A DNA stretch of 49,234 nt, filler included, from Jimgerdemannia flammicorona (taxonomy: Eukaryota), in NCBI GenBank assembly GCA_003990765.1. It is 2 parts of 2 records of this genome, joined end to end, with 100 filler letters (N's around TTAATTAATTAA, not from the genome) between each part and the next. Parts side by side here need not be neighbours in the genome. Positions count along the whole stretch, not along the records: positions 24,671 to 49,234 come from RBNJ01000957.1; 1 more part is not named here. The stretch is one strand, 5' to 3'. How positions within the stretch are numbered: position 1 is the first letter of the stretch; every line of letters begins with the position of its first letter. The notes below the pieces were generated by a model. It searched no databases. It saw nothing but the letters and a program-made list of their open reading frames with translations, and was not told the DNA's origin. Positions 1-49,234 of this stretch are shown here, one piece after another. Position numbers and translations under genes: made by a program.

Positions 1-51
1 TTTTTTATAATCACTTGGACTCCACCATTTATTATCTGTCTATTAATAAAT

Positions 52-3000
52 TTACAGTTCACCCTCCCACTACCCAATCCCCATAGGGGTGCCTCTCCCC
101 CTACCCATATAAATAAAGATCACTTTCTCACCCACAACACCAACCCTCCCCCCACTCTGCCCACAGATTTGTTCTACCAAATGATGCCTGTGACCTCTCT
201 TTAACCCCCAACCAAGCCACCAGCCCATCAAGGTGTCTTCCATAAGGCTCTACCACCTCAGCAGCCTGACCTTGGGGCCAAGTTTCCTCCCATCCTCAAA
301 AACAAATAACCAGTGACTGGCCAGCCCTACCCAAATGGCCAAAGCCCAACCTAATGTCAGCTATTCCTTCCCCACCCCCCCCTCCAGTCTGTCCCTTAAA
401 TCCTCCCATTGCCCCTGCACATCAGCTCCCCTACACACTACTCCCAGATGCTCCCCAATGTTCTGCCAAAAGGTACCAAGTACCTCATACTCTCCTAGCC
501 AATGTTCAGATGTCTGTACATATCCCCCTCCCTGCCCTACATTATAACACTCTTCACAGTCGAAGCAGCCTCCCTCAATAAGGTGACCAGAGCAAAAGTT
601 GAGTATGACATTTCGCCTCAGCATATGCCACCAGACCACCCAGTACTTCAGCGGCAGCCACCTCCTCACCTTGGCACTCCAGGCCCAAATGCTATGCCAG
701 TCCCACTCCTTGCTAATTCCTACTCCCTGCCAACTGTTAGGCCACAGATCCTGGCCAGTCCCCATTGGCATTCGATCCCATCTCCAATATCAAACTCAAT
801 CAAGGGAACACCACCTAGTAACACTCAGTCCCATCTCTACATCACTGGGTCCCAAGCCTCCTCCCCTTCATTCCCCTGCCACCTAATTCCAATGCAGTGT
901 ACCCCCTCTGCCACTCCCCACCAGAAGCCTTTGTATCACAATTGTCTAGAATTCTGAAGGCCCACAAGTGCTAGGAGATCACCAGTCGAACCCCTCAGAG
1001 AGGACCTCATCTCCCAGACCTTCTGCAGTAGGGGAACCCAACCACTCCCTCTCAACTCCACTGCTCACTTCAGCCACCATGCTCGCAAGCAGTGCAACCT
1101 CTTAGAAAAGTCAACCAGCCCAAGTCTCCCACTTGCCACTAGTAAGGACAAGACCTCCCAGTGATCTGACTCTGCCTTCCAGCCCAGATCTACCCCTTGG
1201 CCAGCTTCATCAAATGCTTTACCACCCAAGCTGGGAAGTCCAGATGATAAGCCAGATACCACACCTTTGGTAGCCAATAGATATTCAGAATTGAAATGTG
1301 TCCTGCCAGAGACAATTGGTGGCCCCCCCAACTCCACAGGGCCTCCTCCCAAATGTCAACCCACTGCTCCCACCAAAGTCAGGGCAGAACTGACCCATAT
1401 ACTGACAGATAAATACCCAAGTACCTCACTGCCTCACCAGCAGGGACAATTGTACCAATAATCTCCCCACCAACCAGACCATTGCCTAACACCATTGTTT
1501 CACACTTATGCTAATTAAGCCTAGCCCCAGAGTTCACCTCATACTACTCCACTGTCTCCTTGAGCTTCTCAACATCTGCAATTGATCCCAGTCTGACCAT
1601 CATGTCATCTGCAAATGCCCCCACTTTCCACCTGATGCCAAAGATAGAGAGCCCCACTATCTACTGCCTGATTCTGTCCATGAAGGGTTCCAGAGACAAA
1701 GTGTACAAAATGTGGGACAGTGGGTCCCCCTGGGGCACCCCCCTACCCAGAGAAAACACCACCCCTCTATGTCCATTATATATGAGTGCCACCCTACTCC
1801 CTTCCAGTAGGCTGATCATGGCAGCTCTGAACTGTCATGGGACCCCAATCCTATCCAGAACTTTTGCCAGCCAGACCCATCACACTCGGTCATAAGTCTT
1901 CTCTTGGTCCAAAAAGACCAGATGCCCATCCAGTCCACTGGTTCATGCCTCTTCAATAACACCATGCACCCATGCTGTACCATCCCTTATGAGCCAGCCT
2001 CCCACAAAGCCCCACTGCTCCTCACCCAAGACTTGTTGGGCCACCTTTTGCAACCTTGCAACCACCACTTTAGTAACCAACTTTCTGTCCATATCCAGCA
2101 GCATAATCAGCCTCCAGTTCTTCCAGTCCTCTTGGCTACCTTTGTTCTTATAAAGCAATATCACCAGCCCTAGATCCTGTTCTCCCACCCATCTCCCTGT
2201 CTGAAGAATCCAATCACACAGTGCTGTCATCTCTCCCAGTACTCCAGGGACTCCCACCATCCTTTTCCAGAAGTCCCAGGGCAGACCATCCTCCCCAGGT
2301 ACCATACCCAAGGTTGTCATGGCAAGAACCTGGTGGATCTCCTCCTCTAGCACCGGCAGTACTAAATCACTCAACCTATCTGCTTGGGTAGGGTGCCAAT
2401 CCTCCAATGCTCGATCAATGTCCTCAGCATCCACCCCACCCTCCTCCTCACTCCACAATCCACTCCAATGCTCCTTTAACGATCCAAGAATGTCTTGTAC
2501 CCTATGCACCAATACACCATCAGCATTAAGCACCCCCTCCTATCTTTGCTGCACTCTTCTCACCTGAAGAGCTCTCATAAGAAACTTTGAGGGCCACTCT
2601 CCTTCCTCCAGTCTCTGCCAACGAAGCCTTGCTGCCAGACCCTGGACTCTTGTCTCTTCCTCAATCCACAGCACCTGTTGTAGTTCAGCCACCTCCATTC
2701 GTAGCCTTATCAATTGCCAGTCCTCCTCCTCCTCCAATGTCACCAGTCTTGCCCAGTCCTCCAAGAGTCTAGAAAGTCTACTAGATGCCCACCACACCTG
2801 CCTCCTCTTCTGTCTCCCAGCCTCCATACCAGCCTCACTCCAGAAGGTCCTGGCCATCTCCTTCATCCTCATCCACTGAATATCAACTGGGACCCCACCC
2901 TGCCTCCAGTACTCTACCTGCAATTGAGTGACTTCAGCCTATTTATCCCACCAGATCTTATCATCAAGTAAGGAGGAATTGAGGCCCCAATGTCCAGGCC

Positions 3001-3723
3001 CATCCCCACTCCCCCAAAATGTCCCTGCCCTAAAAGCCCCCAATGATCTGACCAAGGGCACCATTCCATCTCCAGCGACTTCCAAACATCCAAGCCCCGG
3101 CAGCTGGCTGTCAGAATCCAATCAATCCTCATCCCCAAGCCCCTGGCCCATTGCGTGTACACCCTCCTATTCCCCCAGCATTCCCTATCTACATCTACCA
3201 GAGCACTCAGTCTTTCCACTTCCTCCCATGCCTCCAGTCCTCCACTCCGACCCACAGCCTCTCGTCCTCCATCAGTTCTATCCCTCACTATGTCACAGAC
3301 CATATTGAAGTCCCCACCAAGCACATCCACCCCAACTCCTGTAAGAATTCCACTCTCCTGTAGGCCTGTTACCCAATTCACCTGCTCACCCTGCACCACA
3401 GAGCAGTAACAGGAGCCCACCATGACAGGCTCCCAACCTGTGCATATCCACTCTCCCCAGACTAATCTATCTCCCCAGCTCTGCATATCCCATATCTCCC
3501 CTCTGCCTTTCCACACCAGAATTCCAACCTTGCCCTTCCAGACTGCCTCACCTCCCCACTCCTTCATCCATTCCAATCTATCTAAGTCATTCTCACACCT
3601 GACATCCTGCAAGAGGAAGAGATCAGCCTCCAATCCCTTCAGCCAAGTAAAAATGTTCTGATGTCGATAAGTACCCCATAACCCATTCACATTCAGAGAA
3701 AAAATGTTGATTGTACTATTCAT
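52..3723 (-). pseudogene. LINE ORF2: APE endonuclease, reverse transcriptase and zf-RVT-like domain, disrupted
   Basis: Endonuclease motifs MNSTINIFSLNVNGL, GGDFN, RIDWIL, WSDH. RT motifs PGEDGLP, NWRLIMLLDMDRK and AFADDM (~1600-1618). CFDC...EHWL at 361-771. 3' end approximate. Confidence 0.92.
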
Positions 3724-3754
3724 AAGGGAGATTATATAGTTTCAGATGAGTTCT

Positions 3755-5803
3755 CTACTGCTCTATATCCACTTCCTCCTGTGCCCTATCCAGTTCATGC
3801 TCAGCAATAGCTTCTTCTTCCTCAGCCCTCTTAGCCTCCAATTCAGCCAGGATCTCAGCCATCTCCCCATCCTCCTTCTCCTCAAACTCCTCATGGTACT
3901 CTATATAAGCCTCTTGCCAGAGCTGCAGTCCATGCTGCTTAGTCCAACAGTGTACAGCCTGCTCACCTGCCACAACTGCCAGAGCAGCTTCCCTCTCCTT
4001 ATCTACCTCATATCCCTCCTCCTCCAAGTATACTGCCAGAATTTCTGCCTTCAATGCTGCCACCACTCCATCACCCTGCAGGATCCTTGTCCAATGCTCA
4101 TCACTCATCACTCGGAGGTCGACTTCCCCCAGCTCTTCCACTGCCAAGTTGTTCATCATCCGGCACACCCAGAGCAAGTTTCCCACCTCCTTCCCTCCAG
4201 GGGTCGCTGGTCTCCTGCCATCCAACATCATAGTATCAGCCCCTACACTCGCTGACTCATTCCATCCCTCCTCTGGGACATCCACCAATTTCTCCTCCCC
4301 AGTTGCCTCTTCTAATCCCCCCTTCTCCACATTTGGGACTCCAAAGCATACCTGCTGAGCACCGTGCATTGGCACATCCTCCACCACCCTACCTCTTGCT
4401 GCCAGACCCCTTCTGATAAGGGGAGAGGGTGAAGGTGAATCTCCCCAGGTTTCCTCCCAAACCTCAAGTGTGCCATCTTTATATGGATTCTTGCTCAGCA
4501 CCTTCTCAGCCTCCATCTGCCCCCCCTCCTCATTTCTTCCACTCTCAGCAGTCCAGACACTCACCTCAGCACCTCCAGTGGTTGCACCATCGCTTGCCTT
4601 CCTCATCGCCCCCACCCCCATTTTTTCCAACAATTCCCTCTGCCTTCTGTGCCCTTGAGACCTCTCCCACACCTCCTTGTTGATGTGAACTCTCTTCCCT
4701 CCAACCACCTCAAGATGCATTGCCTCCTCAAATGCCTTCCAAGCCTTCAACCTCCTCTCCACTGCCCCACTCAACTCCTCCAGTACTTTCAGCAAATCCT
4801 CCTCCTCCTCCTCACTCCCCTTTACTCTCATCATCTTGCACAAAAAAGTCCCCCACACTATCACTGAGGGCCAGTCCCGAGCCTTTCCAGTAGCCTCCCT
4901 CCCGGCCAACTGAATCCTGATGTCAACATCCCCTGTCCAGAGGGAGGTTCCTTCCCACACTCTGAACCCAATATCGACCACCTCCCCATACTCCGCCATG
5001 ATCTCCTCGACTCTCTTCCTCGTCTCTACAGTAGTAACTGTGGAAACTCCTTTCACCAGAAGCTGTACTACTCTTGGGTCCCACCTCAGGCATCTCACCA
5101 TCAGTACACACACCTCACCCACTTTCATTCCAGCCTTCAAAGCCTCCTCCAGTGGTCCAGCCTCCTCAAATCCCACCTCTACCCCTTCTAGGCCCTTCAG
5201 GAACTTAACAGATACTGCACCACTCATCTGCTTTGCGATCAGCCCCAGAACCATTTTTGCTGTCACTGCCAAGCCCGTTGTGTTTGGATTGTTCAAGTCT
5301 GTCACTGCCAAGCCCCAGAAACACATCATGAGTGCAAATTCTGAGATCGACTTCTTGAGTAATGGAGCCACCACCAGTCCTATTATACCATCTGCTAGGT
5401 CTCCAGGCCTCATGTCCTTCCCACTGCTTGGCTCACTATCAGCAGTCCCATCTAGATTTTTTTTCAGATCACCCATCACACCTCCATCAGCAGTCTCTGC
5501 CTCAGCCGCTACCCCCCCAGCTCCACACCTATGGCCCTCTAGAAAGGCACCCCCAAGAGGTTGCTGCCTTGTGGCCCTCACTGGCACCTTCCCCCCCCTC
5601 AGCCAGCTCTCCAGTCCAGCTCCCTGCTGACCCCCTTTTACCTTCTCCACAAAACTCGCTCTGCCAGACCCTTGACCTCCAGCTCTGCCCCCTCCTCCAT
5701 CACATCCTCCCACCAGCAGGCCCCTCATACTTCCCCCCAGGCCAGGGTCTCTCCCTACTTGCTGCCATTCAAATGCTCCAGGGCCACCCTGCCCAGTACA
5801 CAC
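3755..5803 (-). CDS. LINE ORF1 protein (RRM-like core, acidic helical C-terminus); frame open, original ATG apparently mutated to ATA
   Basis: 682-codon open frame directly upstream of ORF2. Homologous to ORF1 of copies B, C and D. Confidence 0.8.
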   Translation of the reverse strand: MCTGQGGPGAFEWQQVGRDPGLGGSMRGLLVGGCDGGGGRAGGQGSGRASFVEKVKGGQQGAGLESWLRGGKVPVRATRQQPLGGAFLEGHRCGAGGVAAEAETADGGVMGDLKKNLDGTADSEPSSGKDMRPGDLADGIIGLVVAPLLKKSISEFALMMCFWGLAVTDLNNPNTTGLAVTAKMVLGLIAKQMSGAVSVKFLKGLEGVEVGFEEAGPLEEALKAGMKVGEVCVLMVRCLRWDPRVVQLLVKGVSTVTTVETRKRVEEIMAEYGEVVDIGFRVWEGTSLWTGDVDIRIQLAGREATGKARDWPSVIVWGTFLCKMMRVKGSEEEEEDLLKVLEELSGAVERRLKAWKAFEEAMHLEVVGGKRVHINKEVWERSQGHRRQRELLEKMGVGAMRKASDGATTGGAEVSVWTAESGRNEEGGQMEAEKVLSKNPYKDGTLEVWEETWGDSPSPSPLIRRGLAARGRVVEDVPMHGAQQVCFGVPNVEKGGLEEATGEEKLVDVPEEGWNESASVGADTMMLDGRRPATPGGKEVGNLLWVCRMMNNLAVEELGEVDLRVMSDEHWTRILQGDGVVAALKAEILAVYLEEEGYEVDKEREAALAVVAGEQAVHCWTKQHGLQLWQEAYIEYHEEFEEKEDGEMAEILAELEAKRAEEEEAIAEHELDRAQEEVDIEQ

Positions 5804-5915
5804 CTCCGAATGCTTGTTGGTTGCTATGATACTAGTAGCTTGTCTCCAGAAACTGTGTTGAAAGTGTTGCCAAAAGATTGTGTAACCTGAATGTTACTGG
5901 AGAAAGGACATGTTG

Positions 5916-7722
5916 TTTCCAGTCCCTTCCTTGGATCCCATATATAAGCTACTTGATCATTCATAATTGCCCTAAGTACTGCCTCTCTGTCATCATCTAC
6001 TTGATAAGTCTCTGCCTTTAGCAATACTGCTATTATCTTATTTAAGATTTTTCTTAGCATCTCCTTACTATATAGAATCTCACTCCAGTATCTCTTGCTT
6101 AGTATCTGAAAGTCCTCCCCTCCCAGCTCCTCAGTCCCCACATTCTCAAGAGTTTTCTACAGCCACTTCTCCTCATCCACAGCCTTCTTAACTCTCTAGG
6201 CCACTCTCTTCACCCTCTCCTTCTTGCCAACTCATCTCAATCCTTCTCCAACACTTCCTGCAGTTCATCCTCACCAGCAGCCCTGTCTGGTACTCCATAC
6301 TAAGGGTGCTCCCCCTCAACCATCTCTGCATCTTCCATGTCTACACTCAATCCAGAGTCACTGCTCTTTCTCTGAGCCACCTCTGGAGCCACCCCCTTCT
6401 CCACTATCCAGGCACTTGCTCACAAACCAGCATCTTCAGTGGTAGTCCCCTCTACTGGCCCCCCTCCCAACTTCATCAACAGATCCTTCTGAATCCACCT
6501 CCCCTGTGTCTACTCCCAGACTGCCCAATCCAGCCACACCTTCTTGTCATTAATAATATCTACAACTGTCTTGACCTCATACTCCTTCCAGGCCAATCTC
6601 CTCCTCTCCACAACTCCAGCCAAGTCCTCTAATGCCTTTAGCAAGTCCTCTTCCTCCTTCAGCATCCCTTTCACTTGCAAGATCTTCCACTCCACAGGTC
6701 CCCACTTAAGAACTACCAGCCAGTTTCTTGTCTTCTCTGTATTCTCCTTGCCTGCCAGCTGTACCCTATTGTCCACATCCCCTATTCTGAATTCAGTACC
6801 TTTCTAGACCCTAAATTCAACATTTATGATCTCTCTATACTCCTTGATGACCTCTACAATCAATCCCCTGGCCATTTCCTTTGACACCATATGAATATCC
6901 AGTACTGTTAGCTATATCACTCAGGGATTCCAGTATAAGCACCAGGCCATGGAGATCACCACCCCCCTCACCACTACTCCCTTTTTCATTGTCGCTAATA
7001 GCACCTCCTTCTTCTCAAAGCTGACCTCTACTACTTCCAGTCTATTCAAAAACTTCACCAAAGTGGCCCCTTTCACCTCCTGGATCAGAAGTCCTAGAAT
7101 CATCCTTGTCATTACTGCTAAGCCTCAGAAACATAATGTAATAGTGAATTCTGACCTCAATTTCTTAAGTAATAGTGCTGCTACCACTCCCATCACATCA
7201 TCTGCTAGGTCCCCAGGCCTCATGCCCACCCCTTGTCCAGATCTATCATCAACTATCACATCTGGATTTTTTTCAGATTAGCAGTCCTATACTATCAGCA
7301 ATCCCACTCTCCCCAGCCACTATTCCTCCAGCTCTGCTGCCCTCATCACCATGGACCATTCCCCCAGAACCTATAGCCCTCACCATCTCCTTGTCCTTCC
7401 TCAGCTAGCCCTCCAGTCCAGTTATAATCATTGGTCAACCTTCCTTTACCTTGTCTGCAAAACTCATTCTCTCTATCTTCTGTCCCCCAGTACTACTCTC
7501 TCCCCTTCTATGTCCTCCAGCCAGCAAGCTCCTCATACTTCCTCCCAAGTCATGACTCCTCCCCACATACTGCCAGTTGAATGACTAGAGCTACCCTGTC
7601 CAGTATGTACCTCAGAATGCTCATCAGTTACTATGTTGCTAGTACCTTTCTTCAAAAATGAAGTCATGAGTATTGCTAGAAGATTGTGTAACCCAAATAT
7701 TACTAGAGAAAGGGGGGTTGTA
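5916..7722 (-). mobile_element. LINE copy B (divergent subfamily): 5'UTR plus ORF1, cut off by copy A
   Basis: Same 5' motif at ~7680-7722. ORF1 remnants VKFLNRLEVVEVSFE, EEEDLLKALEDL and EELGGEDFQILSKRYW align to ORF1 of copy A. Confidence 0.85.
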
Positions 7723-8070
7723 TTGTCAAGGATCAATAGATCAAAATTATCAAATCCTAGAACTAATCCAGACACCTATATAGAGGTTTGATTTACTCAT
7801 TCTTACAGAACTCTTTGATCTAATCTCCAGAAATCAAGCAATCCCAAGTCACTCTATATTACAACCATAGTAGGCCAAACAGTCTTCAAGAGAATCTACC
7901 TCTATACACCCATCACTAGTAGTCAACATACTGACAGATGTTAACATTCAGACCCTAACTGTCCAGCTAACCATACTGACTAAAATAGTAGGACAAATTG
8001 CTAAACAAAACAAATTAACAAAGACATTGAGAATTTCCATCTTTAGTGGAAAGAACAGTGATATTGAAAT

Positions 8071-8185
8071 TTTTAGAATAGCAACTTGATAGATTAGTGA
8101 TTTTATTCATCTTATATTATTCATCAGTAATACATAAAATATGTATCCTATACAAGTTTAATAAAAATGCTCCTCTTTTCTAACA
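8071..8185 (+). repeat. copia 5' LTR
   Basis: Aligns with 14342-14467 (ATCAGTAAT..ATAAAATA..TCCTATACAAGTT.AATAAAAATGC.CCTCTTT..AACA). Confidence 0.85.
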
Positions 8186-8200
8186 AAAGTTATGAGCCTC
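8186..8200 (+). promoter_or_regulatory. primer-binding site complementary to the tRNAi-Met anticodon stem-loop
   Basis: AAAGTTATGAGCCTC directly after the LTR resembles the GGTTATGAGCCC PBS of Ty5/copia-type elements. Confidence 0.7.
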
Positions 8201-8319
8201 ACTAGTATTAAGTAGCTATAGTATATATACCTCATAAATATATACTATACAATCATATGCACTAGAAATATCAAGTGATGAATAATCTAGCAATATAAAT
8301 ATACTAATTATAAGTATTT

Positions 8320-11300
8320 TGGCAATAGGAGAAGTCCCTATTATAAGTATAAATACAGCCAAAAGGTCTATTCGGATCTTCAACAGGAAAGATTATGTCA
8401 TCTGGGCATTCCATATGACAAATCTCCTTGATGAATGTGGCTTGGTAGAATATATGAAACTATAAGTGCAGATTCAAGATTATGATATCACTAAGTACTA
8501 TATAAGATTGTATTTATATTGTTAAATTTGCAAATAAAGCTAGTAATATATACTAATATGTCTAATGAGGTTGGAAAGCCCTACATAATCATCATGTACA
8601 AGTATTTGCATCAAATAGATTCCATCTGAAATCTCAGCAATTCAATCTTTGAATGAAGTCTAAAGAGAGCATCTGCAAATATACCAGTCATATCAATGAT
8701 CTGGTGAATCAAGTGAATTCCCTCAGCACATCTGCACACTGTATTGGCAATGAAAATAAGGTTATAGTACTCACAAGGGGACTTCTGGACAAATATAATA
8801 TTATCATCACAGCTATACATGAGAGTAGCAGCCTTTTGGACAACTACTACATAATAACAAGTCTTATAAATGAGAAAATATATCAAGGAAATAGTGCCAA
8901 AGAAAACAATGATGAAAGGGCATTCTATGGATTCCACAGATGCAATACCAAATGAGATCAAAGACATGGTCAACAAAGCCAATAAACCCAAACTCAAGCT
9001 CAATAATACTACAGCCAATCAATTAAGTATGATGGTTATTGTAAATACTGTAGCAAGTATAGACATAGAAAGCACTAATGTTATTGCTGGGAAAATGACA
9101 AGAAGAGCAGTAAAAAGTATAGAAAAAGCCAGTATTAGCAATATGGGGGCAATAGTGGGAACTATTGGGGAAAGTATAGAAATGCAAACACTGCTGAAAC
9201 TGATAAAAGTAATAAGCTATTTTTTGCACAAGCTGCCTGTCCCTCAATATCTATAAAGCCTGACAAGGATGATAATTTTAGACCTAAAAGTCCTGCCAAA
9301 TCCACTACCAATTCCAACAGTATCAGTTCTACCAGTATAAGATCTACCACTAAATTTACCAACTCATCATCTATGAATTCTGGTCAATAACAAAAACAAA
9401 ACACTTTTCATCCAACAAAAAGTGGTATAATGTCAGTACTGCCAGCAGTGTGTATAGAAAAATTGCCAACTATATATCTACTGAATATGTAGCAAACACA
9501 GCCAATGATAGTGATGTCTGATTAATAGATTCTAGTGCCATGTAATATATGATGCCATACAGAGAATAGTTCTCTATGTATCAACTATTTGAACACATCA
9601 AGTTGGGAGATAATAATGTCATCTATGCTCAAGGAAAGAGAAATGTCAGCATACATCTCTATGGAAATATTATCAAGCCTATTATTTTTTTTTTTTTTTT
9701 TTTTTTTTTAAGAGACTCAATGTCCCACAGATTTTTATTGGAAGGGAACCTATACTATATAGGCCAAAACCCTCCCCCACCACCCATCAAGCACTGCCCC
9801 CCTATTAACCTAGACTAGCTATTGTCCAGCAGCTTGACCATACCAGGTGCAGCAGGGCTTATGTTGGCCTGTATCTCATTCTGCACACCATGCTCTCCCT
9901 ACCATCAGGGGAAACCCAGCCATATGCCAATGACTGAAAGTGCATGCCCGAGAACCCAATGTATGTACAAGGCCATGCCTGAGCTGAATAGAATAGCCCC
10001 TGCCACCCCAAAGAGAATGACAGGTATAGAAAAACCCTCATCAAAGTATAACATAGTGGGTAGGGCCTGGTTCTCCCAGTTGAGGTGAGTAAAGAACTTA
10101 CATATGAGACAGAAGGAGACCCCCAATACTCCACTACTCAAGTCTGCAGGCCTTGATCATGTTGCTATGTCAGCTCCCAGTTCCAGTTGAGTGCAGCCAA
10201 GATGCTTGAAATGGGAAGCCTTGGGCCCCCCAACCCCCCCTGACAACCAGGGCCCAACCTGCTGAATTGCTAAAAGAAGCCAAGAGTGACACCTACTACC
10301 TAACTGTACTGCACCAATCAAAAGGCCCCACTGAAGCAGTACTCACCCCAGCCCTGATGACTGCCCCCAGCCTAGTACCCCACTGGTTCACCATTATTGC
10401 CCTTCCTCCTATCTGTGATGGCCATCTCCCCTCCCATCCCAACAACACCTGAAAAGCAGTCACCTATACCAGAACTGTACTCGCCAGGAAGCTCACCAAA
10501 GCCAGAGAGCCCCACTACAGGCATTGAGGACCTACAGGTAACCTATACTGAGTACTTGATGCCCAAGGTCAGCTGACTCCCTATGTAGCCTGAGATATAC
10601 TGAGACAGCATCTTGTTGACAATGGCAAAAGGAAGAAGGTGCTGCACCAAAACAGATGCACTCCAGATATAGCCGAAGTCACCAGAAACTGTGAAAAAGT
10701 GGAGAAGACACCAATCTAACACTGATAAAGGGGCAACTCATCACCATTGCCTCCCTCCCACTGCTCTGCAACAGGTATAGCAAACCAACCCAAGGTAGAG
10801 AGGGTAATAATTGTGGAAAGTAGACTTGGAAGGTTGCCTACCAAACCATTGTGACTGGTAAGGTAGTGGAGAAAGAGGGATGATCAAGCCTATTATTACT
10901 CTTGCAGATATACTATATACTCCAGAGATAGGAAAGAACCTCTTCTCTATAGGCAAATGATGACTCATGGCAACAAAGAGATACATATACATTCAAAGCG
11001 CATAATAGTATATAATTTGTATGATAATAAGAGATTAATGACAGTCTTGAAATGTGGCAATCTTTATATGTTTAATAGTATATTGAGTAGTATGAAAGCC
11101 TCTGCATACATGACAACTACACCTGATGCATCTAACACATGATATCAATGCTTAGGACATATTGGCAAGATGAGCCTTGAATATATAATAAGAAGCAGAT
11201 CTCTCAATGGATTGCTAACATACATATATATATACATGAAAATTTCTTTTATAAGAATTATATAGCAAATAAAGCATCCTGATGACTATTCAAAGAATGA

Positions 11301-14047
11301 TTAAAGTATGTATCAGGGATCCTTGACCACATGCATATGAATATATACAGACTGATATATATACTATTATACTCTAGCAAGAAATACTTTCTCATATTTA
11401 TCAATAATTATATATATAAGACATATGTATATTTTCTATCAGTAAAGAGTGAAGTCTTGGATAAATTCAAAAAATTCAAAGCAATTACTGAAAATGAAAC
11501 TGGACATAGAATATGCACATTATTATCAGACAATAAATACAAATATGTCAAAAATATGTTTAAGCAGTTTCTGACCAAATATAATATAACTCATCAAATG
11601 ATAGCTCTCTATATGTCTCAGCAGAATGATGTGGCTGAGTAATTTAACTGTATGGCTATAGAAATGACACATATAATGATTAATGCCACCAGACTATTAT
11701 ATTCTTATTGGGCTGAAGTGATAAGTACTGTGGTATATATATGTAATTGGTATATATCTCAATTGCTGAGCATGGATGCTGGCAATAATAATAAATATTC
11801 CAGAGATGATAATCTTACCTATGAAGAATTATGGAGCAGATCCAAATCCAATATATCCTGTCTATGTATATTTGATTGTAAGGTATATATTCTCAATAAA
11901 AGTAATTATATCTGGGATAAATTTGAACCCAAGATAAGAAAGCACATGTTTCTTAGGTATTTGGCAAAGCATACTAACTATGAGATCTATATAAGTGACA
12001 TATAGTCATTTTGTATGATGTACAGTTTAGAGAAAAGGGAAATAATTTGAGATCTGTATAGAAGTACTGGTTGAAATCTCTATATCCTAGCCAGCACAAA
12101 TGCAGCAACCAGTACAACCATCATCCACCTCTCCAGTAGTCAATCAGAACTATTTACAACTGCTATACATATCTGAGCCTGAGTCAGAGATGCTTTAGCT
12201 AAGAATAATAGAGATTAAAGATAATAATAGTAAATTCTTCAATAATGAGAGATCCTCTACCTCTATGAAGGGTAAATAAGTGCAAAAGTGCTCCAACATT
12301 CACCATGAAACTTATTCAGATTTAGGAAGTTATTGAGACATATCAGCAAGCTCTAAATGACAGCAACAACAAAAGGACCATATGAGCTACACTGAAGTAT
12401 ACAAATATACATATATTATAATATCATCTGGTGAGCCAAATACAGATAATGAAGCCATAACTGGTCCTGACAACAAGAAATGGCAAAGTGCAATAGAGGA
12501 GGAATACAATTCACTCATCAAGTACAGTATATAAGATCTAGTACTCCTTCCAACAAACCATCAAGTTATTAGATCTAAGTGGGTATATAGAATAAAGCAA
12601 AACACCAATGGATATATAGAGTGATATAAAGCTCATTTTATTGCCAAGAGTTACTTATAAGACTATGGTATAGATTATGATGAAATATTTTCACCAGTAT
12701 TCAAGCTTACTTCACTTAGAATACTCCTTGTGATCAGTATACTATATGACCTGGAGATCTACTAGGTAGACTTTAAGACAGCCTTTCTAAATAGTGACAT
12801 AGAAACTGAACTATATATTTATTAACCATAAGGATATAAACTATATAACAATCAGAATGGCAAGCATATATAGACTATATAAAGGATTATATGATATTAA
12901 GCAAGTAGTATGCCTATGGAACAAAAGAATTGATAAATATCTCCTTAACAATAGATTTAAGTATTGTGAAGCAGAAAATTGTATATATATCTAGTATTAT
13001 GACAATGGTATAGTATTCATCAGTATATGGATTAATGATATCATCATCATAGTTAGTAAAAATAGGCTTAATAGAGTAAAGAAGACTCTATGCTGAGAGT
13101 TCAAGATGACCAACATAGGCAATACATCCTTCCTTTTGGGGATATCCATTATATTAAATAGGAACATATATACCATACATCTCTCACAAGCAACATATGC
13201 TCAAACAATCTATAAATACTTCAATATGAGTGATTACAAACCCATTAGCACTCCAATAGAGATATCCATGAAACTAAGGAAGTCTGACAATACACTTAAG
13301 ATAGATAATAATAATACATCTGCCAAGAATACCACCAACAATATTCCCTACAGACAAGTGGTCAGTTCTCTTATATATCTTATACTAGAAATGAGGTCTG
13401 ACATATTATACACCATGAATAAGGTAGTGCAATATTCCTCATACTATGATAATTCACATTGGATGGTAATCAAGAGGATACTCAGATAATTAAAGAGATC
13501 AACATACTATATGCTCACTTTGGACAGTGACATTAGATTAAGTAGGAGCAATAATATCTGGCTATCTGGTGCTTGTAATACCAACTGGGCCAGAGACTTG
13601 GATGACTGCTGGTCTATGACTGGATATCTCTTTCACATTGACAAAGAATCTGTCATTTCATGGCAAACATACAAGCAGAGTTCTATATCAATATCCTCAA
13701 TATAGGTGGAGTACCAGGTATTGTCATTAGTAACAAAGAAAGCTATTTGGCTCTACAAACTATTAAAGGAGCTCAGTTTCACTCAGGAGAACCCTACACT
13801 GATTAGGAAAGACAACCAATCAATGATAGCACTTGTCAAGAATCCAGTATACTATAGCAGAATGAAACATATTAATATATAGTACTATTTTATTTATGAA
13901 TGCATAGAAAATAGTGCTATATATCTGGAATACATTCCCACAGAGTGTATGACTGCTAATTTACTTACTAAAGTCCTTCCAAAGCTGAAGTTTGAGTAAT
14001 GCACTAAAGGAATGAGTCTTATGAACACTATGCCAATATCTGGTTGA
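8320..14047 (+). pseudogene. copia gag-pol, interrupted by the retroposon at 9687-10882
   Basis: FNRKDYVIWAFHM; knuckle CKYCSKYRHRKH*C; PR LIDSSAM; T*YQCLGH; IN LLSDNKYKY and QQNDVAE; RT EPNT, VDFKTAFLN, WINDII; RH NTNWARDLDD. Confidence 0.9.
9687..10882 (-). mobile_element. ~1.2-kb non-autonomous poly(A) retroposon, copy 1
   Basis: T run 9685-9709 with AATAAA upstream on the minus strand. 15-bp TSD ATCAAGCCTATTATT at 9672-9686 and 10883-10897. Colinear with 30809-32000. Confidence 0.92.
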
Positions 14048-14341
14048 TTATGGGACACTTTTCAGATTATTAAAAGCCTCATACCATATATATATTAGTT
14101 ATATCCCTCATCTATAAGTGGATTATATGGATAATATTACATTGTATTTCTTCAAATATTTTGGGTATTTTGGAACACTTTTCAATCTGCGAAAATTCCA
14201 TAAATATAGGATTTTTTTTTGTATTTGGGTTATATACAATTATAGCTATATTGCTTTTTTTTTCCAGTTTGTATTCTATTCTTTCTTTTTTGGGTCCATT
14301 TTTTGTATATTTCCTTTTTTATATATCTCATTGAGCAGAAG

Positions 14342-14467
14342 TATTGAGATGACAACTCAATATATCAATATATAATTGGTAATTTTACCAGTCTTACATC
14401 ATCTATCAGTAATGTATAAAATACATGTCCTATACAAGTTCAATAAAAATGCCCCTCTTTCTCAACA
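14342..14467 (+). repeat. copia 3' LTR
   Basis: Preceded by a decayed PPT (TTGAGCAGAAG). Begins TATTG (from TGTTG) and ends CAACA. Confidence 0.88.
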
Positions 14468-15347
14468 GAAATATAGTAGATATAGAATACTGACAAACCA
14501 ATGGATTTATAACTGAGTACCTACAGAGATGCTCACTAACAATAGAGACAATACTCTTCAACAGTTATTTACTATATTAGTAATATAAGTGGAAATAGTA
14601 GCAACATTTTTTACTAAAACAGTGGCCAAGTGCTGGTATATTCTAGAGAAACACTCAGTAATCTAGGAAGACTGCCCACAAGTCACTGAATAAGTAGCTG
14701 GTCAGAACAGACCAGGTTGGAATGACTACATAGTAGGTCCCGAACTCAATACCCTACTGACCAAATTCAGAAATGTAGACTGTATATAAGAAACTTGAAA
14801 CAAACTAGTCCAGATGAAGTTCTACAAGAATAGTAAAGAGGACCTAGAAATCTTTGCCATCAGAATGGATGCCTACCTCAAGACTGTGGGCCTTATCAAA
14901 CAATTTGGCCATCAATGGCACTAGGGCCAATTATCTCTTTATAATCCTATTAGACTGGCTCATCCAGAAGATCAAGAAATAAGGCCTTCTCTATAAATAC
15001 CCTACTGCTCATGGTACTTTGCCTAGGTATAAAGAAGAGTTCATGAAATTCTTACTATATAGGCCCCATAGAATTCAGAATATAAGAAGAATAACTAAGA
15101 CAGAAGGAATCCTTTTAGAAGGAATGACCAAAGGAATGCTCAGAGGAACCAGCAAAATCTCAGAGAACTCCAACCCCCCAATGAGAATAAAAAGAAGCAG
15201 CTCTATGAAAAAGAATTGTGTTTTATTTATAAGAAGGAAGGACACATCTCCTTCAGATACTCTGAGAAGAGAAACAGATCAGATAAACTCAATAACCAGA
15301 ACATCACTATTATTAGAGAAAGACCAGAAAAGAAGAACTCTAAACAT

Positions 15348-15749
15348 ATTATCAAAGTATAGAAGATATGGTACAAGACTATCATCCCCACTAAGACTCA
15401 TCTCACTGATACTAGATATGACCTCTATAGTAGCCAGAATCTCACAATACTACCAGATATTAATACTATAGTGAATACTGGAAGCCTCTAAAGAAATATA
15501 TATCTATCTTATAGAATGAAGTAGTCTGGTCAAAGAATTTAACATTGGGCTAAGAGGAAGAGTAGTTGAATAAGATTTTACTAGTAAAATCTATATCATC
15601 TTGTAAAATTTAGAGATATCCCATTTGAAGTCAAAATAGGCCAAAGAATTATGCAAGTAATCATTAAAGAAATCTATTGAGATCTTACTATTAAAGAAGT
15701 CTCTGAGCTCTCTCAGATAGATTATGATAAGAAAGGATTTAGATCAACC
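15348..15749 (+). pseudogene. dUTPase domain of gypsy E5, between the Gag knuckle and protease
   Basis: Decayed motifs DTRYDLYS, VNTG, SSLVK, GRVVE*DFTSKI, IGQRIMQVI, KKGFRST. Confidence 0.8.
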
Positions 15750-16310
15750 AACAAACCCTCTAGTTAAAGGTTACTACCATAAAGGAAGATAATGAAAACT
15801 AGTATAAGAGAATTGCAGATAGTTATGCACTATGTAGACAATGCCCTCATTTTATCCAAATATACAATATGGAACATATTGGTAAATATCAGGTATACCT
15901 CTCTAAGATTTTCAAAATCTAATCTAAAAGATACTAAGCCCAATAGACTGAGGAATCCAAACCAGACCACCCTCCTTGTAAATGATGGGGAGAGACTAAC
16001 TTTGAGGAGACTAACAGCAATTGAGATAATAAGGATGAAGAGCTCAATATTATTAAGAAGAAAGATAGTCACATCTAGTTTATAGGTTGAGTTTACAGGC
16101 AGAATGTCAACATCTTACTAGATAGTAGTATTACTGAAAACTATATTAGTACTAAGACTGTCAAGAGGATTGGAGCTCAAAGTAGACCTGCTACTGAGAA
16201 AAGAAGTGTCATCTTTGGTGATGGCAAGACTGTATCTTTGACTAAAATCTGTGAAGATCTATTACTCAAGATTGGTAAATACTAAGAAAAGTTAGACTTC
16301 AGCATTATAC

Positions 16311-17360
16311 ATCCTTTCTCTGATAACATTCAGATTACACAACCTTTTGGCAATACTCAAAACATAGTTTTGGAGAGAAGAGTCTAGCAACATGATGACC
16401 AATATAGGTTTTGAGGTATATACTGGGCAGGGTGGCCCTAGTGCATTCGACTGGCAGTATGTGGGGAGGGGCCCTGGCTTGGGAGGAGGCATAAGGGGTC
16501 TGCTGGCAGGAGGATGTAGACAGGAAGAGAGCAGGGTCAGAGGGCAGGGGTCAGAGAGAGCAAGTTTTATAGATGTGGTGAAGGGTGGATGGCTGGTGTC
16601 TAGGCTGGAGGGCTGGCTGAGGAAGGGTAAGAAGATGGTGAAGATGACCAGGCAGGAGAGAGTGGCCCGTAGTAGTAAGGGCAGGGGAGCTAGAGATAGG
16701 GTGGCTGGGGCAAGTATGATGGCTGATGGTAGGGGGAGTGCCAATCTGGAAAAAAATCCAGATGTGACTACTGATGAAGGGGCTGAGAGGATGGGGCTTA
16801 GACAGATGGGAGACCTGGTAGATAGTGTAACAGGCCTAGCAGTGGCCCCATTACTCAAGAAGTCGATCTCAGAATTCACAGTTACTCTGTACTTCCAGGG
16901 CTTGGCAGTAATGGCAAAAATAGTGTTGGAGCTGATTGCTAAGCAGGTGGCTAGAGCAGTATCTGTGAAGTTTCTGAAGAGATTGGAAGGAGTAGAGGTT
17001 GGCTTTGAGGAGACCAGGCCATTGATGGAAGCACTGAAGGCTGGGCTGACTGTTGGATAGGTATATATTCCAATGGCATACTGCTTGAGGTGGGACCCCA
17101 GAGTGGTGCAGTTGCTGGTGAAAGGGGTGCCCATGATGACTGCTGAGAAGATAAGGAGGAGAGTTGAGGAAGTTATGGCCAAGTATAGAGAAGTGATTGA
17201 TGTTGGGTTCTGGGTCTGAGAGGGGACCTCATTCTGAACTAGGGATATTGATGTTAGGATTTAGTTGGCAGGGAAAGAAGCTACCAGAAAGGCTAGGGAC
17301 TGGTTTTCAGTGATGGTTTGGGGGGCTTTCTTGTGCAAGGTGATAAGGTAAAGGAGAGTA
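16311..17360 (+). mobile_element. LINE copy C: 5'UTR plus first half of ORF1, cut off by copy D
   Basis: 5' motif ATCCTTTCTCTGATAACATTCAG. ORF 16392-17060 matches the ORF1 N-terminus and retains the ATG. Confidence 0.88.
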
Positions 17361-20300
17361 CAACATTTCTACAGTAACATTCAGGTTACACAACCTTTTA
17401 GCAATACTTTTGATACAGTTTCTGGAGAAAAACTACTAGTATCATAGTGACCAATGAGCATTCCAAGATATATACTGGGCAGGGTAGCCCTGGTGTATTT
17501 GACTGGCAGTATGTAGAGAGGGGCCCTGGCTTGGGAGAAAGCATGAGGGGCCTACTGGTGGGAGGATGCAGTAGGAGAGGGGGCAGTGTGGGAGGACAGG
17601 AGACAGAGAGGGTGAGCTTTGTAGATAAGGTGAAGGGGAGATAACAGAGAGCTGGGCTGGAGGGCTGGCTAAGAAATAACAAGGAGACAGCAAAGACTGC
17701 AGGGCAGCAGCCTCAATGGGGAGTCTCTCTGGGGGGCTGGAGTAGTGGGGCTCAGAGTGTAGGAGCTGAGGGGGTGACTGCTGATGGAAGCATAATGGGT
17801 GATTAGGAAAAAAATCTAGATGAGACTGCTGATGGTGTACTGAGCAGTGGGAAAGGCATGAGGCCTAGTGATCTGGCTGATGGTGTAATGGAACTGGCAG
17901 TAACACTATTACTCAAAAAGTCAATCTTGAAGTTTGCAGTCACCTTGTGCTTCTGGAACTTAGTGGTGATGGCAAAAATGGTCCTGGGGCAGATTGTGAA
18001 GTAGGTGGGAGGTGTGGCATCTGTTAAATTCCTGAAGGGCCTGGAAGGGGTGGAGGTGGGCTTTGAGGAGAAGAGCTACTGAAGGAGGCACTGAAGATGG
18101 GATTGATGTTTGGAGAGGTGTATGTCCTAATGGTACACTGTTTGAGATGGGACCCCAGAGTGGTACAGCTCCTGGTGAGGAGTGTGTTTACAGTGACCAC
18201 TGGGGAGATAAGAAGGAGAGTTGAGGAGGTCATGGCAGAGTACAGGGAGGTGGTTGATATAGGGTTTAGGGTCTGAGAAGGGACCTCCTTCTGGACAGGG
18301 GATGTTGATGTATGGATTTGACTGACAGAGAGAGAGGCTACTGGAAAGGTGTATGATTGGCCTTTGGTGATAATATGGGGAGCCTTTATGTGCAAGGTGG
18401 CGAGGGTAAAGGAGAGTAGAGAGGAGGAGGAGGACTTGCTGAAGGTACTGGAGGAGCTGAGTAGTGTGGTGGAGTGGAGAGCAAAGGCTTGAAAAGTATA
18501 TGAGGAGTCAACATACTTGGAGATTGTTGATGAGAGGTGAGTTTGGGTTGACAAGAGGCTGTGGGAGAGGTCCCAAGGTCATAAGAGGCAGAGGGAGTTG
18601 CTGGCAAGTCTGGAGAAGAAGGTGATGAAGATGACAATGACAGCTAGTAACATTGAGGAGGCCAGGGGAGCTATGGTGAGTGTCTGGGCCAGTGGATAAG
18701 GGGAGATTGAGGAGGTGGATCTGGAAAGATACTGAGTGAGGATCCATATGAGAATGGTACATTTGAAGTCTGAGAGCAGTCTCCTACTCCTACTTCTCTT
18801 GTAAGGTGAGGACCAGCTGTAAGGGGCCAGGCAGCAGAGGATGTGTCCATGCATAGAGCCCAGTGGGTACACTTTGGGGTCCCTGAGATGACTAAAGGAG
18901 GATAAGTAGTGGCAGTTGGTGAGGAGGAACTGGTGGATGTCCCAGAGGAGGAGTGGAATGAGGCTGTGAGTATGGGGGAAGATATCTCAATACTGAGTAG
19001 AGGTTGGCCTACAACTTCTGGGGGAAAGGAGGTGGGGAATCTCCTGTGGATGTGCTGAATAATGAATAATCTTGTGGCTGAGGAGCTGGGAGAAGTGGAT
19101 CTGAGAGTGATGAGTAATGAGTATTGGGCAGAGATCTTACATAGTGATGGAGTGGTGGAGGTGTTAAAGACAGAGATACTTGCAGTTTTCCTGAAGGAGG
19201 AAGGATATGAGGTAGATAGGGAGAGGGAGGCTATATTGGCAGTTGTTGCTAGAGAGTGGGCTACCTACTTTTGGGAAAAGCATCATAGTTTGCAGCTCTG
19301 GCAAGAGGCCTGCTTGGAGTATCATGAGAAATTTGAGGAAAAGGAGAATAGGGAAATGGCTGTGCTACTGAGTGAATTAGAGGCTAAGAGGACTGAAGAG
19401 GAGGAGGTGTCTGCTGAACATATACTGGACTTGGCACAGGAAGTAATGGGCATGGAGCAGTAGAGGAGGTACTTTTATTTTCACAATATTTCCTATGAAC
19501 AGTACAACCAACATTTTATCTCTAAATGTGAATGAGTTATGGGGTTCTTTTCAGCATTGGAACATTTTTGCTTGGCTGAATTGATTGGAGGCCATTCTCT
19601 TTCTTTTGCAGGATGTCAGATGTGAGGATAATTTGGATAGACTGGAATGGATGAAGAAATGGGGAGGTGAGGCTATATGGAAAGGCAAGATGGGGATTCT
19701 AGTCCAAAGAGACAGAGGGGAGATACAAGAGGTGGGGAGCTGGGGCAAGAGGCTGGTCTGGGGAGAGTGGATTTAAGTAGGTTGAGAGCCAGTTACTGTG
19801 GAGTCTTGCTACTGTTCTGCTATATGGGGGGAGTAAGAGGACTGGGTGTAGGGTCTCCAGGAGAGTAGGGCACTTATAGAGGCTGAAGTGAATGTGTTTG
19901 GCAGGGACTTCAATATGGTCTGGGATGTACTGGTGGATAGAACTGATGGAGGGTGGGGAGCCAAGGGAAGGAGTGGAGGTCCGGAGGCATGGAAGGAGGT
20001 TGAGAGGCTGAGTGTACTGGTGGATACTAGTAGGGGATTTTGGGGTAATAGGAGAGTATATATGCACTAGGCCAGGGGACTGGGGACAAGGATCAATTGG
20101 GTTTTGACAGCAGATTGCTGGGGCTTAGATGTCTGGAAATCATTGGAGGTTGAGTGGTGCCCATGGTCTGATCATTGAGGGCTATTGGGACAGAGACATT
20201 TTGGGGGAAGTTGGGATGGGCCTGGACATTGGTACCTCAATTCCTCTTTGTTGGATGATAAGGGGTTGTGGGATAAGTGGGCTGTGGACATTCAGCAGAG

Positions 20301-23103
20301 GGTGGAGGGCTGGGTATAGGAGAGTGCCCCAGTAAGTGTCTGGTAGAAGAGGCTGAAGGAGGCTGCTAGGGTCTACTGGGGAGAGGCTAGCAAGATGGCT
20401 GGCAGACAGAGGAAGAGAAGGATGGAGTGGGCTTCTGCTAGATTAGCTCAACTTCTGGAGGAGTGGGCTGGTTTGTTGGCCCTGAGGACTGGAGATCACT
20501 GCAGGTACAGAAGGAGGTTGCAGAGTTGCAATTGGTGATGAGAGAGGAGGAGGAGGCTAGGGTGCAGAGTTAGGCAGCATGGCTGCATTGGCAGGGACTG
20601 GAGGAAGGGGAGAGGACCTCTAAGTTTCTCATGAGGGCTCTTTGGGTGAGAAGAGTCAAGCAGTGGTGGGAAGGAGTATTGGATGTAGATGGTCATCTGG
20701 TATGTAGTATATATGATATTCTTGGATTGTTAAAAGAGAGGTGGAGTGGCCTGTAGAGTGAGAAGGAGGGGGGGACTAATGTTGTTGCCATTGACCATAC
20801 TTTGGAGGATTGGCACCTACTACTGATGAAAGGGCTGGGCAGTCTGGTATTGCTAGTACAAGAGGAGGAGATTCACCAGATTCTTACTGCAACTATGTAG
20901 GGTATAGCACCATGTGAGGATGGTCTGCCTTGGGACTTTTGGAAGAAGATGATAGGAATCTCCATTGTAATGGGAGAGCTGATGGCTATGTATGACTTGG
21001 TGTTACAGTCAGGTTGTTGGGTGGGTAAGTAGATCTGGGGCTGATGGTACTGCTCTATAAGGATAAAGGCAGGAGAGAGGACTGGAGGAATTGGAGACCA
21101 ATTATGCTGCTAGATATGGATAGAAAGTTGGTTACTAAGTTGGTGGTGGCTAGGTTGCAGAAGGTGGCCCAGTAGGTCTTGGAGGAGAAGCAGCAGGGCT
21201 TTGTAGGAGGCTGGCTCATTAGGGATGGTACAGCCTGAGTACATAGCATTATTGAGGGGGCACAAGCCTGTGGACTGGATGAGTGCCTGGTTTTTCCAGA
21301 TCAAGAGAAGACATATGACCATATTCAGCAGGTCTGGATAGCAAAGGTTCTAGATAGAATTGGTGTATCTCAGCCATTCAGGGTGGTGATGATCAGCCTA
21401 CTGGAAGGGAGTAGAGCTGCACTTGTATATAATGGGCACCAAGGGGGGGCCTTCTCCCTGAGTAGGGGGGTTTCCCAATGGGACCCTTTGTCATCCATTC
21501 TGTATGCACTCTCATTGGAGCCACTAATGGATAGGATTTGGAGGAAGATAGTAGGGCTCTCAGTATTAGGCATAGATTGGAAGATTGGAGCCTTTGTAGA
21601 TGATATGGTGGTTGGCCTGGGATCAATCACAGATGTTGAAGAACTCAAGACAACAGTTAAGTAGTATGAGGTACATTGTGGGGCTAAGCTCAATTGGCAC
21701 AAGTGTGAGACAATGGTGTTAGATAATGGCCTGGTGGGGGGGAATGTTATTGGAACAATTGTCCTGGCTGGGGAGGCAGTATGATACCTAGGCATTTATC
21801 TCTTGGTATATGGGTCAGCTCTCCTGAGAGCTTGGTGGGAGTGGTGAGTTGAGATCTGGGGGGAGGCCCTGTGGAGTTGGGGGGGCCACCATATGTCTCT
21901 AGCAGGGCAGGTTGCTATCTTGAATATATACTGGCTACCAAAGCTATAGTACTTGGCCTATCATCTGGACTTCCCAGCCTGAGTGGTGAAGAGACTGTTG
22001 AAACTTACCAAGGGGTGGATCAGGACTAGGAGAAGGAGTCAGATTAGATGGGAAATTTTGTCTTTGCCAGTTGCTAGAGGAGGTCTTAGACTGGTTGACT
22101 TTCTGAAGAGGCTGTACTGCTGTGAGTATAGTGGCTGAAGAGAGCAGTAGAGTTGAGAGAAGGTAGTTGGGTTCCTCTGATGAAGAGGGTCTGGGAGATG
22201 AGGTCCATACCAATAGGCTCTACAGGAGATCTGCTGTCATTAGTTGGGTTTCAGAATAATAATCATATGCAATATAAGGGCTTCTGGTGGGGGATTGTAG
22301 ATAGAGCTCACTATATTGAAATTCACTAGTGGGAGATGAAGGGGAGCTGTCTTGGGGCACCATAATGTAGAGATGGGACCAAGTTCAGTTGGGGGGCATC
22401 TCATTACTCAACTTCAATATTGGTGATGGGGTCAAGTACCAGGGGGGGTTAGGACAGGATGTGTGGCCTGGCAGGTAGCAGCAGGTGGATATTGGGGAGG
22501 AGTGAGACTGGAATGAGGTCTGGGCCTGGAGTGCTGAGGTCAGGCAGTAGTTGCCACCAAAGTACTGAGTGGTCTGGGGGTGTATGCTGAGGAGGAATAT
22601 CATGCTCAACTTTTGCTCAGGCTATCTGGTTGAGGGGGAAAGTTTTGACTGTAAGGTGTACTATAATGTAAAACAGGAAGGGGGTTTTACACAGATGCTA
22701 TAATATGGGTTGGGAGAGTATAAGGTGCTGAGTGACTTTAGATTAGCAGTTGGGCATTGATTGGATATAGTACATAGGGGAGATAGTGTGAGAGACCAAT
22801 GGGAGGATTTGCGGGATAGATTGGTTGGGGGGGTTGGGAAGGAGTAGCTCACTCTAGATTGGGTTATGGTTGTTTGGGTGGGGTTGGCAGGTTACTGGTT
22901 GTTTGTTTTCAAGGAAGGGAGGAGTCTAGGACTGGGGGCACAGTTGCTAAGATGGGAAGAATTGATGGAGGACATCTTGATAGACTAGTGGCTTGGTTGG
23001 GGACTGCAGGGGACATTAATGAAGAAATAACCAACAGACTCAAGGTCCTGATCTCTCCAGTATAACAGACTCAAGCCAGGTTGGGTTAAAGATAGGTTAC
23101 ATA
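17361..23103 (+). mobile_element. LINE copy D, near full length, decayed
   Basis: 5' CAACATTTCTACAGTAACATTCAGG. ORF1 runs to 19463. ORF2 starts at ATG 19495 (MNSTTNILSLNVN), with AFVDDM at ~21590. Colinear with copy A to ~23103. Confidence 0.92.
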
Positions 23104-23134
23104 TAATTCCAGATCAGCACCACACAGACAGGGA

Positions 23135-24310
23135 CAATACAGGCAACATGGGCAACATGGGCAATATGGGGGGGCAAGATGGGCAAGATGGCAAGATGGC
23201 AAGATGGGCAAGATGGCAAGATGGCAAGATGGGTGACATGGGCAAGACAGGCAGACAGCAAGATAAGCGACATGGGCAAAATGGGCAAAATGGGCAACAT
23301 GGGCAACATGGGCAATATAGGCAGACAACACAGGTAACATGGGCAATATGGGCGGGCAACACAGGCAACACAGGCAATACAGGTGGGCAATATGGGCAAC
23401 ACGGGCAATGCGGGCAATATGGGCAGGTAAGATGGGCAAGATAGGCAAGACAGGCAAGATGGCAAGATGATAAGATGGCGACAGGGGCAAGATGGGCAAG
23501 ATGGGCAAGATGGACAAGACAGGCAAGATGGGCAAGACAGGCAAGACAGCAAGATGGCAAGACAGTAAGATGGGTGACATGGGTAAGATGGGCAGATGAC
23601 AAGACAGGCAATATGGGCAAGATGGGCAAGATGGGCAAAATGGGCAAAATGGGCAAAATAGGCAAAATGGGCAAAATGGGCAACATGGGCAGCATGGGCA
23701 ATACAGGCAGGCAACATGGGCAACATGGGCAACACAAGTGGGCAACACAGGCAATACAGGCAACATGGGCAACATGGGCAACATGGGCAATATAGGCAAT
23801 ACAGGCAACATGGGCAGGCAAGATGGGCAAGATAGGCAAGATGGGCAAGATGGTAAGATGGGTGACATGGGCAAGATGGGCAGATGGCAAGACAGGTGAC
23901 ATAGGCAAGATAGGCAAAATGGGCAAAATGGGCAACATGGGCAACATGGGCAACATGGGCAACATGGGCAACATGGGTGGGCAAGATGGGCAAGACAGGC
24001 AAGATGGGCAAGATGAGCAAGATGGGCAAGATGGCAAGATGCAATATGGACAACATGGGCAACACTGGCAGGCAAGATGGGCAAGACAGGCGACATGGGC
24101 AAGATGGGCAAAACAGGCAAAACAGGCAACATGGGTAACATGGGCAACACAGGCAACACAGGCAATATAGAACACAGGCAACATGGGTGGGCAAGATGAG
24201 CAAGATAGGCAAGATGGGCAAGATGGACAAGATGGGCAAGACAGCAAGATGGCAACATGGGCAATATGGGTGAGCAAGACAGGCAAGACAGGCTAGATGG
24301 GTAAGACAGG
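23135..24310. repeat. 9-bp minisatellite (GGCAAGATG/GGCAACATG/GGCAAAATG variants)
   Basis: ~1.17 kb of tandem 9-mer variants, directly visible. Confidence 0.95.
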
Positions 24311-24570
24311 AGGCACTAATAGGAGTAGGTCAGGTGCACTAGATGTCAAGTACTTGAGGTGGTTGGGGCTCACAACCCATACCCACTGAGTGGGGCAGGC
24401 CAGGTAGGAGGATCTAGTTACTCAGGTAGTGAGGTCACAACTCACATCCTAAAGGTGCAAGGCTGGGTGAGGGTGAAGGTGGGTTGAGATTGGGGTAGAA
24501 TGGGGCTACTGATGTTGTATGAGGACATGTGGTATGTTATAGATAGTTAATAAATGAGACTACAGCCTAA
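24311..24570 (+). mobile_element. probable 3' UTR of a non-LTR element
   Basis: G-rich. Ends TATAGATAGTTAATAAAT..., like the LINE 3' end at 43621-43650. Runs into the gap. Confidence 0.4.
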
Positions 24571-24670
24571 NNNNNNNNNNNNNNNNNNNNNNNNNNNNNN
24601 NNNNNNNNNNNNNNTTAATTAATTAANNNNNNNNNNNNNNNNNNNNNNNNNNNNNNNNNNNNNNNNNNNN
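24571..24670. other. assembly gap with artificial linker (44 N, TTAATTAATTAA, 44 N)
   Basis: Symmetric 100-nt spacer; the 12-mer contains stop codons in all six frames. Confidence 0.97.
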
Positions 24671-27600
24671 CAAGAGAATGCCTTCCTCAGAGCCCAGATA
24701 GCCAACTATGAGAACAGACCAGCACCTACAAATCTGACTCCATTCAGGCAACCACAGCAGCAGCCACCATCAAGAGTTCAAGAAGACCCTATGACAATGC
24801 TCACCAAGCAAATGAAGGACCTGGCCATCGTGGTTGCCCAGCTGAACAACCAAGGTAGAAGACAACAAGACTACCGTCATGATAACAGACCAGACTACTG
24901 GCAACAAGACAACAGAGGTCCTGCCCCCGCACTACCAGCTGCAACTACAGCCTCATCAGCGACTGGTTCCTATGGTCCCACCTGCTTCAGCTGTGGAAAT
25001 CAAGGCCACATCCAGAGGAATTGTCCAAGGAACCAATCCACCCAGTCCAATGACAGAAATGTCAACCTCTTTCAGATAGATGAAGAGACTCAGGAGATGG
25101 AAGAAGAAGCAGCCTGGCTCCATGGTCAAGAAGATGACATCTACCCATACTTCGAGGCTTTTCCATCCAAGGTGACATGGGAAGCTACCCTCGTGGAGAC
25201 TAGAGGACGAGGAAGACCACGAAGGAACCCCCCACCTCAACTGCCAGTAACAGTATCCACTGGCAAGCATCCGCAACATGGCCATTCTTCTTCAGACACT
25301 CCACAAGAACAGGAGAAGTGAGCTAGAAGAGATACTCCTGAACCAGAAGCTGGACCATCTAGGACAACCCCCAGCTCTACCCTGCCAGATCTTGAAGAAG
25401 ATGAGCATATGAGCATAGAATCTTCAGCTGACGAAATGCCCATCAGGAATGAGAGACTACACCCCAAGGGACCAAGACACCGAAGAAGCAGCAAACCCCA
25501 TGCAGCAGCCTCACTTTGGAAACATATCCGCCTACAGAATGCTGGTCTTACAGTTGAGCAAGTCCTCAAGAATGCACCAGAGGTCAGGCGAAAATTCCTG
25601 AAAGAAGCCAAGGAAGATACCAAGAGACTTCCAGTCCAAGGACTACACACTCAAGAACCTAGCACTATCCACATAGCCCATGAGAGCCAGCGATATGAAC
25701 ATCAATCTACAAGACTTGCCAATGGAAAAGTGCATGGTGAAAATGCCAGAATTCTTGTTGATACTAGAGCAGCAGTATGCATCATCACCCAAAGGATGTT
25801 GGAGCGAATTGGATGGGGAATAGATGAAGGAACCAAAGCAAGAGTTATCATGGCCAATGGATCAGCTTCCACATCCCTTGTACTTGTCAGAGACATCCCC
25901 ATTCAAGTCAGAAAGGCCTGCCTCAATGTACCCAAAGCTATCGTGACCCCCACAACCTCCTATGACCTGATCCTGGGAACTGACTGGTTAAGCTGAGTTG
26001 GAGCCAATGTAGATATCAAGAAACAACTCCTAGTCTTCTCCATTCATGGATAGAAGCACAAGGTGCCCATTGACTCGAAAGGATTATCCAAAAGGACGAA
26101 TCAAGCCTCAGAAACAGAATGGCAAGGACATGGCAACACCCCCACTACTACTGAGAATGAAAGTGAGGCCAATTTCCTACAAGAACTAGGAAGTGATTTT
26201 GATGCCCCAAGGGACCAAGAAAGCGAACAAGAAGACTCTTTCATTAGAGTTATTGGTGTTGAAGGTCTGGAAGAAAGCATTGATAGAGCCATTAATGCAA
26301 GGGCAGCACTTGAGTTTGCAGAACCATCTACTTAACCACCACCACTACTGGTAGAAAATTGGATCATGCGAGCCTTTTGTCAAGGCATATGTGAACATTT
26401 CATCAGCTTCCACTCATCAAGAGATGATTGCAGCAATTGCCAAATCCTGGATCTCAAGAAGGTTCCAATGCCAGAAATTGATGATAAGGATGAATTGAAG
26501 TAAGCACCATCCCACAGTCAAATACAACCTCCAACCCCGAAGACCTTCAAGAAGACCTATAAGGGAGGACAGAAGATTCTTGCCCACTAAACATTCGAGT
26601 CCCCTACCATTGAAGAAGAAAGCAGCAGCTCTTACACTATCACTCGGGCCCTCCAGATCACACAGCCCACCTATGACAAGTATCAGAAGAGATTCCCTAC
26701 CAGTAGGGAAGTCAAACAGCGAAATGAAGACTTTGTCAAGAAGGGACATTGTGATTATAGAAAGACCTTTATCTGCCACTGGTGTGAACATTGAGATGTT
26801 CACCTCAGTGAAGATGTCTATGAGAGCTGAGTCAAGAGAAAGGATCCTACCCTGCAAGAACCTCGAATTCGCTAGGCCTGTCGGAAGTGCAAAGAAATCA
26901 ACCATGAAGGAGATTGCAAGTTCAAGAGCAAGACCTCTATCTGGGACCTACCATTGGAAGTTCTTGCCATCATTCGCTGGTACTACTGCCCTCATCAAGG
27001 AAAAGAAGGTATCAATCTTGCCTTCATCCTTATGGAAGCTCTGGACCCTCTAGGAAAGACTGGATTCAATTACACAAGAAACTCAAAGACAGGAGCTCAC
27101 TGGCCTTTCTTCAAACTGGAGCACATGGACTTCTTACCTACAATGGCAACAGCTGAAGCACCATTTCTCAAAGCTCAACCAATTATCCAGGTCAAGCTGC
27201 TTTCACCCTGGACACAGCCACCTCTTGCACAAACAGATGGATCAGTTGGTTATGACCTCTGCCTCTCCTACCAAGCAAGAATCTGACCCAGAAGTACTAG
27301 GATTTTTGACCTACAGATTGCACTTGCTATACCACCTGGACATTATGGACAATTGGCCTCAAGATCCTCATTGGCAACCAAAGGAGTCACAGTAGAAGGA
27401 GGAGTCATCGATCAGGACTACCAAGGTCTCTTGAAGGCCATTATCTGCAATTCTAGTAGAACCAGCTGATTCTTCAGTCCTATGGAAGCCATCTGTCAAA
27501 TCCTGTTTATCAAGACATCACAGCCAACCATCCAAGAGGTAGACCAACTAGAAGATACCAACAGAGGACAAGGAGGCTTTGGAAGCACCAATAGAAATCT

Positions 27601-29442
27601 ACAGACACCACCTATCGAGGTTCATTTAGCAACAGTTGCTCAATTCCGACAAATGAGACCCCACATCTGCCACCCAATCTGAGCAAGAGAAGACATCCTT
27701 CTGCAGCCCTACCAACAAAAAGGCCTAGATGTGCACCTACCAGTAGAAGCAAACAACTTGATATTTGCACCATCACTGGAGCTTCAAAAGGAATACCACA
27801 TCCTCCTGGCTGAAGAACAAATTCATGACCAGATGTCACCGATCCACATCTCTATCAGAAACTTGGGCTTCAAAGTAATAACTATCCCCAAGGGAACAAC
27901 ACTGGGATATTTCGAACTACTGATAGACATCTATGAGAAAGAAGTCTTTGAATTCTTGGGAAATGGCAAGCCCTCTCTGGTGAGACTGACGGTACTAGGG
28001 AGGAAGACTCAGCAAATTCAGCAATCAAAGCTGTCGACATCGAGACAACTCTAACCAAGGACCAGCAACAACAGATACAGGAGTTGATAGAGGAGTACAA
28101 AGATATATTTACCACCACATATAATAACTTCCCACCATATCAATATGGAGAACACCCTATACATACTGGAGATGCAAGACTAATCCAACAATGACCCTAC
28201 TAAACACTATATTATCTGATTGAATTCGAACAACAATACATAGATGAAATGCTATGAAATAGAGTCATCAGACCATCATCAAGCCCCTGGGCTTCACCAG
28301 CAATCATAGTACCAAAGAAAGGAGGATGGAGATTAGTCATGGATTTCAGAAAACTCAACAAAATCACCACAGAAGATGCCTACCTACTGCCAAGAATTGA
28401 TGACCTCATCAATGCCCTCGGAAAAGCCAAATACATGACCACTACTGACCAGTTCCAAGGATTCCAAGTAATACCCATTGCTAAAGAAGATATCTGCAAG
28501 ATGGCCTTCATCACCAGACAAGGACAGTACGAATACCTACGAATGCCCTTTGGACTCTGCAATGCACCTGCCTCATTCTAACGAATGATGAACTATGTCT
28601 ACCGAGACCTCATTAGAAGAAATGTACTAGTGTACATAGATGATGTAATCATCTACTCTGAGACATTCAAGCAGCATTTGTAAGACCTCCATGAAGTATT
28701 CAATACCATTCGAAATTCAGGACTCAGACTCAATGCCAAGAAGTGCTTCTTCAGAAAACATCAAGTCGAATATCTGGGATATGTTGTCTCAGCTCAAGGA
28801 ATACATGCTGACCTCCACAAGGTAGAGAAAGTCAAGAACTACCCAACCCCGACCTCAGCAAAGGAGACCCTATCTTTCCTTATGCTGGCATCCTACTATT
28901 GATGATTCATCCCAAGGTTTTCAGATAAGACAGTACCTCTCCAAGATATCTCCAAGAAGGACCAACCATTCTACTGGAAAGAAGAATAACAAAAGTCATT
29001 TGACCTACTCAAGAAGGCCCTTACCAAAGCCCCTGTCCTGGTGTGACCAGACATTGGCAAACCATTCATCCTGGCAACTGATGCCTCAGCCTTAGGACTT
29101 AGATCAATTCTGTCTCAGCAAGATGACCAGAAGAGGGAGCATGTTATCGAATATGCTAGTAAGGCCACAAATGAAATACAAGCAAACTATGGAGCCACTA
29201 AGTTGGAATGCCTAGCAGTAGTTTGGACTGTGGACCACTTCCGACACTATCTCTTGGGAAAGAGATTTGCCCTCATCACTGACCATCAAGCTCTACAATG
29301 GTTGTTCAACAAGCCAGAGCCCTCAGGAAACTTCACTAGATGAATCATGTCTCTGCAAGAATATCAGTTCACTATTGTCTACAAGAAAGGTGCTAAAAAT
29401 TCCAATGTCGATACCCTGTCAAGAATCCCGCGAAACCAATAA
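24671..29442 (+). pseudogene. E1 gag-pol: Gag-PR-insert-dUTPase-RT-RNase H, ending before integrase
   Basis: One frame from 24671 to ~27990 with only C>T-type stops, then one frameshift. SPWASP, MDFRKLN, RMPFGLCNAPASF. Ends DTLSRIPRNQ* at 29440-29442. Confidence 0.9.
27182..27592 (+). pseudogene. dUTPase domain of E1, between PR and RT
   Basis: All five motifs: SVGYDL, SRSSLATKG, GGVIDQDYQG, ICQILF, RGQGGFGST. Confidence 0.93.
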
Positions 29443-29465
29443 GAAGGGAAGGAGCCCCCACAAGA

Positions 29466-30685
29466 ATGAACCAAGAATTGCACCTCGCCCTCACCTGGAG
29501 TCTGCACTATAGAAGCTTCAAGAAAGGAATCCAACCAGCTCACAAGTTGTTTATCCAAAGGAATTTCAAGAAATTCCAAGAAGGTAATGGTGAACTTTGG
29601 AGAGTAGAAGGAGAGCAGTACACCTGAGTTCCAAGAGAGGAAGCAATATTGAAGATCCTGATAACAAATTATGACCAAAATGCACACTAAGGAATTGGTG
29701 CCACAATCGCAAGAATCAAGAAGTGATACTGGTGGCCCAAGATGAGAAAACAAATTTCAATGCACATTCAACAATGTGATACCTGCCAAGATACCGACAA
29801 AAGCCTACCGATAGAGCACCATTAATATTGATTACAGCACCAGCTGGAGCCTTTCAAAGACTGGGAATAGACATTATTGGACCCCTACCAGTAACTAGCT
29901 AAGGAAGATGCTACATCCTCACTATTGAAGACCACCTGACAAAATGGCCTGAAGCCTTTGCCATTGAGACTGCCGATGCCCAGACAATTATTGGGATCCT
30001 GTATGATGAAATTTTCAGCCGCCATGGTGTGCCCAAGGAAATCATTACAGACCAAGGCCGAGAATTCATCAACCAAGCCATGAAGACCTTTGCGAGCAAC
30101 TTCAAGATCAAGCTATGACCAACAACAGCCTACCACCTACAGGCAAATGGACTTACTGAACGAATGAACCAGACCATCAAGCGAGATCTCAGTAGAACCG
30201 GAGATCAACTAAACTGGGATATCTATCTATCAGCAATTCTGTTCAGCATCTGTACCTCTAAGGCAACCACTATCCAACAGACCCCCTTCTATTTGGTGTA
30301 TGGCTGAGAAGCACAAGATCCTACTGAACCAGTCCAGCTAGATCTATCAAAATGAGTCACAGAAGAGATCACTCGGTTACATGACATACACCAGCAAGCA
30401 CGAGGATTTATTGCCAAGGCACAAGAATGACAAAAGAGGTACTATGACTGCAAAGCCAACCTCAAACCCCTGCTCATTGGACAAAAGGTTCTGGTGTACT
30501 GTACCATCATAGAAGGAAATTGGAGTGCCAAGCTTGAACCAAAATTGGAAGGCCCCTATCTCATACACCAAGTATTCTTGAACCACACTTATCAACTCAA
30601 GACCTTGGATAGAGTTATACTCAAGACCAAGATACACTACAACCGCATAAGACTCTACTACTCAAGAGAAGCAAAACGCATTTGA
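29466..30685 (+). pseudogene. E1 integrase, separate ORF
   Basis: Starts MNQELHL. Motifs WWPKM..CDTCQ, LGIDIIGPL, ITDQGREF, ANGLTERMN, KLEPKLEGPY. Confidence 0.9.
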
Positions 30686-30808
30686 ACAATCCTGTTCACT
30701 CTGTCTATATCATCTCTGCTGGAGATACGATGGACGTTTCACTTGGAACTCAAGAAAGCCAACAACATTGGAACTAGACTCAAGCCCATCTATGTGACAG
30801 ACATTGTT

Positions 30809-32000
30809 TTTTTTTTTTTTTTGTTTAACGGACTCTATGTCCCACAGATTTTTATTGGAAGGAAACCTAGACTATATAGGCCAAAACTCTCCCCCACCAC
30901 CCATCAAGCACTGCCCCCCCATTAACCTAGGCTAGCTATTGTCCAGCAGCTCGACCATGCCAGGTACAGCAGGGCAAAGTAGCCCACACCTCATTCTGCA
31001 CACCATGCTCTCCCTACCATCAGGGGAAACCCAGCCATATGCCAATGACCGAAAGCATACACCCGAGAACTCAATGTATGTACAAGGCCATGCCTGAGCT
31101 GAATAGAATAGCCCCTGCCACCCCAAAGGAAATGACAGGCAAAGAAAAAACCCTCATCAAAGCACAACACAGTGGGTAGGGCCTGGTTCTCCCAGTTGAG
31201 GTGAGTAGAGGACTTATACGTGAGGTGGGAGGAGACCCCCAATACCCTACTACTCAAGCCTGCAGGCCTCAATCATGTTGCCATGTCAGCTCCCGGTTCC
31301 AGTTGAGTGCAGCTAAGACGCCTGAAATGGGTAGCCTCAGGCCCCCCGACCCCCCTGGACAACCGGGGCCCAACCCCACAAATCACCAAAAGAAGCCGAG
31401 AGTGACACCTACCACCTAACTGCATCGCACCAATCAAAAGGCCCCACCGAAGCAGCACCCACCCCAGCCCTGACAACTGCCCCTAGCCTGGCACCCTACT
31501 GGTTCACCGTAATCGCCCTTCCTCCTATCTGTGACGGCCATCTCCCCTCCCATCCCGACATCACCCGAAAAACAGTTACCTATGCCAGAACTGCGCTCGC
31601 CGGGAAGCTCGCCAAAGCCAGAGGGCCCCACCACAGGTACCGAGGACCTGCAGGTAACCTATACTGAGCACTTGATGCCCAAGGTCGGCCAACTCCCTAC
31701 ATAGCCTGAGACACACCAAGACAACTCCTTGTTGGCAATGGCAAAAGGAAGAAGGTGCTGCACCAAAACAGGTACACCCCAGATGCAGCTGAAGGCACCA
31801 GAATCCGCAAAAAAGTGGAGGAATCACTGATCCGACACTGATAAAGGGGCAACACATCACTATTGCCCTCCTCCCACCATGCCCTTATAGGCACAGTAAA
31901 CCAACCCAAGGTAGAGGGGGGTAATATTAGGGGAAAGGGGACTCAGAAGGTCACCTACCAAACCTTGTGACTGGTAAGGTAGCGGAGAAAGGAGCTAATG
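30809..32000 (-). mobile_element. ~1.2-kb non-autonomous poly(A) retroposon, copy 2
   Basis: T run ~30807-30822. TSD GTGACAGACATT(G/A)TT at 30794-30808 and 32001-32015. Confidence 0.92.
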
Positions 32001-32330
32001 GTGACAGACATTATTACTAAGAAATTGCCTCGGATTACAAGAAATACTATTTCCGATGGGTTCGAACCCCAGCCACAACTATGGGAGCCCTTGCCCTAGA
32101 CAAGGATGGCCAGTCCTCACAAATGCGCTGACATTCTGCTCATCCCTGGAGTTAAGACCACCCAACTCTGTATAACCCTCACCGCTGAGGACAGCTCTAA
32201 TTTTGCAAGGGGCAGATGTGACATACACAATTGACAATGGAGTACCAGTGGCTGCTAAGATCAGACAACATAATGGCATGACAATTGAATAGACAGCCTG
32301 ACCCATTAGGTGATCACCCCAAAAGGAGCA

Positions 32331-33304
32331 ATGATAATCTGAGCCAAAAAGAAGACTACATTATTTAAAGAACCATACTCTGCCTCAGGAATCAGCACCA
32401 AAGAACAAGTACCCACCACACAATGCCTCCTATCCGCCACCCCAACCAGACCTTCCACCACTCTTCCCCTGCCTGGCCCAAAGACTCTAATCCTTGAAGC
32501 TATCAAAAAGGCTATTTGGTGTCCAGACACCTCTGAATATCTGAACTTCTATACCGAGGATCTTGGACACTTCATCAATTACCAGTACATAATGACCCAA
32601 CAGCTCAAAGATACCACTGAACGAATGACCCTCTGGCATAATTATGAAATTGGACACCGCCTTCATAATGAAACCCAAGAAGGCAACCAGAAAGACCTCA
32701 TTGCTGAAATGTTAACCACCAGCCGGCTAATTAAGAGAGCCCTCCATGTCCACCAAATCTTCCACTATATTCCCTGGGCTATAGCACACTTACAAGGAGT
32801 GACTGCTGGAAGTCTTGCCCGTCTCTCAACTGAAGATACAGACTGGATAGAATCAGAAGTAGCCAACTCCATTGGTAGTAACCAGGTCGCTGTAGGAAGC
32901 CAACAAACTGAGCTCACTCAACCAGGCTTTTACACCACTCCACTCCGAGACAACTATCAAGGTCACCTAATGAGTCTCATGGAAATCTTCAAAGGACCAC
33001 TCATTACCATTACAACACCTGTTGGAGCAACCCCAACTACTCACCACTCTGTCAGCTACAATTCGCACCTCATCATTTGGGAACCAAATCAGAAGTCCCA
33101 GAAGTCCCTACCAACATGGAAACTGAAGGATCTGAGGAAGAAGAAGAGAAGGAACAAAGAATCTACCAATCCTCTGTCCACCTTCAAGCAGTCCAAGGGT
33201 TGGAGAATATCATCGAAGATGATTGGCCACAATTCTACCCCCTCACCTCCTGGCCGGCGCTCCCACCCTTTGAAGAATGGGATGAAGAAGTCACAACCCA
33301 GTAA
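32331..33304 (+). CDS. E1 accessory ORF-Y, uncharacterised; probable frameshift into an acidic tail
   Basis: TTERMTLWHNYEIGHRL...ALHVHQIFHYIPWAIAHLQGVT is homologous to ORFs at the same position in E2 and E3. Start and end uncertain. Confidence 0.65.
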
Positions 33305-33403
33305 GATGATTGGATCACTGACGAAGGGTATTTTACCATTCAGTGATCCAACGTCCGTTTCCTCAGTCCAGTCAGCCAATGTTTGTCAGCAAGTCAGCAA
33401 CAT

Positions 33404-33584
33404 CCATTTTCAGCAATACTACCCACAATATCCATATCCAGCACTAGCACTCATCTTATCCCAATTCAGCGCAAACAATTGTCACACCCATTTTCAGCAA
33501 TACTACTCACAACATCCATATCCAGCACTAGCACTCATCTTATTCCAATTCGGCACAAACAATTGTCACACCCATATTCAGCAA
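33404..33584 (+). repeat. 84-bp tandem repeat, ~2.15 copies, upstream of the E1 TATA box
   Basis: CCATTTTCAGCAA recurs at 33404, 33488 and 33572. Confidence 0.9.
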
Positions 33585-33622
33585 TTAAACTACCACAATG
33601 TAGTATACCTTAGCCCCCCCCC

Positions 33623-33676
33623 ATAGCTAGCAAATTTGTATAAATAACCCTATATCTTAGAGTGAATAAACCTCAG
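33623..33676 (+). promoter_or_regulatory. E1 LTR core: TATA box and poly(A) signal
   Basis: TATAAATA-N18-AATAAA. 50/54 identical by eye to 46405-46458 (minus strand). Confidence 0.8.
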
Positions 33677-34471
33677 TCAGTTTGTGTTTAAAGTAAAAAG
33701 AATTACAGAGAAACCTTACTGCCTCCAAGAGACCAGATAAATTCTAAGAACAAGATAACTAGAGCAACAATCGCTCAAGGTTTGAGTTAAAGAATTTTCT
33801 CTTGCTATGGAAAATGTTCAAGATTTGCTGCTAAAGGAAAGCTGCACAAAAAAACTGCCAACTGCCACTGAGATCCTACTAGCCCAACTGTCATGTATTC
33901 GACCTGACTGCCATATATTCAGAACCAACTGCCATTTGAGGTTCAAGACCACACATTCGAGACCCGCCATTCAAGTGTTAAGACCCCAGCCAAGGAACCC
34001 AAGGATACTTAGCTTAGGAAAGCCAGCACCATCATCATTCACCTAATAAGTCAGATGGACAAGTTCCCCTTTTACCCGCTGCACCATGAACCATATATGT
34101 TCAAGAAGTAATTCACCACTAGAAAAATTCATCAACCACTAAACAACTGAGCCTCCACCATACGAATCAGACAAACCGATCACATGACCACCAACCTGCA
34201 ACCATCATAAACACACTCAGTCATATATCATATGCTCCACCAAGTGGCACATTGAGCCATGCTTGAAGCAACTAGGGATACAAACCATATACTACAATAT
34301 ATATTTGACTCATATGTCTAATAGAATAGCTCATATGTCTGATAGAATAATATCACATTATTTAGATTTAATAAGTTTCTTTATCTCTTTTCTTTATCCT
34401 TCACTAAGATCTCCAATCCTCTTCACTGAGATTCCCTGCATCTCTTTACTAAGATTCTCTTTATTTATTTA

Positions 34472-34920
34472 CTATTACTTCTTTACCAACCTCTTTACTA
34501 TCTAGATATCTTATCATGCTAAGATCTGCAAAAAAATTCTTTACTATCTAAATTTTCTTACTGCTAAGATCTCTTTTACTATCTCAACTATCTTTATTAC
34601 TTACTAAGATTCTCTTCACTAAGACCTCTTTACCATCTGATTTTCTTCAACAAGATCTTCTATACTTTTTTACCAAGATCCTCATCACTCCTTCACTATT
34701 ACTTCTTTACTAACTTTTTTATCATCTAGATTTCCTTACTATACTAAGATCTGCTCAGATTTTCTTTATTGCCTAAATTTTTTTACTACTAAGATCTCCT
34801 TTACTACTTTAACTATCTTTATTACTTACTAAGACCTCTTTATCAAGATTCCTTCACTGTTTGATTTTCTTTAATAAGATCCTCTTTACCTCTTTACTTA
34901 GAACTCTTTCATTATCTAGA
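34472..34920. repeat. degenerate 224-bp tandem duplication in an AT-rich tract
   Basis: CTATTACTTCTTTAC at 34472 and 34696, with colinear downstream sequence. Confidence 0.75.
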
Positions 34921-36199
34921 TCACCATTACTACTAAGTCTTCTTCACTACTGAGATTCTATATATCACTGAGATATACCTCTTATTCTAAAGTTGATCAT
35001 AGAGACTATATCCACCAATACTCAAAATATTTATAGAAATTTATATCTCATAATAGATTGATACAATATTGTCAACATTTTTATCCATTATATTCAATAC
35101 AATATAGAGAGGACCCATGGTCTACTGGTGTTAATTCTAAGACAGCTAGTGTGGCTAATTTAGCTCCAGGTATTACTGCTATTATTTCCAGAGCTCTTGA
35201 TGATTTCAAAGATACTGAGATAGATATTAATATTTTGACCAGCTAATCTCTTGAAGAATTATCAGTAAACTTCAGTAATGAGTCTGAGTCTGAGTCTGAG
35301 TCATCATTTGATGTAATATTGACTATTTAGTCAAAAATTATAATAATTTGATACAACCTCCTAAGATACTTCGGTTTGGTGATACTCTCTCTCACTCTAA
35401 TATTAGATATTATTATATAGTAGTTACTGAGTCCTTCAAATATATCAGATTCTCTTCAAGGTATATCTCTTAGACTAACTCAAGTTTATTATAAGTAAGT
35501 TCTTATTAGAGTATCTTCCCAAGATCTTATAGTCCTCAAACTTCTTATCTTTAAACTGTCTTGTTATCTCTTAGATTACTTGCAAGGAATTGAGAGTAAG
35601 TAAACTAGAACTGACTTTATTTTGAAGGAAATAAGAGGGGTATTTATATAAAATATAATTCAATGGTTGCTAAGATATAAAGCTAAATATAAATTCCAAT
35701 AACCAATAAAATACTAGAACACAGAAAACTATAGTTGTCAGTATAGATTCCAGTATTAGTATAGATGGTTGCACAAGTTCAAGGTACTGGTAGAACTTGG
35801 TATACAGGAAAAGGATGCTAGAAGAATTCTGAGTCACACAAGGTCAGAATGCTAGTAGAAGAATTAACTATTATATGGGAAAAGAATACTGGCAGAATTT
35901 GGTATTACCAAGAACTTTAAAGCAGGATGTTCAGAACCATGGGGGCTTCATCTTTGTCATTGCTAAAGGAGATGAGATCTGTAAATATTTTATTCATCTC
36001 ATCACATAGATCGCACATTTTGTATATATTGTACAGAATAATATCATCACTGATGATATCATCATATTTGGTGGCAGCAAGGGCTCTCTAATATATGATA
36101 TTCTCTTTCACAAAATAAGAAACAAATGTGAGCTCTTGGAGAGGTCTAATCTGAATACTGGGGCCTTAGAATACTGAGATCAATCCTTACAGGAACTGA

Positions 36200-36700
36200 T
36201 CTGAGTTGTCCTGAAGGATGAGATACCAGAACTCTTCTATCTCATCACTATTAAGAGTAATAGTAGACTGGACCTCTGTAGCTACCATGGCTTCTAGTGT
36301 ATTGATATGATGGACTGACAGATCCCTGAAGTCTGAGACTCTGGTATACTCTAAGTTAGGAATTAATCATAGTATATACCTGAAGATCTGATAAATCTTC
36401 TTGGCTGTTCTTATTTTATATATATCTATAGAAGTGGTATCTTGTAGCTCTTGAGAGTGGCTTGAGGGAATTCCTGGCAGAGAAGGTTTCTTATTTCATA
36501 TTCTTACCACATCTGGAGACATTCAGTAGCAATGGTGATTCTTGTCTCTATCTTGTAGCAGTAGAAGATATAATGATAATAGTCACCAGTACCCAATTGA
36601 CACTAGGAGTCCTTGTGGTGCAGGTCTTTATAGCTCTTTGGATGTCTTAGAATATCCTTTTCTAAACTGAGGGGCCTTGGTGGTTTCTTGATCTTGAGGT
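36200..36700 (-). pseudogene. E2 accessory ORF-Y homolog
   Basis: DIQRAIK...TECLQMW*EYEIRNLL...IRTAKKIYQIFRYIL*LIPNLEYTRVSDFRDL, with frameshifts. Confidence 0.65.
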
Positions 36701-37344
36701 TTAGCAAGTAGCAGGCATTCTATTTATAATAAGTCTTTAAGCTATTTCAGAATTAGTAGGTATTGTTGAGTTGCTGCTACTGTGGTTCCTTGATCCTTCT
36801 TTTATATTCCTCAAGGTATTTATATTGTGGTCCCAATAACTTACAGTTGGTCATCATTGCTCATCTTGTAACCTAGGTGAGTTATGCTGTATAATCTTCT
36901 TGTGCTCTGATCTGGTAGCTTGCAAGGAAAGACTGTCTCTTATGCTGATGTTATTATTCTGAGGTTACTGTTACATTTTCCTTCTGAATAAGGATCTTCT
37001 TGAACATCCTTATTCATTGGTCTAGTTCTGAAAAATTTTCTGATCTTATAACCTCTGATAGGGGGTTGAAAAGTGGTATTTATAGGCTAGCATCTTTCCT
37101 ATATATTTTGATGTGATGGTGAAGAGTCACTCCCTTTATATAAAGTAAGGGCCTGATTCTGATCTTGACTAATCAGTTGACAGTTCAAACTCCTCTGGCT
37201 TCAAAAGTCTTACAGATGAGTAGTTGCTAGTACCATATCTCTTAGAGAATGGTCCAGACAGATTACCTGCTAGTCATGAGTTGTGCTATTATGATTCACA
37301 GACTAGAACCTCATGGGCAGTCATTATGTTTTGCTTTTTTTATA

Positions 37345-38536
37345 TAGGTTCATGGTACTTCTTGAGTCTGTTCCTATATACTATGGTAGGCAGTATGGTC
37401 TCTGAGAGTTTTCTAAGCCAGAAGGTAGTTTTCTTGATATTTTGCACATAGAAGAGTTCTTCCCATTTGGGCTCTAGTTTTTGCAACTATGAGACTTCTA
37501 CTATATTTCAATATAGTAGGACCTTTTCTCTGATTTGGATGGGTTCTAGGATCTTGTGATTCTTTTCTGCATTCTTCTTCATCAGTACTTGTGACTTGAT
37601 GATGTAATCTTTAGCCTTCTTCCTGATTTGGTATAGTCTCTAGATTTCTGAATCAACCCATCTCCAAGTTAGGTCTAGATTTGTAACTGAGGTTCCATCA
37701 GAATCTTCTTCTCTAAAGAGTAGTTCTCTTGGGGTAAAGTGTATACTCTGTGACTATATATCTTATAGGATAGAGAGAGCAGTTGGGAGATAGTTATCCC
37801 AATTCTCATATATGTCTGAGATCTTCACCAAGATATTCTTGAGGGTCTTATTGGTTCTCTCTGTCTGTCTATTTTCATGAGAGTGGTATGTGGTGGTCTT
37901 GATGTACTAAATCTTATATTTCTGATACATTATCTTATGGAATTCATTGACAAATTCTGTGCTGCAGTCTGTAGTGATTTACTTTGATGTCTTGTAGTAG
38001 TAGATAATTTCTCAGTATAGGAAGTTAGCTATAAAGAAGGCATTGGCTTTTTGTAATACTCCTGCTTCAATCTATTTAGTAAAGAGGTCTACAATAACTA
38101 TAATGTAGCAGTTTCCTAATAGTGTTACTGGTAGTGGCCCAATGATATCTATTACAATGTGGTGGAAGGAGATAAGCTCAATTCTTGATGACTTGAGTGT
38201 CTGGTCTTGCTGATCTTATTTCTGTTTTTGGCACTTATTACACCCTTTGACAAATTGGCACAGATCTTCTTCTATTTTGGGCCACTATATAGTTCTTTTT
38301 ACTTTATTATATGTGTTGGTTCCTTCTAGATATCCTTGTTAATATACTTCCTTTATTACTTGATACTTCTTGTGTTTGGGTATTATAAGCTTTCCTCCTT
38401 TTCTGAGTATAGTATTGTCTAGTTTAAACTATTTCCAAGTCTGGTTGATGATGGTGATTGTCCAGGATTTGAGATGGTTGGGTATCTTCTACTGCCTAAG
38501 ATAGCTAATTAATCCATAGTATAACTCCTTATTCAT
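37345..38536 (-). pseudogene. E2 integrase, separate ORF
   Basis: ATG at 38536 overlaps the pol stop (TATGAATAA). Colinear with the E3 integrase. Confidence 0.88.
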
Positions 38537-38744
38537 ATTGAATAGTCTTGAGGGGAGTGTTTTGAGGTATCCTTGAGAGTGTATTGGCATTAGCATTGGT
38601 TCTTTCTGGACAGTGCTTAACAGTACAGTCATCCTCTTGCAGTCTATAGATCCATCTGGTATATATTTCTTTAGGGTTCAGAGTGTGGAATAGCCAGGCA
38701 AGAGTGGAATAGTCTGTTTGAATAGTGAAGTGTTTCACAGCTAG

Positions 38745-39254
38745 TAGTGCTCCAAACAAGTCAATCCAGATGGGATTCAGATGGGATTCAAATCAATGAT
38801 TGTTTTGATTTCCAAATTAAATAATTAAATATTTATATCAATAACTTAATGAATAATCATCTAAATTTAATAATCTTGGTGTCATTTAAAAGCTCTTAAT
38901 AAGGCTTTTCTAATGATACCAAGAACATTAAAATTAGATTATGTATTACTGAGATATTAAGGAAACCATTCCATTTGATGAAATTTCCAAAATCAGAAAT
39001 TCAGATGTTTTCCTTCATAACTCAGGAATGCATAATCTGATTTCAATATTCTTAGTATCATTAGATAGGCCTTATTAAGAGATTTCAAATGACACAAAGG
39101 TCATCAAATTTGGATGATTATTCATTGAGTTATTGATGTAAAAATTTAATTGTCTAATTTGGAAATCAAAACAATTATTGATTCAAATCCATCCAGATGG
39201 GATTTGAATCTTATTCAAGTTGATCTGGATTAAATTGACTTGTTAGGAGCACTA
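38745..39254. mobile_element. hAT-like fold-back MITE inserted in E2 RNase H
   Basis: TIRs TAGTGCTCCAAACAAGTCAAT / ATTGACTTGTTAGGAGCACTA. Degenerate 8-bp TSD ACAGCTAG/CTGGCTAG. Removing the element plus one TSD copy restores colinearity with E3 (HYYLARxHF). Confidence 0.88.
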
Positions 39255-40544
39255 CTGGCTAGATAGTAGTGGAACTTATCTACTACCCAAACTACTACTA
39301 AGCATTTGAGCTTGTATGACTCATAGTTCTGTTCTGCTCCACAGGTACCTCAGCTTATATAGGAGATGACATATTCATGTCCATCTTTCTTCTGAGCTAG
39401 GACTGTTCCAAGTTCTATAGTACTTGAATCTGTCTATAGGATGAACTTTAGGTTCCAATCTGGTCTTCTGAGGATGGGTGCTTGGGTCAACCTGGTCTTG
39501 AGTTCATTAAAGATTTTTTGGCATTCCTTAGTCCATTCAAATTTGGTCTCCTTCTTCAGTAGCTCATAGATAGGTACTGCAATATTGGAGTATCCTTTGA
39601 TGAATCTTCTGTGGTAGGAGATCAGTCCAAGGAAGACATAGACTTCTGTGGTTGTTCTGAGTCTTGGGTAGGCTGCAACAGCCTCAATCTTTATAGAGTC
39701 TGTGTGGATTTTGGTCTGGTTGATGAGGTGTCCTAGGTAGGTAATTTTCTGACCTGCAAACTTACACTTCTTGGGCTTAATGTAGAGGTCATGCTCTTTG
39801 AGCTTCTTGAGGACTAGCTGTATAAGGTTGATATATTCCTATACAGTATTATTGATGATCACATCATCAACATAAACAAAGAGTCATTTTCTGATCTTAT
39901 TGCTGAAGACTCTGTTCATCATTTGCTGAAAACATACTGGGGCATTGCATATTTCAAATGGCATTTGCAGATAGATATAGGTGATATCAGATATGATAAA
40001 GACTGATTTCTCACTGGTATCTTGAGTGAGACCAATTTGATGGAAGCCTGAGAACAGATCCAAGGTGGTGTAATATTTGGCTTCACTTCCAAGAGTGGTA
40101 AGGATTTCTTGAATATTTAGCAAGGGCTGTCTATCCTTCTTGGTAATTGCATTTGAGCTTCTTATAGTCAATGTAGAGTCTTGGAGCAAACTCTCCAGGC
40201 TTGCTTCCTTTCTTTGGAGCAAGGATAATGAGTGAAGCCCAGAGACTGATAGCTTGCTTAATAATTCTGGCTTCTTCCATTTCCTTGAGTTCTGCTCATA
40301 GCCATTCTCTGTAGGTAGGTGGTATAGGTCTGGCTTTCTGATAGATGGGCTTGGTATTACTGGTGTTAACTTCATAGTAGTATTTGAGTTCTTGATTGTA
40401 AATATCTCTAAAGTCTATAGCAAGTACTCCTTCATTCTAGTGCAGGATCTTGAGAAGTTGTTCTTCTAGAGGAAAGTTTTCTCCAATGATATATGTATGC
40501 TTATTCTGATCCTTGTCTTTCTTGTACTCAAGTTCAGTAATCTT

Positions 40545-40985
40545 AGTGGTAGTATAGGCTCCTCTTCTAGTAGATCTAAAGCCTTGTTCTCCTCTCTTGG
40601 TCTTGATGAGTTTGATGACTTTGGTGATCTTGAGCTTCTTGATTTCATGGATCAGCATCTGGCCAATCCTGTAATACTTCTTGACTTCAAATGGGGTGGT
40701 AGAGTTGTAATTTCTGAATATAAGGAAGATCTCACCAGTATAATCAGAGTCAATTATTCCTCCTTTAACTGAGATTTCACTTTTGGTCAGACTGCTTCTG
40801 GTCTTGATAATTCTGGCATAGCTCTCTAGAAATTTGACTCCAATTCCAGTATCAAGTAGAGTGGTGGTCTATGGTTCAAAGGTAGCATCTTGAATGCTAA
40901 CAAGGTATATTTCTATATCTCCTTCAGTCTTATATTCTGGGATCTTAGCTTTGGGGTAAAACTTCTTAATCTTGAGAGTGATGTC
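40545..40985 (-). pseudogene. dUTPase domain of E2, upstream of RT
   Basis: LDTGIG, KTRSSL, GGIIDSDYTGEI, RIGQMLI, KRGEQGFRST. Confidence 0.9.
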
Positions 40986-41320
40986 TGGTTCTTGTTTCTC
41001 CTCATTATCACTATCAGCTTGAAGCTCTGAGGGCTGGTCATCTTCTTCGGCTTTCCTTTTTGCTTTAGTAGCTTCTTACTCATGCTTCTGTTGGCAGATT
41101 TTTCTGACTTTACTGATACAGGACCAGCAGTCATTCAGGTGTTCAGAGCAGTACATCCTAGTACCATGGGGGTATCTTCCTTGAGGAGCATAGCCATTGA
41201 TGATGTTATTATACCACTGCTCATCTGTGAGCTTGGGTGGGGTGCTGGATATTGATAGATACTTAGAGGAATGGCACCCTGATCCAGTGGCAGGCTTAGG
41301 TGACCTTGGTGCTGCTGTTT

Positions 41321-43688
41321 GAAGAGAAGAGATTTAGTAGGTACTGATGATGGCAAGTTCAGAGACAGCACTAGTGGAGGATGACTTACAGTGGGATTTT
41401 TGGAAGAAAATGGCAGGAGTTGAGATAATTCTGGAGAAAATGACAGCAATATATAATGAAGTAATTAGCTCAGAGGTATGAATTAGGGAGCAGAGCTTGG
41501 GTCTTATAGCTCTACTGTTTAATAATAAGGAGAGAAGAGAGGAGTAGAAAAACTGAAGACTGATCATGCTTTTAAATATTGATTACAAACTGGTCATGAA
41601 GATACTGATGACTAGGCTGTAAGAGGTGGCTCAGCAGGTTCTGGGGGCTGAGTAGAGAAGATTTATAGAGAGATGTCTGATCAGAAATGAGACAGCCTGA
41701 GTGTATGATATCATCAAGAGAGCTCATATTACTGGGGTAGATGGATAGCTGGCTTTTTTAGACCAAGAGAAGATCTATGACAGAGTCCAGTGAGTATGGT
41801 TGGAAGGAGTGCTAAAGCATTTTGGGGTCTCCCCTAGAGTCCAGCAGCCTTGGTCAGTCTGCTGGAAGAGAGTCAGGCAGCAATTATAGTGAATAGGTAT
41901 AAAGGGGTTTTATTCCCTCTGAGCAAGTGAGTGCTACAGGGGGATCCACTGTTATCAATTCTGTATATATTATCCCTGAAGCCTCTTTTGGATAGGATAT
42001 GGTGAAAGGTGGGGGGGTTGGACATTCTGGGAATTAATTAGAAGGTAGAGGCCTTTGCTGATGATATGATATCAGGCTGGGGTTGGCTGAAGATATTGTA
42101 GTACTAAAAGATATAGTAGAGTGATATGAGGGGTGCTCAGATACTAAGCTCAACTGATATAAGTGTGAGACTTTGGTGTTGGGAGGAGGGATAGTAGATG
42201 GAAATGTGATTGGAACAATTGTCCCTACAGAAGAGGCTGTTTGCTATCTGGGAATTTACTTTTCAGTATATGGCTTCTTGTTACCTTACAGATAGTGGGA
42301 GCAGTGATTGGCAGAGTGGAAGAGTACTCTCTTAGAGTGGAGTGGTCATTATATATCTCTGGCAGAGAGGGTGATAGTACTGAATATATACTGGCTATCT
42401 AAGCTATAGTACCTAGTATCACTTGAAATTTCTAGTGTAAGTGGTCAAGTAATTGTTGAAGATAGCCAGGATCTGGATATGGGCAGAATTACAGAGTCAG
42501 ATTGGTTGAGAGATGTTGACCTGGCTAGTGGACTGGAGAGGCCTAGGTTTGGTGGATTTTTCTAAGTATCTTCATTACTTAAGAGTATGATGGCTAAAGT
42601 AAGCAAGTGAGTTGAGGGGCAGAGAGTGGGTTCCTCTTATACAGAGGGTGTAAGAGACCTAGTTCTCTCCCCATGGTATAACTGGAGATCCTTTATCTCT
42701 GGAGGCTTTAGAGAGAAGTCAGAGGATATACTATAGGAGATTCTGGTGGAGAGTGATTAATGGAGCTCACCATATTGGTCTCCAATAGTAAGGTGATGAG
42801 GGAGAGAAGGAGTGGAGATCCCAGATATAGAGGTGGGACTGCCTTCTGTTAGGCAGGGGGCTAGTGGATGACTTCTGTTTGGAAAATAGTGTGAAATATC
42901 TTTAGAAGTATGGGAGGGATCTATAGCTAGAGGTATGGCAGGGGGTAGGAATTGAAAAAGAGTGAGACTGAAATAGTATTTAGCTATAGAGCAAGCAGGT
43001 GATAAGATGGATTCTCCCTAAGTTCTGAGTAATATGGTGGAGAATTTTATAATATAATGTGATGTTGAACTACCAGATGGATCACTTGGTGGAAGGAGAT
43101 ATCTAAGAGTATAAGGAGTGTCTGAACATTGGACAGGAGGGAGGTGTGGTACAGACTTCTGAATACTAGTTAGGGGAGTATGAGGTGATGGATAACTTTT
43201 GGAAGATGATTGAGGGGTGGCTGAGAGTATATCCACCAGGGTTGGTGGTAGGAGAGAGGTGGGGTGACCTCCAGAGGAGGCTGGTGGGGAGGTTGAGAGA
43301 TGAGTAGTTGATATTAGGATGGGTGCTAGTGATTTGGGTCAGACTTGTAGAACTTTGGCTATATATATTTAAGGAGGGTTAATAGTTGACATTAGGGATA
43401 AAGTTGGCTAGATAGAAGTGACTGATGACAGACCTATTGAATGAGTGGTGGAGGGGTGGAAGTGCTGGTAGAGGGTATCAGAGATAACTGGTGGAGACAA
43501 TCTGTAGGAAAAGTGGAAGGAGAATTGAGATGGCAGAAGGGTTCAGAGTATTTTGAAGAAATAATAAGGAGAAGAGAGAGCTTCCAAGTAAGATTAGGTG
43601 AGGGGGTTCATTTGTATTAGTATATTATAGATAGTTTAATAATAAAGTGAAAGTCCTTATAACTATAAAAAAAAAAAAAAAAAAAAAA
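41321..43688 (+). mobile_element. LINE copy E (divergent subfamily), 5' truncated, with poly(A) tail
   Basis: WDFWKKM, LIMLLNIDYKLV, DQEKIYDRV, AFADDM (~42051). AATAAA, then an A run at 43667-43688. Confidence 0.9.
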
Positions 43689-46223
43689 GAGTAACTCTTC
43701 TAGTTTCTTAACTACTTCAATCTTGAGAAGTAATATGTAATATATATATTTCTTAAGTAGTATAGCTTCTGGGGTCAGTTCAATTTCATGATCAACTTCT
43801 CATATAGATAGTAGACCAGGTAGCTTGTCTGGAAAGATATTCTTAAATTCTTCAAGTAATAACTTAATACTTTCATTAATTGATAGCTTCTTGTCTTACT
43901 TCTTAGAGTAAACTATTATAATAAAGACATGTATTATCTTCTTGAGTGCTTTCTTATACTGTATTACTAATAGTATTATAATCTGAGTTTTATTTGTAGA
44001 CTTGTCTATCTTGACAGTAATATTGACTCTATCTAAAAGTAGGGTAACTTCATTCTTACACCAATCAATGTTTGGATTATATTTGGTGAGCCAGAATTTT
44101 CCTAAGATCAAATTATGATCTCCTAGTAGTACAACCTCAAAGTTTACTTATTCCCAATATTTTTGGATCTTAATAGGTAGTTTGGCTACAATTGACTTGA
44201 TAGAATATAATATATCATCTATAGTAACTATACCATCATTCTTAGGAACAGGTTTGGTGAGAAACTTGAGGTTTTCAATAAGTAGTTGATGAAGTTTCCT
44301 ATAGCTTCACTGTCTATGAGTACTTGAACTTCTTTTTCTTTGACTAAATCTTTAAAAATAAATATAACTTGAGCTTGATTTTTAATAAAACTTGCTGCTT
44401 GATCAGTACTATCAAAACCTTTCTAATCTTACTTGATTTCAGATAGTTCTTAGACTTCTATAATCTTAGATTAACTGACTTTTTCTAGAATCATTTATAT
44501 AACTTGGTCTCCTTCCTTAACTATATAGTCTTAATTCTTTTAATTGATAAGTAAGACTTAAATCTATCTTAGATAGTTTGAGTCAATAACACCAGTACTA
44601 ATATCTAAATGATATTTGACACTGAGTTCTGATTACTATATAATTCTGGCATAATATTCTTTAGGATATTAAACTGTAATTTCAGTAGGTATCAGAGTTT
44701 AGCCTTTGGTCAGAATAGTGATTTGCTTAATAGAGTATAGGTTAAGACCAATGGCTCTTTTTGATTGATATTGAGAGATCTAGGTCTTTGAATGAAGCTT
44801 TTTGATCTTAAGTTTAGATTAACTAATAGTAAGGTTAGCAGGTATATCTTTGGATAATATAGTGACTGGTTTTGAGAGTTTGCTGGTCTTTTTAGGACAT
44901 TTGATTACAATGTGTCCTATTTGATAACAGAAGAAATAAGCTCCAGATTTCTTCAGATACTCTTTTTTTTCTAAGATAAGCTTGGTATTTTTCTTATTTA
45001 TAATATCTAGATCCATTGGTGCTGGGCTAACTACTTTGGATTGATTCTTGTAATAGTACTCAAAATAGTTCTTTTTGCAGTGATCTGGCTTAAAGTGGTT
45101 ATTAAAAGTGATAACATCAAATCTATTTGTAATTCTCATAGCTTCATTGAGGATCTATAGCTCTTTTAGCTCAACCTTGACTTATGTATTTCCTTTCAGA
45201 CTTTAGATATAGCAGTCTATCTTTTCATCTTCTTATATTACTAGTAGTTTAAGTAGAATTGACAGAAATTATATATTGTAACTTTATATAGACTTGAGTT
45301 GCTTGAGTTTTCTGGCTTATCTCTGGCTAGTTTGGTAGTATTAGCAGGCTTAAACTACTAGTGAAGAGTCTCTTTGAAGAATTTTCAATTTTGGATTCTT
45401 ATGTTTGAATAGATAGTAGTGATCACAATATAATTATATCATCAAATAACTATATTTCCTCAAAAAATGTATAGTGGCAAATTGGACTTATATATCTTCT
45501 TTTATTCTTATGAGTTCAAAGTATTGGTCTAACTGAAAGATCTATATATCTATAGTCAGTCCTCCTCAGTGACCATCAAAGATATCTAACTTGAGTGGCT
45601 TAAAGCTAACTAGTATAGTAGCAGAATGTGATATAGCTGTAGTTTTTATTTTCTGATAGTCTATTTATACTTGAAATTATTGAATTTGATAGACTATAGT
45701 AATAATAATTTTCTCTAGATTAACTTGTGACTTTGTATTATCCGCTTTTTCTATAGTAAAGAGATCTAGATAATAGGCTAGTTCTCTATAGTTCATTTTG
45801 TTCTTATATATCTAGTTGTGACTGGTTTCCAAATTCATATAAGATTTCTTAATAAGATAAGATATAATGATACTACTGCTATTAAGTATAATAGTTTTAG
45901 TTTCTTTAAGAAAAAGTAACTAAGACTAGTAATTCTGATAGATCTAAAGTAGCTTAAAGAGATACTTATAGATTTAAGTATTCTCAAAGGAATTTTGAAA
46001 GAAAATATTCTGAGTTTTATTCAAGTAGAAAACAAGGATATTTATACAAGATCTGAAAGAAAGATCTGGAAGGATCTTAAAAAAGAAGAGAAAAACCAAG
46101 AAATAGGTTCTTGATAAAGATGACTAATAGAATTCTATAATATTCTAAAAAGTTCTATAACTAGCTAAGATAAAATACTTGGTGCTGAGAAAAGATAAGA
46201 ATGTTCTAATAATATCTTAGTAC
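43689..46223 (-). mobile_element. Ty3/gypsy E4: partial 5' LTR, gag, dUTPase, PR, RT start; extremely decayed
   Basis: TATA/AATAAA at 46015-46046. Decayed PBS at ~45873-45886. Motifs PAPMDLD, YFFCYQIGHIVIKC, VLIDSEA, LILGKFWLTKYNPNIDW, IFPDKLPGL..VDHEIEL. Confidence 0.82.
44400..44812 (-). pseudogene. dUTPase domain of E4, between the Gag knuckle and protease
   Basis: LKIKKL, AIGLNLYS, IPTEI, TGVIDSNY, VKEGDQVI, KGFDST. Confidence 0.85.
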
Positions 46224-46487
46224 TGTAACATAGTGGACGCTTACTCTTGAAAGTATGTCAGATTTCTGTATCTTGAAAACTTAACTGTTCTGACTCTCGC
46301 AGAGTCTCTTGAAGTGGCAGGGGAGGGTGGGTGAGTTCGAAGTGTATCTGCCTGCAGGCTTACTAGTTTCTTTGCTTATCTCTTTGCTTTTGAACTATTT
46401 CGATCTGAGGTTTATTCACTCAAAGATACTGGGTTATTTATACAAGTTTGCTAGCTATAAGAGGGTGGTTAAGTAATAAATGAGTCA

Positions 46488-46602
46488 TTTGGACTTTGTT
46501 AAAACATTTGGACAATGTCTAAATACTATACTAAATCAGGGTATCCGATTTGGATAATGTCTAAAATTTAGACAATGTCTAAGAATTTAGACAATGTCAA
46601 AA
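46488..46602. repeat. array of 17-bp palindromic motifs TTT(A/G)GACA-A-TGTCTAAA
   Basis: Copies at 46507, 46549, 46567 and 46586, plus a degenerate copy at 46488. Confidence 0.85.
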
Positions 46603-46738
46603 TTGAGGACTGCTAACTATAATACTATACCACTTTGGGAATGGGTGTGATCAAGTGTCTATTCCCTATTTCCTTCTTCCAAATCTGGCTGTACCATCAC
46701 AACTTCCTCCTGAATAGATGGTCTCATCCCTGAGGCAT

Positions 46739-47200
46739 CTATTCAAACTCCCAGGCTTCAACAGTCTGTATGGTCTTGTACTGTACGATTTGCTGCATGA
46801 CCGTTTCCCAATGATGTCTTCTCACTTTCTCAAAGTTGGTAGGGGTTACTCCTCTCAGGTGGTCTATTGCTGCTTCATCTTCTCGGAATAGCTTGTGGAT
46901 CCTTTTGGCAATAGTGATCTGTGAGTGGGAGAGTTGACACTCGGCAATCCAGTCCTCCTTGGTCTTTGCTGGATCCTGATTGAGCACCTGTCCAAGCTTG
47001 AAGTACTCTTGGAATTCTGCCTAATATTGATAGACCCTAAAGTGCGAGATCCGAGAGAGATAAGTCTGCACAATACTCTGAATATCCTCATAGAATGGCT
47101 CTATGGTCGGAGGCTCGGTGGTGTGCCATTGTCTTTCGATGGCTCTTTGGGCAGCACTAGTGATCTTGAGTACCATTGCAGTACTTTTATTACTGGCCAT
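46739..47200 (-). CDS. E3 accessory ORF-Y (~153 codons, one internal TAG)
   Basis: ATG at 47200 lies just inside the integrase 3' end. MASNKST...YFKLGQVL...AKRIHKLF..AIDHLRGVT. Confidence 0.72.
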
Positions 47201-48383
47201 GATATTTCTTGAGTCGGTTTTGATGAATGGTAGTGGGGATTATTGTGTCTGAGGGTTTTCATAGCCAAAAGGTGGTCTCTTTTATATCTTGCACAAGGTA
47301 AGGTCCTTCCCACTTGGGCTCCAGTTTTTATGACCATGAAGCTTCTACCATGTTCCGATATACCAGGACCTTGTCTCCTATCTTGATAATCTCCAAGGGC
47401 TTGTGGGTCTTTTCTGCATTCCTCCGTTGTAGTATCTGCACCTTGGTTATGTAATCCTCAGCCTTCTTCCTTATTTGGTGTAGTCTCCATATTTCCACGT
47501 CCACATATTTCCATACAGCATCTCCATTGGATGATAGGGTTCCTTGAGAACATTCTTCTCTGAACAGCATTTCTCGAGGGGTAAAGTGGGTACTTTGTGA
47601 TCGGATGTCTCGGAGAGCAGATAATGCTATTGGCAGATAGTGATCCCAGTTCTTGTAGTTATCACAGATCTTGGCGATAACATTCTTGAGGGTTTTGTTG
47701 GTTCTTTCTACTTGTCCGTTTCCTTGAGGGTGATAGGCTGTGGTCCGAATGTGCTGGATCTTATACTTCTTGTAGAGAACTTCAAAGAGCTGGTTCACGA
47801 ATTCTGTTCCTCTATCTGTAGTTACTTGTATTGGGGTCTTGAACTAGCAGATGATTTCCTTGTGGAAGAAATTGGCAATTGACTGTGCATTGGCTTTCTT
47901 GAGGGGTCCTGCTTCTATCCACTTCGTAAAAAGGTCTACGATGATAATGATGTATCGGTTGCCAGTCAAAGTCAAGGGTAGGGGGCCGATTACATCCATT
48001 GCAATGTGGGCGAATGGTACTGGTTCTATGTGTACTGATCCTGGGACTTGATTTCGTTGGTCTTGTTTCTGTTTCTGGCATTTGTCACAGGTCTTGACAA
48101 ATTGTCTGATATCTTCCTCCATCCCTGGCCACCATATTGTTCTCCTTGCCTTATTATATGTATTTGTTCCTCCTAGATGGCCAAGTTTGTATACTGATTT
48201 CATCACTTGCTCCTTCTTGTGTTCTGGTATGACTAGTAGTTTTCCTTTCTTTAGTGTTTCTCCGTCAGTTTCGAATTGTTTCCATGTTCTGTTGATAATC
48301 GTTTGTGTCCATTCTTCCAGATGTTGGGGCATCTTTCGCTGTCCCAGGTATGTAATAATTCTGTAGTAGAGCTCCTTATTCAT
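47190..48383 (-). pseudogene. E3 integrase, separate ORF
   Basis: Starts MNKELYY. GHLG..WWPGM..CDKC zinc domain, DDE core and KLEPKWEGPY. A few C>T stops. Confidence 0.92.
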
Positions 48384-49234
48384 AGTTGGTTTGTTGGTTG
48401 GAGGTAGTTCGAGGTGTCTGTGAGAGAGCATCTGCATTGGAATTTGTTCTTCCAGGGTGGTGCACGATGGTTACATCATAGGCTTGTAACTTCATTATCC
48501 ATCTGGTATAGATTCCCTTGGGTTGTCCAGTTGTCAGCAGCCAGGTGAGAGCTGAGTGGTCCATCTGGATGGTGAAGTGTCTTCTGGCCAGATAGTAGTG
48601 GAACTTTTCCACAGCCCATATGACTGCAAGGCATTCCAACTTGTAGGACTCATATTCTTTCTTAGCCCCTCGGGTTCTACAGCTAAGATATGCAATGACA
48701 TACTCTTTTTTGTCTTCTTTTTGAGCCAGGACTGCTCCTAGTCCCTGTGCGCTTGCATCCATCTGAAGGATAAATTCTTGGGTCCAATTGGGTCATCTGA
48801 GGATGGGTGTCTGAGTTAGTCTGACCTTGAGTTCGTCAAATGCTTTTTGTTGTCTGCCAGTCCACTGGAACTTGGTATTCTTCTTGTTGAGTTCGTAGAT
48901 TGGGCCTGCGATGTTGGAGAATCCTCTAATAAATCTGTGATAGTAGGAGGCAAGTCCCATGAAGGCTTGGGCTTCTGTGACGGTAGTGGGCCTTGGGTAT
49001 GCTACTACCGCTTGTATTTTGAGGGGGTCCGTGTGTGTTCCATCTCGATTGATGATATGGCCAAGATAGGAGATCTTGATTTCCGCAAACTTGCACTTCT
49101 TGGGTTTGATATAAAGGCCATGTTGTCTTAGTCTCTCCATTATCTGCTGTATGTGCTGCAGATGTTCCTCGGCCATCTTGCTGTAGATGATTACATCATT
49201 GACATAGACCATCATCCATCTTCCCATGTCATAG
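48376..49234 (-). pseudogene. E3 pol: RT C-terminal part and RNase H
   Basis: ORFs 48793-49227 and 48376-48762 are in frame, separated by one TGA (from CGA). Confidence 0.93.

Follow-up and report, generated by a model that had tools for sequence, protein, structure and literature searches.

The Ty3/gypsy elements E1, E2, and E3, found in a window of 49,234 nucleotides (the whole stretch of DNA analyzed) from Jimgerdemannia flammicorona, are decayed members of a distinct and widespread lineage of dUTPase-bearing Ty3/gypsy LTR retrotransposons. ORF1 of these elements almost certainly encodes Gag (with a CCHC knuckle), protease (PR), dUTPase, reverse transcriptase (RT), and RNase H (RH) and stops just past RNase H, and the integrase (IN) forms a separate cistron of approximately 400-465 codons, whose AUG (opening Met-Asn or Met-Asp) overlaps or abuts the ORF1 stop. 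The IN itself is laid out as an N-terminal extension followed by H2C2, rve, and GPY/F.

Separate RNase H and integrase frames in the window

The original prediction held that pol ends after the RNase H motif in E1, E2, and E3 and that IN then begins at a homologous Met in another frame. Both were recovered with support from Pfam, the coordinates of stops and starts were exact to the nucleotide (Table 1), and the offsets of IN relative to RH were as predicted (-1 in E1, +1 in E2 and E3). In E1-E3, RVT_1 and RT_RNaseH were found upstream of the junction and Integrase_H2C2 and rve downstream of it, and the RH frames close 9-16 codons past the (V/A)D/N(T/A)LS(R/Q) motif. E2 and E3 lie on the minus strand, a detail missing from the original description: on the + strand, their junctions read TTATTCAT at 38529-38536 and 48376-48383, which is ATGAATAA on the minus strand.

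Table 1. Coding features of the three elements, in positions of the window
Element	Feature	Position	Strand	Basis
E1	Aspartic protease domain	25721..25993	+	Pfam gag-asp_proteas, E 1.9e-11, residues 134-224 of 25322-25993
E1	dUTPase between PR and RT, with 2 in-frame stops	27221..27589	+	Pfam dUTPase, E 5.3e-30, stops read as X
E1	Reverse transcriptase	28309..28785	+	Pfam RVT_1, E 1.1e-34, residues 137-295 of 27901-29439
E1	RNase H	29050..29364	+	Pfam RT_RNaseH, E 2.1e-33, residues 384-488
E1	Present TAA of the RT-RH frame	29440..29442	+	Sequence
E1	ATGA, IN ATG overlapping the RH-frame TGA, -1 offset	29466..29469	+	Sequence
E1	Integrase head (MNQELHL...)	29466..29870	+	H2C2 zinc finger at 29646-29795, Pfam Integrase_H2C2, E 8.8e-14
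E2	dUTPase domain	40440..40868	-	Pfam dUTPase, E 2.4e-17
E2	C-terminal part of RNase H and tail (...NANANTLSRIPQNTPLKTIQYE)	38532..38792	-	Frame reading and Pfam
E2	Junction ATGAATAA, +1 offset	38529..38536	-	IN ATG 38536-38534, pol TAA 38531-38529
E2	Integrase ORF2, 415 codons in one frame, 15 in-frame stops	37289..38536	-	Pfam H2C2 and rve
E3	RT (C-terminal part) and RNase H, cut by the window end	48379..49233	-	Pfam RVT_1, RT_RNaseH_2, RT_RNaseH
E3	Junction ATGAATAA, +1 offset	48376..48383	-	Sequence; pol stop 48376-48378, Met 48383
E3	Integrase ORF2, 397 codons in one frame, 3 internal stops	47190..48383	-	Integrase_H2C2, E 1.6e-18; rve, E 1.9e-13

The three elements are preserved to different extents. 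The IN frame of E1 is lost further downstream of 29870. In E2, RNase H is interrupted upstream of the junction, with RT/RH fragments at 39437-40414; its IN shares 75% identity with that of the intact relative P0001, with 0 gaps over 432 residues (BLASTP), and ends at the same place as in the intact relative P0001/P0008. The E3 junction is identical to that of a related near-intact locus (L001). When it was compared with contigs of four sequencing runs (X1, X2, X3, and X13; DNA or unknown kind), related copies with a likeness of at least 85% bridged the junction in contigs of three runs with no indel listed, and these copies diverge upstream of the ATG. A repeat scan of the window identified no clean LTR pair for E1-E3, and E3 runs past the window end.

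In-frame stops amounted to 12 in the 513 codons of the E1 RT-RH frame, 15 in the 415 codons of the E2 IN, and, in E3, one in 285 codons of RT-RH and three in 397 codons of IN. The CpG observed/expected ratios of E1, E2, and E3 were 0.22, 0.00, and 0.36. Because all three elements are decayed, the copies in the window cannot by themselves separate design from decay, which the relatives can. A reassigned genetic code, under which the stops would be sense codons and Pol continuous, was suggested at first impression by E1, in which TGA coincides with a conserved Trp and TAA with Gln positions. It was rejected: the RH and IN frames differ under any code, stops fall at conserved Arg positions as well, the low CpG ratios throughout point to decay by transitions, and the intact relatives are free of stops under the standard code.

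The 23-nt gap originally described for E1 stood in part. The TAA, the 23 nt, and the ATG are present, but the RH frame read past the TAA stays open for eight codons and ends at a TGA (29467-29469) that overlaps the ATG. The TAA may be a secondary stop of this copy, whose same 513 codons carry 12 other in-frame stops, and the gap likewise; the ATGA is weak evidence for this, since a -1 offset together with Met-Asn forces that TGA.

A clade of relatives with the same arrangement

Relatives were collected as 80 metagenome loci in a search with five full-length INs. The RH and IN frames were the same in 32 of these and different in 21, and RH was absent from the contig in 27. On the IN tree, a clade with an SH-aLRT of 98 comprised 27 rows, of which 19 were split (17 loci plus E2 and E3), eight unknown, and none fused; all 31 fused rows fell outside it. 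RH and IN lie in different frames in every one of the 17 clade loci showing a junction, with the pol stop and the IN ATG 1-8 nt apart (ATG-to-stop distance of -8 to +5 nt) and an offset of +1 in five and -1 in 12. Fusion of RH and IN in one frame, which in intact copies had been named beforehand as decisive against a separate IN, was found in 0 of these 17. With their frames different, IN is not part of a Pol polyprotein in any of the 17 loci or in E1-E3. The earlier argument that a Met conserved with both +1 and -1 offsets speaks against decay and against a conserved frameshift holds.

E1 was placed among fused rows of the IN tree, an unreliable position given by a long branch with 27% of columns filled. 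Its affiliation therefore rests on tblastn: the E1 RT-RH is closest to L035, and the alignment of the E1 IN head begins at its Met and matches it to the IN starts of the clade members L010, L014, L003, L001, L013, and L002 and of L031, a locus outside the main clade.

Several forms of the junction were distinguished: ATGA, as in E1 (L003, L006, L008, L023, and L035), TAATG (L007, L011, and L012), TGATG (L015), ATGAATAA/G, as in E2 and E3 (L001, L010, and L014), ATGAACnnTGA (L002 and L013), ATGGATCTAG (L004 and L009), and TGATCATG (L018). The RH tails leading to them are highly variable in sequence and unequal in length, at about 4-33 codons. Two points weaken the tight spacing as evidence for reinitiation: the Met-Asn codons (ATGAAY) themselves create the TGA of the -1 type, so that the protein sequence accounts for some of the tightness, and the inheritance of junction types within subclades leaves few independent events (about seven). 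The pattern exceeds chance, because it recurs in every clade relative examined.

The gypsy order of RT, RNase H, and integrase was found by Pfam in E1-E3 and in L001, L006, L008, L009, L010, L031, and L039. The zf-CCHC and gag-asp_proteas domains occur in ORF1 of L001, L008, L009, and L010, and a protease in E1. A dUTPase lies between PR and RT in E1, E2, L001, L008, L009, L010, L039, and the second element of L011, its position in the relatives being the same as in E1; L031 is without one. In L011, IN and a third ORF (ORF3) are followed by about 570 nt and the next ORF1, a spacing that fits a shared LTR.

Intact genes are present in the clade. An intact ORF1 of 1281-1667 aa, with zf-CCHC, PR, dUTPase, RVT_1, and RNase H, was found in L001, L010, L009, L006, and L008; intact IN ORFs of 409-465 aa were found in L002, L003, L004, L006, L008, L011, L012, L014, L015, and L018; and several clade loci have both. 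The families that share the split are 40-50% identical. These loci bear on whether the split is an artefact of decay, with three broken copies whose common stop and Met are inherited lesions or chance. The many in-frame stops and strong CpG depletion of E1-E3 invite such an explanation, and two loci (L028 and L041) are indeed broken copies of a fused family (L024) that mimic a split. However, the same arrangement in loci whose ORF1 and IN ORFs are intact, together with more than 100 intact stand-alone IN clusters and no fused relative inside the clade, makes it scarcely credible; it is refuted unless all metagenome contigs share one defect.

Conservation of the integrase start

A collection of 5.8 billion proteins contained more than 100 stand-alone IN clusters, with identities of 38-99%. 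No fused Pol was found near the clade in this collection: the best of 120 longer proteins was only 34% identical (213 bits), and none of the 120 aligned from the Met. Among 120 stand-alone clusters, 95 start at the Met, six are extended upstream and have a Met there, and 19 start later; the Met is thus kept in 101 of the 101 informative stand-alone proteins. Thirteen representatives with a mutual identity below 50% start no more than three residues from the homologous Met, 21 of 22 aligned proteins occupy the Met column, and the aligned start codon is ATG in 18 of 18 loci.

This conservation is hard to reconcile with programmed ribosomal frameshifting (in the +1 or the -1 direction depending on the family), which would yield an RH-IN fusion and leave Pol a polyprotein, and which gives no reason for a Met kept in all informative proteins and loci. 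Most loci do have overlapping ORFs, in L001, L002, L010, and L013 the 36-67 codons preceding the ATG are open in the IN frame, X XXY YYZ heptamers occur in L009 and L011/L012, and +1 frameshifting is used for Gag-Pol by Ty1 and Ty3 (PMC5911963). But frameshifting would have to run in both directions within one clade, no X XXY YYZ heptamer lies in the overlap of nine of 12 loci with a -1 offset (L039 among them), and the overlap is absent in L031 and L039. The IN frame upstream of the ATG is open for just one codon in L023, six in L015, seven in L035, and nine in L003, and the median open stretch of 24 codons equals the chance expectation. Frameshifting is accordingly regarded as very improbable.

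Translation of the separate integrase

Of the two routes originally proposed, reinitiation and a subgenomic or spliced mRNA, the arrangement of the junctions makes us lean towards translation of IN by termination-reinitiation at the stop/start overlap. Ribosomes terminating ORF1 would reinitiate at the adjacent IN AUG (translational coupling), and IN would be made as a free protein, in a lower amount than Gag-PR-RT-RH, that joins the particle or the pre-integration complex via protein contacts and not as part of Gag-Pol. Reinitiation is favored by the stop/start overlaps: in 17 of 17 clade loci, the stop and start overlap or are spaced by a few nucleotides, with the downstream ORF out of frame (ATGA, TAATG, TGATG, and ATGAATAA).

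Evidence for an upstream signal was confined to some loci. In L007, L011, and L012, 6-9 nt separate the end of a stable hairpin from the stop/start, and in L015 one lies further upstream; the folds of these four have z-scores of -3.1 to -4.1 and compensatory changes, and a fold in L035 has a z-score of -3.9. No structure was found in the 63-90 nt before the junction in L001, L008, L018, E1, and E3 (z of -0.3 to +1.0), none of 16 loci had a calicivirus-type, TURBS-like TGGGA within the 120 nt preceding the ATG, and a common structure upstream or downstream of the junction reached a mean z of only -0.3 to -0.6 over 16 loci. The missing universal signal is a point against reinitiation; to our knowledge, eukaryotic cases of reinitiation after an ORF of 4-5 kb need such a signal or a helper protein.

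Alternatively, IN may be a separate cistron served by its own mRNA (from an internal promoter or as a spliced or trans-spliced subgenomic RNA) or by an IRES, the overlap being compaction only. The conserved Met and free choice of frame fit this route as well as they fit reinitiation, and the region before the AUG is C/A-rich and unstructured in the E2/E3/L001 type. In two split loci that fall outside the main clade, stop and ATG are 31 nt (L031) and 374 nt (L039) apart, so IN is apparently expressible without overlap, which counts against reinitiation. In addition, ORF3, the third ORF conserved in the clade, shares 26-130 nt with the 3' end of IN but is not tightly coupled to it. It probably needs a subgenomic or spliced mRNA, which could serve IN too and is again a point against reinitiation. 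ORF3s of LTR retroelements typically come from spliced messages (PMC5408684). However, an own mRNA or IRES leaves unexplained why ORF1 stays open through variable tails and closes at most 8 nt from the AUG in 17 of 17 loci, as well as the hairpin that immediately precedes the stop/start in one subclade, and inspection of the junction sequences by eye showed neither a recurrent YAG acceptor nor a pyrimidine tract ahead of the AUG. On balance, this route appears less likely than reinitiation and clearly likelier than frameshifting.

More tentatively than reinitiation itself, the lineage could be the first among LTR retroelements with a polycistronic genome, in which ORF1 encodes Gag-PR-dUTPase-RT-RH, ORF2 integrase, and ORF3 a helical protein, with IN translated by termination-reinitiation after an ORF of 4-5 kb and delivered in trans outside Gag-Pol. 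The dosage of IN would then be set by the efficiency of reinitiation, its recruitment would occur by protein contacts, perhaps via the conserved N-terminal extension of about 55 residues, and the hairpin beside UAAUG would be a reinitiation signal of one subclade. The ORF3 product matched no Pfam family, had Atlas scores below 0.8, and was modeled by AlphaFold as all-helical with a pLDDT of 65; a Foldseek comparison of this model with the PDB gave no match at E <= 0.001, and no ORF3 match was found in the window.

Comparison with known systems

By the standard view of retroviruses and LTR retrotransposons, IN is carried into the particle at the C-terminal end of Gag-Pol, from which the protease frees it. 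The present lineage has domains homologous to those of canonical Ty3/gypsy elements (Metaviridae) and retroviruses, arranged as they are there (RVT_1, RT_RNaseH, Integrase_H2C2, rve, and a GPY/F-like KLEPKWEGP motif), and shares the Gag CCHC knuckle and the aspartic protease with them. In contrast to the canonical Pol of PR-RT-RH-IN, IN here lies outside Pol, in another frame and with its own conserved start codon; Gag and Pol form one ORF, without a gag/pol frameshift.

A dUTPase between PR and RT is known from gypsy elements of basidiomycetes (PosPlaTy3-5, P. chrysosporium) and bdelloid rotifers (Vesta, Juno, and TelKA) (PMC2864245, PMC5408684). Like the present clade, these lineages have an extra ORF3 downstream and, in some families, a GPY/F integrase; in the available parts of these two accounts, however, pol is described as PR-(dut)-RT-RH-IN in one gene, and a separate IN cistron is not mentioned. 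A literature search, with most subscription journals, Repbase Reports, and supplementary tables outside its reach, retrieved no paper describing a gypsy element with IN as a separate ORF.

Caliciviruses, influenza B, the hypovirus CHV1, and the non-LTR retrotransposon SART1 owe reinitiation to overlaps of the UAAUG and AUGA kinds (PMC10275272, PMC5902531). As in calicivirus VP1/VP2 (with TURBS), influenza B M1/BM2, CHV1 ORF A/B, and SART1, the stop and start here share nucleotides, or nearly so, and a long ORF is followed by one in another frame; in one subclade, a stable hairpin closely precedes the overlap. LTR retrotransposons are described as using frameshifting and non-LTR elements termination-reinitiation (PMC5902531). 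The present case differs from those reinitiation systems in that it concerns an LTR retroelement, the downstream product is a major enzyme (IN), and no common upstream element was found.

The clade also resembles the Caulimoviridae, reverse-transcribing relatives of Metaviridae, in having three consecutive ORFs. In that family, with its polycistronic pregenomic RNA, consecutive ORFs are translated by reinitiation, and capsid and Pol are not a frameshift fusion (PMC5902531). Unlike the present clade, caulimoviruses have no integrase, and they require the viral transactivator TAV; a TAV-like role for ORF3 would be pure speculation. In plant Ogre/Tat elements, pol is split by an intron. Ogre likewise has a gypsy-type coding region split at a non-canonical place (PMC4408406), but its split falls between Gag-PR and RT-RH-IN, with splicing restoring the fusion, whereas here RH is separated from IN. 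The conserved Met together with the one-codon overlap in L023 rules out that splicing upstream of the Met restores a fusion.

Implications of a separate integrase gene

A large, old, and still intact lineage with IN as its own cistron would show that the Gag-Pol link is dispensable, and it raises the question of how free IN is packaged or recruited and whether it acts in trans on other copies. If reinitiation were confirmed, LTR retroelements would join the short list of eukaryotic reinitiation after a long ORF, and the lineage offers natural variants for direct comparison, namely ATGA, UAAUG with a hairpin, and AUGAAUAA with an unstructured C/A-rich leader. Other mobile elements could also plausibly capture free-standing gypsy-type integrase genes, and such genes might likewise be domesticated.

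To a classifier built around a fused Pol, such elements would look broken. None of the listed stand-alone IN proteins came from NCBI or UniRef, and metagenome annotations call their genes 'transposase InsO family' or 'IS30 family transposase'. The nearest Atlas clusters of integrases of about 400 aa were labelled Rotifera and Mucoromycota.

Integrase frames in the three window copies

Integrase (IN) had been proposed to occupy a reading frame of its own in the three gypsy copies E1, E2, and E3. Re-reading of the sequence reproduced the junction coordinates exactly, together with frame offsets of -1 in E1 and +1 in E2 and E3. In all three copies, Pfam matches to RVT_1 and RT_RNaseH preceded the junction and Integrase_H2C2/rve followed it. 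In E1, on the plus strand, the reverse transcriptase-RNase H (RT-RH) frame ended in ...VDTLSRIPRNQ before a TAA at 29440-29442, and the IN frame (MNQELHL...) opened from the ATG at 29466, -1 relative to RH. The 23-nt gap described between them held as a TAA/ATG spacing; however, the RH frame beyond the TAA ran for eight further codons to a TGA overlapping the ATG as ATGA. It is a weak hint that the gap may be secondary, since a Met-Asn start at a -1 offset necessarily creates such a TGA. In E2 and E3, the RH frames ended in ...TLSRIPQNTPLKTIQYE and ...ALSQTPRTTSNQQTNYE, respectively, and IN (MNKELYY...) opened in the +1 frame. For this overlap, the original prediction gave the right sequence and position but omitted that both elements lie on the minus strand.

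The window is a mobile-element graveyard: besides the three gypsy copies, it holds a LINE, a copia element, and an extra RT fragment. In E1, in-frame stops numbered 12 over the 513 codons of RT-RH, and the IN frame was gone after about 135 codons. The E2 integrase had 15 stops in 415 codons without a frameshift, aligning to the intact protein P0001 at 75% identity with no gaps, while E3 had one stop in 285 RT-RH codons and three in 397 IN codons. The CpG observed/expected ratio was 0.00-0.36 in every 2-kb bin of the whole window (1-49234), and E2 kept none of the 40 CpG sites of its relative L001. The stops are of the kind made by transition decay at CpG; a reassigned genetic code was considered and rejected. 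Since the window copies are broken, the question of design versus decay could be answered only through relatives. GC skew was also very strong, reaching about -0.45 (C-rich) over 1-8000 and +0.4 to +0.5 (G-rich, approximate) over 16001-24000.

Stand-alone integrases and junctions in relatives

A search of 1.84 billion representative proteins with the E3 IN frame identified 13 proteins, mutually below 50% identity, whose starts lie no more than three residues from the homologue of the MNKELYY Met. Five of them were full-length integrases of 394-434 aa (P0016, P0024, P0033, P0084, and P0158), and the Met column was occupied in 21 of 22 aligned proteins, the 22nd beginning later. Intact versions of the E2 integrase were represented by P0001, P0007, and P0008, and the E3 family by P0068 and L001. 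A word-based search with P0008 gave 266 matches at E <= 1e-20, of which the best 120 (255-571 aa) carried no Pfam domains other than those of IN type (rve, in most cases together with H2C2). Among these 120, the Met was the exact start in 95, was kept behind an upstream extension in six, and preceded the start in 19. The longer proteins listed for P0008 were ordinary fused Pol only, the best at 34% identity (213 bits), and none of their alignments began at the Met. None of the listed stand-alone IN clusters was of NCBI or UniRef origin; the nearest Atlas clusters of ~400-aa integrases were labelled Rotifera and Mucoromycota, which serves as a lead only. Related copies at >=85% likeness were found in contigs of runs whose labels included soil metagenome. 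The metagenome annotations of these proteins, 'transposase InsO family protein' or 'IS30 family transposase', treat eukaryotic retrotransposon integrases as bacterial insertion-sequence genes.

A scan of metagenome contigs yielded 80 loci; to sort them, the RNase H of E3 and the P0008 integrase served as local tblastn queries. RH and IN shared a frame in 32 loci and occupied different frames (split) in 21, while RH was off the contig in 27. The IN match began at the Met in 18 loci, and the aligned codon was ATG in all 18. ORF1, the frame upstream of IN, was unbroken across 1281-1667 codons in L001, L010, L009, L006, and L008, and IN frames of 409-465 codons were unbroken in ten loci. Both were intact, up to contig limits, in L002, L003, L006, L008, L011, L014, and L015. 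The junctions took several forms (table); L035, too, had ATGA, with MNQ.

Phylogenetic analysis of IN (76 rows; quick IQ-TREE with SH-aLRT as the sole support measure) recovered a clade of 27 rows at support 98: 19 split (17 loci, E2, and E3), eight with the junction off the contig, and none fused. Among the 17 clade loci that show the junction, none had RH and IN in one frame, and intact split loci were present. All 31 fused rows fell outside, as did L031, L039, and L028. L028, by its tree placement, and L041, by reading of the sequences, are broken members of the fused family to which L024 belongs. The placement of E1 was unreliable, with 27% of columns filled; in tblastn, its IN head matched clade members starting at the Met, and L035 was the closest to its RT-RH.

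An IN gene that is separate from ORF1 and coupled to its end is well established as the clade architecture, and E1-E3, although dead, faithfully record a lineage that is living and widespread. ORF1 encoded zf-CCHC, aspartic protease, dUTPase, RVT_1, and RNase H domains in one frame, with Gag and Pol joined without a frameshift and dUTPase between protease and RT (L001, L008, L009, L010, and L039). In IN (ORF2), the H2C2 finger was preceded by an extension some 55 residues long, and the C-terminal part carried a KLEPKWEGP(Y/F) motif. Downstream of IN, at least 15 loci shared a conserved third ORF, ORF3, of about 170-240 codons, which lay in another frame and overlapped the 3' end of IN by 26-130 nt; the window copies yielded no ORF3. 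Comparison with Pfam families, Atlas clusters, and PDB folds gave no match to ORF3, which was modeled as all-helical with modest confidence (pLDDT 65).

Features of the window copies, their relatives, and other window elements
Feature	Position or loci	Strand	Detail
E2 junction	38529-38536	-	+ strand TTATTCAT = ATGAATAA on minus strand
E3 junction	48376-48383	-	+ strand TTATTCAT = ATGAATAA on minus strand
E1 dUTPase	27221-27589	+	between protease and RT
E2 dUTPase	40440-40868	-	between protease and RT
ATGA junction	L003, L006, L008, L023, L035
TAATG junction	L007, L011, L012
TGATG junction	L015
ATGAATAA or ATGAATAG junction	L001, L010, L014
ATGAACnnTGA junction	L002, L013
ATGGATCTAG junction	L004, L009
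TGATCATG junction	L018
31-nt gap between pol stop and IN ATG	L031
374-nt gap between pol stop and IN ATG	L039
Hairpin upstream of stop/start overlap	L007:1781-1843, L011:120-182, L012:399-461, L015:1314-1376, L035:2734-2796
ORF3 examples	L011:1345-2001, L006:5960-6649, L010:6311-6823, L007:3063-3779, others
LINE-like element	1946-5893	-
Exo_endo_phos endonuclease of LINE-like element	2917-3741	-	Pfam
Weak RVT_1 match of LINE-like element	1946-2539	-	Pfam
Copia-type element	8093-15468	+	rve 11301-11639, SH3_retrovirus 11643-12002, RVT_2 13097-13486

Translation of the separate integrase

Within the clade, the offset switched between +1 and -1 from subclade to subclade, with the stop always <=8 nt from the AUG. 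The Met was invariant across both offsets, which upholds the earlier argument that this combination speaks against decay and against a conserved frameshift. A frameshift yielding an RH-IN fusion is highly improbable: besides the two directions and the invariant Met, a slippery heptamer was missing from nine of the 12 loci whose offset is -1, and the overlap amounted to a single codon in L023, with none in L031 or L039. As the overlap in L023 is one codon, a splice restoring the fusion upstream of the Met was ruled out there.

Termination-reinitiation, for which we infer somewhat better than even chances, would have ribosomes that terminate ORF1 reinitiate at the adjacent IN AUG. It is favored by an ORF1 frame that stays open through tails of varied length and sequence and then, in each of the 17 clade loci, closes no more than 8 nt from the AUG, and by junction motifs that are those of known coupled systems (PMC10275272, PMC5902531). 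A stable hairpin also ended 6-9 nt before UAAUG in L007, L011, and L012, and lay further upstream of UGAUG in L015, with compensatory changes across these four loci, including between L007 and L011/L012. Their outer helix paired the AUG with an upstream CCAU; with L035, the hairpins had energies of -20 to -26 kcal/mol (z -3.1 to -4.1). Against reinitiation, no signal was common to all loci, the L031 and L039 junctions have gaps, ORF3 requires a different expression route, and independent events are few. A subgenomic or spliced mRNA of its own, or an IRES, could instead supply IN, which we regard as a real but rather doubtful alternative. The remaining probability is that of artefacts. Leaky scanning across 4-5 kb of coding sequence does not appear credible.

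The full-text literature searched contained no description of a gypsy element whose IN forms a cistron of its own, and a prior mention of such a layout may exist elsewhere. As far as their available text goes, surveys covering dUTPase-bearing gypsy elements of fungi and rotifers place IN inside pol (PMC2864245, PMC5408684), a 2018 review associates LTR retrotransposons with frameshifting and non-LTR elements with termination-reinitiation (PMC5902531), and a 2023 review names, among retrotransposons, SART1 only (PMC10275272).

Other elements in the window

Open frames of 712 codons in the LINE-like element (3758-5893, minus strand) and 427 codons at 32343-33623 (plus strand) had no Pfam match; the latter contains an 84-nt tandem duplication (33400-33567). 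Direct repeats at 8093-8188 and 14375-14470, 78% identical, may be the LTRs of the copia-type element. A segment of about 640 nt just 3' of the E1 integrase (30804-31445) recurred inside the copia region (9687-10329), the copies being 86-93% identical and 21 kb apart along the joined stretch. Two runs of 44 N (24571-24614 and 24627-24670) just 5' of E1 belong to the filler joining the parts. On the minus strand, three overlapping frames of about 400 codons stay open through a repeat array at 23086-24330, which is about 1.2 kb long and consists of degenerate 9-nt units (GGCAAGATG-like).

Follow-up and report, generated by a model that had tools for sequence, protein, structure and literature searches.

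ORF-Y, a non-envelope third gene behind pol in dUTPase-bearing Ty3/gypsy elements of Jimgerdemannia flammicorona

The window, by which we mean the whole stretch of 49,234 nucleotides of Jimgerdemannia flammicorona DNA that was analyzed (assembly GCA_003990765.1; two parts of the genome joined by filler), contains three Ty3/gypsy elements, E1, E2, and E3. Each carries a further open reading frame, ORF-Y, behind the integrase and on the element's own strand (3/3; Table 1). Pfam matches place protease (PR), reverse transcriptase (RT), RNase H, and integrase (H2C2 zinc finger plus rve core) in this order in E1 (25322-30115) and E2 (∼40414-37490), and RT, RNase H, H2C2, and rve in E3 (49233-47331). 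A Gag zf-CCHC domain was found by Pfam in the ORF at 24623-25318, and a CX2CX4HX4C motif was read by eye in the E2 ORF at 44819-45154. The integrase C terminus holds a GPY/F module in E1 (EGPYLI) and E3 (WEGPYLV); no chromodomain occurs among the Pfam matches of the window elements. In amino acids, Pol is 58 to 61% identical between E2 and E3 and 36 to 47% identical between E1 and E3. E2 is the only element with both ends in the window, and these align at 60% over 317 nt (35403-35702 versus 45797-46102). E1 is truncated at its 5' end by a LINE and a minisatellite, and the 5' end of E3 lies beyond the window.

A dUTPase domain was found in E1 and E2, the two elements covered by this check (the window ends within E3). 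An earlier note on this DNA had proposed that a split integrase and a dUTPase help to define a candidate new, multicistronic gypsy lineage. The two integrase ORFs of E3 share one frame, with a single stop (47844-47846) between them, and E1 pol survives as many separate fragments; both the split integrase and the multicistronic arrangement are thus products of decay, not design. Bdelloid rotifer and basidiomycete elements with a dUTPase placed between PR and RT are already on record (PMC5408684; PMC2864245), and this layout therefore defines no new lineage by itself.

Table 1. Coordinates of the features discussed, numbered along the window
Feature	Position	Strand	Remarks
E1 dUTPase fragment	27287..27469	+	PF00692, E 2e-12; between protease (25322-25993) and RT (28258-)
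E1 integrase C terminus with GPY/F module	30431..30685	+	...LEGPYLIHQ...NRIRLYYSREAKRI, stop
Non-LTR retroposon, 1195 nt	30806..32000	- (poly-A on minus strand)	between E1 integrase and ORF-Y
Conserved spacer block upstream of ORF-Y	32085..32180	+	E1 block also present in L001, from outside the window (80% across 41 nt); weaker in E2
E1 ORF-Y copy (E1-type)	32423..33304	+	two frameshifts; intact form P0024, 325 aa
E1 tandem repeats, two of 84 nt	33400..33567	+	93% identical; between ORF-Y stop and TATA block; each ends AAACAATTGTCACACCCAT, holding palindrome ACAATTGT
E1 TATAAATAACCC...AATAAA block	33639..33670	+	335 nt past ORF-Y stop
E2 TATAAATACCCC...AATAAA block	35616..35648	-	269 nt past ORF-Y stop
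E2 repeat pairs, two, 65-71 nt spacing	35772-35899	-	between ORF-Y stop and block
E2 ORF-Y copy (E2-type)	35917..36718	-	three reading frames (two frameshifts), six in-frame stops; ends ...APMVLNILL, stop
E2 integrase end	37340..37363	-	...NRLKKYHEPI, stop; then ∼620-nt spacer to E2 ORF-Y ATG
E2 dUTPase domain	40440..40868	-	PF00692, E 2.4e-17; upstream of RT (40414-39887), between PR/gag and RT
E3 TATAAATAACCC...AATAAA block	46411..46442	-	297 nt past ORF-Y stop
E3 palindrome array	46488..46602	-	four to five copies of TTAGACATTGTCTAA; 140-250 nt past ORF-Y stop, 65-160 nt before TATA block
E3 ORF-Y copy (E3-type)	46739..47200	-	153 codons, confined to helical core; single in-frame TAG (47021-47023)
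E3 pol end/ORF-Y start overlap	47187..47207	-	pol ...KYHGQ-TAA-TAA; ORF-Y ATG (47200-47198) 11 nt inside pol, different frame

All three copies of ORF-Y in the window are pseudogenes. The E1 copy opens with an ATG at 32423 (MPPIRHPNQTFHHSSP), shifts frame near codon 16, and runs through a helical core (32442-33104); a deletion of ∼24 codons and a frameshift at ∼33104-33107 precede an acidic/aromatic tail (33107-33301) and the stop (33302-33304). The earlier note guessed correctly at this tail; the sequence encodes it in a different frame (33107-33304), with 71% identity to residues 253-322 of P0024. Intact E2-type forms have 247 (P0007), 259 (P0021), and 342 (P0008) amino acids, and the E3 copy is 79.7% identical, without gaps, to the intact protein P0025. 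Each of the three peptides originally quoted was located, that of E1 inside a 427-codon open frame (32343-33626), that of E2 at ∼36700-36200 (minus strand) with stops, and that of E3 within an open frame at 47239-46739 (minus strand) bearing the one in-frame TAG. The gene extends beyond the span first given, 32480..32870 (Table 1).

The position behind the integrase likewise holds, except that the E1 copy does not adjoin the integrase. The E1 gap measures 1.7 kb, most of it a 1.2-kb non-LTR retroposon whose 12-bp target-site duplication reads GTGACAGACATT (30794-30805 and 32001-32012). The window has another copy of this retroposon, at 9686-10882, with 86% identity and a 14-bp duplication. We considered this 1.19-kb repeat (9687/30804) as an LTR pair of E1 and rejected it: both copies start with a T-run and have perfect flanking duplications (14 and 12 bp), and they are therefore non-LTR retroposon insertions. 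A spacer of 0.4 to 0.65 kb with stops in all frames separates pol from ORF-Y in E1, E2, and L001, a 1,535-nt locus from outside the window. The conserved block within this spacer opens an upstream ORF of 40 to 42 codons that starts MA(S/N) in E1 and L001 alike.

The copies belong to one protein family. E1 and E3 share 26 of 100 residues (BLASTP, E = 2e-6), and tblastn within the window connects them in both directions (E3 to E1, E = 2e-4; E1 to E3, E = 0.006). E2 alone is weak in this search (0.056 and 0.54) yet collinear. By tblastx, L001 has E values of 2e-30 against E2 and 8e-15 against E1, and intact outside proteins map to each window copy (P0024 on E1, E = 8e-122; P0007 on E2, 7e-73; P0025 on E3, 2e-82). 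Thus, the likeness among the copies is above chance. A profile search retrieved 11 of 1,835,955,588 representatives at E ≤ 1e-3 (7 at E ≤ 1e-10), and a second search retrieved 14 proteins at E ≤ 0.01 among 2,748 candidates. The 11 relatives at E ≤ 1e-3 are intact, stand-alone, unnamed ORFs of 153 to 342 aa on short metagenome contigs. E3-type proteins from three separate contigs all have exactly 153 aa, with common start and end and 75 to 80% identity, while intact E1-type (325 aa) and E2-type (247 to 342 aa) proteins begin with a conserved MPP.R.N. A metagenome scan with four E2-type sequences gave one relative (L001) among 196 pattern matches, and scans of viral_contigs gave none among 1, 119, and 73 pattern matches. 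The 375 nt upstream of ORF-Y in L001 hold no integrase recognizable by tblastx against the three integrase ends.

No nucleotide match was found between the ORF-Y of E1 and that of E2 or E3; the likeness exists at the protein level only. ORF-Y (26 to 30% amino acid identity) diverges much faster than pol (36 to 61%). Among pairs with DNA, which include one outside copy, the proteins are 26 to 43% identical and synonymous sites are saturated. Codon-position identity pooled over 303 codons is highest at second positions (0.62), followed by first (0.475) and third (0.35), a count that is biased because the segments were picked by protein likeness. We conclude that ORF-Y is very probably a real element-encoded gene kept by selection, and the earlier claim of a conserved protein gene behind the integrase of three divergent gypsy elements is borne out by a single family with intact relatives.

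The family matches no described accessory domain in Pfam, PDB sequences, or folds, as the earlier note had supposed. No Pfam model exceeded its threshold in any of the 26 members; the best, HTH_Tnp_Mu_2, remained below the cutoff (E 0.031 to 0.052, with 0.031 in 3 members) and covered the N terminus, outside the conserved core. Pfam matches to the GDSL/SGNH esterase and DEDDy exonuclease families were absent at E ≤ 1 in 26/26 members and at E ≤ 10 in the window copies. The PDB sequence profile search returned only H-NS (E 0.8 to 1). Foldseek found no PDB match at E ≤ 0.001 for either model (best, 0.42 and 0.59), and BFVD gave none at the same cutoff. In VIA-align comparisons with 48,161 chains, the best Z scores for two models were 3.9 and 4.3, and none reached 5. 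ESM Atlas matches (best, 0.86 for the E1 core and 0.95 for the E3-type, the latter to unnamed prokaryote/phage clusters) are uninformative leads. A plasmid search gave no match. A full-text search of the literature retrieved no description of such a protein, which is weak evidence of absence, since sequence families are out of reach of text searches.

The E3-type AlphaFold2 model, built from 26 sequences, consists of seven helices (pLDDT 89.6, pTM 0.80). The E1-type model has the same helix order, with pLDDT mostly 63 to 94 over residues 20-151 and <50 in the tail. Homodimer prediction was symmetric, with a score of 0.48 (median of 3) versus 0.00 for the best control; at least 92% of contacts agreed among runs, and partner pLDDT was at least 64. 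In benchmarks, the dimer mark was given to 21/30 microbial proteins solved as pairs and 0/23 single chains and to 17/29 eukaryotic pairs and 0/30 single chains. The predicted interface is antiparallel and involves residues 40-76 and 84-94. Judging from these models, the long second helix probably holds two copies of the ∼150-aa core together as a symmetric dimer. The core also contains a helix-turn-helix (HTH)-like pair, helix 3 and helix 4, with a conserved A-[KR]-[KR]-[IV]-[HY]-x-[IL]-F.

The E3-type consists of nothing but the core. E1- and E2-type proteins continue past it with another small conserved module (..LQDNPDQ..F.GPPI..) and then a disordered tail of 85 to 180 aa that is acidic and rich in aromatic residues and proline. 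The acidic tail covers residues ∼160-325 in the E1-type and ∼135-247 in the E2-type. Five of the six tailed members examined have a tail net charge of -14 to -29 with 5 to 20 aromatics; the tail of the sixth, P0012, has a net charge of -4. This composition, with an excess of D/E among W/F/L, is compatible with an acidic transcriptional activation domain. With a net charge of -3 to +2 and a pI of 6.2 to 8.7, the helical core is nonbasic. The expectation of an all-helical protein free of transmembrane (TM) segments was correct: the highest 19-residue Kyte-Doolittle mean was ≤1.07 in 8/8 members, and the AlphaFold core is made of helices throughout. As for retroviral or errantiviral env features, the sole env-type Pfam match was Glycoprotein_B in 1/26 members (E 0.15), and the models are all-helical and soluble-like. 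ORF-Y is thus a non-env ORF3, the third gene in a Ty3/gypsy lineage that carries a dUTPase.

Downstream of ORF-Y, tandem or palindromic repeats lie between the stop and a TATA/AATAAA block in 3/3 elements. The pattern TATAAATAMCCC-N10-30-AATAAA occurs exactly three times in the window, each time 269 to 335 nt past an ORF-Y stop and on the same strand, an arrangement matched in 0/100 shuffles. The conserved TATAAATA...AATAAA block is probably the core promoter and poly(A) signal of the 3' LTR. No 5' LTR copy in the window carries the block, and the 5' region of E2 aligns at just the 60% given above. The E3 palindrome is 15 bp long, and 9 of the 10 window matches to its degenerate core RACAWTGTCYAMA (≤1 mismatch) fall within the array, against an expectation of 1.19. 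The post-ORF repeats of the E3-type and the E1-type read TTAGACATTGTCTAA and AAACAATTGTCAC, respectively.

Retrotransposons gain new life-styles through extra genes behind pol, including envelope genes, enzymes, and regulators. To our knowledge, most non-env ORF3s are still black boxes. ORF-Y is compact, confidently foldable, a predicted dimer without a named relative, and directly upstream of repeats and a promoter block; it turns the question of whether an LTR retrotransposon encodes its own activator or antisilencer into a concrete one. The data are compatible with the DNA-binding trans-regulator or antisilencing factor first suggested, a reading that we hold tentatively, as the likeliest mechanism considered though less likely than not. 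The gene lies behind pol and ahead of the promoter region, with its repeats, of the probable 3' LTR, and its product would be cytoplasmic or nuclear, not an envelope. The dimer could use the helix 3-helix 4 pair to recognize repeats or palindromes that the element itself carries ahead of the LTR TATA box; the tail, where present, could recruit host transcription or chromatin factors, and ORF-Y would then be a trans-acting, element-specific activator or antisilencer. Expression of the E3-type may be coupled to pol termination or use a spliced message; E1- and E2-types may use a spliced message or an internal start in the 0.5- to 0.65-kb spacer. The predicted dimer, the HTH-like pair, the acidic/aromatic tails, and the repeat arrays beside the downstream TATA box favor a DNA-binding role. 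Against it stand the lack of a significant match to any DNA-binding family, the nonbasic core, and the missing acidic tail of the E3-type, whose palindrome array is the clearest. In its fullest form, the proposal is of a Ty3/gypsy lineage encoding a dimeric, sequence-specific switch that binds its own repeats upstream of the LTR TATA box, activates or desilences its own family, and coevolves rapidly with these repeats in a host that heavily methylates and mutates transposons. So complete a scenario is unlikely. If it is true, an LTR retrotransposon outside the retroviruses would possess a self-activator comparable to Tas or VANC, built on a helical fold not seen before.

The helical dimer could instead be a protein-protein adaptor without DNA binding, joining Gag, integrase, or a host factor, with tail motifs that hijack host machinery (degradation, trafficking, or nuclear import) or block restriction or silencing, in the manner of lentiviral Vpr/Vif-type accessory proteins. 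The near-neutral core and the missing DNA-binding match that tell against a regulator fit such an adaptor, and divergence faster than that of pol is typical of host-conflict genes. The tails contain repeated acidic-plus-F/W/L clusters, and the E2-type tail ends in a conserved P-x-[IV]-LNF (P0007, P0008, P0021, and window E2). However, these motifs were read by eye, the adaptor has no known partner, and the E3-type works without any tail; we consider it possible, only slightly less likely than the regulator. Clearly less probable, in our assessment, is a replication cofactor of the particle, that is, an RNA/cDNA-binding chaperone or a packaging or nuclear-entry helper acting with Gag or integrase. 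The gene's 3'-terminal place among the coding sequences and the predicted dimerization would suit it, as would the 11-nt overlap of the E3-type start with the pol stop, by which ORF-Y could be made in step with pol. In contrast, the protein has no zinc knuckles or basic stretches, its strongly acidic tail would repel nucleic acid, and tblastn of five family members matched ORF-Y loci only (E ≤ 1e-3), with no likeness to the gag of the same elements.

The same E3 overlap might mean that ORF-Y is no separate gene and that ribosomes enter it from pol by frameshifting or read-through, extending the C terminus of Pol. The Met starts are, however, conserved (MANN.. and MPP.R.N), the stop-laden spacer intervenes in E1, E2, and L001, and no longer fused form was found among 4,542 candidates of 600 to 2,000 aa (weak evidence); an extension is accordingly very improbable. 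That ORF-Y is no gene at all, only conserved noncoding UTR/LTR sequence open by chance, could be argued from the stops or frameshifts in all three window copies. This reading is close to refuted by the restriction of likeness to the protein level, the full-length intact relatives with conserved ends, the confident fold predicted from 26 sequences, and the order of codon-position identity, biased as that count is by segment choice.

Among the closest known systems are the bdelloid elements Juno, Vesta, and TelKA, described as having a dUTPase between PR and RT, a CCHC gag, a GPY/F integrase, and an ORF3 downstream of pol (Rodriguez, Kenefick & Arkhipova 2017, PMC5408684). The E elements resemble them in carrying an extra ORF behind pol in a dUTPase-bearing Ty3/gypsy-like element. 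According to that account, bdelloid ORF3s are family specific, diverse, and usually expressed from spliced messages, and the types it names are paramyxovirus-like env, small TM proteins, GDSL esterase, and DEDDy exonuclease; unlike these, ORF-Y has neither a TM segment nor any Pfam match. Fungal chromodomain gypsy elements include some with an uncharacterized "add. ORF", and PosPlaTy3-5 has a dUTPase between PR and RT (Novikova et al. 2010, PMC2864245). The comparison with ORF-Y draws on the Figure 3 legend of that paper, which names the extra ORF without a sequence or description, and the two may be the same ORF; the window elements differ from those in lacking a detected chromodomain.

A profile of ORF-Y would let annotators label a recurrent "hypothetical protein" in metagenomes and in eukaryote genomes rich in transposable elements. 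Plant Ty3/gypsy elements (Tat/Ogre and Athila) reportedly also have uncharacterized, conserved ORFs that follow pol and precede the 3' LTR (Steinbauerova et al. 2011); these share the position of ORF-Y in different host lineages and are likened to it by description alone. Foamy-virus Tas/Bel1 and the VANC proteins of Arabidopsis VANDAL elements are encoded by the element, 3' of its enzymes, bind repeats in its own noncoding DNA, and switch it on. ORF-Y may be a working analog of these, acidic effector region included, through putative DNA binding and activation, and no homology is involved, as hmmscan of the whole of Pfam-A gave no named transactivator family. Structural overlap with ParB-type HTH proteins was weak and confined to the C-terminal two-thirds of the core. 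SopB (3mky_P; Z 3.5, rmsd 4.9, 89 aligned, model residues 61-153) and VirB (3vwb_A; Z 3.2, rmsd 4.8, 84 aligned) both score at noise level, the best Z in the list being 4.3, and there was no sequence match, hhalign against the single F-plasmid SopB sequence giving a probability of 0.2. By eye, what ORF-Y and the ParB-type HTH have in common is a short helix, a turn, a K/R-rich helix, and then a further helix pair.

ORF-Y, the accessory gene behind the integrase of gypsy elements E1, E2, and E3, is a real, previously unnamed ORF3 family (third gene, downstream of pol) of a dUTPase-bearing Ty3/gypsy lineage. All three peptides quoted for it in the earlier note were found in the sequence. The E1 and E3 products shared 26/100 residues (E=2e-6 as a single comparison) and matched at E values of 2e-4 and 6e-3 against the six-frame window. 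By itself, the E2 copy (0.056 and 0.54, six-frame window) was too decayed to convince alone. A relative in an outside metagenome locus (L001) matched the E2 copy at 2e-30 and the E1 copy at 8e-15, and in BLASTN the ORF-Y region of E1 matched neither that of E2 nor that of E3 at the nucleotide level. Thus, the likeness is real and lies at the protein level only; with the E1/E3 and L001 matches significant, the proposed protein-level conservation despite nucleotide divergence holds.

A profile built from E1, E3, and one close hit retrieved 11 proteins at E<=1e-3 (7 at E<=1e-10) among 1.84 billion representatives, all 40 to 342 aa long. A second profile search (90% clusters) retrieved 14 at E<=0.01 among 2748 candidates. 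Across the 10 clusters examined, all 20 listed members were on ENA or JGI/IMG metagenome contigs of 0.5 to 4.8 kb; five were called "hypothetical protein," and the remainder were nameless. The family falls into three subtypes. Intact database proteins of the E1-type (P0024, 325 aa) and E2-type (P0007 and P0020, 247 aa; P0021, 259 aa; P0008, 342 aa) comprise a core, a second module, and an acidic tail. Those of the E3-type (P0015, P0019, and P0025) comprise the core only, are each exactly 153 aa, and have a common start (MANN..) and end (..EAWEFE) at 75 to 80% identity. The more distant P0012 and P0013 have only the core in common.

The window itself holds three dead copies only. ORF-Y of E1 has its start codon at 32423 and agrees with the E1-type start over 16 codons (MPPIRHPNQTFHHSSP), up to a frameshift. 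Its core (32442-33104) and tail (33107-33304), each 71% identical to P0024, are separated by about 24 missing codons and another frameshift; this tail bears out the acidic/aromatic end that had been guessed for E1. The E2 copy (36718-35917) contains six stops spread over three frames, while all 153 codons of the E3 copy are colinear with P0025 (79.7% identity), with one TAG. Judging from these frameshifts and stops, all three are pseudogenes, as are the adjoining pol genes. ORF-Y identity (26 to 30%) versus pol identity (36 to 61%; 58 to 61% for E2 versus E3 and 36 to 47% for E1) indicates that ORF-Y evolves much faster. The two genes also group the elements differently: pol joins E2 and E3, and ORF-Y of E2 is built like the E1-type (MPP start, spacer, second module, and acidic tail), with E3 as the short form. 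Either parts were lost in E3 or a module was exchanged.

Pfam scans of 104 six-frame ORFs and self-BLAST show that the window consists of nested eukaryotic transposable elements.

Transposable elements in the window, with positions along the whole stretch
Feature	Position	Strand	Basis or remark
LINE	206-5905	-	Pfam scans, self-BLAST
AT-rich copia	about 8.1-15.5 kb	+	Pfam scans, self-BLAST
Non-LTR retroposon, copy 1	9686-10882	-	Inside copia; 14-bp target-site duplication
Second LINE	16308-23002	+	Ends in 9-mer minisatellite (23000-24400)
Gypsy element E1	about 24.6-33.7 kb	+	Pfam scans, self-BLAST
Non-LTR retroposon, copy 2	30806-32000	-	Between E1 integrase and ORF-Y; 12-bp target-site duplication
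Gypsy element E2	about 46.1-35.4 kb	-	Pfam scans, self-BLAST
Gypsy element E3	46.4 kb to window end	-	Pfam scans, self-BLAST

In E1, a CCHC gag is followed by protease, dUTPase, RT, RNase H, and integrase. E2 keeps to this order and has inside it a LINE fragment (41498-42657) of the same family as the two LINE copies; the window ends within the RT of E3. The LINE copies (206-5905, minus strand; 17366-23002, plus strand) are 72% identical, lie inverted relative to each other, and show a very strong asymmetry between strands (GC skew about 0.5). The 1.4-kb minisatellite (GGGCAACAT and variants) at the 3' end of the plus-strand LINE occupies the expected place of the E1 5' LTR. CpG depletion was extreme in all elements (e.g., 36000-41400, 11000-15500, and 17366-23002), with observed/expected ratios of 0.01 to 0.02 in E2, copia, and one LINE and 0.12 to 0.35 in younger elements; element GC drops with age from about 0.5 to about 0.3. 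The CpG loss suggests that transposons in this host undergo heavy methylation and deamination at CpG.

Upstream of ORF-Y, the junction with pol differs between the elements. In E3, pol ends ...NRLKKYHGQ-TAA-TAA, and the ORF-Y ATG lies 11 nt inside pol in a different frame. In E2, the integrase end is at about 37340 and the ORF-Y start at 36718. The corresponding gap in E1 is 1.7 kb, mostly foreign sequence. A 1.19-kb repeat (9687-10875 versus 30804-31991, 86% identical) starts with a T-run, has a poly-A end, and is bracketed in both copies by perfect direct repeats (14 and 12 bp, 1197 and 1195 nt apart). Because of the T-run and direct repeats, an LTR was rejected in favor of a minus-strand non-LTR retroposon. 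The left flanks of both insertion sites look alike (TCAAGCCYAT), a hint that the retroposon may prefer certain targets. Without the retroposon, the E1 spacer is about 530 nt. One block of it (32085-32180) is conserved with L001:8-100 (tblastx E=2e-5), the rest being unalignable. This block opens a 40- to 42-codon upstream ORF starting MA(S/N) and includes TTGTATAAC; its ATGGCCA(G/A)T recurs as the E3-type start of ORF-Y. The block may serve as an internal promoter, splice site, or leader ORF, or may be left over from an E3-like junction.

Downstream, TATAAATAMCCC-N10-30-AATAAA has exactly three occurrences in the 49 kb, all on the strand of the element and 269 to 335 nt past an ORF-Y stop, and had no match in any of 100 shuffles. 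Around it, E1 and E3 have a 114-nt block in common (77% identity). Between the ORF-Y stop and TATA lie two 84-nt units in E1, each ending in AAACAATTGTCACACCCAT; two repeat pairs with 65- to 71-nt spacing in E2; and four to five copies of the 15-bp palindrome TTAGACATTGTCTAA in E3, with 9/10 window matches to its degenerate core inside 115 nt (expected, 1.19). ORF-Y thus adjoins repeats and a TATA/poly(A) block. Together these resemble the U3 region of an LTR, which most likely makes ORF-Y the final gene ahead of a putative 3' LTR.

AlphaFold2, proposed with Foldseek in the earlier note, gave a confident E3-type model from a 26-sequence alignment (pLDDT 89.6, pTM 0.80), with predicted helices at 2-25, 40-75, 81-88, 92-105, 109-114, 120-124, and 128-151; the supposed all-helical character is thus predicted for the core. 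The same helix order recurs at residues 20-151 of the E1-type model (pLDDT 62.3 overall), followed by a helix and three strands at moderate confidence, then by a disordered end. Conservation is highest in the stretch A-[KR]-[KR]-[IV]-[HY]-x-[IL]-F, which coincides with predicted helix 4 and follows short helix 3. E3-type homodimer prediction scored 0.48 (median of three runs) versus 0.00 for the best control, with contacts agreeing at least 92% and partner pLDDT of at least 64. The homodimer mark was reached by 21/30 microbial and 17/29 eukaryotic proteins solved as pairs and by 0/23 and 0/30 solved as single chains. The prediction supports a putative homodimer, in whose interface helix 2 packs antiparallel and residues 84-94 take part. 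Tails were strongly acidic in 5/6 tailed members examined (net -14 to -29; P0012, -4) and rich in aromatic and proline residues; E2-type tails have a conserved P-x-[IV]-LNF at the end.

ORF-Y had no significant match in Pfam or PDB sequences, so that no already described domain contradicts its description as uncharacterised, and Foldseek found none for the models in PDB or viral models. An all-against-representatives structural search peaked at Z 4.3 (none >=5). Two ParB-type helix-turn-helix domains aligned with the C-terminal two thirds of the core at Z 3.5 and 3.2, scores that lie within noise; for a single SopB sequence, hhalign gave a probability of 0.2. The predicted fold has no recognisable relative.

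We infer that ORF-Y acts in trans on its own element. Our preferred, still tentative reading is an element-specific DNA-binding regulator, activator or anti-silencer: the dimer would recognise its own element's post-ORF repeats, and the acidic tail, where present, would recruit host factors. This fits post-ORF repeats that vary between subtypes as strongly as the proteins, the faster evolution of ORF-Y relative to pol, and a host that evidently mutates methylated CpGs in transposons (observed/expected, 0.01 to 0.35). Against it stand the lack of a DNA-binding family match, a core that is near neutral (net -3 to +2) rather than basic, and an E3-type without a tail. The main rival, a protein-protein adaptor hijacking or blocking host machinery, we consider only slightly less likely.

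A particle co-factor is improbable. ORF-Y is not an envelope protein, as it has no TM segment: hydrophobic segments were absent from 8/8 members (maximum 19-residue hydropathy <=1.07), in line with the earlier note. An extension of pol is very improbable; a profile search limited to 600 to 2000 aa gave no match among 4542 candidates (weak evidence). That ORF-Y is a non-gene is scarcely credible, and it is an element-linked gene family conserved at the protein level. Self-regulation of the element by the preferred DNA-binding regulator is an unproven, testable hypothesis.

The carriers resemble known dUTPase-bearing gypsy lineages. In one account, bdelloid rotifer Juno, Vesta, and TelKA place a dUTPase between PR and RT, carry GPY/F integrases, and differ widely in their ORF3s, which encode env, small TM proteins, a GDSL esterase, or a DEDDy exonuclease and are reported to be expressed usually via spliced messages (PMC5408684). 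Excerpts of other sources place dUTPase in basidiomycete elements and an "add. ORF" of unknown function in some fungal elements (PMC2864245) and report enrichment of transposable element-borne dUTPase in entomophthoralean genomes (bioRxiv 10.1101/2023.09.13.557621). ORF-Y fits none of the ORF3 types described in the parts of these sources covered, and a full-text literature search found no description of it. The dUTPase, offered earlier as lineage defining, is therefore an already known feature. Nor does the "split integrase" stand: the E3 ORFs lie in one frame with a single stop (47844-47846, minus strand), a nonsense mutation and not a gene boundary, and E1 reflects general decay. Integrase break and dUTPase therefore define no designed multi-cistronic lineage; the novelty is the ORF3 family itself. 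Between protease and dUTPase, E1 also has a Cys/His cluster of non-canonical spacing (26876-27286, plus strand; CRKCKEINHEGDC), which recalls the extra zinc knuckle that PMC5408684 describes in pol of rotifer Juno elements.
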